DNA of 55,896 nucleotides from a virus (Duplodnaviria > Caudoviricetes), in the IMG/VR virus record IMGVR_UViG_3300032233_000817, positions 1 to 55,896 of that record, one strand, 5' to 3'. The notes under the pieces were generated by a model. That model worked only from the letters and a program-made list of their open reading frames with translations. It made no database searches and had not been told where the DNA came from. Position 1 is the first letter of the stretch; every line of letters begins with the position of its first letter. Below are positions 1-55,896 of the stretch, one piece after another. Both the position numbers and the translations under genes were made by a program.

Positions 1-59
1 GGTAGACCGCCAATTTCATTTACGGGTTTAAAGCCGTACGGGGTTGCTGTTGCTGACAT
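1..59 (-). CDS. N-terminal fragment of a probable head structural (decoration-type) protein, MSATATPYGFKPVNEIGGL..., running off the window edge
   Basis: ATG at 59 preceded by an AAGGAG RBS; PYGFKPV N-terminus resembles genes that precede the major capsid gene in related phages; not in the ORF track. Confidence 0.6.
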   Translation of the reverse strand, partial: MSATATPYGFKPVNEIGGL

Positions 60-76
60 AATATGTCTCCTTTGTG

Positions 77-535
77 TTATTTACCTTTACCGAATGACGA
101 TGTAGCTTTCTTATCTGAGAAAAGAGGCATACGAGGATCATTCTGTTTCATAAAGCTGTTGTCAACTGCTTCGGCTTGTTGTTTCGCTATGTTTGCATAG
201 TGGGCCTTACGTTGTTCAACAAACTCTTCTGGAATTTTACATAATAATAGTCCACCAATTTCAACTCCGTCTTTAAACCGAGCATTTTGGTCAACCATTA
301 TTCTCATTTCAGGGTGGTCCGCTAATTTAACGGGCTCCCATCCTTCACGCATTTTTGAAGAAACATTTAGATTATCAGCCTCGTTTAATAGACTAGTTCT
401 GATCCAACGGTATGCCCATCCAGGTACCTTTTTAAACTCAGGTAATAGGGAGGCAGGTTTCCAGCTGTCTGCACGTTGAAAGTCTTCTCTTGTATCTATT
501 TCACGATCTGTTCTGTTTGTATTATCCATTTGCAT
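77..535 (-). CDS. Conserved phage head-module hypothetical protein
   Basis: 152-aa ORF with YRWIR and REGWEPV motifs, coupled to the scaffold gene. Confidence 0.6.
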   Translation of the reverse strand: MQMDNTNRTDREIDTREDFQRADSWKPASLLPEFKKVPGWAYRWIRTSLLNEADNLNVSSKMREGWEPVKLADHPEMRIMVDQNARFKDGVEIGGLLLCKIPEEFVEQRKAHYANIAKQQAEAVDNSFMKQNDPRMPLFSDKKATSSFGKGK

Positions 536-1541
536 TCTCCAATTTTAAAGTTTCTCTTGCATATTGTTCCGGTGTTATACCAAATTTCTTGGCTAACGCT
601 ACTTGTGTCTTCGTCAATCGTACTTTTTTAGGCGCGGTACTACGCGTTGCCGGAGCAACTACATTCGAAGGTTTTGTGCGCTCGGCGGGTTGATCCTCGT
701 CTAGCGTTGCATCCCCAAAGTTTTCTGGGAATCGTTTCTGCATCGTACTATCAATACGACGGTAATATTCGTCAGAGGTAGGACTGATCCCACTTCTAAC
801 TAATTTTTCATGTACGCCTAATGCAAGGCTTGTCATTTCTTCGTCTTTACCAAACCAATCGTTCTTTTCTTGCCAAGCTGCGGCTTTATTGTCGGGTTTA
901 AACGAACTTTGTTCATTTTGTTGTATATATACAGGATTTTCAGGATTTTGTAAAGTATTTTTAAATCTAGGTTCATAATTCTGTGCTTGAGACAATCTAA
1001 ACTGCGCATCATTCATTTTTTCATGCGCAGCGATAATCTTTTCTGTATCCCCAGAATCATATGCCTCACGATAATCTCGTTTAGCTGAATGTAACTGTTG
1101 TTCTATAGAACTCTTAAGCGTTTCAATATAAGTTGTTTCGCCTGAACTTAAAGTAGTTTTGAGTTTTTTATTTTCTTCAGTAATTTGTTGTGCAAATTTA
1201 ATTGCTTCCTGGCGTTCTCTGTCAGCAGCTTCTTTATCACGTCTTTCGTCATGATAAGCTTTTTTAAGCTGCGCCATACGCTGTTTAACTTTACTTGAAT
1301 ACTCCTCTAAATTATCGTTTTCTAATTCTTCTACGATTTCTTTAGGTAAAGGTTCTTTATTTTTATCTGCGGGAGGCGTATCGTCTTCAATTTCAAGATC
1401 AATGTCATCTGCTTTTGTTTCTACTTTAACTTCATTTTTTTCATTTTGAGTGAAAACTTCTTTTTCTTCAGATACTTTAGTACCCGGTATTTCATCATCT
1501 GGATATTCAAAAACAATATCTCCGTCTTTTACGTCAGCCAT
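522..1541 (-). CDS. Probable capsid scaffolding protein
   Basis: Acidic N-terminus, long coiled coil, C-terminal LTxxQVALAKKFGITPEQYA helix. Start moved to MADVKD (1541) because of an AGGAG RBS. Confidence 0.7.
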   Translation of the reverse strand: MADVKDGDIVFEYPDDEIPGTKVSEEKEVFTQNEKNEVKVETKADDIDLEIEDDTPPADKNKEPLPKEIVEELENDNLEEYSSKVKQRMAQLKKAYHDERRDKEAADRERQEAIKFAQQITEENKKLKTTLSSGETTYIETLKSSIEQQLHSAKRDYREAYDSGDTEKIIAAHEKMNDAQFRLSQAQNYEPRFKNTLQNPENPVYIQQNEQSSFKPDNKAAAWQEKNDWFGKDEEMTSLALGVHEKLVRSGISPTSDEYYRRIDSTMQKRFPENFGDATLDEDQPAERTKPSNVVAPATRSTAPKKVRLTKTQVALAKKFGITPEQYARETLKLENANG

Positions 1542-1551
1542 TTTAGTTCTC

Positions 1552-1998
1552 CTATGCGCGAGTATAGCCGCGAGGATCAGCAACAACCCCCTCAACTGTA
1601 TCGTCGTTAATAATGCGGAATTCTCTTCCGTGAATTTTAAATCTAGTACCCGCGTATGCACGCGTTAAAACAAAATCACCTTCTTTACACCACGGACCAG
1701 TAGGAAATCTTGCTTCATCTTTATAAGCTAAATCACCTACTTTAACTACAAACAAAACTACAGTTGAATGTTCTTCTATAGTTCTAGTTGAATCTGCTTT
1801 GACAATACCGCCTTGATAAGTTTCTGAAGCATCTGGAATTGCACAAAGTATTTTGTATCCTTTAGGTTCTGGTAACTGTAAACCCCGTTCTTCGATAGGT
1901 ATATCTTCTACTTCTACTGCATCTACCGATGGAATATTAATTGGTCGACCAGCAGCATCAACTAAATTTTTATTCATTGTGAGTATTTGTTCACTCAT
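1552..1998 (-). CDS. groES: GroES-like co-chaperonin
   Basis: PxGYKIL, GGIV, VVKVGDLAY, GDFV, G+EFRIINDD..GVV pattern of Cpn10. Confidence 0.85.
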   Translation of the reverse strand: MSEQILTMNKNLVDAAGRPINIPSVDAVEVEDIPIEERGLQLPEPKGYKILCAIPDASETYQGGIVKADSTRTIEEHSTVVLFVVKVGDLAYKDEARFPTGPWCKEGDFVLTRAYAGTRFKIHGREFRIINDDTVEGVVADPRGYTRA

Positions 1999-2185
1999 CT
2001 GAGTTCTCCATCGTATTTATAATGTCAGCAATAATACCTTGTATGGTATCGCAAGCTCTTATATATCCGACAGCAGATTGATAATGCGCATAATCTTTCG
2101 CAGAACCTTCAGCAATTGAACCTAATACTTCTTTGCGTCTTTCAGCTATCTTGTTGATCAATAGCTCTAACGTTGGGTCTATCAT
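1991..2185 (-). CDS. Small hypothetical protein between portal and groES
   Basis: 64-aa ORF, GSAKDYAHYQ..VG motif, overlapping stop/start. Confidence 0.6.
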   Translation of the reverse strand: MIDPTLELLINKIAERRKEVLGSIAEGSAKDYAHYQSAVGYIRACDTIQGIIADIINTMENSDE

Positions 2186-2188
2186 TTA

Positions 2189-4621
2189 CTACTCCTTTGG
2201 TTGTTGTTTATCCTTTTGTTGTACTGCTTGGACACCTATTTTAGCGCCCTCTATAAATTGTTTAGTTTCTAGTTCTTTATTAGCCATTACAGAATCTACA
2301 CCTAACTGAGCGCCAGCAATTCTTTCTTGGGACTCAATACGCATCTTATCAAGTTCAAGTCTAGCTTGATCTGCTTGAATATCTGCCATAGTTTTTTGCT
2401 GTTTGATTTGTAAATCTTGTGCTTTAAGTTGTAACTCTTGTTGTTGCATTTGTATAATTGGATCTTGTTGCTGTTGTTGAGCTTGTTCTTGTTGAACCTC
2501 AGCCGCACTCTTAGCCGCAAGTTTTTTACCTGCTTCTGCCATAAGTTTAGATAGTTCAAACTCTATATCTTCTGGTAATGTTTCGTCAGGTTTAGGTAAT
2601 GGAACACCTAACTGTTCTTCGAGTTGTTTTCTATATTCGAATGCTACATGCTCATTAATGTGTGCCATAGCTGCAGCTTGAATTACGCCTGCTTGTGGAT
2701 TTTGTCCTACCATTTGTTGAATCTTAGGATCTTGCATAGCTGCCATATGAACAGAAATATGAGCTTGATGATCTTGATAAATAAATGCTTTAACAGGTTT
2801 ACCATTGATAATGTTCATATTTTCTGACACAGGATCTTTTGGTTTTTGATCATCAGCCGATGGTATGAGTTTTCCAATATTTTTAACACCAAGCACCTCT
2901 AACATCTGTTTATTAAGTTCAGGCAAATCATAAATTTGTGGATTAGCTTGAGCCATTTGCATCACTGCTTGATACTGCACAACTTTTTGTGACATCGTGG
3001 CAGCATTAGGATCACTTACTGGAATAACATCTACGTTATCATAGTCAGCTTGCTTCGCGCGGCGATCACCTACTTCAGGATCATAAGAATACTCTTCTGG
3101 TGTGTAGTCACGAATGATGCCTTTAAGTAATTTAAACTCTTGTTTCATTGCATAGTAAATACGCGCTTGAACTGCACTCATTACTTTCAATGTTCGCTCT
3201 AATATAGCTAACGTAGTACCTACTGGAGAATTAGCAGACATATCTGATACTTTCATATCAGCTGCTGATGCAAAACGACGTCCTTCCTCAATGATTTGAT
3301 TCATTAATTGGTTAAGAACTTGACTTGGTTCTTTGTAAGGCAACGGTAAAATGTTATCGCGTATCGCACCTGATGGTACATCTACGTCTCTAAATTCGCC
3401 TGGTGCAATCGGAGTGTCATCGCCTTTAATACGTAAGCCTCTTGACTTGAGACCACCTGGTAAGTTTGATAGGGTACCCGCGTCAACAAGTTGACGTAAG
3501 ATCATAGTACCTGATTTGGCGAAAGCACCTATCAAATGGATTAAACCAAAGCAATAGAAACCAAAGCCTGGTATGTAACCATAGTGAACAAAGTGTTGGC
3601 GTTTAGATTTTAACTTATCATCTGGATTCCAATTACGACGAATCGCTAAGATAGTGCCTGTGCCTTTTTCAATAGTGACTACATAAGGTAGTGCTATACC
3701 ATCTTCACTGTCGCCATTTTCTAAATCTAAATTAACATGTAATTCAAGAATCTTATAACGATCATCTTCTGTTGGGTTGAAGCCTAATTTCTCTGCAATC
3801 TTTTTCTCTGCTTCGTCAATATCTAAATACGGATCACCTAAATCTACATCACGATAAAAACCTGCTACTTGCAATCTATGTAATTCATTTTTAGTCTTGC
3901 GCATGACATGAGTAACACGCTCAGCTGTTTCAAGATTAGAAGCACCGTAAGGTACGACAATATCTTCAGCTGGAACATACATTGCCACTTGACGTTCTAA
4001 CGATGGATCATAATAAACTTTTTTAAATGCATTACCTGATAACCCAAGACCCCATAACATGCGTTCATGTTCAGGTCTATATTCAGGCATCATGTCCGTA
4101 AGCTGATAGTTCATATCATCTTTTACACGTTCAGCAGCATCTTCTTTTTCTTTTGTTTGCTTACCGATAATTACTGTTTTAACTGGGCCTGCAGCGGGGA
4201 ATGTCTCCATCATAGTTTCAGCTTGGAACTTCACAAGCGCTTCTGTCATCAAGGGGTGGTACACATTGCATGCGCCGGGCCACGGTTCTGTTCTGTCTTC
4301 TACTTTTAAACCTAGTAACTCTAAGCCATCTACATAAGTAGTTAACCAATCTTTTCTTGAATTTATGTCAGCATCAAACTCACCAAGCAAATCACCTGAC
4401 AACTCCGTCAACTGACCTTCGTTCATTTCTTCTGCTAAGTTATCATTAAACTCATCGTCCTCTTTACCAGGCACAATAGTAATCTCCATGCTACCGTCAT
4501 CGAGCGTAACACTCTCTGGGTTTTCAATTTCAATACTTAACGCGGTTGTTTCTGGGTTTTGTGGATCTTGATCTAGTCCCATTGGAGCTTGGTATACACT
4601 TTTATCTATATTGTTTGCCAT
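2189..4621 (-). CDS. Portal protein
   Basis: 810 aa directly after TerL; HPLMTEA, GNAFKKVYYD, GFYCFG motifs; Gln-rich coiled-coil C-terminus like barrel-bearing podovirus portals. Confidence 0.85.
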   Translation of the reverse strand: MANNIDKSVYQAPMGLDQDPQNPETTALSIEIENPESVTLDDGSMEITIVPGKEDDEFNDNLAEEMNEGQLTELSGDLLGEFDADINSRKDWLTTYVDGLELLGLKVEDRTEPWPGACNVYHPLMTEALVKFQAETMMETFPAAGPVKTVIIGKQTKEKEDAAERVKDDMNYQLTDMMPEYRPEHERMLWGLGLSGNAFKKVYYDPSLERQVAMYVPAEDIVVPYGASNLETAERVTHVMRKTKNELHRLQVAGFYRDVDLGDPYLDIDEAEKKIAEKLGFNPTEDDRYKILELHVNLDLENGDSEDGIALPYVVTIEKGTGTILAIRRNWNPDDKLKSKRQHFVHYGYIPGFGFYCFGLIHLIGAFAKSGTMILRQLVDAGTLSNLPGGLKSRGLRIKGDDTPIAPGEFRDVDVPSGAIRDNILPLPYKEPSQVLNQLMNQIIEEGRRFASAADMKVSDMSANSPVGTTLAILERTLKVMSAVQARIYYAMKQEFKLLKGIIRDYTPEEYSYDPEVGDRRAKQADYDNVDVIPVSDPNAATMSQKVVQYQAVMQMAQANPQIYDLPELNKQMLEVLGVKNIGKLIPSADDQKPKDPVSENMNIINGKPVKAFIYQDHQAHISVHMAAMQDPKIQQMVGQNPQAGVIQAAAMAHINEHVAFEYRKQLEEQLGVPLPKPDETLPEDIEFELSKLMAEAGKKLAAKSAAEVQQEQAQQQQQDPIIQMQQQELQLKAQDLQIKQQKTMADIQADQARLELDKMRIESQERIAGAQLGVDSVMANKELETKQFIEGAKIGVQAVQQKDKQQPKE

Positions 4622-4630
4622 ATGTTATCC

Positions 4631-6172
4631 TTATATTGCGTATAATCTGTTTCGTGAACTTCTAAATCCTGGTATATCTTCAGCTTCATCACTAGGTAAT
4701 CTAATAAAGCCACCTTGTCTAAACCTCATTAATGCTAGTGTCGTGCTGTCCACCAAGTCATCATTCGCACCGCTAGGAAAATCATTACATTCTTCTATGA
4801 CTTCTTTTGCCCACCGTCTATCAGGTGCCCATACTATACCACTTCTAAATAAATCAGAAATTGCATTGACTCGACTGATCTTATCTTGTCCTTTACCTGG
4901 TGTAAATTCACCAATAGGTAGCCCCATTCTGCGCATTTCTTGATAAAGTGCGGCTCCATTAGACTTTTTTTCTACCATAAACGCATCGGGCTCCCATTCC
5001 TTGTACTCAGCTAGTACAAGTTCTTTGAGATCAGGGAATTCTAATCGTTTTTTAATTGAATTTAGCAATATTATATTATAGTTATTGACTTCTTCGTTAA
5101 AAAAGACGCCCCAAGTTGTTAAAGCGTTGTAATCTGCCCTATTATTTGTTTCTTGTGCCGCATCTAGGCTCATAATAGTGAATTCGCAATCGGGAGGGTC
5201 TTCTTTTTCCCATATTTTCCACCATTCTCTTTTAATTAAAGCGCCTTCTTCTGATACTGGGTTTTGTAAGTACTGCGCATTCCAATATCGTGTATCTAGT
5301 GCAGCTTTTTTAGCCAGTAATTCTTCTAAACTCCAAAATTCTGGCCATAATGGTTTTTCAGTCCCGTTTTTATCTTCAATAATAGCAGGAAACTCAATAA
5401 CTTCCCACTCATCTACGCCTTCTTGCTTTATCATTTGATTAACTATTTGGCCGGTTAAGTCTAGCTTAGACCAACGAGTCATAACTACAATGATCGCACC
5501 GCCTGGCATAAGACGTTGAATTGGACCAGACTGAAACCACTCCCAAGCAGGGAGAAAAACATCAGCTCTTCCAAGTTTAGCATCCTGTTCAGAGTGTGGG
5601 TCATCAATGATAAACAAATCAGCCCCACGACCAGCGAGGGCACCACCCACACCAATAGCAAAATATTCTCCATTAAAATTTGTTCCCCATCGTGAAGCAG
5701 ATTTACTGTCTGCTTGTAGTTCTACTGTCGGAAAAATATTCTTATACGCGTCTGAGCCCACCAAGTTACGGACACGACGACCAAAACTAACCGCCAGATC
5801 AGCTGTGTGAGACGCCATAATAACCTTTTTGTGAGGAAATTTACCGAGGAACCATGCAGGCGCAAGATATGAAATAAGCTCTGACTTACCATGTCTCGGT
5901 GCAATGTTAACAATAACTCGTTTCTTCTTTCCCGCAGCAATATCTTCAAATATCTTAGCCAACCTTGCATGATGCTCTCCTACCATATATCCTGGATAAA
6001 CGTGATGTATAAAATCTAAAAAAGTTTCTTTACCAGACTTCTCAACGACTTTGCTTGTATATACTTTAAGAAGTCTTTGAAGTTTAACTTTGTCTGCTGG
6101 CTCCGCTATTTGAAAGAGCGCCTCTAGTTCCTCAATTTCTTTTTTAGTTATTGTTAGTTTTGGTTCTAGCAT
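4631..6172 (-). CDS. terL: Terminase large subunit
   Basis: Walker A APRHGKS, Walker B FIIDDP, VMTRW coupling motif, RNase H-like C-domain (SLD...DDLVD). Confidence 0.95.
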   Translation of the reverse strand: MLEPKLTITKKEIEELEALFQIAEPADKVKLQRLLKVYTSKVVEKSGKETFLDFIHHVYPGYMVGEHHARLAKIFEDIAAGKKKRVIVNIAPRHGKSELISYLAPAWFLGKFPHKKVIMASHTADLAVSFGRRVRNLVGSDAYKNIFPTVELQADSKSASRWGTNFNGEYFAIGVGGALAGRGADLFIIDDPHSEQDAKLGRADVFLPAWEWFQSGPIQRLMPGGAIIVVMTRWSKLDLTGQIVNQMIKQEGVDEWEVIEFPAIIEDKNGTEKPLWPEFWSLEELLAKKAALDTRYWNAQYLQNPVSEEGALIKREWWKIWEKEDPPDCEFTIMSLDAAQETNNRADYNALTTWGVFFNEEVNNYNIILLNSIKKRLEFPDLKELVLAEYKEWEPDAFMVEKKSNGAALYQEMRRMGLPIGEFTPGKGQDKISRVNAISDLFRSGIVWAPDRRWAKEVIEECNDFPSGANDDLVDSTTLALMRFRQGGFIRLPSDEAEDIPGFRSSRNRLYAI

Positions 6173-6794
6173 TTTCTACAATTTCTGCATCTATAATTTG
6201 GCTTTTAGGTTTTAACACTGCCTTCGCTTTTAATTCTTTTAGCATGGATAGCAATTCGGTTTCAACTTCTTCCATCGTCTCCATTTTGTATGTAATTTCA
6301 GTTTTTCTTTTAAACGCATCAACGCCATCGATTTCACCAATAGCTCTTAGGGCTGCAATTTTATCTCTGTCGGTTTTAGCCCCGGCAACTAATTGGACAA
6401 AATTGTTTACCACAAAAAGTTTAAGGTCTGCAAGTTCTTCCACAATCATACAATTAGTTTGTCCTACAAGCCCAGCTAAAAAAGCCATTGTCTCATTAGG
6501 ATATTCACCAAATTCATGTTTTAATTTTTTATTCACCATCATTTCACGGGCAAGTTCTTTTGCTTGCTCCTGATGTTCTCGAGATGGCTGGATATCTTCG
6601 CCGTTTAAATCGGCAAGCGTTTTAATTGTGTTTATTCGGATATTAAGCTCTTTTTCTGGCGTCATATCGGGGTGACTTTGTTTAGAACTTGAAGGCATAG
6701 CCATATTTTTATCAATTGCGGGTAAAACAACAGCGGCATCAAATAGATCGCTTTTGTCTGCAGGAGATAAAGTAGGAATTTTTAGCTTACTCAT
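6144..6794 (-). CDS. Hypothetical protein, candidate terminase small subunit
   Basis: Helical protein overlapping the terL start; assigned by position only; start uncertain (6794 or 6848). Confidence 0.45.
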   Translation of the reverse strand: MSKLKIPTLSPADKSDLFDAAVVLPAIDKNMAMPSSSKQSHPDMTPEKELNIRINTIKTLADLNGEDIQPSREHQEQAKELAREMMVNKKLKHEFGEYPNETMAFLAGLVGQTNCMIVEELADLKLFVVNNFVQLVAGAKTDRDKIAALRAIGEIDGVDAFKRKTEITYKMETMEEVETELLSMLKELKAKAVLKPKSQIIDAEIVENARTKTNNN

Positions 6795-6879
6795 GTGTCG
6801 CTGATACACCTTTGAAATTAATTGCAGCTTTACTTGCGATTGTAACATAGTTTATATGAAAACAAGGTAGAATATATAA

Positions 6880-7224
6880 ATGAAAACTACATTAACTAAG
6901 AAGAACTTAGAGATACTCTACAACATGGCCTGCCAAATGCCGCCTTTTAATAGACTTCCTATGCCCAAATCTTCTAAAGTTAAGTTTAAAGTCATTAAAA
7001 ACCCCAATATATACGGTTGCTTTGATGAACATGAGATGGAAATTCAAATAAGTTCTAACGCTTGTGGGCATTTCACTACTATTTTTCAAACCCTCCTCCA
7101 TGAGATGGTCCATTTAGCTCTTTACGTTCGGGGCGATGAAGACTTCCATGAACATGGTCCTAAATTCCTTCGTATTAAAAACGTCTACTCCGAGCTTTAC
7201 AACTTCGATCCTAAAGCAATCTAG
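6880..7224 (+). CDS. SprT-like zinc metallopeptidase
   Basis: TLLHEMVH (HExxH) followed by HGPKF, the SprT signature. Confidence 0.85.
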   Translation: MKTTLTKKNLEILYNMACQMPPFNRLPMPKSSKVKFKVIKNPNIYGCFDEHEMEIQISSNACGHFTTIFQTLLHEMVHLALYVRGDEDFHEHGPKFLRIKNVYSELYNFDPKAI

Positions 7225-7348
7225 TTTTTTGTATAGTATATTACGCATTTTTTGCGATGCTACGGCGTAGCTATGATTAAATGCTATACAAATCTCGTTG
7301 TATGTAATATTCCTTTGTTTCTTCTATACAAACTTTATTCCCGCCGTA

Positions 7349-7450
7349 CAAAAGGTTAGACCCACCAGAGAGGATGGCAGGTCTAAATAATAATATGCGT
7401 TACCACGAGAGAGGAGGGTAACACGAGAGAAGCACCCAACACATACTATT
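7349..7450 (-). ncRNA. Candidate small regulatory RNA with two CU-rich (anti-Shine-Dalgarno) loops
   Basis: Hairpins at 7397-7424 and 7358-7384 pair fully only on the minus strand (G-U wobbles); upstream TTGCAA-18-TATAAT promoter; no ORF in the track. Confidence 0.55.
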
Positions 7451-7456
7451 GCCGCA

Positions 7457-7486
7457 ATTATACTCATCTTTCAGAAATTTTTGCAA
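7457..7486 (-). promoter_or_regulatory. Leftward sigma70-type promoter
   Basis: TTGCAA (7486-7481), 18-bp spacer, perfect TATAAT (7462-7457). Confidence 0.6.
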
Positions 7487-7629
7487 AATATTTTTTTATT
7501 TGCCCTTTATAAAACATAGGGGGGTGGGTTTCTATATTCCATTTTTTGTTCGGTGATTTATGCATATTCAAATGTATAGGCGAACGTCGGAGTCCCAAAG
7601 CATTTTGGGGTGGTGGGCGTACGGTGGGG

Positions 7630-7658
7630 TTGACATATATGTAAAGTTAGGGTATTCT
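7630..7658 (+). promoter_or_regulatory. Early promoter of cassette 1
   Basis: TTGACA-17-TATTCT; spacer ATATGTAAAGTTAG shared with the next three promoters. Confidence 0.85.
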
Positions 7659-7701
7659 GGTTTCATGCCTAGTAAGTTCTAGGTACACACGGAGAAACAG
7701 A

Positions 7702-7914
7702 ATGAAACTATCACACAGTCAAGTATTGTTACTAATCAATACAATCAATCCAACTGTAGAATACTATGGGGAACTCAAAGATGATGTAAGTATGGATCGA
7801 TACATCGAGTTACTAAAACTACAGGAACAACTTGAGAAGTTCTACATGCAAGAGATAGGTAAGGCTCAGATTAGGATTCAGGCTAAGAGTAAGATGCAAT
7901 GGAGAACAATATGA
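7702..7914 (+). CDS. Early hypothetical protein (cassette 1)
   Basis: 70-aa ORF with CACGGAGAA leader. Confidence 0.7.
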   Translation: MKLSHSQVLLLINTINPTVEYYGELKDDVSMDRYIELLKLQEQLEKFYMQEIGKAQIRIQAKSKMQWRTI

Positions 7915-8063
7915 GACAAACAATTAGATTCTTAGAAGGTCTAGTCATGTTAATGGTTGGTGGTATTGCATTGTTTTATCTACATCTGCCAACAGGTGCG
8001 GCGTTGTGTGTAGTAGCTGCGTGTATGTATTTTTATTTAGGACTGACCGAAGAAGTAGAGTAG
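7911..8063 (+). CDS. Small two-helix membrane protein (50 aa, cassette 1)
   Basis: MRQTIRFLEGLVMLMVGGIALFYLHLPTGAALCVVAACMYFYLGLTEEVE; GGAG RBS; ATGA overlap; below the ORF-track cutoff. Confidence 0.7.
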   Translation: MRQTIRFLEGLVMLMVGGIALFYLHLPTGAALCVVAACMYFYLGLTEEVE

Positions 8064-8077
8064 TACCGTGTGGGATT

Positions 8078-8106
8078 GGGAAGGCTTCGGTCTTCCCTTT
8101 CTTTTT
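8078..8106 (+). terminator. Intrinsic terminator, cassette 1
   Basis: GGGAAGGC-TTCG-GTCTTCCC plus T tract. Confidence 0.9.
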
Positions 8107-8110
8107 ATGG

Positions 8111-8129
8111 GAACGGGTATCAAAGGGCT
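8111..8129 (+). repeat. 19-bp cassette-boundary motif, copy 1
   Basis: GAACGGGTATCAAAGGGCT. Confidence 0.95.
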
Positions 8130-8150
8130 AATAGCCAGCCAAAAAATTAG

Positions 8151-8179
8151 TTGAGTAATATGTAAAGTTAGAGTAGTAT
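8151..8179 (+). promoter_or_regulatory. Early promoter of cassette 2
   Basis: TTGAGT-17-TAGTAT. Confidence 0.8.
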
Positions 8180-8215
8180 AGTTCTGTAGTACTTTTTAAT
8201 CACGGGAGAATTAGA

Positions 8216-8422
8216 ATGGATAATTTCACAGCAGTTGGAATCGCAGAAGGCTTTATTGAATGTGACGACCGAGAAGAAGTTTTAGCAGCGTGGCAACACC
8301 TAGTTGACACCGGTCTTGCGTGGAGTTTGCAAGGGTGGTTTGGTCGCATGGCCACAAACTTAATCGAACAAGGTTTAATTACACAGGGAGAAAATGATGG
8401 GTCAATATCACAAAGTGTATAA
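8216..8422 (+). CDS. Conserved small phage protein (cassette 2)
   Basis: 68 aa, AWQHLVDTGLAWSLQGWFGR motif; CACGGGAGAA leader. Confidence 0.75.
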   Translation: MDNFTAVGIAEGFIECDDREEVLAAWQHLVDTGLAWSLQGWFGRMATNLIEQGLITQGENDGSISQSV

Positions 8423-8729
8423 CGTAGATAAAAGAGAATACATCGAGCCTCATGAGATTAACAACGGCCTAAAGTTAGTTGAGCAAATAGGATATGAGCA
8501 TTCAACATCGACAGCCTTATTCTTATTACTTGCTAACTCTAATGGGCGTGGTGGTGGTGACGTTGAAGACCATGAATTCATAGGTCGTTGGGCGGGTGAC
8601 CGCATTGTAGTTCAAGGCGACTATGCAGAGGCGGGAGACCAAGGTTACATCTACAACCCAGAGCAATACATTAACATAAGTTCAGACATAGACCATATGC
8701 TTAAAGTTACTATGGGACAGACTGCATGA
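8394..8729 (+). CDS. Conserved phage hypothetical protein (cassette 2)
   Basis: MGQY..VN.DK.EY and GRWAGDRIVVQGDY motifs; GGAG RBS. Confidence 0.75.
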   Translation: MMGQYHKVYNVDKREYIEPHEINNGLKLVEQIGYEHSTSTALFLLLANSNGRGGGDVEDHEFIGRWAGDRIVVQGDYAEAGDQGYIYNPEQYINISSDIDHMLKVTMGQTA

Positions 8730-8733
8730 AATC

Positions 8734-8759
8734 GGGAGCTTCGGCTCCCTTTCTTTTTT
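8734..8759 (+). terminator. Intrinsic terminator, cassette 2
   Basis: GGGAGC-TTCG-GCTCCC plus T tract. Confidence 0.9.
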
Positions 8760-8763
8760 GTAA

Positions 8764-8782
8764 GAACAGGTATCAAAGGGCT
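8764..8782 (+). repeat. 19-bp cassette-boundary motif, copy 2
   Basis: GAACAGGTATCAAAGGGCT. Confidence 0.95.
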
Positions 8783-8804
8783 TTAGACGAGCCCAAAAAT
8801 AAAG

Positions 8805-8833
8805 TTGACTAATATGTAAAGTTAGAGTAGTCT
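8805..8833 (+). promoter_or_regulatory. Early promoter of cassette 3
   Basis: TTGACT-17-TAGTCT. Confidence 0.8.
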
Positions 8834-8871
8834 AGTAAATGCAGTATCTTTTAAACCACGGGAGAATCAAA

Positions 8872-9102
8872 ATGGAAAAGAAAACTTTAGCAGCACCCTT
8901 CGATGGCTTGTACATCGGATCAGAACCAGAAGTTATCAGCAACCCCTACTCAGGTGCAAGTGTGCTACTAGATCCTCTAGCAGTCGCGGTGTATGACACC
9001 ATCAAGGGCGCCGAGGTCATCGAGGATTATTCAAGGGTCCGCAAAGGACTGGAGTGGTTTCGAAAACATTATCCAGAAGAGTATATGGTTTTACTTGACT
9101 AA
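8872..9102 (+). CDS. Early hypothetical protein (cassette 3)
   Basis: Start set at MEKK after the CCACGGGAGAA leader; C-terminal WFRKHYPEEYMVLLD. Confidence 0.75.
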   Translation: MEKKTLAAPFDGLYIGSEPEVISNPYSGASVLLDPLAVAVYDTIKGAEVIEDYSRVRKGLEWFRKHYPEEYMVLLD

Positions 9103-9108
9103 GAGAAT

Positions 9109-9131
9109 CGGGGGGCAACCCCCGTTTTTTT
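9109..9131 (+). terminator. Intrinsic terminator, cassette 3
   Basis: CGGGGG-GCAA-CCCCCG plus T7. Confidence 0.9.
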
Positions 9132-9135
9132 ATGG

Positions 9136-9154
9136 GAACGGGTATCAAAGGGCT
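9136..9154 (+). repeat. 19-bp cassette-boundary motif, copy 3
   Basis: GAACGGGTATCAAAGGGCT. Confidence 0.95.
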
Positions 9155-9175
9155 AGAGGCGTGTCACTCTATCGC

Positions 9176-9204
9176 TTGAGTAATATGTAAAGTTAGAGTA
9201 GTAT
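9176..9204 (+). promoter_or_regulatory. Early promoter of cassette 4
   Basis: TTGAGT-17-TAGTAT, identical to the cassette 2 promoter. Confidence 0.8.
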
Positions 9205-9240
9205 AGTAATTGCAGTATTTTTAAACCACGGGAGAACAGT

Positions 9241-9498
9241 ATGAACATTCAAGGATTTACAACACCACACAGCATCGAGATGTATCGCATGACAGTAATT
9301 CGCACAGCTATCAAGATCTATTTGGGAACTGGGATAAAAGTTAACAGGATGTATACACCAGGTAATATGGTTCGAGCTGTCGCTCAAAAGACAGGCAAGA
9401 CTTACAAGAGAGGTAAGGTCGGTATGACTGAGGCATTCAATGATCTAGAACAATGGATTCTTGATAACAAAACTTTAGGCAACGAGGTTCCGCTATGA
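9241..9498 (+). CDS. Early hypothetical protein (cassette 4)
   Basis: 85-aa basic ORF, CCACGGGAGAA leader. Confidence 0.75.
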   Translation: MNIQGFTTPHSIEMYRMTVIRTAIKIYLGTGIKVNRMYTPGNMVRAVAQKTGKTYKRGKVGMTEAFNDLEQWILDNKTLGNEVPL

Positions 9499-9710
9499 AC
9501 AACTATTTAAACGAAAAGACTTATATTATCCAATGCCAAAGTGACAGCGATCTATTATGGTGCAATGAGTTTGGGTGGATTGATGATCTATCCCAGGCGG
9601 ATAAGTTTTCAGAGTTTGAAAAGGATACTTTAAATCTTCCGATAGAAGGTCAATGGGTAGAACCACATCAATATTTTAAAAGAGATAATCATGAACTACT
9701 TAGTGTTTAA
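9495..9710 (+). CDS. Early acidic hypothetical protein (cassette 4)
   Basis: 71 aa, ATGA overlap, GAGG RBS, LLWCNEFGW motif. Confidence 0.7.
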   Translation: MNNYLNEKTYIIQCQSDSDLLWCNEFGWIDDLSQADKFSEFEKDTLNLPIEGQWVEPHQYFKRDNHELLSV

Positions 9711-9755
9711 AGCAGTGCTACAAAGTATGCAGTATGAACTTAGTAAAAATAAAGA

Positions 9756-9778
9756 GGGGGCTTCGGCTCCCTTTTTTT
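9756..9778 (+). terminator. Intrinsic terminator, cassette 4
   Basis: GGGGGC-TTCG-GCTCCC plus T7. Confidence 0.9.
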
Positions 9779-9782
9779 CAAA

Positions 9783-9801
9783 GAACAGGTATCAAAGGGC
9801 T
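9783..9801 (+). repeat. 19-bp cassette-boundary motif, copy 4
   Basis: GAACAGGTATCAAAGGGCT. Confidence 0.95.
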
Positions 9802-9822
9802 ACAAGCAAGTCATTAAATAAC

Positions 9823-9850
9823 TTGACATATTATTTAAAACAAGTAAACT
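9823..9850 (+). promoter_or_regulatory. Early promoter of cassette 5
   Basis: TTGACA-16-TAAACT. Confidence 0.7.
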
Positions 9851-9876
9851 AATAAGACATTCACGAGGGGACGCAA

Positions 9877-10548
9877 ATGTATATACCAATTATAGAATTT
9901 AAAACTAAAAAAGAGACCGTTGAGGTTATCGGCGGGGAACTACGCAACAATAAAAAAATGCCTTGTAAAACTTTCAACCTTTCCGCCTGGCATTGCAAAA
10001 CTGGGGGACTATTAGCCAGTATTCCTGGGACGATCTGCAACGAGTGCTATGCTAGGCAAGGTCACTATGCTATTTACAGGGAAAACCATGCACCGGGCTA
10101 TGACACCAGGCTTAAAAATGTGGATTCCATTTACTGGGTAGACGCCATGATTAAGCAAATAGGCACGGATGAGTATTTCAGGTGGTTTGCTTCGGGCGAT
10201 CTGCAAAGTTTAGAGATGCTAGAAAAGATTGTACTTATAGCCCGGGCGTTACCTAACACTAAATTTTGGTTACCAACACACGAACCTAAGTTTATAAAGA
10301 TGTGGCTTACTAAACACCAACAAGAATTTCCTGAGAATCTGATCATACGAATAAGCGCCGTTTATATTGATAAACCTTCGACGCTTATAAAATCACTGCA
10401 AGGCTACAGAAACATTTTAACAAGTACAGTACACACCATAACACCCATAGGCAAAGATTGTAAGGCGCACGATCAAAATGGCGAATGTAGAAGTTGCCGG
10501 GACTGCTGGGACACGGATGTTAAAAATGTATCGTATCTTGCGCACTAG
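9877..10548 (+). CDS. GP88-family Cys-rich phage protein (cassette 5)
   Basis: C...CxxCYA, YFRW..SGD, FWLPT, C-terminal CxxCRxCW motifs. Confidence 0.75.
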   Translation: MYIPIIEFKTKKETVEVIGGELRNNKKMPCKTFNLSAWHCKTGGLLASIPGTICNECYARQGHYAIYRENHAPGYDTRLKNVDSIYWVDAMIKQIGTDEYFRWFASGDLQSLEMLEKIVLIARALPNTKFWLPTHEPKFIKMWLTKHQQEFPENLIIRISAVYIDKPSTLIKSLQGYRNILTSTVHTITPIGKDCKAHDQNGECRSCRDCWDTDVKNVSYLAH

Positions 10549-10565
10549 CTCACCCCCGTGGGACT

Positions 10566-10595
10566 GGGAGGACTTCGGTCTTCCCTTTCTTTTTT
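10566..10595 (+). terminator. Intrinsic terminator, cassette 5
   Basis: GGGAGGAC-TTCG-GTCTTCCC plus T tract. Confidence 0.9.
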
Positions 10596-10599
10596 GTGG

Positions 10600-10618
10600 G
10601 AACAGGTATCAAAGGGCT
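10600..10618 (+). repeat. 19-bp cassette-boundary motif, copy 5
   Basis: GAACAGGTATCAAAGGGCT. Confidence 0.95.
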
Positions 10619-10639
10619 TCAGGCGTGTCGCAACATTGA

Positions 10640-11135
10640 GTTTTCCGTAAGTCATTGATTATCCTCATGTTCCACCTCTGTTCCACTTTCTGTTCCAGTT
10701 TCTGTTCCATGTTTCGAAAGTTAACCCCTTGTTTTCATTGGCTTGTTCCAATGTTCCAGTGTTTTTTAAGTATGCACAAGGTTTTTGAGATTCTTGGAGG
10801 TCGAGAGGTCAAGTATTGCAGTGTAAAACTTTACTTACCCCATAAGTGTAAAGTCTCAAAGACTTTCATACCTAAAAAACACTGGAACATTGGAACTGCA
10901 CACTTTTTAACCACTACTACCACTATAATATAATATAATATAATATATATAATATAAGGACTTACGCATTTTCGACACACCGAAGTTATCCACAATTTCT
11001 GTGTAAGTTTACATATGGAACAGACCAAAAAACTGGAACAGAGGTGGAACACGCTAACCCCTTGATTTTAAACGCTTGTTCCACTTCCTGTTCCAACTTT
11101 CATACTTTTCCTCCACCATATGTAAACCTTACCTT
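10640..11135. repeat. Putative replication origin: TGTTCCA iterons, nested inverted repeats, AT-rich core, DnaA box
   Basis: 8 TGTTCCA and 4 TGGAACA copies; 30-bp IR 10745-10774/10867-10896; 18-bp IR 10668-10685/11034-11051; (TAATA)n at 10924-10957; TTATCCACA at 10986-10994. Confidence 0.7.
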
Positions 11136-11260
11136 ATCATATAAAACCTTATTGTAAACTTTGCTTTAGCATATTATCCACCCCAATCACCACCAATCAC
11201 CCCCCCACTTTACCGACTCAACACACCCAAACTACACAACTTAAATACATCAAATAATAC

Positions 11261-11288
11261 TTGACATATATTATAGAAAGCGTATCTT
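11261..11288 (+). promoter_or_regulatory. Promoter of the long early operon
   Basis: TTGACA-16-TATCTT; upstream ATCAAATAATAC shared with the helicase promoter. Confidence 0.75.
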
Positions 11289-11332
11289 AATACATGAGCA
11301 ACACAAACTTTAGTTATTAACACGGAGGCAGT

Positions 11333-11632
11333 ATGAAAACTTTAAAACAACAAATCATGGCATTCATGAACGCAACACTTAAGACAAAGGCACAGGCACA
11401 AATCTTTGTAAACGCATTATGGGAAGTTAAGGCAGAAGACCCAACGAAAGTAAATTGGTCTTTAAACGAAGTTTTAGGTGAAGTGCCTGTAGTTTTAGGC
11501 AAGTGGATTGACGCTTGTCACGAAGAGTGTGCTTACCGAAATCATATGGACTTGGCATACAGAACAAGCAAAAAAGACGATGCAGTCTTTGAAGTAGCAA
11601 ACATTCTTTCATCTTTAGGATATAGGGGATAA
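11333..11632 (+). CDS. Early hypothetical protein
   Basis: 99-aa ORF, GGAGG RBS. Confidence 0.75.
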   Translation: MKTLKQQIMAFMNATLKTKAQAQIFVNALWEVKAEDPTKVNWSLNEVLGEVPVVLGKWIDACHEECAYRNHMDLAYRTSKKDDAVFEVANILSSLGYRG

Positions 11633-11798
11633 ACATGAAATACGATTGGTATAAAGTTTTAGACATAAAGGGTCATCAAATAGGGTATGTCTGTTGTGCC
11701 TTTAACAAGGCAATAGAAAAAGCAAGGCATATCTATGGCAAACGAGCCAGTGATGTTGAATACATATCAGACGAAGATTTTCGGAAAGTGAGGGCAAT

Positions 11799-12020
11799 AT
11801 GACTATCAACATAGAAGACGAAGCGATACAAGCAAAGGCAGAGGTATTTGTAGAGAAGAACGGACTACAAGCAGATTTATCGGACATCAGTGAAGCTATG
11901 TATGAGGAAATACTAAAGATGTTTGAAGATAAGCTAATGGAGTTTGGCATAGAAAGAAAAGGGTATTTTGATAATTGGAAGTTAACTTGTGATGTATCTT
12001 TTAAAGAGGAGGTAGTATGA
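11799..12020 (+). CDS. Small acidic hypothetical protein
   Basis: 73 aa, GAGG RBS. Confidence 0.7.
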   Translation: MTINIEDEAIQAKAEVFVEKNGLQADLSDISEAMYEEILKMFEDKLMEFGIERKGYFDNWKLTCDVSFKEEVV

Positions 12021-12241
12021 AATTTCTTAATTTAAAAAAACCTAAAGACTTTAAACGATGGGAAATTGTTATCAATAATGGTGGTGCTAGAAATAATAAT
12101 TTGGGTAGATGTAATTATGAAGTCGAGGATCAATGTCAATGTCGTAAATATGAATCAGATAACGAAGACAACGAATGTAATTTTTTGCATATTGTGGGGT
12201 TTAAAAGTTTTTGTGAATTACAAATAAAGGAGGCAGTATGA
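12017..12241 (+). CDS. Small Cys-containing hypothetical protein
   Basis: 74 aa, GGAGG RBS, ATGA overlap. Confidence 0.6.
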   Translation: MKFLNLKKPKDFKRWEIVINNGGARNNNLGRCNYEVEDQCQCRKYESDNEDNECNFLHIVGFKSFCELQIKEAV

Positions 12242-12356
12242 AAACAAAACAGGACGCATTGGATTGGGCATTAACATATTTAAGGGAGGTTGTCGGAGTA
12301 GAGATTGAAGACAACAAAGAATACCAAAAAGCAACACAAATAAACGAGGAGGCAGT

Positions 12357-12566
12357 ATGAAAACATTTAAAGTAAGCATACCAAGACGAGTGTCATTTAC
12401 CGATTGCGAAGTATTCTTTGTTGAGGCAGAGACAGAGCAAGACGCAATAAGTATGGTCAACGAAAGTAATGACATAGGGGAATTTGAGAGTCAAGGCGAC
12501 TACGAGACAGAGTATGTCTATGACACCATAGCAGAAGAAGTTAAACAAATGGAGGTAATAGCATGA
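12357..12566 (+). CDS. Small acidic protein with VEAETEQDA motif
   Basis: 69 aa, GAGGAGG RBS; resembles 14050..14262. Confidence 0.7.
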   Translation: MKTFKVSIPRRVSFTDCEVFFVEAETEQDAISMVNESNDIGEFESQGDYETEYVYDTIAEEVKQMEVIA

Positions 12567-12733
12567 TAACAAGAGAAGATATGATTGATAAATTAGTAGA
12601 GCATGATGTGGATAATTTTGATATGCGTGACCTAGCTGATTTATTTAGATATGGCATGGTTGCATATGAAGATATGTCAGACGAGGAACTAAAAGAAGAA
12701 TATGAACGATGTTTTGAGGAGGAAACAACATGA
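12563..12733 (+). CDS. Very acidic 56-aa protein
   Basis: MITREDMIDKLVEHDVDNF...YEDMSDEELKEEYERCFEEETT; GGAGG RBS; ATGA overlaps on both sides; below the track cutoff. Confidence 0.7.
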   Translation: MITREDMIDKLVEHDVDNFDMRDLADLFRYGMVAYEDMSDEELKEEYERCFEEETT

Positions 12734-12927
12734 ACTTATTTAACGAAATAGAACGAGTCACAAAAGAGATTTACAAGTGGCAAGACACGAAGAACTTTGT
12801 TGTATGGGTTGGAGGTTGTGAAGAACATAGCCAATTAACCTATCCACAAGCCATAGCACTACGAGATGAATACCTAGAAGATGGGTATGACGATGTTTAC
12901 ATTGACAGAAACGAGGAGGACAAGTGA
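12730..12927 (+). CDS. Small acidic hypothetical protein
   Basis: 65 aa, VWVGG and GYDDVYI motifs, GAGGAGG RBS. Confidence 0.7.
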   Translation: MNLFNEIERVTKEIYKWQDTKNFVVWVGGCEEHSQLTYPQAIALRDEYLEDGYDDVYIDRNEEDK

Positions 12928-13139
12928 TGGGAATATGGGCGAGACTCCCTTTACGCGAAGTTTATTGGATATTTATGGTTAAAGAATCCAATGGGTTTTA
13001 TCGTATGAGTGCTAATTGGTGTAAGAAAGAAGCTGAAACATGGGGTATTTATGGTCAAGATAATTTTGACCGAGCCACAAATAATTTAATTGCATCAATT
13101 AAACAAGAAAACAAAGCACACGCAAAAACATATTATTAA
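12924..13139 (+). CDS. Hypothetical protein
   Basis: 71 aa, GTGA overlap, GGAGG RBS. Confidence 0.6.
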   Translation: MMGIWARLPLREVYWIFMVKESNGFYRMSANWCKKEAETWGIYGQDNFDRATNNLIASIKQENKAHAKTYY

Positions 13140-13157
13140 TAACAAAGGAAAAACAAA

Positions 13158-13376
13158 ATGGAAAACAAATTAGATTTTGATGAAGTATGTGACCTAGCTA
13201 GTAAAATTTATTGGGAAGTAGTAAATAAGCTTGATGCAGAAGACAAGTGTGTTATGGACGACCCCGATAACAAAGGAGGGACACGCAACACAGAGTTTGG
13301 ACAAGAACTATATTACTTGATTGAAGACACGATCAAAGAATCAATTAACTACAAGGAGGACGAAGATGATGAGTAG
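13158..13376 (+). CDS. Small acidic hypothetical protein
   Basis: 72 aa, AAGGA RBS. Confidence 0.7.
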   Translation: MENKLDFDEVCDLASKIYWEVVNKLDAEDKCVMDDPDNKGGTRNTEFGQELYYLIEDTIKESINYKEDEDDE

Positions 13377-13572
13377 ATTATATGGCGAGGAGTATGCAAA
13401 GGTAGTATGGAGGGCAGAAGATGTTCAAGCATTAAAAAAAGATTGGTCACTCCCAAGATGTGAAGAGTGGTTAGAAGGCAATGAAAGACATATATCCGAC
13501 AGACTTATAGAGTTAGGTTGGGAAGTCATGGATACTTTATTACAAATGGAGGCAGATGATGAAGAAGTATAA
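13369..13572 (+). CDS. Small acidic hypothetical protein
   Basis: Start moved to the ATG after AGGAGG (13366 or 13369); VVWRAEDV...GWEV motif. Confidence 0.7.
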   Translation: MSRLYGEEYAKVVWRAEDVQALKKDWSLPRCEEWLEGNERHISDRLIELGWEVMDTLLQMEADDEEV

Positions 13573-13704
13573 GTATTGGTCAACAGAAAAGTTATTAAAA
13601 TTAATGCAAGAAATTAATTGGAGGATAAACAACACAAGCTATGGAATCAGCGATATTTATTTTCGCAATGCGATAGAGGACATAGTGAACAGGAGGGTAA
13701 ACAG

Positions 13705-13869
13705 ATGAGCGACATAAAAAGAATAGTGTCGTGGAAGTTAGTAATGGATATTGAATGGGAAGATGGTAAAAAAGAAGAGATAGATTTTCCCGAACACCTA
13801 GCACAAAGTGTAGATGACTACTTAACAGAGATAGAAGAGGAACGAGCAGAGGAGGACAACGATGAGTAA
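13705..13869 (+). CDS. Small acidic protein, WEDG type
   Basis: Start MSDIK after AGGAGG; similar to 14884..15123. Confidence 0.7.
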   Translation: MSDIKRIVSWKLVMDIEWEDGKKEEIDFPEHLAQSVDDYLTEIEEERAEEDNDE

Positions 13870-14053
13870 ATGGTATGGCATAAGTGACGAGGGCGATATG
13901 TATTGCATAGGCAAATGCAAAGACTTGCAAGAGGCTCACAAGGTTGCCGATGAGATGGGGATAGACAACATTGTATCCTTGATTGATGGGGAACGAGCAG
14001 AGTCATGGGCAAAGTTTATTTTAAGAACCTTATATGAGGAGGACGAGGAATGA
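13862..14053 (+). CDS. Small acidic hypothetical protein
   Basis: 63 aa, GAGGAGG RBS. Confidence 0.7.
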   Translation: MSKWYGISDEGDMYCIGKCKDLQEAHKVADEMGIDNIVSLIDGERAESWAKFILRTLYEEDEE

Positions 14054-14262
14054 AAAAGTTTAGCGTGATTAAACATATAGAAGTTAAAGACTTTATTACG
14101 CAAGAATTTCTGATTGAAGCAGAATCAGAACAAGCCGTAGCTGATATGACAGACGAAGAGTTTTATGAGAGGTGTTCATTTGGCGAGATTATAAGTAGGG
14201 CTTATGGCGATGACCCCACAGGATATGAAGAGATAGAAAAAATAGAGGAGATACCACTATGA
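14050..14262 (+). CDS. Small acidic protein with IEAESEQ motif
   Basis: 70 aa, ATGA overlap. Confidence 0.7.
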   Translation: MKKFSVIKHIEVKDFITQEFLIEAESEQAVADMTDEEFYERCSFGEIISRAYGDDPTGYEEIEKIEEIPL

Positions 14263-14379
14263 ATAAAGCAGAAGAGTTAAGACAAAGATTAATTGAAGTA
14301 GATGTAGCTATCGAAGAACTTGAGGCACAGAAGAAACTATTGGAAGATGAGTATTACGCTTGTGAAGAGGAGGCAACAT

Positions 14380-14661
14380 ATGAGTAGAGAATTTTGTTAT
14401 TACTGCGGTGAACCACAAGGGGAAAAGATAGGTTGTTGTGGCGAGAATCACTTTGGTGAGATGTATGGGTTTAAGTGTAAAGACTTAACCAAAGAATATC
14501 CTTATGGTGTTGAATGGAGTTTTGATTCAGATGGCAGTGACATCATAGATGTTGCATGGTTTAAGACAGAAGATGAAAGAGACATATTCACAGAAGAAGA
14601 AGGATTCAACATGATACGAGAAGAAACTAAACTAGAGAGGAAAGAACATGACGGACTATAA
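14380..14661 (+). CDS. Small protein with N-terminal Zn-ribbon-like CxxC...CC..H
   Basis: Start MSREFCYYCGE after GAGGAGG. Confidence 0.65.
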   Translation: MSREFCYYCGEPQGEKIGCCGENHFGEMYGFKCKDLTKEYPYGVEWSFDSDGSDIIDVAWFKTEDERDIFTEEEGFNMIREETKLERKEHDGL

Positions 14662-14896
14662 AGAGTTGTATGAAAATGCGACAAACGAGATAGCTACATT
14701 GAAAGATGAAGCCAAAGCATTAGATAGAAAGCTAACAGACATGGTATTAGATTTAGGTTGGGACTGCCAACGAATGTCACAGAGTGGACTAGCTACTTAC
14801 AATGCGATCTGTCGCACACTAAACATCGAGGAATACAAAGAAGAATATGAGGAGATTGATAAACAAATGAAAGGAACATCAGAATGGATAATTTAG
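14648..14896 (+). CDS. Hypothetical coiled-coil protein
   Basis: 82 aa, LGWDCQRMSQSG motif. Confidence 0.7.
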   Translation: MTDYKELYENATNEIATLKDEAKALDRKLTDMVLDLGWDCQRMSQSGLATYNAICRTLNIEEYKEEYEEIDKQMKGTSEWII

Positions 14897-15123
14897 AAAG
14901 AGACATAGACCCACCCGAACCACAAGAACCTATACGCATTAAATCATGGTGGATAGGATATCGTTGGGAAGACGGCACAGAAGACACACTTAACCTAGAC
15001 GATAACTTTAGACAAGCTAGAAGCGACATCGAGGGTGTATTAGACGAGGTTGAATACGAAGTCAATCGTGATATACTAGAAAACCAAGCACAGAAATGGG
15101 GAGAACCTGATGGTGACTATTGA
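14884..15123 (+). CDS. Small acidic protein, WEDG type
   Basis: 79 aa. Confidence 0.7.
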   Translation: MDNLERDIDPPEPQEPIRIKSWWIGYRWEDGTEDTLNLDDNFRQARSDIEGVLDEVEYEVNRDILENQAQKWGEPDGDY

Positions 15124-15276
15124 AAAGAAACAAAAACAGATTATTGTGGAGCAAATTGTGGTGACAGGCTATGTTAAACACAACAATGGCAGAAAATCAC
15201 CATTTGCTTTTGATAAGAAAGCCTTTGAACCTAAAGATTTAGAGGGTATTTTTAACGGAGTGGGGAGGATATATCA

Positions 15277-15513
15277 ATGACACCCGAAGAAAAGAAACGG
15301 AAGTTTGAAGAAGATTTAATTGAAGTAGCAGTAGCCGAGTATTATCAATGGGTCGAAGTGCATCAAGCTACAAGGTCAGAATGGAATGCACGAATGTTTT
15401 ATGACGCGATGAGACTTGGTGTAGTAAGGGGTATTAACTTTGCAACAAATCAGTATATGCAATCATTAAAAAACTTTGAGGAGAAGAAGAATGAAAACAA
15501 AACCAATATTTAA
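15277..15513 (+). CDS. Hypothetical protein
   Basis: 78 aa, GGAGG RBS. Confidence 0.7.
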   Translation: MTPEEKKRKFEEDLIEVAVAEYYQWVEVHQATRSEWNARMFYDAMRLGVVRGINFATNQYMQSLKNFEEKKNENKTNI

Positions 15514-15670
15514 ATCACACGCATCACCAAGCTATAAAGGGTATGACAGAGAAATCTATTTAAGTGAATACACACCAATTAATAAAGAACACTACAGACG
15601 ATTAAAATTTTGTGCGGTGGTATCAGTGGGTATTAATATCTTTTTATTACTTGTGACCATTTTAAGATAG
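15491..15670 (+). CDS. Small protein with a C-terminal transmembrane helix
   Basis: Start MKTKP; hydrophobic AVVSVGINIFLLLVTIL. Confidence 0.6.
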   Translation: MKTKPIFKSHASPSYKGYDREIYLSEYTPINKEHYRRLKFCAVVSVGINIFLLLVTILR

Positions 15671-15679
15671 GGGAACGAC

Positions 15680-15898
15680 ATGCCAATTATTAATAACGAC
15701 AAGGAGGCGTTGACCCATGCTTTGATACTAGGTATCACCGCGCCCGACTACAAGCTACAAGAGGTGATGGAGTTAGCCCAAGTGATAGCAGATAAACTAA
15801 GTGATGAAGAGATACAAGAATGTAAGGACAGAGCAATCGCTTGGATAGACGAACAAGAACTTAAAGCCCGTGAAGCAAACGGGGACACAATACATTGA
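15680..15898 (+). CDS. Hypothetical protein
   Basis: 72 aa, ALILGITAP motif. Confidence 0.7.
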   Translation: MPIINNDKEALTHALILGITAPDYKLQEVMELAQVIADKLSDEEIQECKDRAIAWIDEQELKAREANGDTIH

Positions 15899-15908
15899 GG
15901 GGAACGAT

Positions 15909-16190
15909 ATGAAAAAGTTTAGCGTAGTAATAGAAGTATTGATGGCAGATGATTACAAAGACATGGTAGAGAAATGGAAAGTAGAACCGAGTGATCATGT
16001 AGCCACCATATTGACCGAGACTGCACGAGAAAAGGGTCTTGTTGTCAAGGCATCGGTATTAGAAACGGAACATAGTCTCTTTGACCGACAAAGGAAACAC
16101 GCAGATCATCTAGTCCAAGCAGACGCATACAACGATCTAGAAAATGAGATCATCAGTCGCACTTGTATTGGTGGAGTATGTGAAGACTAA
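15909..16190 (+). CDS. Hypothetical protein ending CIGGVCED
   Basis: Start MKKFSV after GAGG. Confidence 0.65.
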   Translation: MKKFSVVIEVLMADDYKDMVEKWKVEPSDHVATILTETAREKGLVVKASVLETEHSLFDRQRKHADHLVQADAYNDLENEIISRTCIGGVCED

Positions 16191-16319
16191 TGGATAAAAC
16201 ATTACAAGAGGTCATACAAGAACAATCATTGTTCGAAGATAGTGCATTAGAAGACGCGTGTGCATACGCACGAATGATAACCAAAGGATCAGAACGATTT
16301 AAACTAAAGGAGAAACAAG

Positions 16320-16607
16320 ATGACCCCCGAAGCTAAAGTAAAGAAGCAAGTCAAGAAGATACTTGATGATCTTGGGGCATACCATTTCTCGCCGTTGACT
16401 TCGGGATACGGGCGAAGTGGTGTCCCCGACATCATTGTGTGCTACAAGGGAAAGTTTATTGGCATCGAATGTAAAGCTGGAAAAGGTAAACTTACTGCGT
16501 TGCAAGAACGCAACATCAAGCAAATAAAACACAATGAAGGCTTGGCAATAGTGATAAACGAAGGTAATATAGAGGAACTATTAGCTCTAGTAAAGGAGAT
16601 CGAATGA
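16320..16607 (+). CDS. VRR-NUC family nuclease (Holliday-junction-resolvase-like)
   Basis: TPEAKVK, GVPDII, IGIECKAG, TALQ motifs. Confidence 0.9.
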   Translation: MTPEAKVKKQVKKILDDLGAYHFSPLTSGYGRSGVPDIIVCYKGKFIGIECKAGKGKLTALQERNIKQIKHNEGLAIVINEGNIEELLALVKEIE

Positions 16608-16885
16608 CTAGGTTAACAGAAATATTAAAAAGTTATAGAAGCAAAATAAAAAAAGTAATCAAAGATAATGTGAACCACCCATCACATTACACACAAGGCG
16701 CAATCGAATGTATTGACGCTATCAAGGAAGCCACTAAAGGACTATTTGGAATCGAGGCCGTATGCACGGCTAACATTATTAAATATGTTTGGCGATGGAA
16801 ATTCAAAAACGGATTAGAGGATTTAGACAAGGCCTCATGGTATCTAGACAGATTAAAACAAGAAGTCCGAAACAATAAAAAATAA
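16604..16885 (+). CDS. DUF3310 / T7 gp1.7-like protein
   Basis: DNVNHPSHY..G.IECID, NIIKYVWRW..KNGLEDL.KA.WYL. Confidence 0.9.
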   Translation: MTRLTEILKSYRSKIKKVIKDNVNHPSHYTQGAIECIDAIKEATKGLFGIEAVCTANIIKYVWRWKFKNGLEDLDKASWYLDRLKQEVRNNKK

Positions 16886-16934
16886 CAAAGAACAGGCATC
16901 ATAGGACTATAGACGGCAAGTATAGGAGATCATT

Positions 16935-17321
16935 ATGTTAGATCAAGCATTGTTATGCCTCGCTACAACCATTTACATGGAGTCGGCCGGGGAAAGTAAA
17001 CAAGCTCAAATTGCAGTAGGGTATGTATTAATGCGAAGAGCCGAGTTTGAACACAAGAACGTATGCTATCAAATGAAACGTCCGGCACAATTTAGTTGGT
17101 ATGGTTTAGCCAAGCCACCTTCGGTGATCCGACAAGAATATAAAGACATCGCATATAGAGTATTACATAGATTAGAAATAGATTATAGTTACGGAGCAAC
17201 ACATTTTCATGACACGACTATCACAAAACCGAAATCGTGGTATAGTTTAAAACCTGTAGTTAAGTGGTCGCGCTTAATATTTTATAAACAGGAGGAGGTT
17301 AAATATGCAAGAAACCCTTAA
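16935..17321 (+). CDS. SleB/CwlJ-like cell wall hydrolase
   Basis: CLA..IY.ES.GE, QFSW, GATHFH motifs (Hydrolase_2). Confidence 0.85.
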   Translation: MLDQALLCLATTIYMESAGESKQAQIAVGYVLMRRAEFEHKNVCYQMKRPAQFSWYGLAKPPSVIRQEYKDIAYRVLHRLEIDYSYGATHFHDTTITKPKSWYSLKPVVKWSRLIFYKQEEVKYARNP

Positions 17322-17571
17322 AAGCGGAATACCTAAACAACCATACGCATGGTCGACAGAAGAATTTAATATCAATGGTGAATTAGTGTGGTCGTCAATT
17401 ACACAATTTAGGCCGAAAGAACTCTCATGGATACGAGATCTACCCAATAAAAAACATTACATAACAATCACTCCATTATATAAGTGTGAAGAAAAAGCAG
17501 AGAAGATTACGGGCATTAAAAGTTATAAAGAATCAACACAACGAATGATGGAGGCATACAATGGACTCTAA
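17305..17571 (+). CDS. Hypothetical protein
   Basis: 88 aa, GGAGG RBS. Confidence 0.65.
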   Translation: MQETLKSGIPKQPYAWSTEEFNINGELVWSSITQFRPKELSWIRDLPNKKHYITITPLYKCEEKAEKITGIKSYKESTQRMMEAYNGL

Positions 17572-17770
17572 AAAATATGACGGCACAGGGTTTGTGCTAG
17601 TGGGATTGATCGTAGGGTGTTGCATTACCTGGGGGGTTATGAAGTATAATCAAACACAGACTAAATACAAGATGAATCTTAAGTGCATACAGGGTGAACT
17701 CTATGAAGAGATCAGACCTAACTTCTATATTAAGTCACACCTTGAATGTTTTGAGCAAAGGAGTTTTTAA
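17561..17770 (+). CDS. Small membrane-anchored protein
   Basis: N-terminal hydrophobic helix, GGAGG RBS. Confidence 0.65.
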   Translation: MDSKKYDGTGFVLVGLIVGCCITWGVMKYNQTQTKYKMNLKCIQGELYEEIRPNFYIKSHLECFEQRSF

Positions 17771-17979
17771 TGGCTAGAGTTAAAAAAGCACAATTAAAAG
17801 TGTTAAGTGTAAAAGAAAAAGGTGATACATGGTATATCACAGTAGACACCAATGAAGAAGGTCGTAGAATACTTATGCAAGCTGGTATAGACCTAGCCTT
17901 GAAAAACATGGTAGACGATAATATAGATAAACTATCATGGTGGGGAAGATTTAAATACGCTTGGAGAAATGCTAAATGA
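17770..17979 (+). CDS. Hypothetical protein
   Basis: 69 aa, TAATG coupling. Confidence 0.65.
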   Translation: MARVKKAQLKVLSVKEKGDTWYITVDTNEEGRRILMQAGIDLALKNMVDDNIDKLSWWGRFKYAWRNAK

Positions 17980-18206
17980 CTTGGAACTATAGAATTATTA
18001 AACGAGTAGCTAAAGATGAACCTAGATACTATTACGCACTAAATGAAGTATTTTATCAAGAAACAGGCGAGTTGATGGCGTTTAGTGATTCAGACACAAT
18101 TGTAGCTAGTAGTCCTAAAGAAATTATAAAAGTATTAAAAATGATGTTAGCTGATGCTAAAAAAGACAGACCTATATTAACAGAGAAAGATTTTGAAAAG
18201 AAATGA
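17976..18206 (+). CDS. Conserved phage hypothetical protein
   Basis: MTWNYRI...EVFY motif. Confidence 0.7.
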   Translation: MTWNYRIIKRVAKDEPRYYYALNEVFYQETGELMAFSDSDTIVASSPKEIIKVLKMMLADAKKDRPILTEKDFEKK

Positions 18207-18379
18207 TTCCGTTTAGTCATGCAGTAATAGATAGTGATGGTGAAGTCATACGCCAATATCGATGGTCTGTCAAGGAAGCTAAGTGGCACAAAGATCAAGG
18301 TAAGAACGTAGTAAAATTAGATAAACCAATTGAAGTTAAAGAAGACTTATTTAAACTAGTAGGGGAGTGTTTGTTTTAA
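18203..18379 (+). CDS. Hypothetical 58-aa protein
   Basis: MIPFSHAVIDSDGEVIRQYRW...VGECLF fills the gap with coupled ends. Confidence 0.6.
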   Translation: MIPFSHAVIDSDGEVIRQYRWSVKEAKWHKDQGKNVVKLDKPIEVKEDLFKLVGECLF

Positions 18380-18636
18380 TGAATAACAAAGTAAAGACAG
18401 ATGAGCAACTCATCGAAGAAGTAAATCAATACATGGAAAAGTATCCAACTGCAACGCGTAATCAAGTTGTGTTACATGCAACAGGCAATGCTACAAGAGT
18501 AAGAAGCCTAGATAAAAGAGGTTTAATTAAATTACCTAAAGCATTACCCAAAGGAGCAAATACAAATTGGAATGGATATTTTAAAAACACCGCAGAAACA
18601 AATTCGGCAAGGAAGGGTATGAAGTATTCAGTATGA
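18379..18636 (+). CDS. Hypothetical basic protein, possibly DNA-binding
   Basis: Start MNNK, TAATG coupling. Confidence 0.6.
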   Translation: MNNKVKTDEQLIEEVNQYMEKYPTATRNQVVLHATGNATRVRSLDKRGLIKLPKALPKGANTNWNGYFKNTAETNSARKGMKYSV

Positions 18637-18824
18637 ATGATGATGTTGATAACGCTAATGATTTCATGCAACACATGATAGATGTAGGAGTAAAAAATGC
18701 GCACGATAAAATCAAAAAACCTTCTAATCAAACAGGGAAGTGTATATGGTGTGAAGTCCCAGTCAAAGACGATCGCCGTTGGTGTTCCATCGAGTGCCGT
18801 AATGAATTTGAAAAATACGCATAA
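18633..18824 (+). CDS. TraR/DksA-like C4 zinc-finger protein
   Basis: N-terminal DDVDNA (DxxDxA) helix plus CxxC...CxxxC. Confidence 0.6.
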   Translation: MNDDVDNANDFMQHMIDVGVKNAHDKIKKPSNQTGKCIWCEVPVKDDRRWCSIECRNEFEKYA

Positions 18825-18840
18825 TAAAAGGAGAGAGATT

Positions 18841-19113
18841 GTGCAAAACGCAAAATTAAATAACTTTGACCCTCAAGCACGGGTAGCAATACGAGTGTTT
18901 GAAGATTGGCAAATGAAAATATTTAAAAAGAACGCGAAGAAAGGTTGGAGATTCTTTCAGCCCGATCAATTTGATAAGCCTACACCGCGCAGTGCGAGGG
19001 AAGCATGGGGCGCACCATATAAACCTGATACATTCGAAAAGAACGAAGATAGAAATAGTAAAATAATGGTTGCAGTAGTAGCAGTTGCCCTGCTAGTATT
19101 ATCAACCTTATGA
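18841..19113 (+). CDS. Hypothetical protein with C-terminal membrane anchor
   Basis: GTG start after AGGAG; PRSAREAWG motif; hydrophobic tail. Confidence 0.6.
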   Translation: MQNAKLNNFDPQARVAIRVFEDWQMKIFKKNAKKGWRFFQPDQFDKPTPRSAREAWGAPYKPDTFEKNEDRNSKIMVAVVAVALLVLSTL

Positions 19114-20963
19114 AACTAATCACACTAGACTTTGAAACCTACTACGATGTAGGTTTTTCTCTTTCAGGATTAACCACGGAAGAATACGTAAATGACTTAC
19201 AATTTCAAGTCATAGGGGTGGCTATTAAAATAGACGATGGCAAAACCGAATGGCACACAGGAGAACAGGCATCAAAAGCACTCGCCTGCATTGACTGGAA
19301 AAACGCCATGTTACTTTGCCACAACACGCAGTTTGATGGCACAATTCTTAAATGGACTTACGGACACGAACCCGCCGGGTATTTTGACACACTATCCATG
19401 GCTCGCGCTTTGCACGGCGTAGATGTCGGCGGGTCACTTAAAGTTTTGGCAGAACGATACAAACTAGGCGAAAAAGGCACAGAAGTCCTAAACGCTAAAG
19501 GCAAGCGACTTGAAGACTTTCAAGAATATGAGCTACATCAGTATGGACTATACTGCATAAACGATGTAGAACTCACCTACGATCTCTTTAAGATCCTATC
19601 TAAGAAATTTCCTTATCCTGAATTAAAACTTATTGATATTACGTTAAAGATGTTTATTAGCCCTTCTTTACGGCTAGATAGCGATTTGCTTGAAGAGCGC
19701 CTTAATGAAGTGCAAGCAGAAAAACAAAAATTACTACAAGGCCTTATGGCTAAGCTTCAATGTGATACAGAAGAAGAAGTGCGTAAGAAGCTTGCCAGCA
19801 ACCAGCAGTTTGCAAAGATTTTAGAAGAACTTCATATTCCTGTGCCTATGAAAGAAAGCAACACAACAGGAAAAGAAACCTTTGCTCTGGCTAAAACAGA
19901 CCAAGGGTTTTTAGCACTGCAAGAACACGAAGATTCTTTTGTGCAAGACTTATGTGCCGTTAGACTAGGGACTAAATCAACTATTGAAGAATCTAGAATC
20001 AAACGATTTATTGATATCGCAAGACGTAATCAGGGATTTCTTCCTATCCCGCTTAAATACTATGGTGCACATACAGGACGGTGGGCAGGGGCGGACAAAG
20101 TTAATTTTCAAAACTTACCCTCACGCGATGCTAAAAAGAAAGCACTTAAGAATGCAATTCTCCCCCCTGATAATCATGTGATACTTAATGTAGACTCCTC
20201 ACAGATCGAAGCACGGATACTTGTGTGGCTTGCGGGACAATACGACCAGGTAGAGCTCTATAGAAAAAACCGCGATGTGTATTGTGACTTTGCCACGCGC
20301 GTATATAACAAAACTATTACCAAAAAAAATAAGACTGAAAGAGCGGTAGGTAAAACTTGCATTTTAGGGTTAGGGTATGGCACAGGGTCGGATAAACTTA
20401 GAAACGTATTGAAGTTAAATGCAGGCATTGCTGTCAATGAAGAAGAAAGTAAACGCCTTGTTAAGCTCTACCGAGAACTGAATCATGAGGTAGTTAAACT
20501 TTGGGACGAATGTGACATTGCAATACGCGACATAGCATCGTGGCCTGAGGATAAACCTTCTTATTATTTAGGGGCAACAAAATGTGTTCTTGTATCACCC
20601 GAAGGACTATGCCTTCCGAATGGACTCTATATACGCTACCCTAATCTACAGAAAGACAAAGAAGAAAGAGGGTATACCTATGAGTCTAGGAGAGGTAAGA
20701 TCAATCTTTGGGGCGGCAGCGTTGTAGAAAACGTGGTTCAAGCTTTAGCAAGAATTGTAATCGGCGAACAGATGATTGAAATTGATAAAAAATATAAACC
20801 CGTATTGACGGTACATGATGCGATCGTATGCACTGCTAAAAAAGAAGAGGCTGATGAAGCCTTAAACTTTGTCATGGACATTATGAAACGCGCACCTAAA
20901 TGGGCGCCGGGATTACCTGTCACTTGTGAAGGAGGCCATGCGGAAAACTATGGAGACTGTTAA
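19110..20963 (+). CDS. polA: Family A DNA polymerase with 3'-5' exonuclease domain
   Basis: ExoI LDFET, HNTQFD, TGRW, motif A DSSQIEAR, motif B R..GK..ILG..YG, motif C VHD. Confidence 0.95.
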   Translation: MKLITLDFETYYDVGFSLSGLTTEEYVNDLQFQVIGVAIKIDDGKTEWHTGEQASKALACIDWKNAMLLCHNTQFDGTILKWTYGHEPAGYFDTLSMARALHGVDVGGSLKVLAERYKLGEKGTEVLNAKGKRLEDFQEYELHQYGLYCINDVELTYDLFKILSKKFPYPELKLIDITLKMFISPSLRLDSDLLEERLNEVQAEKQKLLQGLMAKLQCDTEEEVRKKLASNQQFAKILEELHIPVPMKESNTTGKETFALAKTDQGFLALQEHEDSFVQDLCAVRLGTKSTIEESRIKRFIDIARRNQGFLPIPLKYYGAHTGRWAGADKVNFQNLPSRDAKKKALKNAILPPDNHVILNVDSSQIEARILVWLAGQYDQVELYRKNRDVYCDFATRVYNKTITKKNKTERAVGKTCILGLGYGTGSDKLRNVLKLNAGIAVNEEESKRLVKLYRELNHEVVKLWDECDIAIRDIASWPEDKPSYYLGATKCVLVSPEGLCLPNGLYIRYPNLQKDKEERGYTYESRRGKINLWGGSVVENVVQALARIVIGEQMIEIDKKYKPVLTVHDAIVCTAKKEEADEALNFVMDIMKRAPKWAPGLPVTCEGGHAENYGDC

Positions 20964-21457
20964 TGAGACCCTACTATGAACTAGAAAAGAAATCTACCAT
21001 AACACAAAGCCTTGTTGATACGGCTCATGACTCAACGGAATGGATAGATTATTTTAATTTTAAAGCTAAGCTTGTACCGCCCGAAGTATTATTTCAAGAT
21101 GAGTTTTTTAGATGGTTAGTTAAACGATATGATTTTATAGCGGGTATCCTAAAACTAGACCCCTACACTTGCTACGATTGGCATACAGACACAAGGCGTG
21201 GCGTCGGCATCAATATGTTACTTACCCCACACGCAAGAAGTTTCTGTGCTTTTGCCCCAAAGAAGTCTGAACAAGTCTTTAAGATAGAAGAACTTCCTTA
21301 TAAACCAATGACTTATTATTTATTTAACACACAAGTAGAACACACAGTGTATAATTTCGAAGCGACAAGATATTTACTAAGTATTGAGTTTGCTAAAAAT
21401 AAAAATGAATTATCTTTTGATCAACTCATGAAGGATATAAAGGGTAACTATGAGTAA
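20963..21457 (+). CDS. Putative cupin/2OG-Fe(II) oxygenase-like protein
   Basis: WHTD (HxD), distal H in FNTQVEHTV, terminal R; beta-rich. Confidence 0.55.
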   Translation: MRPYYELEKKSTITQSLVDTAHDSTEWIDYFNFKAKLVPPEVLFQDEFFRWLVKRYDFIAGILKLDPYTCYDWHTDTRRGVGINMLLTPHARSFCAFAPKKSEQVFKIEELPYKPMTYYLFNTQVEHTVYNFEATRYLLSIEFAKNKNELSFDQLMKDIKGNYE

Positions 21458-21626
21458 AAATACTGCACAAAACGATATAACGGGAGATTGGTTACAGTCT
21501 AAACCTAACAACGAACAGTTTGAAAAGAACTTTGATTTAATATTTAGAAAGAAAAAAGAGTTACCCGAATACGAACTTAATAAATCATCGGGTAATGTCC
21601 AAAAAAAAGATACAAATGGTAACTAA
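21450..21626 (+). CDS. Small hypothetical protein (58 aa)
   Basis: NDITGD...NFDLIFRK motif; below the track cutoff. Confidence 0.6.
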   Translation: MSKNTAQNDITGDWLQSKPNNEQFEKNFDLIFRKKKELPEYELNKSSGNVQKKDTNGN

Positions 21627-21756
21627 AGTTAAACAAACAAAAATAGTAAGAGAAGCGGTTCACAAACGCACCTCACAGGGTGGGCGATGTGTTAAAACAA
21701 GCACCATGGGTAAATGTAAAAAACGGGATTATAAAAAATACAGAGGGCAAGGTTAA
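21616..21756 (+). CDS. Small very basic protein (46 aa)
   Basis: HKRTSQG...KKYRGQG motif; below the track cutoff. Confidence 0.65.
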   Translation: MVTKVKQTKIVREAVHKRTSQGGRCVKTSTMGKCKKRDYKKYRGQG

Positions 21757-21757
21757 T

Positions 21758-22420
21758 ATGGCTGATTTTACATGGAGCTACTCAAGTTTAAAACAGTATG
21801 AAAATTGCCCTAAACAATACTATGAAGTAAAGGTACTTCAAAATTTTATAACTGAACCTACACCTCAAATGGTATATGGTACAGAGGTGCATGAAGCTTT
21901 AGAACTTTATGTAAAAGAAGGAAAAGAACTAGCCAAAAATTACCAGCGTTTTAAAAAGATGGTGGACTCATTGCTTGCAATCTCAGGTGAAAAACACACC
22001 GAGTTTAAAATGGCACTCACTAAAAAACTAGAACCCTGTGATTTTGAAGATCAAAAAAGATGGGTAAGAGGGGTAGCGGATTTAGTTATTATAGATGGCG
22101 ATCAAGCGTATGTCATTGATTATAAAACAGGAAGTAACAAGTACCCTGACCCTAAACAATTAAGGCTTATGAGTCTTATGGTTTTTGTTCATTTTCCAGA
22201 AGTCAACTCAATTAAAGCTGGATTATTATTTGTACTAAAAAATAGTTTTATACAAGAGAGTTACACGCGAGACGACATTCATAAATCATGGAAATCATTT
22301 GATCAATCATTAATACGTCTAACAAATTCATATGATACTAATGAATGGATACCTAACCCAACGCCTTTATGTGGGTGGTGCCCGGTTGACACTTGCGAAC
22401 ACCATAAACCACGCAGATAA
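21758..22420 (+). CDS. PD-(D/E)XK (RecB/Cas4-like) exonuclease
   Basis: WSYSS...CP, GTEVH, G.ADL, IDYKTG, CxWCP...C; start moved to MADF. Confidence 0.9.
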   Translation: MADFTWSYSSLKQYENCPKQYYEVKVLQNFITEPTPQMVYGTEVHEALELYVKEGKELAKNYQRFKKMVDSLLAISGEKHTEFKMALTKKLEPCDFEDQKRWVRGVADLVIIDGDQAYVIDYKTGSNKYPDPKQLRLMSLMVFVHFPEVNSIKAGLLFVLKNSFIQESYTRDDIHKSWKSFDQSLIRLTNSYDTNEWIPNPTPLCGWCPVDTCEHHKPRR

Positions 22421-22914
22421 TGTATATTAAATACTGCACAGTATGTACTAAAAAATTTTCATCTGTGCACCCTAACTTTTTGTGTTGTTCACATGAATGT
22501 TCTGCAATTAATAAGGTAAATACAAGGTATAAAAGAATAAACGGTGATTGGAATGCTTATTTTAAACATCTTCTTTCTACAAAAGGTAATTCCGATTTAA
22601 CTCCGCGAAAGTTAATTAACCTATTAAAGAAACAAAACTATCGATGTGCGCTTAGTGGCGTGCCGTTAACGTGTAGCATTATACGAGGGGTTCCTTCTAG
22701 AACTAATGTAAGTATTGATAGATTATCAGCTGGCGGGGTGTATAATAGGCATAATGTTCAGCTTGTATGTCGGGCAATAAACTCATTTAGAGGGAACATG
22801 ACCGTTGATGAATTTATTAATTGGTGTAAAAAGGTAACAAAATATGCCGTATGTAAACAAACAAAGACCCCACAAAAAAGAGTACCAACAGCAACTCGCA
22901 AGAGGAGAGCATGA
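22420..22914 (+). CDS. HNH-type (homing-like) endonuclease
   Basis: N-terminal Zn finger; CALSG, SIDR...G.Y...NVQLVC..IN. Confidence 0.75.
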   Translation: MYIKYCTVCTKKFSSVHPNFLCCSHECSAINKVNTRYKRINGDWNAYFKHLLSTKGNSDLTPRKLINLLKKQNYRCALSGVPLTCSIIRGVPSRTNVSIDRLSAGGVYNRHNVQLVCRAINSFRGNMTVDEFINWCKKVTKYAVCKQTKTPQKRVPTATRKRRA

Positions 22915-23158
22915 AAAGCGTATGGAACGCCAGAGAGCTCGCCGCGCTGTAGATAAAAAAGGTAAAGACTTTAATAATAATGGTAAAGCTGATATGCGCG
23001 AGGGCAAGGACATTGCTCATAAAGTCGCTCTATCTAAAGGCGGCAGTAATAAAAACGGTTATACCATCCAATCTCCAACTAAAAATCGTTCGTTCAAAAG
23101 AAACTCTTCCCACGGTTTAGTATCAGAAACTAGCACAAAAGAACGTAAGAAAAAATAA
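22844..23158 (+). CDS. HNH-like basic protein
   Basis: GKDIAHK..LSKGGSN...NRS motif. Confidence 0.75.
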   Translation: MPYVNKQRPHKKEYQQQLARGEHEKRMERQRARRAVDKKGKDFNNNGKADMREGKDIAHKVALSKGGSNKNGYTIQSPTKNRSFKRNSSHGLVSETSTKERKKK

Positions 23159-23170
23159 ATCAAATAATAC

Positions 23171-23199
23171 TTGACGCACTAAACTATTAAGTCCATACT
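23171..23199 (+). promoter_or_regulatory. Promoter upstream of the helicase gene
   Basis: TTGACG-17-CATACT preceded by ATCAAATAATAC. Confidence 0.7.
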
Positions 23200-23219
23200 T
23201 AAGTTTCTTTGAGAGGGGA

Positions 23220-24791
23220 ATGATGGAACTAATAGATAACAAACAAGTTAAGATCGTTGTGCCTATTGATGTGGCCAAAGTAATACAAGAACACATTGAA
23301 AAAGTTGAAGTACTTAAAACAGAAAAAAATTTAGTTCATCTATTAATCCATTGGGGCATCGCAGAAATGATACAACTTAATCAGTTGTGTCTTTTTAAAA
23401 ACCCTCTTCCTTCACCCATTATTAAAGATTATAAATGGACAGGAAGGTTTCATCCGTTTGACCATCAAAAAGTAACTTCCGAATTTTTATCTATTCAATC
23501 TAGAGCTTTTTGTTTTAATGAAGCGGGCACAGGAAAAACTTCATCAGTACTTTGGGCTTGTGATTATTTGATGAACATGGGCATTATTAAACGTGTGCTT
23601 ATCATTTGCCCACTTTCCATTATGACCTCTGCGTGGAAAAATGATATTTATAATACATGCGTTCATCGTGTGCCGGGTGAAGCTTATGGTACTGCAGATG
23701 ATCGACGACTAATTATTAATAACCCCCGATATGAATTTGTCATTATAAATTACGATGGTGTTGCTATTGTTAAAGACGATATTGACAAAGCCAACTTTGA
23801 TTTAATTGTGGTAGACGAGGCCAATGCTTATAAATCTGTGACTACAACTCGGTGGAAAACTTTAAACAAACTTGTTAAACCTACAACAAAACTTTGGATG
23901 CTAACAGGAACGCCAGCAGCGCAGTCCCCTGTAGATGCGTATGGATTGGCAAGATTAGTATGCCCGTATCGTGTACCTAAATTTTCAAGTGCATGGCGGG
24001 ATATTGTCATGTATCAGATAAGCCGATTTAAATGGCTCCCACGAAATGGAAGTGAGCATAAAGTATTTAATACACTCCAACCCGCAATTCGTTTTGCTAA
24101 AGAAGATTGTTTGGATCTGCCTGACATTGTTTATCAAACACGCATTGTGCCATTATCAAAGAGTGTAGAGAAATTTTACCAAGAATTAAAAAAAGAGTTT
24201 TTAATTGAAGCGGCTGGGCAAGAAATTAGTTCGGTAAACGCGGCGGCTAACATGACAAAACTTTTACAAATTTCAGGTGGTGCTGTTTACACTGACGATA
24301 AAAAAGTTGTTGAGTTTGATATATCTCCCCGTCTTAAAGAATTACATGAAGTCATTGACCAGACCTCGCATAAACTTTTAGTGTTTGTTCCTTATCGACA
24401 CACCATACTTATTGTTGCTGAATACTTAACAAAAATTGGAATTACAAATAGTATTATTAATGGCAGTGTAAGTAAGTCTGAACGCACTACAATTATTAAA
24501 GAATTTCAAAACGCAGAAGACCCTCGAGTATTGGTGATTCAACCTCAATCTGCGTCGCATGGAGTCACATTAACCCGCGCAGACACTGTTGTATTTTGGT
24601 CACCTGTGATGAGCGTAGAAACTTATGTGCAGTGCATTGCTAGAATTCAACGGGTAGGACAAAAAAATAATATGACTGTAGTTCATTTGCAAGGTTCTGA
24701 AATTGAAAAGAGGATGTATGGCATGTTGCAGCAAAAGGTAACTGCGCATACAAGTTTAGTAGATTTATATAGAGAGGAGATCGGAATATGA
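23220..24791 (+). CDS. SNF2-family (SF2) helicase
   Basis: EAGTGKT, VVDEA, LTGTP, HGVTL, RIQRVGQ motifs. Confidence 0.92.
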   Translation: MMELIDNKQVKIVVPIDVAKVIQEHIEKVEVLKTEKNLVHLLIHWGIAEMIQLNQLCLFKNPLPSPIIKDYKWTGRFHPFDHQKVTSEFLSIQSRAFCFNEAGTGKTSSVLWACDYLMNMGIIKRVLIICPLSIMTSAWKNDIYNTCVHRVPGEAYGTADDRRLIINNPRYEFVIINYDGVAIVKDDIDKANFDLIVVDEANAYKSVTTTRWKTLNKLVKPTTKLWMLTGTPAAQSPVDAYGLARLVCPYRVPKFSSAWRDIVMYQISRFKWLPRNGSEHKVFNTLQPAIRFAKEDCLDLPDIVYQTRIVPLSKSVEKFYQELKKEFLIEAAGQEISSVNAAANMTKLLQISGGAVYTDDKKVVEFDISPRLKELHEVIDQTSHKLLVFVPYRHTILIVAEYLTKIGITNSIINGSVSKSERTTIIKEFQNAEDPRVLVIQPQSASHGVTLTRADTVVFWSPVMSVETYVQCIARIQRVGQKNNMTVVHLQGSEIEKRMYGMLQQKVTAHTSLVDLYREEIGI

Positions 24792-25192
24792 GTGATGTAA
24801 AAGTAGATTCTTTGGTTAGTACCTATCTTACTATCAGACGAGAGCGAGAGAAGTTAGCCAAAAAATATGAGCAAGAGGATGCAGTTTTCAAAGAACAGAT
24901 GGAGCGTTTAGAGGAAGCTATGCTTGCGACGTGTAATCAAATTGGTGCGGAAACACTACGCACTGAACATGGCACTATTATTAAAACTTTAAAAGAGAAT
25001 TATGTTTGTGGTGATTGGGATAATTTCAAAAAGTACATTATTGAAAACGATGCGCTTGAGTTATTACAACAACGCTTAAGTCAAACTAATTTTAAAGAAT
25101 TTTTAAGCACAAGAGGAGAAGAAGGATTGCCTCCTGGAATTAGTACTATGAGAGAGTTCAAAATTAGTGTACGTAAACCAACCAATAAATAA
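24788..25192 (+). CDS. Conserved replication-module hypothetical protein
   Basis: Coiled coil followed by RTEHGT, DWD.F, LPPG motifs. Confidence 0.7.
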   Translation: MSDVKVDSLVSTYLTIRREREKLAKKYEQEDAVFKEQMERLEEAMLATCNQIGAETLRTEHGTIIKTLKENYVCGDWDNFKKYIIENDALELLQQRLSQTNFKEFLSTRGEEGLPPGISTMREFKISVRKPTNK

Positions 25193-25203
25193 GGAGAAAT
25201 ATC

Positions 25204-25875
25204 ATGGCCCAACAGCCTATTACATTTACAACGCCTAAAGGCATTGCGCAGTACCCTTGGTTATCTAAACCAGATACCAAGTTTTCTGAAGAAGGAGAAT
25301 ACAAGGTTAGTCTTATTCTTTCTAAGGAAGAAGCTATTCCTATTCTAAAACAAATCAACGAAGTATTTGCTGAGAATGTTGCAGCTGAGTCCAAAAAGAA
25401 TGGGGGCAAAGATATTAAAAAAGCACCTCCTCCATACATGGAACAACTTGATGATGCAGGTAATTCGACAGGAAAAGTTATCCTTAAATTTAAATCTAAA
25501 GCTGCTTACAAACCTGCTATTTTTGATGCAAAGGGTATCCCTATGATTGATAGTAATGTTTGGGGCGGTTCAGAAATTAAAATAAATGGATCTATTGCCC
25601 CCTACTACACTCCTTTGATTGGCGCGGGGGTAGCATTGAGACTCCGAGCCGTTCAAGTTATTCAATATGTAGATGCTTCAACGGGTGCGGCTTCAAAATT
25701 TGGGTTTGAGGAAGAGGTAGGTTATGAACATCAAGCCACTGAAACTTTTGAAAGCATAGCTGCTTCGCCTGTAGCAAGTGTAGAAGACGAACCAAAAGTG
25801 CGAGCACCAAGTAAACCGCCTGTAGAACCTGCAGATGACCTATCTGATATCATCAATCAGTGGGCAATTAAATAG
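25204..25875 (+). CDS. T7 gp2.5-like single-stranded DNA-binding protein
   Basis: FTTPKG.A.YPWL..PD, GGSE.K, G..LRL.AVQVI, acidic tail. Confidence 0.8.
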   Translation: MAQQPITFTTPKGIAQYPWLSKPDTKFSEEGEYKVSLILSKEEAIPILKQINEVFAENVAAESKKNGGKDIKKAPPPYMEQLDDAGNSTGKVILKFKSKAAYKPAIFDAKGIPMIDSNVWGGSEIKINGSIAPYYTPLIGAGVALRLRAVQVIQYVDASTGAASKFGFEEEVGYEHQATETFESIAASPVASVEDEPKVRAPSKPPVEPADDLSDIINQWAIK

Positions 25876-25883
25876 GAGGCCTT

Positions 25884-26216
25884 ATGCCGAAAAAATATAG
25901 TCAGTCATTTTTAATTGAACTGAATAGTTTTGATGAAGATAGACCTGGCGTGTTATTGGCAAAGGCTTGCGTAAATGCAGACCTTCCCATTATAGAAATT
26001 GCTAAGGTCTTTGGAGTATCCCGGATGACTGTTCACAGTTGGTTCCGGGGTTCCCCGATTCGAGATAAGAATGCAATTAAAATTAAAAAATTTTTAAAAG
26101 CACTTGAAGAAGAGTGGACATTTCAATTAGAGAACCACACTGAAGAGCTACCTATCTCAAGTATAAAACAAGCAAGGGCTTTTTTAGAGAGCAAAATTAT
26201 CCCTAAAATAAGTTGA
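25884..26216 (+). CDS. HTH DNA-binding protein
   Basis: IAKVFGVSRMTVHSWF helix-turn-helix. Confidence 0.75.
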   Translation: MPKKYSQSFLIELNSFDEDRPGVLLAKACVNADLPIIEIAKVFGVSRMTVHSWFRGSPIRDKNAIKIKKFLKALEEEWTFQLENHTEELPISSIKQARAFLESKIIPKIS

Positions 26217-26281
26217 AGATTAATGTGGATTAGGTAAAATAGAAGATGCTCCGTAGATGAAACACCTTCGGAGCGTTTTAT
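26213..26281 (+). promoter_or_regulatory. Promoter plus leader hairpin or terminator before the primase gene
   Basis: TTGAAG-16-TAAAAT, then GATGCTCCG...CGGAGCGTT stem and T-rich tail. Confidence 0.5.
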
Positions 26282-26301
26282 TCTAAGAGAGAAGAGGACA
26301 A

Positions 26302-29160
26302 ATGCTTAAAGAATTTTACACAAAGGCTATGCCGGACAAGGGAATCTATTGTGTGGCGTACAATATTCCAAATACTGAGCCTTACATAGAAGAATATGTA
26401 GACTCTTTGGATAAAGCCGTAGAGTTAATTTACAACAATAAAAAAATGAATCGCAACACTTTCATGACCATGAGTACATTGAAAGAAAAAAAAAGAATTG
26501 CGACTAATACTTTATATATTAAATCATTTTATATTGATATAGATGTCGGCGAAACTAAAGATTATAAAACACAAAAAGAAGCTCTTTTAGAGTTAAGTAA
26601 ATTTTTAGAGGCTACTAAATTACCATTGCCTTCTGTTGTAAATAGTGGTAATGGAGTTCATGTTTATTGGTTTTTAAAACAACAGTTAGATAGAGCTGAA
26701 TGGAAACCTATTGCAGATCAATTAAAAGAATTATGCCTACAACATGATTTAAAAATTGATAGATTAATTACGGGAGATTCTGTTAGATTATTAAGATGCC
26801 CTGATACTAACAATTTAAAACAAACCCCTCCACGACCTACCTTACTTTTAAGAGATGCCCCTACATATGATTTAGAAGTTATTACTAAAATACTTGATAA
26901 GAATACTCAACCTTTAAAAGATACTATAAAACGAAAAGCTTTGACAGATGCAGAAAAAACTAAATATGCAAATATAGAAAACAGATTTAAACCCTTACTT
27001 TATGACAGCGTTAAAGGTAATCAAAAAGGTTGTGGGCAAATTAAATACTATGTAGAAAATGTAAAAACTGTATCAGAGCCTTTGTGGTGGAAGATATTAT
27101 CCTTGGCCCAAAGTTGTGTCGATCGCGATGAGGTGATACATCTTATATCTGAAAGACACCCGAAATATACTTTTGAGGAAACAGAGAAAAAAGCTACTAG
27201 CACTGAAAGAACAATTGATAAAGATGGTAAACCTAAAGGTGGCCCTCATACTTGTGAATCATTTGAAGACGCTAATCCAGGTATATGTAAGTCGTGTCCC
27301 CATTGGCAAACTATTTCTACGCCCGTTCAACTTCATAAATACCCTATAAAAGAATTGCCTGCTGTACATGATATAGCTATTGAAGGAGAAGTTCTCCCTG
27401 CTATTCACAAAGATTTAAAAGGTTTGCCTGAAACCCTGGATAAAAAGGGGTACTGGATAGGAGCAAAAGTAGGAGGGGTATTTAAAACAGTATCAGTCTC
27501 TGATAAAAAAGGAGTTTCTCATAAAGAAGATAAAGTAGTTTATGAATATACAATGCGAGCAATTCGGCATGTGAGGAGTTCGGCAGAGGGAAATTGTTTA
27601 GTTATTAATGTATTTCACCCGCATGATGGAACTAAAGAGTTTATATTACCCATGAAAGTAGTATATGAAAAATCAGAATTAAGAAAAGAATTAACGAGCC
27701 ACGGAATTTATTACGAGTCATTAGAACAAGAGGAAATAATCATGAGGTATTTTATTGATTGGGCAATAGATATGCAGAAGAAAAATAAGTACGATGTTAT
27801 GTACGATCAAATGGGTTGGAACGAAGACAAAAGTTCTTTTGTTATTGGAAACATAGAAATTTCTAAAGATAAATCTATGAAGACCACCCCTATTTCTCCA
27901 CTAGCAAAATCAGTCGCGCCGTTTTTAACTACAAGTGGCACTTACAAAGAGTGGCAAAATACTGCACAAAAACTAGGTCAGAACGGCCTAGAGATGCATA
28001 TGTTTACTATGCTGTGTGGGTTCGGATCTATTTTGATGGACTTTTCATCAACTTCGGGAGTTGCTATTTCTTTAACAGGAGATTCTGGCGCGGCTAAAAC
28101 GGGAGCGTTATATGCTGCTTTAAGTATATGGGGGAAGCCCAAAGATTTAGCGGTAATGAATGCAACGGCCAACGCTTTACAAGGACGATTTTTAACACTG
28201 CATAATTTACCCATGGGGTTTGATGAAGTGGGCAACAAAAACCCGTACCTATTATCTGATTTTGTTTTATCGGTTTCGCAGGGTAAAGCCAAACTTAAAA
28301 TGCAAGCATCATCAAATATGGAAAGAGATTATGAAGCTCCTGCTTCTTTAATTGCTATCTTAACTTCTAACCACAGTATTTATGATAAGTTAAAATCAAT
28401 CCGCTCTAATCCTAATGGGGAGGCTGCAAGGCTTATTGAATTTACTGTAAGAAAACCTAAATCATTTATTGATAATGCTAGATTAGGTAAGGAAATCTTT
28501 GACGAATTTAATTCTCATTACGGTTGGGCAGGGGTAGAATTTGTGAAGGCCGTTTTTGATTTTGGTGATGAACGAGCAATTAAACAGAATCTTGCTAAAT
28601 GGGAAAATAGATTTGTTCAAGATTTTGGCAACGATACTGCGTATAGATTTTATGAAAATTTAGTGTCCGTTACTATGACTGCAGCAGAGATAGTTCACAA
28701 CGCAGAGATTTTAAAGATTGACGTGGATCGGGTATATAAATTTATTGTAGGGGAAATGATTACAATCAGAGATGATGTAGTTAAGGTAAATAATGTAGAT
28801 TATGAAGCGATTCTCCAAGATTATTTAGACGCTAATGTAGATAAGATTCTTGCATTCAAAGATGAAAAAATTATTACTGAACCGTACAGGCAACTAACAG
28901 TTAGAATTGATAATGATAAAGACGCTATGTATATTTCTAAACGCGAATTTGACACGTACTTAGGCGAATTAACTATTAGTACTAAAGAGTTTATGTTTCA
29001 ATTAAAAAGTGCAGGGGTAGATATTGAAGCTGGTGCAAATGTTAAACAAAGAATGAATGCTGGGTGGAAAGATGTATCAAAATCAGCAACTGCTGTTTAC
29101 AAAATTAAATTAAGCACATTAGGAAAAGATATAAAGGCACTAAACCATGCAGCTGCATAA
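26302..29160 (+). CDS. Primase (AEP/RepB-like) fused to a DUF927-type helicase
   Basis: YIDID, SGNGVHVYW, RLLR.P.T.N; Cys cluster; P-loop GDSGAAKT; FDE. Confidence 0.85.
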   Translation: MLKEFYTKAMPDKGIYCVAYNIPNTEPYIEEYVDSLDKAVELIYNNKKMNRNTFMTMSTLKEKKRIATNTLYIKSFYIDIDVGETKDYKTQKEALLELSKFLEATKLPLPSVVNSGNGVHVYWFLKQQLDRAEWKPIADQLKELCLQHDLKIDRLITGDSVRLLRCPDTNNLKQTPPRPTLLLRDAPTYDLEVITKILDKNTQPLKDTIKRKALTDAEKTKYANIENRFKPLLYDSVKGNQKGCGQIKYYVENVKTVSEPLWWKILSLAQSCVDRDEVIHLISERHPKYTFEETEKKATSTERTIDKDGKPKGGPHTCESFEDANPGICKSCPHWQTISTPVQLHKYPIKELPAVHDIAIEGEVLPAIHKDLKGLPETLDKKGYWIGAKVGGVFKTVSVSDKKGVSHKEDKVVYEYTMRAIRHVRSSAEGNCLVINVFHPHDGTKEFILPMKVVYEKSELRKELTSHGIYYESLEQEEIIMRYFIDWAIDMQKKNKYDVMYDQMGWNEDKSSFVIGNIEISKDKSMKTTPISPLAKSVAPFLTTSGTYKEWQNTAQKLGQNGLEMHMFTMLCGFGSILMDFSSTSGVAISLTGDSGAAKTGALYAALSIWGKPKDLAVMNATANALQGRFLTLHNLPMGFDEVGNKNPYLLSDFVLSVSQGKAKLKMQASSNMERDYEAPASLIAILTSNHSIYDKLKSIRSNPNGEAARLIEFTVRKPKSFIDNARLGKEIFDEFNSHYGWAGVEFVKAVFDFGDERAIKQNLAKWENRFVQDFGNDTAYRFYENLVSVTMTAAEIVHNAEILKIDVDRVYKFIVGEMITIRDDVVKVNNVDYEAILQDYLDANVDKILAFKDEKIITEPYRQLTVRIDNDKDAMYISKREFDTYLGELTISTKEFMFQLKSAGVDIEAGANVKQRMNAGWKDVSKSATAVYKIKLSTLGKDIKALNHAAA

Positions 29161-29347
29161 TGACCCCGAATGGTTATTTCCGTTTGAGATGATGGAAATA
29201 GGAGATAGTTTTTTTATTCCCACTTTAAAAAGTGCGCCGTTAATTTATGCGATTGAAACAGGAGCTAAAAGAGCAAAGGTCAGAGTAAAAACTTATTCTG
29301 TTATTGAAGCAGATTATATGGGGGTACGCACTTGGCGGATAGGTTAA
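29147..29347 (+). CDS. Small conserved phage protein
   Basis: FPF..M.IGDSFFIP...GVR.WR motif; last plus-strand gene. Confidence 0.7.
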   Translation: MQLHNDPEWLFPFEMMEIGDSFFIPTLKSAPLIYAIETGAKRAKVRVKTYSVIEADYMGVRTWRIG

Positions 29348-32300
29348 CTACCCATTTCTTCTTTTAGATATTCCCTATATTTCTTTGAAATAGTAACGCC
29401 GTTAACACTATCGGCAATAGCTTTCTTTCTTTTTTTATAAGAACTATCTCTTGTGGCAGCAGTAATGGGGTTAAGCTTTCCAGTTGTGGATGCATTATAT
29501 TCATTAATTTTTTCGTTTACTACTTGTAACATTTCTCTATCCCCACTATCTCTAGCTAAGAAAGATGCAGTTAATAATCCTTCACGTTTCTCAAGCATTC
29601 TGCGCTCTGCGCTTTTCATAGTATTGTTGCGTTCATAATTTAAAGCTAATTCTTGATTTGTAAATCCAAAAACTTGCATGAAAATACTAAAAGCCCCAAT
29701 GTCTTCAACAAGAGGGGCACCAGTGCGTGTACGCGCGCCTTCATTAGTATATCGTACTGCTTTTAATGGGTTACGCAGAAAAGCTGGTAACATTTCTTCT
29801 GAACCGCGCATTATAAATCCGTTGTTCATATCCTCTATTCCCCTTCCCACATTTCTCATATAACCGTATGCAGGGCCTAAAGCTGTTTCAAGGATGTATC
29901 CCGGCACGCCTATTTCAGATACACGACGAGAATCTTCTCTAAATATTAAATTACTGAAACCTGTTCTTGCGGCTACATCAACCCTAACCATTTTATTGAG
30001 CGGGCCTTTATATCCAATATCTCCAAAAATATCACGGACTTTTTCGTCAAAATCATAAGGTTCATCATCGTCGCCAAACATTGCATTGAATGTTTCTGAT
30101 AATACATTAGCCGCACCGTATAGAGGCATTCCTTGAAGTCCTGCTATAGTAAAAGACATACCATAAATGCCCACTAATTGTTTTCTTGCTGCATATTTTA
30201 TAAGTTTAAGGTCTGCTATTTCTTGTTCATACGCTTTAATTTTTACAGGATCTGATGTTTCAGTAATTAGTTTAGCTAATTCAGCCCTTTTAGCATCGCC
30301 TCCTTTTGTAGACTCATGAAATAATTTAATAAGTAATGACATCATAGCGTGGGCGTATCGTTTAAAAGTAAATATAGTTTTGCCCCAGCCTGTTTGAAAA
30401 TATCTAGGGCCTACTTCGGGTAGAGCTGTGCCATGAGATTCTCTTGTAAAGTCTCTTGCGACCTCTGCAGCCTTAGCATCAAACCCTGTAGCATTAGGAT
30501 TTTTTTCTGCTAAGTAGGAAGCTAGATAAGTGACTTCTCTATTAAATCGCTCAGTATTTTGAAATGTCCACGATAACAAAGTGTCTACTCTTGCTTTAAT
30601 TCCTGTAAATTCTTCTGCAGTTTTTTTTCTCATTTCTGTGAGTTCGTATCCTAATCCACGTCTAAATACCGCATTTTGTAATCCTGCTTCATAAAGAGTC
30701 AATATATCTTCTGGGAGCACATCTGCTTGATCAATAAGACCTTTAGCTGCATTTTCTTTGGATCGTAAAAATCCGTTTTTCATTGCGAATGACCAATCGG
30801 GGTAGTATCCTCTATTATTATCAAATCCTCCGTTTTTATACATTTTTATAGCGTCAAACAAAGCAGCGCTACCTTTTACAATACCGTGTTTGGCAATAAG
30901 ACCTGGACCCACAATAACTAGCATTTGAGATAAGTTAACTATGGCAGAAGATATATTACCCGCAATTGTAGTTAGAAAACTTAAGTAAGCTAAATTACCT
31001 GATAGAGGATCTGCTACAGGGTTATTAATAAAATGTCTTGATTTTTGAGTAACATCTAATGCAGCATATTGGACAGATGCTTTTAATCCTTCTTTTTTAG
31101 CGGGTTCTATTGTCGGGTCATTTTCAATAGTTTCATTTGCTATATTAGCTTGTTCAGAAATTTCACTAGTAGCTTCATTAAATTGTGGAATATATTCCAT
31201 ATTCGTAACTTGGTTCGCCATGCGCGCACCGATATCAATAAATCCACCTACTATATCTGGAAGTTCACCTCGAGTTCCTTTTCTTGCTCGAGTGTTTTGA
31301 CGAACAGCGCTGCTTGGAAACATATCAATATAGAATCCATAAATTTGGTCAATCATTTCTTGTGCTTGTACTGAAACTTTACCGTCTGAATCTCCCATTT
31401 GTTCTTTTATAACCCCAATAACTTCTTGGAAAAAATCATTGGGCGGTATATCTTGTGTGCGTGCAGTTTCAGGAGAAACACTAGAAGAAATATATTTTCC
31501 ACCACTTGATATTATTTCTTCAATTCGTCTATCTAATTCACGAGGAGTTTCAAATCTTTCTACATATACTTCTTGTTCAAAACCTTCAGGAGTTCTGCCC
31601 GCAGGTTGATATTTAAGTACGTGTTGACCTTTACGTCTAAACGGATGATAAAAAACTAGTTGATTAGCTACTAATTGTTCTTTATATTTTTCGGCCTTTT
31701 CTGAAGGTGGTATGGGTCTACCTTTAGTATCTTTATCAGGAAGTAATTTAAGAATTGCCGCATTGAATTTTTTTGCATATTGTTGAAATACATTTGAGTA
31801 GCCTATAGCTAACATTTGAAGTTCCGCAGGCAGCTGTTTAAATTCTCCTACTAAAGGATGGTATGCATTATCAGGGTCAGTTGGGTCAATACCTAGTTCT
31901 AACCGAGCATTCCCTTCTTCACCGCGAGATAAATCATATACAATTCGAGTCCAGTTTTTTATCATGTCTGGACTATATTTAGTTGTTACTATTTGAGAAG
32001 GAACCGATTCTATTCTAAAATCACTTGATACTCGTGCGGCGCCATCATAAAAATTTTCTATAGAAATTTCTTCTCCGTTAGGTTTTACAAATTTAAAAGC
32101 ATTTCTTTTCTCGCCTTTTATAATTTTCATTCCCATTGAACCCAGTCTATCTACCTCTGCTCTAGCTCGGTCTGCTTCACCTGCTCGACTATCAAGAAGC
32201 TCCATTAATTTTTTAAAAGAAGGAATATACTTGTGATAAAGTTGAACCATAGCTGGCAAACCTAGCATACCCATTGACATTTCTCTTAGATTGATAGGTA

Positions 32301-35300
32301 AGCTACTCATTTTATCTCTTACATCTTCTAATGCTTTAGGAGTGCCTTCACGTATAGAAGTAAAAGCAGCCCCTGCCATATCTAATAATTTTTCAGCAGT
32401 TTTAGGACTATAAGCACCTGGAGGATTATCAGCGGAATATAAACTTGGGTAAGTGACTACTTCTTCATTTAATTGTAGTTTTACTGATGGAACGTTTTCT
32501 TTAAGCGTTCTATTTAATGAGTATAAAATCATGTCTTGTAAATCACGGGATGTAATTTTTGCCGGATCGTAAAAACCTAATCTTCTTAAAAAGTTTTTAA
32601 CCATGCCCATCACATATCTAAACCAAGTATTTTGCGGTGCCGTTTCACCAATATGAGCTGCAACTTCTCTTAAAAAATTAAGGCTTCCAGGTCTGTACCT
32701 AACAGGATCAGAACCTGTATAATTTCTTGTTACTTGGGTCCATGCAGCTGCAACAACAGAATCAGTGTCTTTTAGTTTATTAAGTTGTATTAAAGTAGGT
32801 AAATAATTATCCCCTAACATACCTTCAAGACCGTAGTGTTCTCCGATTTCGTGGAGTAACATATCTCGTGCGGTTCCTTTAGGATTTCTATTGGCAATAA
32901 TAGTTGTTTTCCCAGTTCTAAATTTATCCCTTTTTGGATTGAATTGATAAAAAGCCGTAACGCCCTCTCCTATATCAAAATCAAGATCTTCTGCAGCATC
33001 TATTAAATTGAGTCTTCCTCGAGAAAGAAGTTTATCAATAAGGGGTTTCCCAAATTCTTTGTATAAATCTTCTCTTACTTCTTGTGCGTTATTGTATCTT
33101 GTAAGTTTTTCTGCGCCTGCTTGAGAAGGGTTTGCTCCAAGCGAAGGTTCTATTGTAGTGTCTTCATCTTTAACGTACGCGGTTTTCCCCGCAATTTCAT
33201 TTCTTCTTTGGGTATCTAAAATTTCTTTAGCTAGTGTAGGTGTAAAATATCCATCTCGTATAGCGTCAGTAACTCGCTGTTTAAGTGTTTTATCTAATTT
33301 AGCATACGGCATATCAGAGATAAACGTTGCCCATCCTTTAGCTATAGGTGTTTTAGGGTCTAGTGGAGTACTGCTAACCGCCTCTCCTCCTCTAACATCT
33401 GAGCCATCTGTAACAATATCTCCCACTGGCTTGGAGTCAATACCTCCAGTTGTGGTGGGGCTTCGTTCAGAAATGGGTTTGCCAGATATTTCAGTGCCAC
33501 CTCGAATATCTGGACTTCCTCTTGATTCAGGTTCTGCGGATTTAATAGTAGTCTCATCTTTTGTCTCCTTCCAAGTTTGAGCTTCTGGACTCCATTGTAA
33601 TGTGGTACTAGTCTCTGGGTTAAATGCAGTATCAGTTTCAGGATCATATTGCAATCCCGCAGTTTCTGCAGCTTTCTCTTTAGTTATTTGTAATGAAAAT
33701 GGAGAGGGCTCTGTCGTTATTTCTATATCTTCTTTTACGGGCGGCTTTGGTGTAGGCAAAGAAGGAAAAGGTAACGTACCTTGTTTTTGTTTTTCTTTTC
33801 CTGAAGGGACTCCAGTTTGTGGTTCTCCTTCTATTTCTGCTTGTGTAGGCCCGGCTAGTTCTTCTGGAAAACCAGGAAGAGATGCTTGAGTTGGCGTTGC
33901 GATAGGCGGTACAGGCGATATAGGCGGCACATTAGCAGGTGGAGTCGGCAATACTTCTTGAATATCTCCCGTAGGTGCTCCTCCTATGGGTGTTGGTGTT
34001 GGTGTTGATGCTGGTGCCGCTGGGTCAACAAGAGGAGGCACTGCAAGATCTTGGATTTTTTGTTCTATTGGGGCAGAGATGCCTCTAAATACACCGCCTG
34101 CAACTGCTCCGCGTACAGAAGATTCCATAATTCGATTCCAATCTGCACTATCAAAAATTTGCGGGTTTTTTCCTACAAAGTTTTCTGCAGCAATACTAAG
34201 ACCTTCTTGTGCACCTTCAGTTATACCTTCTTGTCCCGCTCCTTTAAGAAATCCTTTAAATGCTGTATTAGCTAAACCTGGACGCATTCCTGATTTTAGT
34301 AAAACAGATTTAGCAACCGCTCCTTTTAATGCAGGGCTCATGCCATCTAATATAGATTTTGGAAGAACAGAATCTAAACCAGCCGTAGCTGCTCCAAATA
34401 TTGCTGATGCTCCAGGCGCAAGTTGCCCAGTTTCTCGGTAAACATTTTGAAATACTTCAGGAGCATTAAGAGCATAAGAACCTAAATATACTCCTACGCC
34501 TCGAGCTACTGCTTGTCGTTTAGCAAGTTCAGTAGCAACTAATTTACCTGCACCAATTTTTGCAGCTTGTCCCGCAACGCCACCTGGGATTAATGTGGTT
34601 AAAATATTAGGACCTTGTTCTAATGCTGTTTCTAATCCGAACTTTAACCCAGAACCTATACCCGAAACATCTTTATATGAATCATATTGAGGCGCAAGAT
34701 TTCTTTGAATATATTCTTCGGTCTTTTGGGCTTGAGCTAATTGTTTTTTTGCGTAGTCATCAAATCCAAGTCCACTAGCTGCCATAGCAGGTATAACGTC
34801 ACCAGCAGTAGAGCCTAATCTTTCGAATCCGCGATCTAATGCTTTACTTGCAATTTGTCCAACTGTATATTTTTTTTCAATATTAGCTGGGTCAGAATAA
34901 TAATTTTGTGTTGCTACCGCAATTAATTGATCATCGGTGGCTCCTATTGGACCCTCAATCTTCATAATTTTTCCATTAGGCGCTTGTACCTCATAGACTT
35001 TTGTTTGAGGCTGTGTAGCAGCTAGAGAAGGACTTTTAGGCGCTACAAAAGGTTGAGCAGGTGCAACTGTAGGTGCAGGAGAATCTGGTGGGGGAGCAGA
35101 TTCTTGTTTAGGGGGTTGTTTTTTAGGTGCGTCAGGTTTAACTGAGTCTGAAAAAGTTAAAAAGTTTTGCCACCTTCTATTTTGAATTGCCTGATTATGT
35201 TTGCCACCTACAGTATTATATTCTGGAATTTTTTTAGCAATTTCTTCACTCGTACGTTTACCATTACCAGTGAGATTTAAAAAATTATTTTGCCCTACAT

Positions 35301-35613
35301 TATAATGAAAATCAGTAAGGGAATAAATTTGCTGATCGTCCCAATTATACCCATGCTTTTCAGAGAAACCTCTAATAAAATTTTCGCGATTATTAAGGTC
35401 TTCTAAAAAACGCTGTTCCGCTTCTTCTTCAGAAATAGTTTCTTTGGGATTAAGAGCTTTAGTTCCATATCCTATAGAATATTGACTGCCGTCTTTATAA
35501 GCGACGTTACTAAAGCCTTCTTTATTTTTAATAAAGTTGACGAGTTTATCTTTAGTAAGAGATTCCCCCGCTTTTAAAATAGGTTCTTCAGTTAACCTTG
35601 TAGGAGTTGACAT
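29344..35613 (-). CDS. Giant internal virion (ejection/polyvalent-type) protein with N-terminal lysozyme domain and metallopeptidase-like motif
   Basis: 2089 aa; EGF...Y.D....SIGYG lysozyme motif; HEIGEHYGL; YHPFRRKG (PLxRFG-like); helical C-terminus. Confidence 0.75.
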   Translation of the reverse strand: MSTPTRLTEEPILKAGESLTKDKLVNFIKNKEGFSNVAYKDGSQYSIGYGTKALNPKETISEEEAEQRFLEDLNNRENFIRGFSEKHGYNWDDQQIYSLTDFHYNVGQNNFLNLTGNGKRTSEEIAKKIPEYNTVGGKHNQAIQNRRWQNFLTFSDSVKPDAPKKQPPKQESAPPPDSPAPTVAPAQPFVAPKSPSLAATQPQTKVYEVQAPNGKIMKIEGPIGATDDQLIAVATQNYYSDPANIEKKYTVGQIASKALDRGFERLGSTAGDVIPAMAASGLGFDDYAKKQLAQAQKTEEYIQRNLAPQYDSYKDVSGIGSGLKFGLETALEQGPNILTTLIPGGVAGQAAKIGAGKLVATELAKRQAVARGVGVYLGSYALNAPEVFQNVYRETGQLAPGASAIFGAATAGLDSVLPKSILDGMSPALKGAVAKSVLLKSGMRPGLANTAFKGFLKGAGQEGITEGAQEGLSIAAENFVGKNPQIFDSADWNRIMESSVRGAVAGGVFRGISAPIEQKIQDLAVPPLVDPAAPASTPTPTPIGGAPTGDIQEVLPTPPANVPPISPVPPIATPTQASLPGFPEELAGPTQAEIEGEPQTGVPSGKEKQKQGTLPFPSLPTPKPPVKEDIEITTEPSPFSLQITKEKAAETAGLQYDPETDTAFNPETSTTLQWSPEAQTWKETKDETTIKSAEPESRGSPDIRGGTEISGKPISERSPTTTGGIDSKPVGDIVTDGSDVRGGEAVSSTPLDPKTPIAKGWATFISDMPYAKLDKTLKQRVTDAIRDGYFTPTLAKEILDTQRRNEIAGKTAYVKDEDTTIEPSLGANPSQAGAEKLTRYNNAQEVREDLYKEFGKPLIDKLLSRGRLNLIDAAEDLDFDIGEGVTAFYQFNPKRDKFRTGKTTIIANRNPKGTARDMLLHEIGEHYGLEGMLGDNYLPTLIQLNKLKDTDSVVAAAWTQVTRNYTGSDPVRYRPGSLNFLREVAAHIGETAPQNTWFRYVMGMVKNFLRRLGFYDPAKITSRDLQDMILYSLNRTLKENVPSVKLQLNEEVVTYPSLYSADNPPGAYSPKTAEKLLDMAGAAFTSIREGTPKALEDVRDKMSSLPINLREMSMGMLGLPAMVQLYHKYIPSFKKLMELLDSRAGEADRARAEVDRLGSMGMKIIKGEKRNAFKFVKPNGEEISIENFYDGAARVSSDFRIESVPSQIVTTKYSPDMIKNWTRIVYDLSRGEEGNARLELGIDPTDPDNAYHPLVGEFKQLPAELQMLAIGYSNVFQQYAKKFNAAILKLLPDKDTKGRPIPPSEKAEKYKEQLVANQLVFYHPFRRKGQHVLKYQPAGRTPEGFEQEVYVERFETPRELDRRIEEIISSGGKYISSSVSPETARTQDIPPNDFFQEVIGVIKEQMGDSDGKVSVQAQEMIDQIYGFYIDMFPSSAVRQNTRARKGTRGELPDIVGGFIDIGARMANQVTNMEYIPQFNEATSEISEQANIANETIENDPTIEPAKKEGLKASVQYAALDVTQKSRHFINNPVADPLSGNLAYLSFLTTIAGNISSAIVNLSQMLVIVGPGLIAKHGIVKGSAALFDAIKMYKNGGFDNNRGYYPDWSFAMKNGFLRSKENAAKGLIDQADVLPEDILTLYEAGLQNAVFRRGLGYELTEMRKKTAEEFTGIKARVDTLLSWTFQNTERFNREVTYLASYLAEKNPNATGFDAKAAEVARDFTRESHGTALPEVGPRYFQTGWGKTIFTFKRYAHAMMSLLIKLFHESTKGGDAKRAELAKLITETSDPVKIKAYEQEIADLKLIKYAARKQLVGIYGMSFTIAGLQGMPLYGAANVLSETFNAMFGDDDEPYDFDEKVRDIFGDIGYKGPLNKMVRVDVAARTGFSNLIFREDSRRVSEIGVPGYILETALGPAYGYMRNVGRGIEDMNNGFIMRGSEEMLPAFLRNPLKAVRYTNEGARTRTGAPLVEDIGAFSIFMQVFGFTNQELALNYERNNTMKSAERRMLEKREGLLTASFLARDSGDREMLQVVNEKINEYNASTTGKLNPITAATRDSSYKKRKKAIADSVNGVTISKKYREYLKEEMGS

Positions 35614-35622
35614 AAATTACTT

Positions 35623-37080
35623 TTACTTTATAACTTTAAAACCGCCGTAATTTGTCGGATTCACGTTTTGACCCGATCTTAGACCTACTCTTCTTGCTAA
35701 TTCATTATTATATGCAGTTTGAAATTCAGGACTTTCTTCGTCATATTTTTCTCCATTTTTTTCAAACCACTTGGCTTGCCACTCTACAAATTTAGGATCG
35801 TTAATAACTTCATTAGCAATTTTTCCTTGCTCACTTGGTTTAAGCGTTCCTGCTACTTGTAAAGCATTTTGATTTTTGCTATCTGCTATAAGTAAATCCG
35901 CCATAAGTTTTTGATCCGCAATTTGTTTTGTGGCGCGTCTAGTTTCTTCTGCTTGTTTTGAATTAGCTCCAAATTGCGCAAATGCTATTCTTTCAGAACG
36001 TTGCGCTTGATCTAAACCCAACGCAAGTGCATTACGTTTTTCTTCTAAATCAGCTATTTTGTCTTGTGATGCAGCATAAGATTGAACACCTGCTTGAGCT
36101 CCCGCACCAATATTAGTTAGTGCAAACGGAGATGTACCTTGCATAGTTTTAAACCCAGCTTCTGTAAGTGCTAAGTACGGAGCCATTTCTTCTCGACGTG
36201 CTGCGCGTTCTTCCATTTTAAGTAACCGTTCTCTTTGCGCAGCTGCATTAGGATCAGTGCCTACATAATCTTGAAGTTCTTTAGCATAGTCACCAATTGA
36301 TTTAATTTTTTCTTCCGCAGGAGCTACATTTTTTGGGGTTTCTGCAGCTCGTTTAGCTGCGGCTTCTTTATCTGCTAATTCTTTAGCGGCTCTTTCTTTA
36401 TCTAACGCTACTTTTCTAGCTTCTTCTGCGCTAATTTGTTCTTTTTCTCCATACTGATTAATACCATAAATAGTTCCACCGATAACTGCGGTATCTACAT
36501 AAAATCCTGGTTTTTGTAAAAATCCTTTAGTGCCTTGTTCTAAAATAGGTGTAACGGGTCCAGTAGGTAAATTCATGGTAGGTGCTTTTACTTTAGATGT
36601 ACCTATTGCTTTATCTTTTAAATATTTTAATCCTCTTCCACCGTATTTAGCCGCGAATCTTCCCGTTGCTAGAGCTGCAGGTATAACATAGCCGCCAATA
36701 GGATACCCTACAGACCCGTCATCATATTTAACCCCACCACCATCTTCAAATGCGACAATACCACCGGATGCAAAGTTTTGATCTTGATACATATCATCGG
36801 GCACCGGTAAACTTGCAACACCTTGATCGTCATCTTGCATTTGTGGTTGGTCAGCTAACATTCCAAGCCCACCTTGAGGTTGAGCTGGTTGTGTTAAATC
36901 TTCTGCTACACTTGATTCTGGAGCTTGTTCAGCTTGATATTTAGTACGCATATCTTTACGGCGTTGTAATTCTGATAGGGCTAAATAGCTAGGAACATTT
37001 CCTGTAGGGTTCTGAACATAACCAATCAGTGCATCATCTGGTACACCTCTTAGTTCATTTTGTAATTTAATGATGTTCAT
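35623..37080 (-). CDS. Probable internal virion/ejection protein
   Basis: 485 aa, Ala/Glu-rich helices, FASGGIVAF motif, position in module. Confidence 0.6.
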   Translation of the reverse strand: MNIIKLQNELRGVPDDALIGYVQNPTGNVPSYLALSELQRRKDMRTKYQAEQAPESSVAEDLTQPAQPQGGLGMLADQPQMQDDDQGVASLPVPDDMYQDQNFASGGIVAFEDGGGVKYDDGSVGYPIGGYVIPAALATGRFAAKYGGRGLKYLKDKAIGTSKVKAPTMNLPTGPVTPILEQGTKGFLQKPGFYVDTAVIGGTIYGINQYGEKEQISAEEARKVALDKERAAKELADKEAAAKRAAETPKNVAPAEEKIKSIGDYAKELQDYVGTDPNAAAQRERLLKMEERAARREEMAPYLALTEAGFKTMQGTSPFALTNIGAGAQAGVQSYAASQDKIADLEEKRNALALGLDQAQRSERIAFAQFGANSKQAEETRRATKQIADQKLMADLLIADSKNQNALQVAGTLKPSEQGKIANEVINDPKFVEWQAKWFEKNGEKYDEESPEFQTAYNNELARRVGLRSGQNVNPTNYGGFKVIK

Positions 37081-37082
37081 AA

Positions 37083-38195
37083 TTATCCTTTACCTAATAT
37101 ATTAGCTAAACCTAGGCCTGCTAAACCTAAACCGCCAATTTGAGATATGGTTGAAGGCTGCGGTGTATATTGCACTTGAGTAGAACCCAATGCCGCTGCA
37201 TTACCACGAAGAATATTACTAAGATATTCAAGTTGAGCTTTTTGATAATTGTTTTGCTCTTGAAATGTTTGGTATTTAAGATCATTAATTTGTTGTTGAA
37301 GGGCTTGCTTTTCGTTTTCAGTTGAAGCTTGAGCTTTAAGTCTTTCAAGGTTAGCTGTTTGTGAAGCTGCAGCAACAGCGGCTTGTTTGCCTGATGCATC
37401 AATACCTGTAGTAAGACCCGCGAGACCAATGTCTTTACCAAGCCCTGCAGCATATTGTTGACCTTGTTGATTAAGTTGTTCAGCTTGTAGTCGACGTGCT
37501 TGGTCAGCTTGAAATTGTGCCTGAGCATTTGTATAAGCCTCTTGTTGACCTTTGGCTCTAATATCTCCAATATTTTGATTAGCGCCTCTTTCTTGCTCCG
37601 CTTGTAATAATGTTTGACGAGCACCACCAAATGTACCACGACCAATAGAACCTAATGCCCCGGCTGATTTAGCTAAGTCTCTTTGTTTTTCTGCCTCACG
37701 CACTGCAATATCAGTTACATTAGAAGCATATGGTGACATGTAATATGAAGCAGCACTTGGACTAAATGTGCCGCCATAAGTTGATGTTGGACTATATCCT
37801 AATGCACTTGATAATCCTGTACCTGCAGCGCCAAATCCTAAAGATTGGCCAGTACCTAATCCTGTAGCAGCTGTACCAAAACCACCTGGCATTGTTAGAC
37901 CGGATACTTCTCTTTGAATTGATTCTTGACCCGGTGTAAATCCTGCAATCCTGTCGCCTGTATAAGTAGGCATTGGTTTAACACCTGTAACAGTGCCAGA
38001 AGCATCCGTTGTATAAGTTTGTTTACCTGTTTGTTTTAAAAGCTCTTCGTAGAACGGCTTAGCGTATTCAGGTAAGTTTGTAGAATAAGATGTAGAAGTT
38101 TGTGAACCACCACCGCCAGATGAGCCTCCGCCAGAGTAGAATGTAAATGACTCTACTAAAGAAGTCACCCAGTTAAACAAGTTAAATAATTTCAT
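37083..38195 (-). CDS. Probable internal virion/DNA pilot protein
   Basis: Gly/Gln-rich, YMSPY, GTFGGAR, C-terminal GLGLAGLG. Confidence 0.6.
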   Translation of the reverse strand: MKLFNLFNWVTSLVESFTFYSGGGSSGGGGSQTSTSYSTNLPEYAKPFYEELLKQTGKQTYTTDASGTVTGVKPMPTYTGDRIAGFTPGQESIQREVSGLTMPGGFGTAATGLGTGQSLGFGAAGTGLSSALGYSPTSTYGGTFSPSAASYYMSPYASNVTDIAVREAEKQRDLAKSAGALGSIGRGTFGGARQTLLQAEQERGANQNIGDIRAKGQQEAYTNAQAQFQADQARRLQAEQLNQQGQQYAAGLGKDIGLAGLTTGIDASGKQAAVAAASQTANLERLKAQASTENEKQALQQQINDLKYQTFQEQNNYQKAQLEYLSNILRGNAAALGSTQVQYTPQPSTISQIGGLGLAGLGLANILGKG

Positions 38196-38605
38196 AAATC
38201 TTTCTCCACAACGTATCTTACAGTATTAAAATTTGATTTGATTTTATATAGCCTAGCCTGCGCCTCTTGAGCCCACGCGCTTGCTTTTGTAGCACCTTGC
38301 ATTTTAGCCCACGATTCTACTTGGCTAAACGTTTCGTCATTCACAATGCCATGACCACCTAACGCTGTTATAAACATGACTCTACTATTAGGACGATTTA
38401 TAAACTCTACTGTCATAGCTCCGTTAAGTACACCTTTTTCATCAACAGATACTAATAACGTTTGTTCATTTCTACTTAATAAAAGCTTTAACTGCTCTAA
38501 TGTATAATCTCCACCACTTACATTAATGGATGCATTTAAATATTCTTTTACATCTTCCCAAACATTATATATGTTATTGGGTGCTACGATTTGTACTGTG
38601 TTCAT
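38192..38605 (-). CDS. GNAT-fold-like virion assembly protein
   Basis: 137 aa, ITALGG...WAK..G pattern; usual position between tail and ejection genes in podoviruses. Confidence 0.5.
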   Translation of the reverse strand: MNTVQIVAPNNIYNVWEDVKEYLNASINVSGGDYTLEQLKLLLSRNEQTLLVSVDEKGVLNGAMTVEFINRPNSRVMFITALGGHGIVNDETFSQVESWAKMQGATKASAWAQEAQARLYKIKSNFNTVRYVVEKDL

Positions 38606-40452
38606 GCGGGCATGTATTTATTTGGATTAATTTGTTTGCCTTGTTTAGTATGACCTGTTCTTGCTTTACGTACTTTGTCTAACATTGAGTAAAGTCTTTG
38701 TGAACCTGCTTTAGAAGAGCCATTACCAATATGACTTACGACATCAGCGGGTACTACAAATTCACCATCTGCTAAACGAGCGGGTTGTTTGCCTTCTATT
38801 GTAGCAGGTATTGAGTCAGACATACCATCGCCAGCACCATTTAAATAACCGCCACGAGCCATACCACGAGGCGCATTTATACCGGCAAAATAAGTTGGGC
38901 CCATAGCCATAGAAGGATTATAACTTGGTGCCATAGGTTGGCTAGGTGCTAATGAACCTAAGCCTTGTAAGCTTGGCTGACCTTGTTGCATCGGATCAGT
39001 ACCTCTAATTTGTTTAACGATAGATGCTTCAATAGGATTAGTAGGTTGATAGTTAGGATCAGCTTTTAAATTAGCAGTGACTTTAGCAATAAGGCTATCA
39101 TTACTTTGATCTGGCATTTGACCTTGTGTCATTGATGTATTTCCTTGCATACCTTGCATTGGCTGCATAGCCCCCATAACACTTTGTAACATCGCTGAGT
39201 TATTAGCTCCTGTATTTGGATTCATTGACATGTCTGGAGATAAACTTGGTAATCCTAATGCATCTTCTTTATTAGAGTCACCACCATCTGCAAAACTTAC
39301 TGGACCACCCATAGCATAACCATATGTTTGTGCTTGAGTTTGCGATTGTTGCCTTGCCAAATTATTAAGACGTCCAATACCATAATCATCTTTTGGTGTT
39401 TGTTGGGCTATAGTACCATCAGGATTACCATACACACTAGAACCTGCAGTAGCCTCAATAGGACCACCTATTGCGTAAAGTCTTAATCCTGTATCATTAC
39501 TTAAATTTAAACTTCTATTAGGATCATAAGCTTGTTTCTTTTTTGCTTCGTCCATGTTAATAGGGTCACCATAAATATCAGAAGGTTCTAGTCCGCCTAA
39601 TAATGCTCCACCTATTGGCATGCCTACCGCCATTTTATTTTGTCCAATAAATTCCATAGGATTCGCAGCTACATTTTTATATGCTTGAGATAGAGTATTT
39701 GCCGGGGCTCCTCCAAAACCTTGTGTAGCTCCAGGAATAGGTTCAAAGTTTGGTGAATATTGATTTGCCGCAGGGGTAACATTATCAATTAAAGATCCAA
39801 ATTTTGCCTCATTACCTCCCAATGCAGCGGTTTGTCTTGCGGTAGCACTTGGTGTGTACATACTGATTTGTTGTTTAACTAATGGATCTAATAGTGCTTG
39901 ATCTACAGTAGATCCTGATTGAGCTATCGCTTGATTAAACCCTACAGGTAACGCGTTAGAAGATGTAGAACCCGCAACGCCACTACCAATTAAATTACCT
40001 CCGCCCATTTGACCTGTAGTTCCTACAGAACCTACCGCACCAGGTGATAGCCCAGTAGCTCCTGATATAGTAGGAGTAAATGCATTAGCGGCACTAAATA
40101 AATTAGCTCCTCCGTACCCACCTAATCCTCCCGTTATAGCGCCCATTAAAGGATCTTTATTAGTAGCAGCACCTGTAGCTGACCCTGCCAATATACCTGC
40201 AAGCATGGGAGACATAGCCCCACCAGACATTCCCGATGCCGCAAATCCAGCTATTGTAGGAAGCAATGATTTAAAGAATCCACCTAAGCTAAATGCTTCA
40301 GGAAGTCCTGTATCTGGGTTTATAGTCAATGATCCCCCTTGAGACATAGCTAGACTTTGTAATCCTGCTACTTCGGTGGGGTTCATGTGAACTAAAACTG
40401 AGTCACCATTACGACCTAATGATGCTAATCCCTGAGATGTTTGGTATGCCAT
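38602..40452 (-). CDS. Probable internal virion protein
   Basis: GR.GDS.LVHM, TINPDTGLPE N-domain; G.GDGMSDSIPA...LADGEFV C-domain. Confidence 0.65.
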   Translation of the reverse strand: MAYQTSQGLASLGRNGDSVLVHMNPTEVAGLQSLAMSQGGSLTINPDTGLPEAFSLGGFFKSLLPTIAGFAASGMSGGAMSPMLAGILAGSATGAATNKDPLMGAITGGLGGYGGANLFSAANAFTPTISGATGLSPGAVGSVGTTGQMGGGNLIGSGVAGSTSSNALPVGFNQAIAQSGSTVDQALLDPLVKQQISMYTPSATARQTAALGGNEAKFGSLIDNVTPAANQYSPNFEPIPGATQGFGGAPANTLSQAYKNVAANPMEFIGQNKMAVGMPIGGALLGGLEPSDIYGDPINMDEAKKKQAYDPNRSLNLSNDTGLRLYAIGGPIEATAGSSVYGNPDGTIAQQTPKDDYGIGRLNNLARQQSQTQAQTYGYAMGGPVSFADGGDSNKEDALGLPSLSPDMSMNPNTGANNSAMLQSVMGAMQPMQGMQGNTSMTQGQMPDQSNDSLIAKVTANLKADPNYQPTNPIEASIVKQIRGTDPMQQGQPSLQGLGSLAPSQPMAPSYNPSMAMGPTYFAGINAPRGMARGGYLNGAGDGMSDSIPATIEGKQPARLADGEFVVPADVVSHIGNGSSKAGSQRLYSMLDKVRKARTGHTKQGKQINPNKYMPA

Positions 40453-40498
40453 AATTGAGTCCTTAAATATATGCTAATAATATCATGTTTATAATACC

Positions 40499-40861
40499 TT
40501 ATGCTACTGTAATTGTAGGCGCTATGCCTGTTAATGCTACTGTTCTAGTTGGTACAATGTTGCCATTTAATATTACTGTTGGTGCTACACCCACTAAGTT
40601 AACTGAGTTTGTTAATGGATTAATTGTGTTTGCTAAGACAATCTTTAAGTACCCACCATCATTATAAACCGTACCTATACGTTGACCCACTGCAGTTGTA
40701 GGTAGGGCTAGCAATGTTAACTGATCTATAACTATAGGTGTAGTAGAACCCGTTTGCCTAAAATACGTATTTAACGCTCGTACTAACTGATTAAAATATT
40801 CAGCATCATAGTCCCTAGGCGCTAAGGGTAGTGTTGGCGCTGTAAATAGTTGTAAAGCCAT
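40499..40861 (-). CDS. Small tail-associated protein
   Basis: 120 aa after the tail tube gene; C-terminal repeats like those of 48929..49711. Confidence 0.6.
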   Translation of the reverse strand: MALQLFTAPTLPLAPRDYDAEYFNQLVRALNTYFRQTGSTTPIVIDQLTLLALPTTAVGQRIGTVYNDGGYLKIVLANTINPLTNSVNLVGVAPTVILNGNIVPTRTVALTGIAPTITVA

Positions 40862-40862
40862 G

Positions 40863-42797
40863 TTAGCTTCTTAGTCCATCAGGACGCGCGTCGACACGAG
40901 GTAACCCAAGTTGCCATTGAACCCCTACTCCAGTAGATGCTATTTTAAAATTCATTTGCCTGCCACGTGCACGTATAAAGACTTGGTTAGTATATAAGTC
41001 TACTGTAGCTTCTGTAGTCACTGTTTGTGTCGTTGTTTGACCTTCAGCGTTTGTAGTAGAACTTGCAGCACCTGGGAAATTACGTACTCCTACAGTCATA
41101 GTCACTGCGGGTACGAGTGGAGCTCCGGTAACAGAATTAGTTGTGTCTGAAGAATTAAAATTAACATCGGGGATGACACGGCGTATAAGCATATATTTTT
41201 CACCGTCCTCAATATCAACATCAGCAGATTGAATATAAGCATTAATAGCAACGGGTGCGGCATTTAAAGGTTGACCATTATCGTGACCATTTTCGTGTTG
41301 GTATAAATAGCCATTATCTGTAGCAAGAGGGTAACTTACAATACCTGCGTCAATCCATGTAGTTCTTTCAATAGCACCAAAGTACCAAATGTTTTCAATA
41401 TAGTTGTAGATTACATAACGATCAATTTCAGTAGAATTCGTTGAACAATAGAACCAAACAACTTCGTTAAACTGAGCATTAGAGCCAGCAAAGAATATTT
41501 CACGTTGCGCTTTATTATAGTTATTAAATACAAATTGACGAAGTGTACAAGGTAAGGTATCTACACGTCCTGAGTAAGCATAAAATTTATCGTAGCCCAT
41601 CCAGTAAACAATGTTATTTACAGCAACAACGGTATTAGACCCTGCAATAGAAATGTTTTGAGAAACAAGTTGTTGGCTAAATACTTCTGAAGTACCTAAA
41701 TATTGGAGCGATGTAAGTGATGTATCAGTAAATATAAGTACTTCTTGTTTAGTAGAGATTCCAGATACGATGTGTGAACCTGCTTGTAGTCTTAAGAATC
41801 CTGCTGTATTAGTTAAAGTAGGTTGCCAATTTTCAGGTTCAGGTCCTATATCAGCATCGACGTTAGACCAACGAACAAGTAATGGGTCAAAGGTACCTAG
41901 GTAATTAGGCGCTAAAGCACTAGCATCGTAGTTAGTACAACCTAAAGCAAGCAAGAAACCTTGTGGAGAGAATAGTATTTTAGTCACTTGTTGGGGTACA
42001 GCTACAGCCCCTGTAATACTTGATAATAAAACAGCACGCGTATTAAAAGAACTTGTATAAGCCCAATAATAAATATCAGCAGCTTGTATATTAAACACTA
42101 AGTCATTATTAAATTTATCTTGAAAGATTAAACGAGGTGGATAATAAACAGGTACTGTAGAACCTTGACCCCATCCGTTACGTCCCCAAGCACCAGCACC
42201 CCAGCCATAACCGGCTGTATTATAAGCATACCCTGGATTAATTTGAAACGCGGCAGTAATAGCTGTACCACCACCAGAAGCCACTGTAGAAGTTGCTGCC
42301 GAAGCTACAGTAATAGTAAAGGCACTAGTTGATACATAAGTAATAACAAATTCTTTATTTAAATTAGTTGCACTAACACCACCTACAGCTACTGCACCAG
42401 AGAAAGTAACATAAGCCCCATCAGTTGCACCATGATTTGCAATAGTTACTAAAACGGTAGTAGAGCCGCTGGTTGTGCCAAAGCAGTTATCAGTAGTAGG
42501 AGATGTAAAGGTCTGACGTATAGGCGTAATATCGGTAATTTGAGTGCCATTAACTACATACATCTTTAGATTAGTACCAATACCTGTGAGGTCATTAGTA
42601 TCTGTTGTAGACCAATTAAAAATACTACGTGCAACGCCTACATAAGCAGTTTGATTTTGTACAACCCAGCCACCAATCTTTTCAGGGAAGCCTGAACGAA
42701 AGCGTACTTTATCCATGTCATACCAAGAGCCCTCAGATGCATAATTAGTCTGATCTCGATTAACACCGGGTTTAAATACGAGTTTACTTAATGGCAT
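40863..42797 (-). CDS. Tail tubular/nozzle protein (P22 gp10 / T7 gp12-like)
   Basis: 644 aa, beta-rich; VRFR.G.PEKIGGW, VRWS, RARGRQ motifs. Confidence 0.7.
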   Translation of the reverse strand: MPLSKLVFKPGVNRDQTNYASEGSWYDMDKVRFRSGFPEKIGGWVVQNQTAYVGVARSIFNWSTTDTNDLTGIGTNLKMYVVNGTQITDITPIRQTFTSPTTDNCFGTTSGSTTVLVTIANHGATDGAYVTFSGAVAVGGVSATNLNKEFVITYVSTSAFTITVASAATSTVASGGGTAITAAFQINPGYAYNTAGYGWGAGAWGRNGWGQGSTVPVYYPPRLIFQDKFNNDLVFNIQAADIYYWAYTSSFNTRAVLLSSITGAVAVPQQVTKILFSPQGFLLALGCTNYDASALAPNYLGTFDPLLVRWSNVDADIGPEPENWQPTLTNTAGFLRLQAGSHIVSGISTKQEVLIFTDTSLTSLQYLGTSEVFSQQLVSQNISIAGSNTVVAVNNIVYWMGYDKFYAYSGRVDTLPCTLRQFVFNNYNKAQREIFFAGSNAQFNEVVWFYCSTNSTEIDRYVIYNYIENIWYFGAIERTTWIDAGIVSYPLATDNGYLYQHENGHDNGQPLNAAPVAINAYIQSADVDIEDGEKYMLIRRVIPDVNFNSSDTTNSVTGAPLVPAVTMTVGVRNFPGAASSTTNAEGQTTTQTVTTEATVDLYTNQVFIRARGRQMNFKIASTGVGVQWQLGLPRVDARPDGLRS

Positions 42798-43246
42798 TAT
42801 TTACCTTCAAAGAGTGCACGTTCATCTAGTCTACGAGTCTGCAGACCTTTGAGTATTTTACCACCTGCACGGCAGTATTTAATTAATGATTCCATAGCCG
42901 CCTTTTTATCTCCACGAAGAAGCGCTTGACGGAGTGTTGATCGCTGAAATGTACCCAAGCCAAGATTAAAGGCAAAAGATACCAAGCAATCAAATTCACA
43001 TTGTCTAAGAGGCACGTTAGGTAACATCTTAGATATTCCCAGCTCGAAGCGACGTAAGTCGGATTTAAGAAGTCCATCTATTTCAGCTTCCGTAAAAGTT
43101 CTGTTCCAAGAATCAGGCAACAATTTGCCATCCCCGATAAGATGACCAACACCAACAGTCCACAAGTTTGCAGGACAACGATAGGGACGACTACGCACAC
43201 CCTCGTGATGTTTGATAAGAGCGATGCCAGCTTTTGATACATTCAC
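42797..43246 (-). CDS. Endolysin, GH24 phage lysozyme
   Basis: IKHHEG...Y.CPA..WTVGVGH, LVSFAFNLG, GL..RR..E. Confidence 0.93.
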   Translation of the reverse strand: MNVSKAGIALIKHHEGVRSRPYRCPANLWTVGVGHLIGDGKLLPDSWNRTFTEAEIDGLLKSDLRRFELGISKMLPNVPLRQCEFDCLVSFAFNLGLGTFQRSTLRQALLRGDKKAAMESLIKYCRAGGKILKGLQTRRLDERALFEGK

Positions 43247-43732
43247 TTATTTCTTTTCCCAAGTTCTTGCTCCAAAGTAGAAGCCGATAATAGAACCTAC
43301 AATAGCCATTTCGTCAGATGAAAATATAACATCCATAGACTCACGACTAAACCCTACAGTTCTTACAGCCCAAATAAAGCCTGCTACATCTACAAATATA
43401 AGTAGTCCTACAAAAGTGAAAGCAACAATAGGACGGACAGCTGCGTTAAGAGTTCTAACCCATGGGGCTGCATCGTGTACAAGTTTTGCATCATGTTCAT
43501 AAAGTGCTTGACGTTCTTGTGCGAATGTTTCTGCATAAGTTCCCTCCAATTCAATAGCTGCTATTTTTTCTTGTGATTGAAAACCTTTTTGAGCCATAAG
43601 CATAGCTTGTTCATTTTGCATCTTAGCCATTTCTCGTTCATGCGCTTGGTCTCCTTTTTGTTGAAAGAACCCTAGTATGGACGGGAGCCCTGCGGTTGCA
43701 AAACCTAGTATGGATGAGAGGATGCTAAACAT
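43247..43732 (-). CDS. Holin (3TM, GTA-type)
   Basis: Hydrophobic segments, VRP, IIGFYFGAR; adjacent to the endolysin. Confidence 0.75.
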   Translation of the reverse strand: MFSILSSILGFATAGLPSILGFFQQKGDQAHEREMAKMQNEQAMLMAQKGFQSQEKIAAIELEGTYAETFAQERQALYEHDAKLVHDAAPWVRTLNAAVRPIVAFTFVGLLIFVDVAGFIWAVRTVGFSRESMDVIFSSDEMAIVGSIIGFYFGARTWEKK

Positions 43733-44004
43733 TATTTAAATCCTTTTGATTTTTCATGTTCTTCTAAAATACGAATACGTACGTTAAGTTCACCCATCTG
43801 AGCTCTTAGTTCTTCTTTAAGTCTTGCTCTTGCTTCTGCTGATATAGGGCTGTCAGTCGGTACACCTTGTTCTGTAATAAGATTAGGCATTTTAGATTTG
43901 ATACTGATGAGGTCTGCTTGTATAGACGCCATTGAAGTAAGTAACCAAGCAATAGCCGAGACTATCACTGGGAATAACATGCTCGTTATTTTTTCCATAT
44001 TCAT
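43732..44004 (-). CDS. Membrane-anchored coiled-coil protein of the lysis module
   Basis: N-terminal TM helix, C-terminal coiled coil. Confidence 0.6.
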   Translation of the reverse strand: MNMEKITSMLFPVIVSAIAWLLTSMASIQADLISIKSKMPNLITEQGVPTDSPISAEARARLKEELRAQMGELNVRIRILEEHEKSKGFK

Positions 44005-44073
44005 TTTAACCCCCTAAACAATGTACCCAAGCGAGTAAACAAAGCGTTATTAAAACCCCAACTAGGATCTTCA

Positions 44074-44439
44074 TTATTCACCTACGGTTACTTCATCCCA
44101 AGATGTTGTTGCTTCATTCCAAGTATATTTTTTATCATCCGTAGGCATATCTACAGGTGCTTTCCATTGTGCTTTGTCTGTATCAAGTAACCATGAAGCA
44201 AAAGGTTTTGGTGGAACAAAAGCATCTAGTGTTTCGTCATAAGTGTAACCAATACCTGCATAGTTTTTACGAATGCGAGCGTTATAAGATGTTTGTTTCC
44301 AAGTGCCACCTAAAAGGTTAGAGCAGAAAGCAATTCCAATTTCTTCTTTTTCTACACCATGTTCATCAGCAGTATCTTTATCTGATACTACAATACCTTG
44401 AACTACTACTCCGTTTTCAATCCTAACAAAATGTGCCAT
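44074..44439 (-). CDS. Conserved fibre-associated protein
   Basis: MAHF...WKQTSYN..RKNYAGIGYTYD...DAF motif, typical downstream of glycine-rich fibre genes. Confidence 0.7.
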   Translation of the reverse strand: MAHFVRIENGVVVQGIVVSDKDTADEHGVEKEEIGIAFCSNLLGGTWKQTSYNARIRKNYAGIGYTYDETLDAFVPPKPFASWLLDTDKAQWKAPVDMPTDDKKYTWNEATTSWDEVTVGE

Positions 44440-44449
44440 ACCTTACTCC

Positions 44450-45067
44450 TTAATTTAATTTTAGTTCTGTTAATGCTTTGTTATCACCAAGCGTACCTGT
44501 TAAAAATGTGTTAAATGCAAGACTAACTCTAGTGTCTTTAGATGTGACTGATTCAACATTATGCGTTAAGCTAGATGGAAATAATACAATACCACCTGTT
44601 TTAACTTTAAACCACCAACTATCTGAATTATAAACATCATAGTTATCTGTGTCTAACTTCACTTGTTTATATCCACTATCATGGAATTTAATTTTATCTT
44701 CATCTTCATTTGCACTTATATATAACACACCTGATATAAAGCTATTAGGGTGAGCATGAGTGTGATGGTATTCATTGGGTTTAGTCCAATTTAACCATGA
44801 CTGTGTTACATAAGGCTCAACTTTGTATCTTGGTTTGTATATCTTTTCTATATAGTTATTAACATGGTCTAAACATATTTGTTTTAAGTCTTTGAATTCT
44901 GTTTCCTCAAGTATGTAGTTATTTAGGCTTGTGGTATTGCCTGCATTTTGATAAGTTAATTTACTATGCTTATCTATAAACTTGAGTTCTTGTTTAGTAA
45001 AAGCTCTGTCTATGCTATTAAACATAACAGGGGTTGGAAATAATAACTCTATACTAGGTTCATTCAT
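44450..45067 (-). CDS. 2OG-Fe(II) oxygenase, TIGR02466-like
   Basis: LFPTP, SWLN, H.HPNS.ISGV.Y, LFPS.L.H.V, R.SLAFN. Confidence 0.85.
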   Translation of the reverse strand: MNEPSIELLFPTPVMFNSIDRAFTKQELKFIDKHSKLTYQNAGNTTSLNNYILEETEFKDLKQICLDHVNNYIEKIYKPRYKVEPYVTQSWLNWTKPNEYHHTHAHPNSFISGVLYISANEDEDKIKFHDSGYKQVKLDTDNYDVYNSDSWWFKVKTGGIVLFPSSLTHNVESVTSKDTRVSLAFNTFLTGTLGDNKALTELKLN

Positions 45068-47565
45068 TAAGCTGTATAACTTCCTGAAGCTGTATATTTT
45101 ACTACAGTATATAATCCATCTGTTGTGACTGTTGGGCTACCTGTAATTGTGCCTGTGTATTTAGTAGTAAGTATGCGAAGAATTACAATACCTGATCCTC
45201 CTGCCGCACCACTACCAGGATTACCTCCGCCAGAACCACCACCACCACCTGTATTTGCTGTTCCTGCTACACCAGCAGTTGCACTAAATCCACCAGCACC
45301 ACCACCACCTGCTCCTCCTGCTGCGGCACTTGTTCCACTTGGTGTTTGTGTTCCACCGCCACCACCACCAGCATAATAAGTAGCAGTACCTGAAATACTA
45401 GAAGATAAACCTATGCCTCCTGGACCTGCATTTGGACTTGTTCCTTGACTACCTACAGCTCCAGCACCTCCACCACCGCCTCCTCTATAAACAGCGGCAG
45501 CATTAGCACCAGCATTACCTTGTCCAGATGTTCCAGAACCTCCATTATATGCAACAGATGCACTCGTTCCACCACCTCCGCCTGAACCACCTGATGGAGC
45601 TGTTGCAGAACTACCACCACCACCGCCACCTCCTGTTGATGTTATTGTTGTAAGTCCTGTTCCTGAAATAGAAGAATCTATTCCATTTGAACCTGGACCA
45701 CTCCCTGCTCCCAAAGCACCACCAGCTCCTACAGTAACTGTATAAGTAACTCCAATTCCTAAAAATGTAGATGAAGTTAATAATCCACCTGCACCACCAC
45801 CACCACCATTATTGCCACCACCTCCACCGCCACCTGCAACTATTAAATAGTCAACAGAATAAGCACCTACTAAACTACCACTTGCAGTAAATGTATGTAT
45901 TGTGTTTCCACCAGATGATGTTACAGTTCCGCCTGTAAATACTTGTGAGCCAGCGTATGAGATGATAACAACTCCACTACCACCTGATCCAAATCCTGAT
46001 CCTGACCAATTCCAACTTCCACCGCCGCCACCGCCTGTATTAGCTGTTCCATCAGTTCCTGAACCTCCGCCTGATGCAGAACCTGCTCCACCACCGCCAG
46101 AACCTCCAGAACCTCCACCAGCAGTGCCACCACCGCCACCACCGCCACCTGCATATGTAACACTAGAACCTGATATAGAAGATGCTACACCTGAACCACC
46201 GTTAGCACCTTGTTGAGTTACAGTTGGGCTTGCACCTATTGACCCTGCTCCTCCACCGCCTCCACTATTATTAAGTCCGGGAGTTGCTGCTCCACCTGCA
46301 TAACCTTGATTAGCTGTGCCAGTTCCTGCAGCAACAAGAAAAGTATCTGCAGCTCCACCACCACCTGAACCACCATTTCCAGCAGCTCTTGCAGAACCTC
46401 CTTGAGTTCCAGCACCAGAGCCACCTCCAGTTGATGTTAGTGTTGTTATACCTGTTCCACTAATAGAACTATTTGAACCATTATTAGTTGCAGTAGAAGG
46501 TGTTGTTCCTCCTGCTCCACCAGCACCAACTGTAATAGTATATGTAGCTGGGTAGTATAAAGTTAAAGCAGTTTCTGCTGATCCTCCACCACCTGATGTT
46601 CCTGCTGATGTTCTAAAACCACCAGCTCCTCCACCGCCTGCTGTTCCTGAACCACCTGAACCACCTCCAGCTATTACTAAAAAATTAGCTGTAACTGCTG
46701 TAGCAGGGACTAATGTTCCTGAAGCTGTGAATGTATGTATTTGATTACCACCTGAAGTAGTAATTGTGCCACCTACGAATTTAGGTGTAGCAGATGCGTA
46801 AGATATGATGACTACACCTGAACCGCCTGAACCGCCTAAAGCAGAACCACCTCCACCAGCAGCACCACCACCACCGCCTAAATTAGCAGTTCCAGCATTT
46901 CCTGTAGTTAATGCACCATTACCGCCACCACCTGTACCACCTATGCCACCACCACCTAAATTATTTTCAGATGCGCCACCTCCACCACCAGCATAAGTTA
47001 CAGATGAGCCTGAAATAGAAGATGCAGAACCAGCACCACCATTACCAGCAGCACCTGAACCACTTTGACCAGCAGCACCTGCACCGCCACCACCACCAGA
47101 AGCATTAATATTTAATGCAGTACCATTACCGCCATTATTACCTTGACCTGAAGTTCCTGTACCTCCAGTTATTCCAGTAGGAGATTCATAACTTGAACCA
47201 CCGCCTCCAGAACCACCATTAGAACCATTTTTTTGCGCACGAACACCGCCACCACCACCGCCTGTAGAAGTAATTGTTGTAAAACCTGTTCCTGCAATAG
47301 ATGAATTTGAACCATTATTTGAACTAGCTGCAACACCAGCACCACCAGCTCCTACAGTAACAGTATAAGTAGTAAGTGTAGATAATGTTGCTGTAGAAGT
47401 TAAAAGACCACCTGCACCACCTCCACCACCGCCTGTTCCTCCTGCTGCACCACCTGAACCACCACCTGCTACAACAAGATAATTTGCGGATACATTAGTA
47501 TTTTTAGACGCTAAAACGCCATAAGCTCTTGCGGCTGATACGGCTAGTCTTGACAATAATGACAT
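45067..47565 (-). CDS. Glycine-rich fibre/spike protein with three tandem domains
   Basis: Three units starting YLVVAGGG, FLVIAGGG, YLIVAGGG and ending GSG.VI. Confidence 0.8.
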   Translation of the reverse strand: MSLLSRLAVSAARAYGVLASKNTNVSANYLVVAGGGSGGAAGGTGGGGGGAGGLLTSTATLSTLTTYTVTVGAGGAGVAASSNNGSNSSIAGTGFTTITSTGGGGGGVRAQKNGSNGGSGGGGSSYESPTGITGGTGTSGQGNNGGNGTALNINASGGGGGAGAAGQSGSGAAGNGGAGSASSISGSSVTYAGGGGGASENNLGGGGIGGTGGGGNGALTTGNAGTANLGGGGGAAGGGGSALGGSGGSGVVIISYASATPKFVGGTITTSGGNQIHTFTASGTLVPATAVTANFLVIAGGGSGGSGTAGGGGAGGFRTSAGTSGGGGSAETALTLYYPATYTITVGAGGAGGTTPSTATNNGSNSSISGTGITTLTSTGGGSGAGTQGGSARAAGNGGSGGGGAADTFLVAAGTGTANQGYAGGAATPGLNNSGGGGGAGSIGASPTVTQQGANGGSGVASSISGSSVTYAGGGGGGGGTAGGGSGGSGGGGAGSASGGGSGTDGTANTGGGGGGSWNWSGSGFGSGGSGVVIISYAGSQVFTGGTVTSSGGNTIHTFTASGSLVGAYSVDYLIVAGGGGGGGNNGGGGGAGGLLTSSTFLGIGVTYTVTVGAGGALGAGSGPGSNGIDSSISGTGLTTITSTGGGGGGGSSATAPSGGSGGGGGTSASVAYNGGSGTSGQGNAGANAAAVYRGGGGGGAGAVGSQGTSPNAGPGGIGLSSSISGTATYYAGGGGGGTQTPSGTSAAAGGAGGGGAGGFSATAGVAGTANTGGGGGSGGGNPGSGAAGGSGIVILRILTTKYTGTITGSPTVTTDGLYTVVKYTASGSYTA

Positions 47566-47574
47566 TGTTAATTC

Positions 47575-48882
47575 CTATTTGAATTGAGTTTGTGCTTCAA
47601 ATACTGTAAATGCGGCTGAACCTGTTTTTACTATAGTATATGAGTAAGCATCTATACTTGAAGCGTTACCTGCTGTATATGCTGTACCACCTTGATATTT
47701 AGGTGTAACAGAATTTCCATCTATAGTGAGAGCATTATTGTAATAAGCAGTTGTACCTTGAGTTACTAGAAATACAACTGTAAGAGAATCATTAGTAGAC
47801 ATTAAAGTATTTAAAGATGTTGTTGCATTACCTCTGATATTGACAGTCCAGTTAGCACTTGCGTTAGATGTGTAATATAGAACTGATTGTGTGGTTACAT
47901 CATAATTGATTGTGCCTGTTGCGGCAGTTGCAGAGATAGTTGATGTTTCAGTAGCATTGATAAATGCAGAAGCTAGAGAGCCTGTTGCACCTGTAAATGT
48001 TTGTTTAGCTGTAAATGATTGAGCTATGGCTAGTCCCGCTACTGTAGCACTTGACGCTGGGAATGTCATTGTTGTTGAATCAGTACCTGCTAAAGTAAGC
48101 GTGTTACTTGCTGTTAATGTTTTACCGTCGGCAATTGTAAGTGTCGATGCTGTAGCTGGCGCTGTAAGTGCTACTTTGTTTACAGAAGTTGCTGTAGCTA
48201 CACCTAATACGGGAGTTACAAGTGTTGGGGATGTTGCAAATACGTTTGCTCCTGTACCTGTTTCATCTGTAAGTGCGGCTGCTAAATTAGCTGATGTAGG
48301 TGTTCCTAAAAAGGTTGCTACGCCTGTGCCTAAACTAGTAATACCTGTACCACCATTAGCGACGGGTAGTGTTCCTGTTACATTAGCAGTTAAACTAGCG
48401 TAAGTAGTAGATGTTGAACCTGTACCGCCAGAAGCTATTGGAAGAGCTGAACCAAGGGTCAATGAAGTAGCATGAGTTACTGCGTCAACAACGTTAGTGC
48501 CGTTGTTATATACAAACATGGTCTTACCTGCTGGAACTGCGATACCTGTTCCTGTTGTATTTTTAACTGTGATTGCGTCAGCACAAGTATTATTAATTAA
48601 ATATAGTTTTTCAATTTGACAACCTGAGCCTAAGATCAAGCTACGAGCCCCACCTGTAGTGCCTGTTAGATTTAAACGTAGATTTCTAGCAGCTTGAGTA
48701 GCATTTGTATCAGTAAGCGTTACAGTAACGTCTGCACTAGAAAAGGCTACATCAGCAGATCCTGTAATAGCTTCGCCAAGAGCTGCGTCGCCTAAGTTAG
48801 TGTTAGTTGTTGTGCCCCATGTACCAGACTGTTCGCCTGTAGCTATGAGTTCTATTTTCAGTGCTGAATAGGTGCTTGCCAT
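47575..48882 (-). CDS. Tail fibre / structural protein
   Basis: GEQSGTWG.TTN N-domain, LP.A.GGTG repeats, Thr-rich. Confidence 0.75.
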   Translation of the reverse strand: MASTYSALKIELIATGEQSGTWGTTTNTNLGDAALGEAITGSADVAFSSADVTVTLTDTNATQAARNLRLNLTGTTGGARSLILGSGCQIEKLYLINNTCADAITVKNTTGTGIAVPAGKTMFVYNNGTNVVDAVTHATSLTLGSALPIASGGTGSTSTTYASLTANVTGTLPVANGGTGITSLGTGVATFLGTPTSANLAAALTDETGTGANVFATSPTLVTPVLGVATATSVNKVALTAPATASTLTIADGKTLTASNTLTLAGTDSTTMTFPASSATVAGLAIAQSFTAKQTFTGATGSLASAFINATETSTISATAATGTINYDVTTQSVLYYTSNASANWTVNIRGNATTSLNTLMSTNDSLTVVFLVTQGTTAYYNNALTIDGNSVTPKYQGGTAYTAGNASSIDAYSYTIVKTGSAAFTVFEAQTQFK

Positions 48883-48928
48883 AATAAATTCCTTTTAGTT
48901 TGCTATATTTTACTACAAATTGTTCTTT

Positions 48929-49711
48929 TTATGCTGCTATTTGCACCCATCCAGGTGTTTGTGCTGTATTTATCACATTCCAATTCGGGTTACTTAATGT
49001 AGATGTTCCACCTACTAAGGTAAGCACTGCTGCTGCTGGGGCTATTACCCTACCTGTAAGTACTGATGGTGCTACGCCTGTTAAATTAAGTGTTGCTACG
49101 TCAGGGGTTATAACTGCACCCGTAAGGGCTTTTGGTGCGTCGCTTGCTATTGTTAAGGTACTTACTGCTGGTGTTATTACATCCCCTGTAAGTACATCGG
49201 GTGCTGCTCCTACAAGACTTAAACTTCCTGTATCGGGTGTTTTAAATATATTAAGTTGTTGTACAACACCCGGTGCTACACCAACTAATGTTAATGTCCC
49301 TACAGCAGGGGTTATAATACTACCTGTAAGAGCTGTGGGTGCTACACCTACTAATGTTACCGCACGAACGGCGGGGGTAATTATCTTACCTTGTATGACT
49401 GAAGGTGCTACGCCTGCTAGTGTTACTGTGCCTACAGCGGGCGTTACTACATTTCCTGTAACTACAATACTTGGTGCAGATCCTATAATTACAGATTGTC
49501 CCGTAGGAGTTATTACTTGTCCTGTAACTACACTTGGAGCACTACCTACTAATGTTAATGTCCTTACGGCAGGAGTTATAATTTTACCTTGTACAACTGA
49601 AGGTGCTATGCCCGTAAGTGTTACTGTGCCTACGCCTGCCTCGATGACAATTCCTTGCCCCCATTCAGCAGAACTCCAGGTACCGCGTCCCCAGCCAGTT
49701 GTTACTGCCAC
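48929..49711 (-). CDS. Thr/Val-rich repeat structural protein
   Basis: About ten ~24-aa ITPAVGTLTLxGxAPxV repeats. Confidence 0.7.
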   Translation of the reverse strand: MAVTTGWGRGTWSSAEWGQGIVIEAGVGTVTLTGIAPSVVQGKIITPAVRTLTLVGSAPSVVTGQVITPTGQSVIIGSAPSIVVTGNVVTPAVGTVTLAGVAPSVIQGKIITPAVRAVTLVGVAPTALTGSIITPAVGTLTLVGVAPGVVQQLNIFKTPDTGSLSLVGAAPDVLTGDVITPAVSTLTIASDAPKALTGAVITPDVATLNLTGVAPSVLTGRVIAPAAAVLTLVGGTSTLSNPNWNVINTAQTPGWVQIAA

Positions 49712-49721
49712 GACTAAACTC

Positions 49722-50180
49722 TTAAGTTAGAGTAAAGATGCCGGTAGCAGCAGGTAAAACTGTCAATGTATTAGGTGATGTTACAGTAAATTGAGCACTA
49801 GATAATTGGCAGAAACATAATAACTTACCAGCGCCAGCGCCAGTTGAATTACGTAGAATCGCGTATCTAATGTTAGTTAATGAAGCACCAGAAGCTGTAA
49901 ATGCTAAACCTACTGTAGACATTGTGAACTTCATTTGTTTTGCTGAAGCACCTACTGTCCATTGAGCCGTTGCCGGTACTAAGTTTTTACCACCTGTTGT
50001 ATATCCACCAGTAGCTGAAATCTCAGCAGTAATCTGAGCATAGGTACTAAGTGTAAAAGTTGAAGCATTACTTGAAGTTCGCGCTAAAACCATTTTAATT
50101 ACTCCAGCGCCTAGTGTAATGGTTCCGTTACCTATATATCGTTTAGCATAATTATATAATTGCCATGCAGTTGCAGCCAT
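49722..50180 (-). CDS. Virion structural protein
   Basis: E....GYTTGG..L motif; paralog of 51607..52062. Confidence 0.7.
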   Translation of the reverse strand: MAATAWQLYNYAKRYIGNGTITLGAGVIKMVLARTSSNASTFTLSTYAQITAEISATGGYTTGGKNLVPATAQWTVGASAKQMKFTMSTVGLAFTASGASLTNIRYAILRNSTGAGAGKLLCFCQLSSAQFTVTSPNTLTVLPAATGIFTLT

Positions 50181-50181
50181 T

Positions 50182-51606
50182 TTAAATCTCCTTTATGTCG
50201 GCGTATGATGCGCCAGTTTCTAAAATATGACGGAGTAACCCGCCGTAAATGTTTAATTCAATTTCATCCCCTAGCATACGAATCAAATCAATAAATTCTT
50301 GTGCTTGAGAAATCATCCACGGGTTACAGTTAAATATTTTTCCGCCCACGTTTACGGGTATGCTTAACTGTCCATCATTTTCTATTTGTTCATATGCATG
50401 GTGAACTTCATCTTCTAAACAGGAATCGCATCCAAAGAGATGAAACTGTTTAAAACCTAACATCCTAAACAACGGTATTGCTCTTAAAAGGACTGTCGAT
50501 CCTCCTGGAACAGGATACCAAGTTCGGTATTGTTTAGCTAATATGTCATTAAGTAACTCAGTACTTGTGTGCCATATATAGGTTCTATCTTTTGGAAGCC
50601 CATCAAACGTAGTAGGATCACATTGAGAAGCAATAAAATACTTACAATGATCTACCACAGGTTGTGTAAATCGTGCATTAAATGGTCTTGCATCTACCAT
50701 AACCATAGCAGAAGGCGTAATACCATTGTCTAGGCACCATTTATAAGCCCCATTAATTGTGATCAGTTTAACACCATCAGCCCGTTTTTGTCTAATAGTT
50801 TCTAGGTGTTCATTCAATGACGGTCCACCGCCTACAATCATAACTTCTTGGTCATTCGTAGGGTGGGGTTCTATTTGTAAAAAACCTCGTTTAATATTGT
50901 GCTCTACGTTTGCTTTGATAATTTCATCGTCTGTATTAAGCACTCCAGCATCAACAATATCAGAACCTTTTAACCAATTACTTACATAAAATAAACAATA
51001 ACCTTTTTCTTCTTTAGACCAATGAATAACACAATCTCGGTCTATAAACTTTTTTAACCACCATTCATATGGATGTACACTTAAATGAAGCTTATGCCCC
51101 ACCAATTTACCCATAACATCATCTTCAGTAGCAATTTGAAAGAATACATGCTGACAAGCAGCCAAACAATTATCTAATACTTTATCTACATGATGAGGTC
51201 TTATATGCTCCATCACATCAGTACAAAACCCATAAGCTGCTTTAACAGGTAAGGGTTGAGATAAGTCCGCCTCTACAAATCGCATAGCATGCTTCTGTGT
51301 TTCTAGCATTGGTCGAATATCTTCGTCTAAACAATTATCTGCGAAGTCAACCATCGTGACATCTAAGCCACCAAAAAAAGCTAAATTAAGAGCACCTCGT
51401 CCAGTGCCACAACCCAAATCTAATACTGATGCGCCTTTAGGTGGTCTAGCTTGTTTTAAAAATTCGTGTGCGATGTGTTCACCAGGAGCTACAACTCTAT
51501 ACTCCGGTCTGTCCCACATCATTTTATATAAATCTTTTTCTAGGGGTCTTACATTATTAATATTTACTTGTGGTGCTTCTGAAAATACTGATGAATCTAA
51601 TGTCAT
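50182..51606 (-). CDS. Class I SAM methyltransferase fused to an MptE-like/Maf (DUF115) domain
   Basis: VLDLGCGTG, DVMEH; IVGGGPSL, ITING, GGSTV, LGF....LFGCD. Confidence 0.8.
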   Translation of the reverse strand: MTLDSSVFSEAPQVNINNVRPLEKDLYKMMWDRPEYRVVAPGEHIAHEFLKQARPPKGASVLDLGCGTGRGALNLAFFGGLDVTMVDFADNCLDEDIRPMLETQKHAMRFVEADLSQPLPVKAAYGFCTDVMEHIRPHHVDKVLDNCLAACQHVFFQIATEDDVMGKLVGHKLHLSVHPYEWWLKKFIDRDCVIHWSKEEKGYCLFYVSNWLKGSDIVDAGVLNTDDEIIKANVEHNIKRGFLQIEPHPTNDQEVMIVGGGPSLNEHLETIRQKRADGVKLITINGAYKWCLDNGITPSAMVMVDARPFNARFTQPVVDHCKYFIASQCDPTTFDGLPKDRTYIWHTSTELLNDILAKQYRTWYPVPGGSTVLLRAIPLFRMLGFKQFHLFGCDSCLEDEVHHAYEQIENDGQLSIPVNVGGKIFNCNPWMISQAQEFIDLIRMLGDEIELNIYGGLLRHILETGASYADIKEI

Positions 51607-52062
51607 TTAAGAAATCCTTATAATTGCAGCGTCCGATGTAGATGCCGGGAATGTTACTGTAAACGTTTGCGCGGTAGCGGTTTTAGTGCCACCAAAGTTT
51701 AATACTGCTACTGCTTTATTACCTTGAGTACTATTATATATCAAAGCACCATCTGCTGAAAAGCTTGCACTAGTCCAACTAGAATTATCAAAGTTTAACC
51801 ATGCTGTTGTTTCAGTACTTGTTGATGTTGGGACTTGAGATATAACTAATGTATTACCACCTGCTGTATAACCTGTACCTGTAACTTCATTCAGTGTTGT
51901 ATATACTGTTGTGGCAGCGTCAAGCGTAGCTAGCGTTGAATATAGGGCTATTTTAAAAGTATCCGCTGCAGTAGACGCACGAATAACGCCCACACCAAAA
52001 TTATGTATGCCATCTAAAATTTCAACTTTAAAGCTTGTTGCTAGTGTTTGTGAGATTGCCAA
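51607..52062 (-). CDS. Virion structural protein
   Basis: FKIALY, NEV.GTGYTAGG, GALIYN, VLNFG motifs. Confidence 0.75.
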   Translation of the reverse strand: MAISQTLATSFKVEILDGIHNFGVGVIRASTAADTFKIALYSTLATLDAATTVYTTLNEVTGTGYTAGGNTLVISQVPTSTSTETTAWLNFDNSSWTSASFSADGALIYNSTQGNKAVAVLNFGGTKTATAQTFTVTFPASTSDAAIIRIS

Positions 52063-52073
52063 TTTAGTTTCCT

Positions 52074-52709
52074 TTATTGTACTGGGTATCTAACTTGACC
52101 TGATCGGTATGAGTCCTGTCTATCTTTGCCATCACCAAGCTGTTTGAGTAATAACATCGCTTCATCGTATCTAGATTTATAAGTAGCCATCACGTCTGCT
52201 TCACCCTTCATATAAGTATAAGCCTCTAATAAAGACCCATAAAGAAGGACAGAACTAAAATTAGTACCTACCCATGAAGTGCCTGCTGTTGTAATTGACT
52301 CAGGATAATAGAAGTAATGAAGTTCTGCTGAATAGTTAGCATCAGGTGTAGGACCTACAATAAACGATGAAGCATTAAATACCGCATAGTATTGTGGTTC
52401 GCCATAAAAAGCTGAGTCAGTATCAGGAAATGATTGTCTAATAAAGTTCACATCTTTGTTTAAAAGATATAAGTATTCGTTGTCTGTATTAATAACAGCT
52501 AAGCTAAATGTAGCTAACCAATCTGTAGGCATCGCTAAATACTTATTACCCGAACTTAATGAACCTGTTACGTTTTTACGTAGTGCAGGTAGTTGGACTG
52601 TATTGTAAATACGTTGTTCTGCTTGAGTTATAAACGTGTTTATATCCGTTGTAGTAAACGTATTTTCTGTGTAGTCCTGTATTTGTGCGACAAGTTCAGT
52701 GTACGTCAT
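52074..52709 (-). CDS. Head-tail adaptor / tail tubular protein A-like
   Basis: FI.QAEQRI, G.P.YYA, GPTPD, LLYGSL.EA motifs. Confidence 0.7.
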   Translation of the reverse strand: MTYTELVAQIQDYTENTFTTTDINTFITQAEQRIYNTVQLPALRKNVTGSLSSGNKYLAMPTDWLATFSLAVINTDNEYLYLLNKDVNFIRQSFPDTDSAFYGEPQYYAVFNASSFIVGPTPDANYSAELHYFYYPESITTAGTSWVGTNFSSVLLYGSLLEAYTYMKGEADVMATYKSRYDEAMLLLKQLGDGKDRQDSYRSGQVRYPVQ

Positions 52710-52712
52710 TTA

Positions 52713-52934
52713 TTACGCCATAGGCCCACGAGCTTTGCGGCCTTTAGTAGCTGCGCCATTACCACGAGTTTCAAGTTCACCATGTCTATTCATTGCATCA
52801 GAACCAGGATCTCCTGCACTAACACGTTGTACACCTGTACCTTTATTAAGGTCTTGTGCTTTTAACTTGTTAGGATCTTGTGAAAAATAAATATCTGCGT
52901 TAGGTACATCTATTGGTTGTTTATATTCTGCCAT
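52713..52934 (-). CDS. Small late protein with RGNGAATKG motif
   Basis: 73-aa ORF, AGAGG RBS. Confidence 0.7.
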   Translation of the reverse strand: MAEYKQPIDVPNADIYFSQDPNKLKAQDLNKGTGVQRVSAGDPGSDAMNRHGELETRGNGAATKGRKARGPMA

Positions 52935-52939
52935 GATTA

Positions 52940-53128
52940 TTATCCTCTTTTTTGTGCTGCAATTTTAGCTAAGCCACGACCCATTTTTTTCATGTCAGCA
53001 TTTAATTTGCCAACAGTATGTTTAATTGGACCGTTTTGAATTCCTACGTTAGGGCCTGTATCGCCTAAATTTTTACCTTTGGTTTTACCTTGTTTAGTAA
53101 TACCGTCTGCGCCTGATTTATATGCCAT
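52940..53128 (-). CDS. Small basic late protein with ADG....GKTKG motif
   Basis: 62 aa, AGGAG RBS. Confidence 0.7.
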   Translation of the reverse strand: MAYKSGADGITKQGKTKGKNLGDTGPNVGIQNGPIKHTVGKLNADMKKMGRGLAKIAAQKRG

Positions 53129-53139
53129 TTTACTTCTCC

Positions 53140-53568
53140 TTAAGATATTGATATTGTTACATCACCTAGTGCACTTGTTCCTACTAAGTCATTTGGTGTT
53201 AGTGCCGCATCAAAATAACTAGCACCGCCTACAGGATTATAACCCCATTGTATAACTCTACTACCCATTAAAGGGACACCTGTTTGTGAGGTTGATACGC
53301 CTGTTGTTTCATCTGTCTGTAAACCATTTAAACCCGATTGGTAATAACCTAAATCAGGTCTTGGATTACGCACTGCTTGCGGATCGTTAACTGGGTACAT
53401 ACCTAGTTGTAATTGCGGTTGATCTGGTTCCCAGCATTCATGACACACTAGTATATTAACATTTTTTGTCTTAATAACTAAGCGTTTAAGTTCTTTTAAC
53501 TTATATCTAAATCCACATCGATCACATTGGGCAATCGAGTTCTTGGCACTAGCGTATTTGGTTGGCAT
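53140..53568 (-). CDS. Conserved structural-module protein with CxxC...CxxC
   Basis: CDRCGF, CHECWE, DPQA..PRPD. Confidence 0.75.
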   Translation of the reverse strand: MPTKYASAKNSIAQCDRCGFRYKLKELKRLVIKTKNVNILVCHECWEPDQPQLQLGMYPVNDPQAVRNPRPDLGYYQSGLNGLQTDETTGVSTSQTGVPLMGSRVIQWGYNPVGGASYFDAALTPNDLVGTSALGDVTISIS

Positions 53569-54089
53569 TAAACGAACCTGCCTTTTGTCTTACCTTTTTT
53601 CTCTATGCCGTGTCCACGTACTTTAGGTTTAGCAACTTTTTTAACTTTGCCACCTTTTTTAAAACTATATTCAGCGCCAACATTACCTTGATCTACTCCG
53701 CCTCTACCGGCACCTAATCCTGCTTGTAGCTTTAAATTGTCTGTAATTTGGTTAGCATAATTAAGATCAGCTCTATCAAGTCCAACATCTTTCCAACCTT
53801 GCCCTTTAGCATAGTGTCCTGATAGCCCAGCTTCAATACTAGATTTATCATTAATAGGTTGCTTATATCCTATACGTCCGCCAAGTACTGTAACGTCTTT
53901 ACTTTTACTTCCGCCACCTGCGATATTAAATCCTGATTCAGGTCTATATTGAACTACGTTTAGATCAGGTCTTGCATTTTGTGGAGCTTGTACTACGTTT
54001 TCTTCGGGAGCCGCAAATCTACGAGTTCCCTCAAGCTTCATTTGTCTTAATATTGCCGCAAGTTCTTTTTTATCTACCTCAGCCATCAC
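53568..54089 (-). CDS. Late protein with amphipathic beta-strand (outer-membrane-barrel-like) region and basic tail
   Basis: Alternating strands ending GAEYSF, then KKGGKVKK...RGHG...GKTKGRFV. Confidence 0.6.
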   Translation of the reverse strand: MMAEVDKKELAAILRQMKLEGTRRFAAPEENVVQAPQNARPDLNVVQYRPESGFNIAGGGSKSKDVTVLGGRIGYKQPINDKSSIEAGLSGHYAKGQGWKDVGLDRADLNYANQITDNLKLQAGLGAGRGGVDQGNVGAEYSFKKGGKVKKVAKPKVRGHGIEKKGKTKGRFV

Positions 54090-55040
54090 TTAGCCTCTAA
54101 AAAACTGTTCACGAGGCACAAATCTAATACTTGCTTTTTCTCTATCCTCATCAGCTGCTAATTGGAATGCTGCTTCATAGTCGGCTCTTAACATCTGAAT
54201 ACGATCAGGAGATACATTAGGTAACTTCATGCTTAAATATGCAGCTAACCCTGCAACCATGCAAGGAATAAATCTAAACGGAATATCTTCTACAGTCAAA
54301 CCATTACCTGCGTCTTGAATACGTCTTAATCTATAATACACAAACTGATAGTTGTCACTTTGATCTGGCGCTGGCCATACATTAACTGTAGGTAAGTTCT
54401 GTACATATACTCTAGTAGCGGTTATATGAGTCGCAGCAGTTGTGTTATTAACACCTCGTACACATCCCGTTAATTGGTAGTACGTTGTAGCGCCACTTAC
54501 TGTTGTTGTAAGTCCGCCATATTGAATGGTTTCGTTATCTAATCTAATAAAGCCAAACTGCGCTAAACCTACAATAGAAGTTAAGTTAATCGTAGTCGCT
54601 GTAGAAGTAACGGCACCGTCTGTATATAAATCAGTAGGGTTCTCTTGACCACTCTGTCTATTAATCCACACTTGTATAGGACGTCCTGTTGCATTTTTAT
54701 TAGGTATTGTAATATAGGTTGACTCACTAATACGGTTAATATTAATATCTTGTTGGTTCTGACCTGTACCGGTTCTAGTCACCATATCAAGAAGGTCTAT
54801 AGTATCAGTAGGTAGTGCATACATAATTTGGTTTTGGTTTAAATTGATTTGACCAGGTTCAATGGTCCACATATTAATACCGCGGTTAGCCCATTCAATC
54901 GTAAGTAGGTTTAGTGAACGGCGTGCAGTACGTAGATCATACCCAGTACGTAGTTCTTGTCCACATCGTTCAAATGCATCTTCAACCAGATTATTTAAAT
55001 CTAAGTTAAAACTCGTGGTCCCTGTGGTTCTATCTACCAT
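54090..55040 (-). CDS. Second head-tail adaptor-like structural protein
   Basis: ARRSLNL...W.NRG.N.WT, GRP, VWPAPD, PFRF.PC...GLA. Confidence 0.7.
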   Translation of the reverse strand: MVDRTTGTTSFNLDLNNLVEDAFERCGQELRTGYDLRTARRSLNLLTIEWANRGINMWTIEPGQINLNQNQIMYALPTDTIDLLDMVTRTGTGQNQQDININRISESTYITIPNKNATGRPIQVWINRQSGQENPTDLYTDGAVTSTATTINLTSIVGLAQFGFIRLDNETIQYGGLTTTVSGATTYYQLTGCVRGVNNTTAATHITATRVYVQNLPTVNVWPAPDQSDNYQFVYYRLRRIQDAGNGLTVEDIPFRFIPCMVAGLAAYLSMKLPNVSPDRIQMLRADYEAAFQLAADEDREKASIRFVPREQFFRG

Positions 55041-55042
55041 GA

Positions 55043-55291
55043 TTATATTTTTCTAAAAGATTTTACTTTTTGTTTAATAGATTTAGGCTGAGCTACAAAC
55101 TGTTTACCTTTAGCTTTACCTGCTCTTTTTGCTTTTGTCGTTGCTGCATATTCTTGTGGGCTTAATGCTTTAATTGCTTTTTCTGGTAAGTATCTTTCAC
55201 CTGTTTCGCTAGACTTTTTACCAGACTTAGTTGTCCACTTTTGTTCACCCCATGCTTTTAGTGAACGTTGTGGTTTAGCTAATGCACTCAC
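55043..55291 (-). CDS. Small basic conserved phage protein
   Basis: SLK.W..QKW.TKSGK, ERYLP motifs. Confidence 0.75.
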   Translation of the reverse strand: MSALAKPQRSLKAWGEQKWTTKSGKKSSETGERYLPEKAIKALSPQEYAATTKAKRAGKAKGKQFVAQPKSIKQKVKSFRKI

Positions 55292-55560
55292 TTATATCCA
55301 CCGCCTGAAGCTTTATATCGTTTAGCCATGAGTTGAGCCTTACGTGCTGACCATTGACCCGCACCTGTACCTTGCACGGCAGCTGCTTTAATACTGTTAA
55401 ATATTCTTTTACGTAGACCAGGTTTTGTGTAGTTACCAGCTTTGTTTACAGTACCACCTTCTTTATACTGAGTAAAGTCTGTGCTATCTCTACGGGCTTT
55501 CTTTTTACCCTTAGGCATTTTATCAGGCATTATAGCGCCCATACCACGTGAAGGTCTCAT
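55288..55560 (-). CDS. Small basic conserved phage protein (DUF5872-like)
   Basis: NYTKP.LR, GQWSARKAQL...Y...GGGY. Confidence 0.75.
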   Translation of the reverse strand: MRPSRGMGAIMPDKMPKGKKKARRDSTDFTQYKEGGTVNKAGNYTKPGLRKRIFNSIKAAAVQGTGAGQWSARKAQLMAKRYKASGGGYK

Positions 55561-55820
55561 TATGCTCTTGTCTTTCCTCTAACGCAGCAACCATCAGCAC
55601 GAGATGAAGCGGTACCACCTTTAGCCATCTTTTTAACTTTAGATTCTGCTTCTTTAGCTTTTTTCATTTCATCATAGCCCTGATCTAAACCACGTCTAGC
55701 ACTTTCATGAGGGTTACCAAGAGCTGCATCTAAAGCTTTGTTAATAGGGCCCATAACCGGACCTTCTTTACCTCTTTTAAGTCCTTGTCCGTAACCTTCT
55801 AAATAATCTTCTTTAGCCAT
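55560..55820 (-). CDS. Small late protein with MAKGG and RADG...GKT tail
   Basis: Start moved to MAKEDY (55820), just after the upstream stop and an AAGG RBS. Confidence 0.7.
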   Translation of the reverse strand: MAKEDYLEGYGQGLKRGKEGPVMGPINKALDAALGNPHESARRGLDQGYDEMKKAKEAESKVKKMAKGGTASSRADGCCVRGKTRA

Positions 55821-55830
55821 ATTATTCCCT

Positions 55831-55896
55831 TTAACACATCTTTCCGCGAGTTTTACCACGTTGAGCACATCCATCTGCACGTTTAGATGCAGTTGA
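55831..55896 (-). CDS. C-terminal fragment of a small late protein, ...STASKRADGCAQRGKTRGKMC
   Basis: Open frame to the window edge with the same tail motif as its neighbour. Confidence 0.7.
   Translation of the reverse strand, partial: STASKRADGCAQRGKTRGKMC

What the first reader, a model, noticed from the sequence alone, without database searches (positions are those of the whole stretch)
7349..7486. Candidate sRNA complementary to the shared leader of the cassette genes
Seen: a leftward TTGCAA-18-TATAAT promoter precedes ~100 nt with two hairpins, GUGUUACC/GGUAACGC and AGACCUGCCA/UGGUGGGUCU. Both need G-U pairs, which points to the minus strand. Loops are CUCCUCUCUCGU and UCCUCUC. The RNA carries UUCUCUCGUG (7431-7422) and UCUCUCGUGG (7412-7403), each able to form 10 contiguous pairs (one G-U) with the (C)CACGGGAGAA leader of cassettes 2-4. 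It also has CCUCCUC, complementary to the GAGGAGG sites of the downstream early operon. Inference: a trans-acting translational silencer of the early region. Any gene placed behind the standard leader would come under its control, making sRNA plus array one regulatory system.
Basis: partly seen in the sequence, partly recalled or inferred. Interest (0 to 1): 0.87.

Follow-up and report, generated by a model that had tools for sequence, protein, structure and literature searches.

The report
Conserved short leftward RNA unit in phage
A lake phage carries a very well conserved promoter, 100-base folded RNA and stop signal between its early genes and its packaging genes; it is a believable small-RNA gene, but its proposed role as a silencer of the early-gene leaders is not shown.

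Summary

For:
- Seven further metagenome contigs and one IMG/VR contig carry the element almost unchanged, with 1-3 differences in 105 nt. The adjacent SprT-like gene differs at 47-57 of 231-345 positions.
- The conserved stretch ends just past the U-tract.

Against:
- There is no covariation and no RNA cover.
- Pairing to the cassette leaders is not robustly better than to other ribosome sites. Their ranks among 87 start sites are 2/4/15, 10/28/72 or 13/17/25, depending on the method.

The -35/A-tract half of the promoter is a block conserved upstream of terS in 40 of 59 related loci. The hairpin module occurs only in this clade.

Best reading: a promoter-proximal, terminated short RNA at the head of the leftward packaging operon. 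A trans anti-Shine-Dalgarno role remains possible. It is a new member of a known kind, of moderate interest.

The parts
7469..7497 (-). A-rich block AAAAAAATATTTTGCAAAAA..., which contains the -35 hexamer. It is the only part shared with distant relatives.
   Evidence: blastn and regex found it in 40 of 59 terS loci, upstream of terS on the terS strand, 164-1135 nt away.
7457..7486 (-). Sigma-70-like promoter TTGCAA-18-TATAAT
   Evidence: 10 of 12. Both hexamers are invariant in 9 copies, with one spacer change at 7468 in L074.
7389..7450 (-). 5' domain of the predicted RNA (nt 1-62, start at about 7450 inferred). It has a long-range helix nt 1-13/50-62 and an inner helix nt 14-19/29-35.
   Evidence: Minimum-energy and suboptimal folds. 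All 19 pairs are invariant.
7422..7431 (-). CU motif 1, UUCUCUCGUG, in the apical loop
   Evidence: unpaired probability about 0.7-0.9. It forms 10 bp with one G-U to CACGGGAGAA.
7403..7412 (-). CU motif 2, UCUCUCGUGG, preceded by CCCUCCUC. It is a direct repeat of motif 1.
   Evidence: It forms an 11-bp helix to ACCACGGGAGA at 8855 and 9225. The G-to-U change at 7403 in L075 is tolerated.
7356..7386 (-). Terminator-like hairpin with a 12-bp stem (2 G-U) and a 7-nt loop AUCCUCUCU region carrying CU motif 3 (7368-7374)
   Evidence: Hairpin energy is -15.9 kcal/mol. Of 12 pairs, 11 are invariant and the terminal pair is lost in 2 of 5 distinct rows.
7346..7355 (-). Tail CCUUUUGUAC. The conserved module ends here.
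   Evidence: The variable positions are 7346 and 7347. Three different junction sequences follow in the relatives.
8199..8210 (+). Leader of cassette 2 (AUCACGGGAGAA), a proposed target that overlaps the ribosome site
8855..8866 (+). Leader of cassette 3 (ACCACGGGAGAA), a proposed target
9225..9236 (+). Leader of cassette 4 (ACCACGGGAGAA), a proposed target
6880..7224 (+). SprT-like metalloprotease gene, convergent with the RNA and lying between it and terS
   Evidence: Pfam PF10263, 31.6 bits against a cut-off of 25.6
6144..6794 (-). Small terminase-like gene, the first gene of the leftward block. Its likely true start is the ATG at 6794, not 6848.
   Evidence: Relatives match from residues 8-18 onward, and the upstream AGCTGCAA...AAGGTG...ATG/GTG is shared.
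7630..7701 (+). First early promoter (TTGACA-17-TATTCT) and leader 1, part of the same conserved intergenic module

Best explanation
This is a small leftward transcription unit at the boundary between the rightward early genes and the leftward packaging and structural genes.

Proposed mechanism:
1. Host sigma-70 RNA polymerase starts at about 7450 on the minus strand (inferred). The promoter is near-consensus, and its -35/A-tract half is a block that this phage family keeps upstream of terS.
2. The polymerase transcribes a 62-nt 5' domain and a 12-bp hairpin followed by CCUUUUGU.
3. Most transcripts stop there, giving an RNA of about 100 nt (inferred).

Its first job is in cis, as a promoter-proximal terminator. 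It stops a strong constitutive promoter from running antisense into the convergent SprT-like gene and, too early, into terS. Read-through or antitermination would feed the packaging operon (inferred).

The released RNA displays three unpaired CU-rich motifs, so a second job in trans on ribosome sites is possible but not shown.

Shown: the sequence anatomy, strand asymmetry, clade distribution, strong conservation and the sharp conservation boundary. Inferred: transcription, termination and any function.
For: - Promoter-like and terminator-like sites lie in the right order and on the right strand. The fold has z -2.99 on the minus strand against -1.72 on the plus strand. All five G-U pairs need the minus strand. 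The A-run lies on the side that makes a U-tail only for leftward transcription.
- The block holding the -35 lies upstream of terS on the same strand in 40 of 59 loci, and 24 of those 40 are within 164-234 nt. In L006-L009 and L028-L029 it is followed at 17-18 nt by TAGACT and then an ORF a few bases later, so it reads as a leftward promoter there too.
- No other site reaching the scan's threshold lies between 7345 and the terS start on the minus strand.
- Conservation in 8 related contigs is 1-3 differences in the 105-nt RNA and 2-8 in the 356 nt from 7346 to 7701. This compares with 47-57 of 231-345 in SprT, 23-38 of 651 in terS, and 13-18 of 115 in the non-coding 7225-7339 of L075 and L072. 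Fisher p values range from 1.8e-6 to 2e-18.
- The conserved stretch ends 3-6 nt past the U-tract, with three different junctions beyond it.
- Promoter-proximal terminators that give short RNAs under 250 nt are documented in virulent phages. PMC10914365, section 20 (read), reports 42 terminators in 5'UTRs, 34 of them with two modes of read-through.
Against: - There is no transcript evidence. Lake metatranscriptome contigs did not cover 7340-7473, which proves nothing either way.
- The whole 360-nt intergenic region is equally conserved, so the constraint cannot be assigned to the RNA alone. A recently exchanged mosaic module would look the same.
- L074 shows no jump in divergence at 7225-7339 (1 of 115).
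- The U-tract is short and set off by CC, unlike the GC-stem, long-T terminators of the early cassettes.
- A plain insulator needs only the hairpin. The 62-nt 5' domain with its repeated UCUCUCGUG is left unexplained.
- Most relatives lack a -10 at the right spacing after the block, so the block may not be a promoter everywhere.
- An activator-dependent late promoter nearer to terS would escape a consensus scan.
Confidence: 0.4

Rival explanations
1. The RNA of about 100 nt is a trans-acting translational silencer. Its exposed CU-rich motifs pair with the CACGGGAGAA leaders of cassettes 2-4 and with the GAGGAGG ribosome sites of the early and middle operon, and so block ribosome binding.
For:
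- Helices of 10-11 bp with one G-U cover the ribosome site of leaders 2-4. They are matched or beaten by only 13, 3 and 11 of 500 dinucleotide shuffles.
- CACG followed by purines occurs 8 times in the window against 2.2 expected: 4 in cassette leaders and 2 in the element.
- With bare seeds the leaders rank 2, 4 and 15 of 87, and 27 of the top 30 start sites are + strand genes. With accessibility correction, 10 of the top 12 are + strand genes.
- The leader motif and the element occur only in this clade. L010 and L018-L020 have other leaders and no element.
Against: - The leaders rank 10, 28 and 72 with cofolding and 13, 17 and 25 with accessibility correction. Leader 1 ranks 58-59 of 87.
- The corrected energies of -7.9, -6.7 and -5.4 sit near the 5th percentile (-6.7) of random coding windows.
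- By energy, 94, 18 and 36 of 500 shuffles do as well.
- Leaders 2-4 are copies of one sequence, so they count as one test, and it was chosen after the fact.
- The predicted energy tracks general ribosome-site strength (Spearman 0.60).
- Covariation is not possible. Co-occurrence is confounded by descent.
- One promoter would have to titrate several strong early promoters.
Confidence: 0.2
2. The element works as DNA, not RNA. The three direct repeats (YCTCTCTCGTGK-like at 7403-7431 and 7364-7375), the imperfect inverted repeat, the AT-rich linker and the A-tract block form a protein-binding region. This could be a replication origin, a packaging recognition site or an operator set at the divergent control region.
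For: - The whole intergenic region 7340-7704 is near-invariant, including 7498-7629, which shows no significant fold (z -0.41 and -1.87).
- The region sits at the minimum of cumulative GC skew and at the switch of gene strand.
- The block lies next to terS across the family.
- The repeats resemble the leader motif on the + strand, so one protein could recognise both.
- The replication genes are T7-like, comprising a polymerase, a primase-helicase and a gp2.5-like protein.
Against: - All five stem mismatches are G-U on one strand, and the tail suits only leftward termination.
- The minus strand folds better than shuffles while the plus strand does not clearly do so.
- The repeat module is absent from all other clades that keep the block.
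Confidence: 0.15
3. The element has no function of its own. A promoter-like and a hairpin-like site meet by chance inside an intergenic module that looks conserved only because it was recently exchanged among these phages by recombination.
For: - There are 22 promoter-like sites of the same quality in the window, and terminator-like sites occur at about 0.8 per 1.4 kb in shuffles. About one chance pairing per genome is therefore expected.
- Flanks change abruptly at 7340 and 7704, as at mosaic joints.
- There is no covariation.
Against: - Eight contigs with 5-20% divergent flanks all keep the module within about 2%.
- The left joint falls exactly at the end of the terminator tail.
- CTCTC is enriched about 100-fold, and the motif is duplicated within the element.
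Confidence: 0.12
4. The stretch codes for a small protein: either the 47-codon ORF at 7467..7324 or a 14-codon ORF starting at nt 7 of the RNA.
For: Both frames are open.
Against: - There are no Pfam or PHROG matches.
- The ATG at 7467 lies upstream of the -10.
- The C-terminus of the 47-codon frame is replaced in L062, L068, L069 and L070 by unrelated junction sequence.
- The frame has no ribosome site.
Confidence: 0.03

Closest known systems
Promoter-proximal terminated short RNAs (5'UTR-derived ncRNA candidates) of virulent Pseudomonas phages (PMC10914365, section 20 read)
   Same: A promoter is followed within 250 nt or less by a terminator, giving an abundant short structured RNA or, on read-through, a long mRNA. 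These RNAs are conserved among close relatives and their function is unknown.
   Different: Those RNAs were mapped experimentally, and this one was not. Here a convergent gene (SprT-like) lies between the terminator and the operon that read-through would serve.
Lambda late promoter, its promoter-proximal terminator and the short 6S transcript, released by Q antitermination (recalled from textbook knowledge, not from a call)
   Same: A constitutive promoter just upstream of the packaging and late operon, a short terminated transcript, and late genes reached only by read-through.
   Different: No Q-like gene or binding site was sought or found. There is no sequence relation. The weak U-tract and the intervening reversed gene have no lambda counterpart.
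C4 antisense RNA of phages P1 and P7. Citron and Schuster 1990 was seen only as a citation and in passages of PMC8201110; the Rfam family accession is recalled.
   Same: A small phage RNA that controls translation of phage genes through short complementary stretches at a ribosome site (mechanistic detail recalled).
   Different: No Rfam family, C4 included, matched 7150-7750 even at E up to 10. C4 acts on one downstream operon of a temperate phage, not on repeated early leaders.
C-rich anti-Shine-Dalgarno sRNAs of Firmicutes such as RoxS/RsaE and RNAIII (PMC8216469 and PMC5499838 seen in a search listing only; mechanism recalled)
   Same: Several pyrimidine-rich motifs are exposed in loops and can pair with purine-rich ribosome sites of many mRNAs.
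   Different: Those are host RNAs with experimentally defined targets. The motifs here are CU repeats extended by CGUG. There was no family match.
PeSL promoter-terminator cassettes of T4-type phages (PMC2839356 and PMC4122927, listing and abstract starts seen)
   Same: The target side resembles them. Repeated terminator-promoter-leader units flank small variable early genes and mark points of gene replacement among relatives.
   Different: No small RNA partner is described for PeSLs in what I saw. This phage is not T4-like.

Membership tests
Independent bacterial or phage sRNA gene (generic definition) | Own promoter and intrinsic terminator on one strand in an intergenic region | tested here: met
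   TTGCAA-18-TATAAT and a 12-bp hairpin with CCTTTTGT lie on the minus strand, between two + strand genes. These are consensus matches only.
Independent bacterial or phage sRNA gene (generic definition) | A discrete transcript of the predicted size is detected | tested here: inconclusive
   Contigs of four RNA runs did not cover 7340-7473. Contigs cannot show ends or strand.
Independent bacterial or phage sRNA gene (generic definition) | Structure supported by compensatory changes | tested here: inconclusive
There are 9 copies and 5 distinct rows.
Independent bacterial or phage sRNA gene (generic definition) | Sequence conserved beyond the neighbouring DNA | tested here: met
   1-3 of 105 positions differ, against 47-57 of 231-345 in SprT and 13-18 of 115 in 7225-7339 of L075 and L072. 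The rest of the intergenic region is equally conserved.
Trans-acting anti-ribosome-site sRNA | Accessible seed complementary to the ribosome site of its targets | tested here: met
   Motifs 1-3 are unpaired. Helices of 10-11 bp cover GGGAGA of leaders 2-4.
Trans-acting anti-ribosome-site sRNA | Pairing to the proposed targets exceeds pairing to other start sites and to controls | tested here: not met
   Ranks are 2/4/15, 10/28/72 and 13/17/25 of 87 by three methods. Corrected energies lie near the 5th percentile of random coding windows.
Trans-acting anti-ribosome-site sRNA | Repression of targets, lost and restored by compensatory mutation | not testable with these tools
   This needs a reporter assay.
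Promoter-proximal terminator or attenuator of the leftward (packaging) operon | Lies between the operon's promoter and its first gene, on the same strand | tested here: met
   The promoter block is upstream of terS on the same strand in 40 of 59 loci. In the window no other site reaching the scan's threshold lies between 7345 and 6795. The SprT-like gene intervenes.
Promoter-proximal terminator or attenuator of the leftward (packaging) operon | Two transcript forms, short terminated and long read-through | not testable with these tools
   This needs strand-specific end mapping.
Rfam families (all 4227, including phage antisense RNAs) | Covariance-model score at or above the gathering threshold | tested here: not met
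   There were 0 matches in the window at gathering score. The best match in 7150-7750 scored 16-17 bits against thresholds of 36-48.

The most novel reading that the evidence does not exclude
A lytic lake phage encodes a ~100-nt RNA whose three exposed CU-rich motifs imitate the ribosome's anti-Shine-Dalgarno sequence, two of them extended by CGUG to match the standard early-gene leader. The RNA accumulates from a constitutive promoter and progressively shuts off translation of the strong-ribosome-site early and middle genes. The weak-site late genes escape. Any gene that recombines in behind a standard leader cassette is enrolled automatically. The same unit gates leftward transcription into the packaging operon, so one element would couple early shut-off to late turn-on.
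Probability: 0.13. Interest if true: 0.75.

Novelty: new member of a known kind. Interest (0 to 1): 0.42.

Why it matters
Small RNAs of lytic phages are few and mostly without known function. An uncultured lake phage clade keeps this one almost unchanged while its neighbouring genes drift by 15%, and the conservation boundary marks the RNA's predicted 3' end. That makes it a well-defined candidate for experiment. If it gates the packaging operon, it would show a host-polymerase late switch by termination control in a poorly known phage group. If it silences ribosome sites, it would link a regulatory RNA to mobile promoter-leader cassettes. If neither holds, it is one more promoter-proximal terminator of an ordinary kind.

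Tried and rejected
- **RNA evidence.** One search found 6 runs with small shares of 0.05-0.10. Contigs of 4 lake or freshwater metatranscriptome runs (X1, X2, X3, X6) were laid on 6000-10000. They covered parts of terS, SprT, 7503-7704 and the early genes. None covered 7340-7473. Contigs show neither strand nor ends, so this counts neither for nor against a transcript.
- **Rfam.** Nothing at gathering score in the whole window. Only chance-level matches at E 1.3-8.9 in 7150-7750.
- **Phage GenBank collection.** blastn of 7200-7720 gave no match.
- **IMG/VR pattern scans.** The hairpin-1 pattern hit the known relative and one site inside a coding region (L063), which I read as chance. The hairpin-2 pattern hit the known relative and four unrelated terminator hairpins, L064-L067. 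The block-plus-seed pattern hit only the known relative.
- **Metagenome and genome scans.** The metagenome scan gave 9 stretches; L071 and L073 are chance matches. The hairpin-1 pattern on genome contigs gave 0 hits, so there is no host or prophage copy.
- **Genome-wide RNAduplex scan**. It was uninformative because large interior loops inflate every energy (mean -13.9); the leaders were not among the top 40. The list of contiguous helices showed dozens of 10-12-bp helices by chance.
- **Origin of the leader-like + strand motifs.** I tested whether they are a decayed cassette. Local alignments to six cassettes scored 16-19, within the shuffle range of mean 14-16 and maximum 21-29. Rejected.
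- **Analogous modules after the block in other clades.** Among 30 distinct loci sequences plus the window, only the window has clustered CU motifs and a strong hairpin with a T-run. L023 and L035 gave weak hits of -8.4 and -7.5 kcal/mol.
- **Coding reading.** The 47-codon ORF was rejected. I ran no further search on it.
- **Not done.** Supplementary files of papers were not consulted.

Full report
**Context.** The window is a 55.9-kb IMG/VR virus record, estimated 88% complete. Genes run leftward from terS (6144-6794/6848) through TerL and the portal. They run rightward from 6880 through many small early genes to a T7-like replication set: polymerase, helicase, exonuclease, gp2.5-like protein and primase-helicase. 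TerL is about 50% identical to those of Pelagibacter phage HTVC027P and similar phages. Close DNA relatives appear in lake and freshwater data.

The finding lies in the 477-nt gap between a SprT-like gene (6880-7224, + strand, Pfam 31.6 bits against a cut-off of 25.6) and the first early gene at 7702. Relatives align to terS only from residues 8-18 onward and share the sequence just upstream. The true terS start is therefore probably the ATG at 6794.

**Observation.** All stated features are present:
- The promoter scan finds TTGCAA-18-TATAAT at 7486..7457 on the minus strand.
- The terminator scan finds a 12-bp hairpin at 7386..7356 with tail CCTTTTGTAC.
- The minus strand folds at -33.5 kcal/mol, z -2.99, with 1 of 200 shuffles as good. 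The plus strand gives -22.7 and z -1.72.

It pairs nt 1-13 with nt 50-62 and nt 14-19 with nt 29-35, and then forms the terminator hairpin at nt 65-95. In both folds the three CU-rich motifs are unpaired.

CTCTC occurs 4 times in these 105 nt against 33 times on both strands of the window. TCTCTCGTG occurs only here, twice, as a direct repeat.

Promoter-like sites of equal score number 22 in the window. The promoter match alone is therefore weak evidence.

**Distant relatives.** A terS search gave 59 IMG/VR loci. In 40 of them a block AAAAAAATATTT(T/C)GCAAAAAA lies upstream of terS on the terS strand. In 24 of the 40 it lies within 164-234 nt of terS.

What follows the block differs by clade:
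- a small hydrophobic ORF and then terS;
- a TAGACT hexamer at 17-18 nt and an ORF starting a few bases later (L006-L009, L028-L029);
- a reversed SprT-like gene (L034, L045, L047-L050).

The TATAAT, the CU-rich 5' domain and the hairpin occur only in the window and its 99% relative. The module is thus a clade-specific addition behind a family-wide element that sits at the head of the leftward genes.

**Close relatives.** A pattern anchored on the block and one seed found 7 metagenome contigs with the element, plus 2 chance hits. Together with the IMG/VR relative this gives 9 copies and 5 distinct sequences.

Within the RNA only five positions vary: nt 48, nt 64, nt 65 and the last two tail bases.

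No pair changes on both sides, so covariation cannot speak.

Conservation, by contrast, is striking:

| Region | Differences |
|---|---|
| RNA, 105 nt | 1-3 |
| 7346-7701, 356 nt | 2-8 |
| SprT | 47-57 of 231-345 |
| terS | 23-38 of 651 |
| 7225-7339 (non-coding), L075 and L072 | 13 and 18 of 115 |
| 7225-7339, L074 | 1 of 115 |

Fisher p values are 1.8e-6 or lower for the contrasts other than L074. The conserved stretch stops 3-6 nt past the U-tract, beyond which three different junctions occur. This fits a functional unit ending at the predicted RNA 3' end. It equally fits a recombination joint, and the remaining intergenic DNA up to the first early start codon is just as conserved.

**Target tests.** The leaders CACGGGAGAA are real (8201, 8857, 9227). 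They belong to repeated terminator-promoter-leader cassettes.

Evidence for some specificity:
- Motifs 1 and 2 form 10-11 contiguous pairs with one G-U.
- Dinucleotide shuffles of the RNA reach these helix lengths in 13, 3 and 11 of 500 trials for leaders 2-4. For leader 1 the figure is 487 of 500.
- By energy the counts are 94, 18, 36 and 198 of 500.

Ranking against 87 crude start sites:

| Method | Leader ranks (order c3, c4, c2) |
|---|---|
| Bare seeds | 2, 4, 15 |
| Cofolding | 28, 10, 72 |
| Hybrid energy plus opening energies | 13, 17, 25 |

In the third method the energies are -7.9, -6.7 and -5.4, close to the 5th percentile (-6.7) of 73 random coding windows. The best predicted partners are other + strand genes with GAGGAGG-type sites. 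Predicted pairing tracks ribosome-site strength (Spearman 0.60), and + strand genes have the stronger sites (median -7.8 against -5.5, p 6e-5).

A general anti-ribosome-site activity stays open.

The + strand of the element shows no homology to the cassettes beyond the short motif. The leader motif is limited to the clade that has the element, but that is one lineage and so not independent support.

**Interpretation.** The most economical reading is a promoter-proximal terminated transcript at the head of the leftward operon. The promoter half that is conserved family-wide belongs with terS. In this clade the promoter has a perfect -10. It points into a convergent gene and, 560 nt further on, into terS, and no other scan-level promoter intervenes. 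A terminator directly behind such a promoter would be needed to protect SprT and to keep packaging genes off early. Read-through would supply them later.

Short RNAs made this way are common in virulent phages (PMC10914365, section 20 read). This reading leaves the conserved, repeat-bearing 5' domain unexplained, which keeps three alternatives alive: the trans-acting model, an RNA-based read-through control, or a DNA-level role such as an origin or operator.

My odds:
- cis terminator/leader unit: 0.40
- trans anti-ribosome-site RNA: 0.20
- DNA-level element: 0.15
- no function: 0.12
- small protein: 0.03
- something else: the remainder

**Comparison and novelty.** No Rfam family matches. In working logic it resembles three known systems:
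- lambda's late promoter with its short terminated transcript (recalled);
- the P1/P7 C4 RNA (citation seen in PMC8201110; mechanism recalled);
- the C-rich anti-ribosome-site sRNAs of Firmicutes (listing only).

It is a member of none of them by sequence. The target-side cassettes resemble PeSLs of T4-type phages (PMC2839356 and PMC4122927, listing and abstract starts). I file it as a new member of a known kind, a phage promoter-proximal short RNA or sRNA candidate, of moderate interest because of its exceptional conservation and clean boundaries.

**Limits.**
- The host is unknown.
- Gene starts for the ranking were called crudely: ORFs of 45 codons or more on the block strand, with the start chosen by best ribosome site.
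- The transcription start is inferred from the -10.
- The metatranscriptome data were contigs only.
- Supplements of papers were not seen.

Noticed in passing
window 7469-7530 (minus); loci L005-L055: A family-wide non-coding block, C-run ... TACTTTAC ... AAAAAAATATTT(T/C)GCAAAAAA, lies upstream of terS in 40 of 59 related loci. Most relatives lack a -10 at the right spacing, so it may be a regulator, packaging or origin site rather than, or as well as, a promoter. Several contigs end within a few hundred bases of it.
   Followed up: partly
window 6794-6848 (minus): The terS ORF extends to an ATG at 6848. Relatives align only from residues 8-18 and share the AAGGTG...ATG/GTG context, so the real start is probably the ATG at 6794.
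   Followed up: partly
window 6868-6882 (+): The SprT-like gene has a TAGAAT hexamer 6 nt before its ATG and no ribosome site, so its mRNA may be leaderless. The ORF after the block in L006-L009 and L028-L029 shows the same layout (TAGACT, then ATG 7 nt later).
   Followed up: no
window 8070-10640 (+): There are five copies of a cassette: a GC-stem terminator, the conserved 21-mer GGGAAC(G/A)GGTATCAAAGGGCT, then a TTGAC-type promoter with the conserved spacer ATATGTAAAGTTAGAG, and in three copies the CACGGGAGAA leader. Relatives swap the genes between cassettes, in the manner of PeSLs.
   Followed up: partly
window 10679-10896: A 30-nt inverted repeat, 97% complementary (10745-10774 / 10867-10896), and four TGTTCCA-type direct repeats (10679-10767) lie downstream of the last cassette. 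This may be an operator or origin.
   Followed up: no
window 7225-7339: A 115-nt non-coding segment with a GCTACGGCGTAGC hairpin is present in the window, L072, L074 and L075. It is absent from L062, L068 and L070 and replaced in L069. Part of it recurs in the distant relative L045.
   Followed up: partly
loci L011-L025, L035-L044, between the block and terS: A conserved small ORF of about 23-30 codons with a hydrophobic product lies directly upstream of terS in the relatives that lack the SprT-like gene. It starts MENIHIYIV... in L017.
   Followed up: no
L076:941-1020: One relative carries a leader variant, CACGGGGGAA. It would still pair with motif 1 through an extra G-U.
   Followed up: no
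window 7498-7629: These 130 nt between the block and the first early promoter are as conserved as the RNA (0-4 differences in 132). They show no significant fold and have no assigned feature.
   Followed up: partly

What the first reader, a model, noticed from the sequence alone, without database searches (positions are those of the whole stretch)
7630..10618. Array of five self-contained expression cassettes with a common boundary element
Seen: five consecutive units of sigma70 promoter, CACG(G/A)G-type leader, one or two unrelated small genes, a UUCG or GCAA tetraloop terminator, then GAACRGGTATCAAAGGGCT (8111, 8764, 9136, 9783, 10600). The first and last boundaries (8066-8129, 10556-10618) are near-identical over ~60 bp, and their stem differences keep the pairing. 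Known: repeated early promoter/stem-loop units occur in T4-like phages (PeSL elements) and the SPO1 host-takeover region. Inference: an integron-like hypervariable array in which host-takeover or anti-defence genes are swapped by recombination at the boundaries. No integrase was recognised in the window.
Basis: partly seen in the sequence, partly recalled or inferred. Interest (0 to 1): 0.88.

Follow-up and report, generated by a model that had tools for sequence, protein, structure and literature searches.

The report
Shuffled early-gene cassettes in a phage
The early region of an uncultured freshwater phage is a row of five small gene units, each with its own promoter and terminator and ending in the same 19-base tag, and relatives show these units being gained, lost and swapped much as in the known regulatory cassettes (PeSLs) of T4-like phages.

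Summary
The 19-mer GAACRGGTATCAAAGGGCT occurs exactly five times on the + strand at the stated places (0.01 expected). Each copy follows a hairpin and T-run; four precede a conserved sigma70-like promoter and the fifth precedes an origin-like iteron region.

The window is a 56-kb virus record distantly related to HTVC023P-type pelagiphages. In 49 related contigs I found 83 distinct boundaries of this type. Cassette number, content and order all vary.

Whole cassettes come and go at the repeated regulatory modules. Where a crossover could be placed, it lay in the promoter core, in the leader, or just before the hairpin, not in the 19-mer. About as many changes are single-gene indels inside cassettes. 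The boundary-free early region downstream is even more variable.

No tyrosine or serine recombinase or HNH nuclease was found.

Best reading: a PeSL-like hyperplastic early region shuffled by general homologous recombination, not an integron-like site-specific system. The invariant, terminator-linked 19-mer is new and unexplained; I take it to be a protein-binding site, possibly a termination insulator.

The parts
7630..7658 (+). Promoter P1 (TTGACA-17-TATTCT), first early promoter; no 19-mer upstream
   Evidence: (D3)
7702..8063 (+). Cassette 1 genes: 7702-7914 (70 aa, family F29) and 7911-8063 (50 aa, hydrophobic, F8), with ATGA stop/start overlap
   Evidence: no family hits
8078..8129 (+). 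Boundary 1: UUCG hairpin 8078-8097, T-run, 19-mer 8111-8129
8151..8179 (+). Promoter P2 (TTGAGT-17-TAGTAT) with conserved spacer ATATGTAAAGTTAGAG
   Evidence: (D2, D3)
8216..8729 (+). Cassette 2 genes: 8216-8422 (DUF7417, 68 aa) and 8394-8729 (111 aa, F11)
8734..8782 (+). Boundary 2: UUCG hairpin 8734-8749, T-run, 19-mer 8764-8782
8805..8833 (+). Promoter P3 (TTGACT-17-TAGTCT)
8872..9102 (+). Cassette 3 gene (76 aa, family F1)
9109..9154 (+). Boundary 3: GCAA hairpin 9109-9124, T-run, 19-mer 9136-9154
9176..9204 (+). Promoter P4 (TTGAGT-17-TAGTAT)
9241..9710 (+). Cassette 4 genes: 9241-9498 (85 aa, F0, the most widespread array gene) and 9495-9710 (71 aa, found only in this window among the loci compared)
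9751..9801 (+). Boundary 4: UUCG hairpin about 9751-9776 with T-run, 19-mer 9783-9801
9823..9850 (+). Promoter P5 (TTGACA-16-TAAACT)
9877..10548 (+). Cassette 5 gene: Pfam GP88 family, 223 aa, seven invariant cysteines; almost always the last cassette before the iterons in relatives
10566..10618 (+). Boundary 5: UUCG hairpin 10566-10585, T-run, 19-mer 10600-10618
10640..11330 (.). Right flank of the array, origin-like non-coding region: TGTTCCA iterons in both orientations, AT-rich run 10917-10958, TTATCCACA (a DnaA-box consensus as I recall it) at 10987-10995, next early promoter at 11261
   Evidence: (D4, D5)

Best explanation
The array is the immediate-early, hyperplastic region of an uncultured tailed phage distantly related to HTVC023P-type pelagiphages. 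It lies between the divergently transcribed terminase operon and an origin-like iteron region.

Each unit is a self-contained, insulated expression cassette: a strong sigma70-type promoter, a conserved leader with Shine-Dalgarno sequence, one or two small genes, and an intrinsic terminator.

The same regulatory modules recur every 370-820 bp: a 33-45-nt promoter core, the leader, and the T-run plus 19-mer. I infer that they serve as portable homology for the phage's own general recombination functions, which appear to include a PD-(D/E)XK nuclease, a T7-type SSB and an Hjc/VRR-NUC-like resolvase. This would delete, insert, translocate or allele-swap whole cassettes. Microhomology at gene starts would add or remove single genes inside cassettes. 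This is the PeSL mechanism described for T4-like phages.

Shown here: the anatomy, the variation among relatives, and the positions of the crossovers.

Inferred: that general homologous recombination is the agent, and what the 19-mer does.

The 19-mer is an extra, nearly invariant, oriented element tied to the terminator. It begins 4-10 nt after the T-run, whereas its distance to the next promoter varies from 11 to 71 nt. It is absent from P1 and present before the promoterless iteron region. I take it to be a DNA site for a phage-encoded or host protein. My preferred guess, at about 0.3, is a roadblock or insulator that makes termination tight. Secondarily it supplies about 30 bp of universal homology between otherwise unlike boundaries.
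For: Anatomy.

Relatives:
- 8 viral contigs carry the exact 19-mer.
- 55 metagenome stretches carry it. I judged 14 unrelated and one is a duplicate of L005.
- Together these give 83 unique boundaries. In all 83 a T-run of at least 4 T ends 4-10 nt before the motif. The motif is exact in 74 of 83.

Cassette maps differ in number, content and order.

Whole-cassette events:
- The F5 cassette is present in L005 and absent in L218; the crossover is just upstream of the hairpin.
- The F1 cassette is absent in L250; the crossover is in the leader/SD.
- Cassette 1 is absent in L250; the crossover is inside the promoter core.
- L233 and L242 carry an extra F43 cassette and L216 an extra u66 cassette. 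The duplicated unit is hairpin, 19-mer and 10-16 nt more; the crossover is unresolved.

Allelic swap: F1 is 98.3% identical between L257 and L235 but 89.2% between L257 and the window. The neighbouring F0 is 96.9% between L257 and the window but 89.5% between L257 and L235. The left crossover lies in 8763-8823. The right crossover lies in 9166-9223, which is the promoter/leader, downstream of the 19-mer.

Recombination genes.

No integrase, resolvase or HNH, with positive controls ringing in 14, 12 and 10 of 14 control genomes.

Motif-to-promoter distance is variable, and 16 boundaries are followed by iterons rather than a promoter.

PeSL description: PMC2839356 (abstract, sections 13 and 16) and PMC4122927 (abstract).
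Against: - The near-invariance of the 19-mer across lineages whose TerL is only 76-80% identical, while hairpins and spacers differ, exceeds what a promoter/terminator composite needs. PeSLs as described have no such element.
- Two cassette insertions (D and E) have duplicated units centred on the hairpin plus 19-mer, so a crossover inside the 19-mer is not excluded there.
- One deletion in L250 has an end inside the 19-mer.
- The 19-mer search required one exact copy per contig, so the conservation figure is biased upward.
- In TerL relatives found without reference to the motif, only L004 of 80 loci carries the full 19-mer.
- In more distant relatives, one of the two degenerate copies has no obvious T-run terminator before it. 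That weakens the terminator-coupling argument.
- No binding protein, transcript end or recombination intermediate was observed.
Confidence: 0.6

Rival explanations
1. Integron-like site-specific system: the 19-mer is the core site of an unrecognised recombinase that excises cassettes as circles and inserts them at any other 19-mer.
For: - The motif is oriented, non-palindromic and nearly invariant at every cassette junction.
- The exact motif is shared by lineages with different cassette orders.
- Extra cassettes in L233, L242 and L216 are bracketed by duplicated hairpin-plus-19-mer units.
- In more distant relatives two degenerate copies flank a single gene (GP88) as roughly 30-nt direct repeats that co-vary within a genome.
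Against: - No tyrosine or serine recombinase or HNH family hit in the 56-kb record, which is 88% complete, so one could lie in the missing part.
- All crossovers that could be resolved lie outside the 19-mer: in the promoter, the leader, or before the hairpin.
- P1 takes part in a cassette deletion without any 19-mer (event C).
- Many indels are within cassettes.
- The GP88 model shows no recombinase or nuclease fold; the only matches are weak TIM/radical-SAM-like ones with E above 0.05.
Confidence: 0.1
2. The 19-mer is purely a transcription-regulatory operator for the downstream promoter, that is, an activator or shut-off repressor site controlling early timing. Its multiplicity would simply follow duplication of promoter units, and it would play no part in recombination.
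For: - Four of the five copies in the window lie 21-22 nt upstream of a -35 hexamer.
- The motif is confined to the early region.
- An HTH protein is encoded at 25884-26216.
Against: - P1 has no 19-mer.
- The last copy of each array precedes iterons, not a promoter; 16 such boundaries were seen.
- The distance to the -35 ranges over 11-71 nt without strict helical phasing in relatives, while the distance to the T-run is fixed at 4-10 nt.
Confidence: 0.2
3. The 19-mer is a DNA-metabolism site unrelated to transcription. It could be a strand-specific nick site, like the consensus-linked nicks of T5- or phiKMV-type phages (recalled, not checked here). It could instead be a polar replication-fork barrier or origin accessory site next to the iteron/DnaA-box region.
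For: - All copies are on one strand and few in number.
- The array abuts an origin-like region.
- In distant relatives the motif borders that region.
- Nicks would also stimulate local recombination.
Against: - No nickase or HNH was found.
- The tight coupling to terminator T-runs is not explained.
- No read-end data could be obtained, because all runs are held as contigs.
Confidence: 0.1

Closest known systems
PeSL (promoter-early stem-loop) regulatory cassettes of T4-like myoviruses (Arbiol et al. 2010, PMC2839356; Comeau et al. 2014, PMC4122927)
   Same: - A composite intergenic motif of a terminator stem-loop plus a strong sigma70-like early promoter and Shine-Dalgarno sequence.
- Repeated many times in a hyperplastic region of small ORFans.
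- Indels and replacements between close relatives map to the motifs.
- Recombination between neighbouring motifs deletes or inserts whole self-expressing units.
   Different: - A different virus lineage: a 56-kb genome with TerL nearest to HTVC023P-type pelagiphages, not T4-like.
- Here the stem-loop is a classical hairpin plus T-run placed well upstream of the promoter.
- An additional invariant 19-mer sits between terminator and promoter. It is not part of the PeSL description in the sections I read.
- Mini-circles were shown for PeSLs by PCR and could not be tested here.
Mobile/chromosomal integrons (recalled general knowledge)
   Same: A tandem array of small gene cassettes separated by a recurring site; cassette content varies between relatives.
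   Different: - No IntI-type integrase.
- Cassettes carry their own promoters and terminators instead of relying on a common Pc promoter.
- The 19-mer is not an imperfect palindrome like attC.
- Resolved crossovers are not at the recurring site.
Module 'linker'/boundary sequences of lambdoid phages (modular-evolution idea of Botstein; recalled, no paper read here)
   Same: Short conserved sequences at gene-module junctions proposed to guide homologous exchange between otherwise diverged phages.
   Different: Here the conserved sequences are regulatory modules plus a 19-mer, repeated in tandem within one genome. That allows intragenomic deletion, duplication and translocation as well as exchange between genomes.

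Membership tests
PeSL-type regulatory cassettes | Composite intergenic motif combining a sigma70-like early promoter with a terminator stem-loop, ending in a Shine-Dalgarno sequence and start codon | tested here: met
   Sequence only. Promoter and terminator activity were not measured.
PeSL-type regulatory cassettes | Many copies concentrated in a hyperplastic region next to ORFans | tested here: met
   Five units in 3 kb. The cassette proteins have no functional annotation. 83 unique boundaries were found in relatives.
PeSL-type regulatory cassettes | Indels and replacements between close relatives coincide with the motifs | tested here: met
   At least five whole-cassette events and one allelic swap have breakpoints in the promoter, leader or terminator repeats. 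At least six within-cassette events also occur.
PeSL-type regulatory cassettes | Circular excision products (mini-circles) | not testable with these tools
   All runs are held only as assembled contigs.
PeSL-type regulatory cassettes | Occurrence in T4-like myoviruses | tested here: not met
   TerL is nearest to Pelagibacter phages HTVC027P/HTVC023P at about 50% amino-acid identity. There is an SU10-adaptor Pfam hit. The record is 56 kb.
Integron | IntI tyrosine recombinase adjacent to the array | tested here: not met
   PF00589: 0 matches in the six-frame search of the record; the control rang in 14 of 14 genomes. The record is 88% complete.
Integron | attC-type imperfect inverted repeat at each cassette end; promoterless cassettes | tested here: not met
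   The 19-mer has no dyad symmetry (read) and is unpaired in folds. Every cassette has its own promoter.
Intrinsic (Rho-independent) terminators | G+C-rich hairpin followed by a T-run | tested here: met
   The 45 nt upstream of the motif fold with a median of -17.1 kcal/mol over 83 boundaries.
Rfam RNA families | Match to any curated covariance model | tested here: not met
   Only three sub-threshold hits, with E between 0.36 and 0.91, in 7200-11400.

The most novel reading that the evidence does not exclude
The 19-mer is a dedicated recombination adaptor: an attC-like but non-palindromic site used by a recombinase of no recognised family, encoded in the missing 12% of the genome or among the unannotated early genes. 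Under this reading these abundant aquatic phages carry a true gene-cassette capture system in which each cassette brings its own promoter and terminator.
Probability: 0.1. Interest if true: 0.85.

Novelty: new variant of a known kind. Interest (0 to 1): 0.5.

Why it matters
The result extends PeSL-style modular shuffling beyond T4-like myoviruses. That mechanism lets phages try out small early genes without breaking expression. Here it appears in a very abundant group of uncultured aquatic phages: 597 viral stretches encode a TerL relative.

It also gives a compact catalogue for function hunting. About 26 small early-gene families move as ready-made expression units.

The terminator-coupled, invariant 19-mer is a concrete and testable unknown. 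If it is a roadblock or insulator, it would be a simple part for building tightly insulated expression units. If it is a recombination site, it would define a new cassette system.

Tried and rejected
- RNA element: Rfam gave no hit above threshold. In folds of all five boundaries the 19-mer is unpaired or pairs inconsistently. Reading frames across the 19-mer differ between copies, so it is not coding.

- Promoter for a phage RNA polymerase: the T7-type RNAP family gave no match, but the control rang in no genome, so this is inconclusive. The 2089-aa virion protein hits lysozyme-like and DarB-like PHROGs, not an RNAP.

- Phage sigma factor: only a sub-threshold 16-bit r4-like HTH at 25977-26039.

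- Host repeat or host-factor site: the exact 19-mer occurs as four singletons in the collection of one genome for each of 185,579 species, which I take to be chance. It is absent from 50,697 cultured-phage records, where only the hairpin part of the boundary matched.

- IHF consensus (recalled WATCAANNNNTTR): the TATCAA part fits but the TTR part does not. Rejected as unsupported.

- Relation to the TGTTCC iterons: the motif starts with GGAACA in some copies, but only 1 of 5 window copies fits fully, and the motif and iterons do not co-vary in L124 and L243. Rejected.

- Class-I activator spacing: distances to the -35 are 11-71 nt without clean phasing.

- 14-mer scan of viral contigs: dominated by single chance hits, so I did not use it.

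- HTVC027P (L258): it has 7-bp CAAGC-type iterons around its GP88 homologue but no 19-mer.

- GP88 fold: confident model (pLDDT 89.7), but no PDB match with E at or below 0.001.

- Sequencing runs: all 20 are held as contigs. I laid four of them.
  - RNA-library contigs bridge boundaries at 8888-9407 and 10369-10733, but DNA carry-over cannot be excluded, so I claim no read-through.
  - The stretch 9506-9739 had essentially no cover in X2, X5, X7 and X15 (only 1.38 in X5 over 9623-9739).
  - Loose ends at 7704, 8036, 9103, 9498, 9767 and 9849 suggest alternative gene content in other samples. I use only the assembled loci as evidence for that.
  - Two 'joints' from 7617 had 24-nt sides and are not trusted.
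  - No excised-circle or cassette-skipping test was possible.

- The p234 protein (6144-6848, in the TerS position) tracks the motif type better than TerL does. Physical linkage explains this as well as a functional tie would, so I draw no conclusion.

- Paper supplements are closed, so PeSL supplementary figure S1 (promoter/terminator assays) was not seen. PMC9599517 has none of the words promoter, terminator, hypervariable, hyperplastic, cassette or 'direct repeat'. I found no description of this motif with the searches.

Full report
**What is in the sequence**

The window is a single linear virus record of 55,896 bases, estimated 88% complete. The pattern GAACRGGTATCAAAGGGCT occurs exactly five times, all on the + strand, at 8111, 8764, 9136, 9783 and 10600. 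Chance expectation is 0.01. The only other approximate match has three mismatches, at 16890, in a short gap between two genes and without a hairpin before it.

Each copy follows a G+C-rich tetraloop hairpin and a T-run. Four copies are followed, 21-22 nt later, by a -35 hexamer. P2-P4 share a conserved 33-nt promoter block with P1 (D3) and use the leader CACGGGAGAA before the start codon. P5, at 9823, is a variant.

The units hold 2, 2, 1, 2 and 1 small genes. Only two have any family assignment, DUF7417 and Pfam GP88.

Two details need adjusting:
- Promoters P2-P4 are recognisable by their similarity to P1, not by the generic hexamer scan.
- The fifth 19-mer does not open a cassette. It borders a 700-bp non-coding region with TGTTCCA iterons in both orientations, an AT-rich run and a TTATCCACA box. 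That looks like a replication origin (the DnaA-box consensus is recalled).

**Genomic setting**

The portal, large terminase and a 234-aa protein in the small-terminase position run leftwards from about 6850. The array opens the rightward early and replication arm, which encodes an Hjc/VRR-NUC-like nuclease, DNA polymerase A, a PD-(D/E)XK nuclease, an SNF2 helicase, a T7-type SSB, an HTH protein and a DUF927 primase.

The nearest cultured phages by TerL are Pelagibacter phages HTVC027P and HTVC023P, at about 50% amino-acid identity. There is no near DNA match among 50,697 phage records. The group is abundant: 597 of 599 candidate viral stretches encode a TerL relative.

**Relatives with the motif**

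The exact 19-mer is present in 8 viral contigs and 55 metagenome stretches. Of the 55, I set aside 14 as unrelated: a gut-bacterial coding-sequence family and scattered coding hits. One more is a duplicate of L005.

Across the window and the remaining contigs there are 83 distinct boundaries. All have a T-run ending 4-10 nt before the motif. The 45 nt upstream fold with a median of -17.1 kcal/mol. The motif is exact in 74 of 83. The hairpins, loops and downstream spacers differ freely.

This conservation figure is inflated by how the contigs were found. Among 80 TerL relatives chosen without regard to the motif, only L004 has the full 19-mer. Seven others carry a degenerate 14-nt core. In six of them it occurs twice, as direct repeats of about 30 nt flanking the GP88 gene next to the iterons.

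Among 33 TerL relatives with at least 4 kb of early region, 10 have a GP88 homologue, and 7 of those 10 have the core motif. Three have GP88 inside a tight operon with no motif.

Motif type tracks the neighbouring 234-aa protein rather than TerL, which shows mosaicism between the modules.

**Is the array variable, and where does it break?**

Cassette maps show many arrangements. The bar stands for the boundary.
- Window: F29 F8 | DUF7417 F11 | F1 | F0 u71 | GP88 |
- L004: F26 F31 F8 | DUF7417 F11 | F1 | F32 F0 | GP88 |
- L250: DUF7417 F11 | F0 ...
- L233: ... F11 | F1 | F0 | F43 |
- L213: F30 F15 | F1 | GP88 | F40 |
- L005: F0 | F3 F1 | F5 | GP88-like |
- L218: ... | F3 F1 | GP88-like |
- L212: F0 F5 | F3 F1 | GP88-like |
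- L002: F0 F3 F1 |

The relative order of F0 and F1 is reversed between sub-lineages. Relatives therefore do not keep a fixed order.

Breakpoints of whole-cassette events, from pairwise alignments and three-way comparisons:
- A: the F5 cassette is missing in L218. The junction keeps the F5-type hairpin, so the crossover lies between the F1 stop codon and the hairpin.
- B: the F1 cassette is missing in L250. L250 follows the left copy through the 19-mer, spacer and promoter, then switches in the leader.
- C: cassette 1 is missing in L250. The switch is inside the promoter core, and no 19-mer is involved.
- D and E: L233 and L242 have an extra F43 cassette and L216 an extra u66 cassette. The duplicated unit is hairpin, T-run, 19-mer and 10-16 nt more. 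The crossover cannot be placed.

In addition, the F1 cassette of L257 is a different allele from its neighbours. F1 is 98.3% identical between L257 and L235 but 89.2% between L257 and the window. The flanking F0 is 96.9% identical between L257 and the window. Informative sites put the left switch in 8763-8823 and the right switch in 9166-9223. The right switch is therefore downstream of the 19-mer, in the promoter/leader.

L250 also has a deletion running from inside the fourth 19-mer into the GP88 coding region.

Changes inside cassettes are about as frequent:
- F29 replaced by F26 and F31.
- Insertions of F42, F41 and F32.
- u71 present only in the window.
- F31 absent in L217.

These changes sit at start-codon or Shine-Dalgarno junctions.

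From the coordinates, 87% of the array (7630-10618) aligns to L004. Only about 46% of the next 4.7 kb of early genes, which have no 19-mer at all, aligns. The boundaries are therefore not required for gene turnover in this phage.

**Mechanism**

These facts fit recombination between repeated regulatory sequences, as proposed for PeSLs in T4-like phages. There, composite promoter/stem-loop motifs of about 100 bp flank ORFans, and recombination between them deletes, inserts and circularises cassettes (PMC2839356, abstract and sections 13 and 16; PMC4122927, abstract).

The phage has plausible general recombination functions. No tyrosine or serine recombinase or HNH nuclease is detectable, with controls positive in 14, 12 and 10 of 14 genomes. 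A gene in the missing 12% cannot be excluded.

I therefore prefer 'PeSL-like' to 'integron-like'.

**The 19-mer itself**

It is not explained by promoter or terminator function.
- It is tied to the terminator: 4-10 nt after the T-run in all 83 boundaries.
- It is not tied to the promoter: absent at P1, 11-71 nt from the next -35, and followed by iterons instead of a promoter at the end of arrays.
- It has no dyad symmetry, no consistent RNA pairing and no Rfam match.
- It is not a host-genome repeat.
- It is not found in cultured phages.

I infer an asymmetric protein-binding DNA site. Given its position, a bound protein would meet RNA polymerase as it reaches the U-tract. My preferred guess is a roadblock that tightens termination and insulates the cassettes from one another and from the origin. 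This is inference only.

Whatever its primary role, the T-run plus 19-mer is the only stretch shared by otherwise unlike boundaries. It can therefore serve as universal homology for exchanges between different cassettes and lineages.

The rivals remain open at low probability: a site-specific recombination core, a promoter-control operator, and a nick or fork-barrier site.

**Gene content**

The 'host-takeover or anti-defence' label rests only on early position. None of the eight proteins has a functional annotation.

GP88 is the one cassette that is nearly always last. It is a widespread phage family: 166 of 303 candidate proteins matched at E of 1e-5 or better. It has seven invariant cysteines. 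The model is confident (pLDDT 89.7) but has no solid PDB match.

**Verdict**

This is a real, well-organised feature.

It is best filed as a new variant of the PeSL kind of mobile regulatory cassette, in an abundant group of uncultured aquatic phages. Its distinguishing addition is an unexplained, invariant, terminator-coupled 19-mer. Interest is moderate.

Noticed in passing
window 10640-11330: Origin-like non-coding region. It has six or more TGTTCCA iterons, direct at 10668-10770 and 11076-11095 and inverted at 10883-10895 and 11017-11050. It also has an (ATA)n-type AT-rich run at 10917-10958, TTATCCACA at 10987-10995 and TTATCCACC near 11166. The iteron region is conserved in relatives L005, L007 and L004.
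   Followed up: partly
window 7630-7650, 9820-9831, 11258-11269: The early promoters carry ATATGT[AC]AAGTT in the spacer. In P1 this forms a near-palindrome with the -35 hexamer (TTGACATA/TATGTAAA). At P5 and at 11261 the same word lies inverted over the -35. Relatives repeat TTATATGTCAAGTT (L139, L145, L147) or the perfect palindrome TTCGACATATGTCGAA (L170, six copies). This looks like an operator overlapping the early promoters.
   Followed up: partly
window 10619-15280 versus L004: The early genes downstream of the array have no individual promoters, terminators or 19-mers. Only about 46% of this stretch aligns to a relative that is about 95% identical elsewhere. It is more plastic than the array.
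   Followed up: partly
window 4631-6848 versus relatives: Mosaicism: contigs with TerL 86-91% identical to the window have the adjacent 234-aa protein only 44-55% identical and a variant motif. Contigs with TerL 76-80% identical have that protein 58-77% identical and the exact 19-mer.
   Followed up: partly
window 9877-10548: The GP88 family protein has invariant cysteines C40, C54, C57, C195, C204, C207 and C210. The model is confident but has no solid PDB match; the weak partial matches include TIM-barrel and radical-SAM enzymes. In several Roseobacter phage records its homologue lies at the very end or start of the record.
   Followed up: partly
L250 about 1400-1450 (metagenome contig): A relative in which the sequence from inside the fourth 19-mer to about codon 17 of GP88 is deleted. 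This leaves GP88 without a promoter or start codon.
   Followed up: partly
window 29344-35613 (- strand): A 2089-aa protein with an N-terminal endolysin-like PHROG hit and a C-terminal DarB-like antirestriction PHROG hit. It is probably a large ejected virion protein.
   Followed up: no
window 50182-51606 (- strand): A 474-aa protein among the late genes that fuses a class-I methyltransferase domain with an MptE-like domain.
   Followed up: no
window 7225-7630: A 400-bp divergent control region between the SprT-like gene/terminase operon and P1. It has a 12-bp-stem hairpin on the - strand (7386-7356), a - strand promoter-like site at 7486-7457, and the word CACGAGAGA twice (7404, 7422).
   Followed up: no
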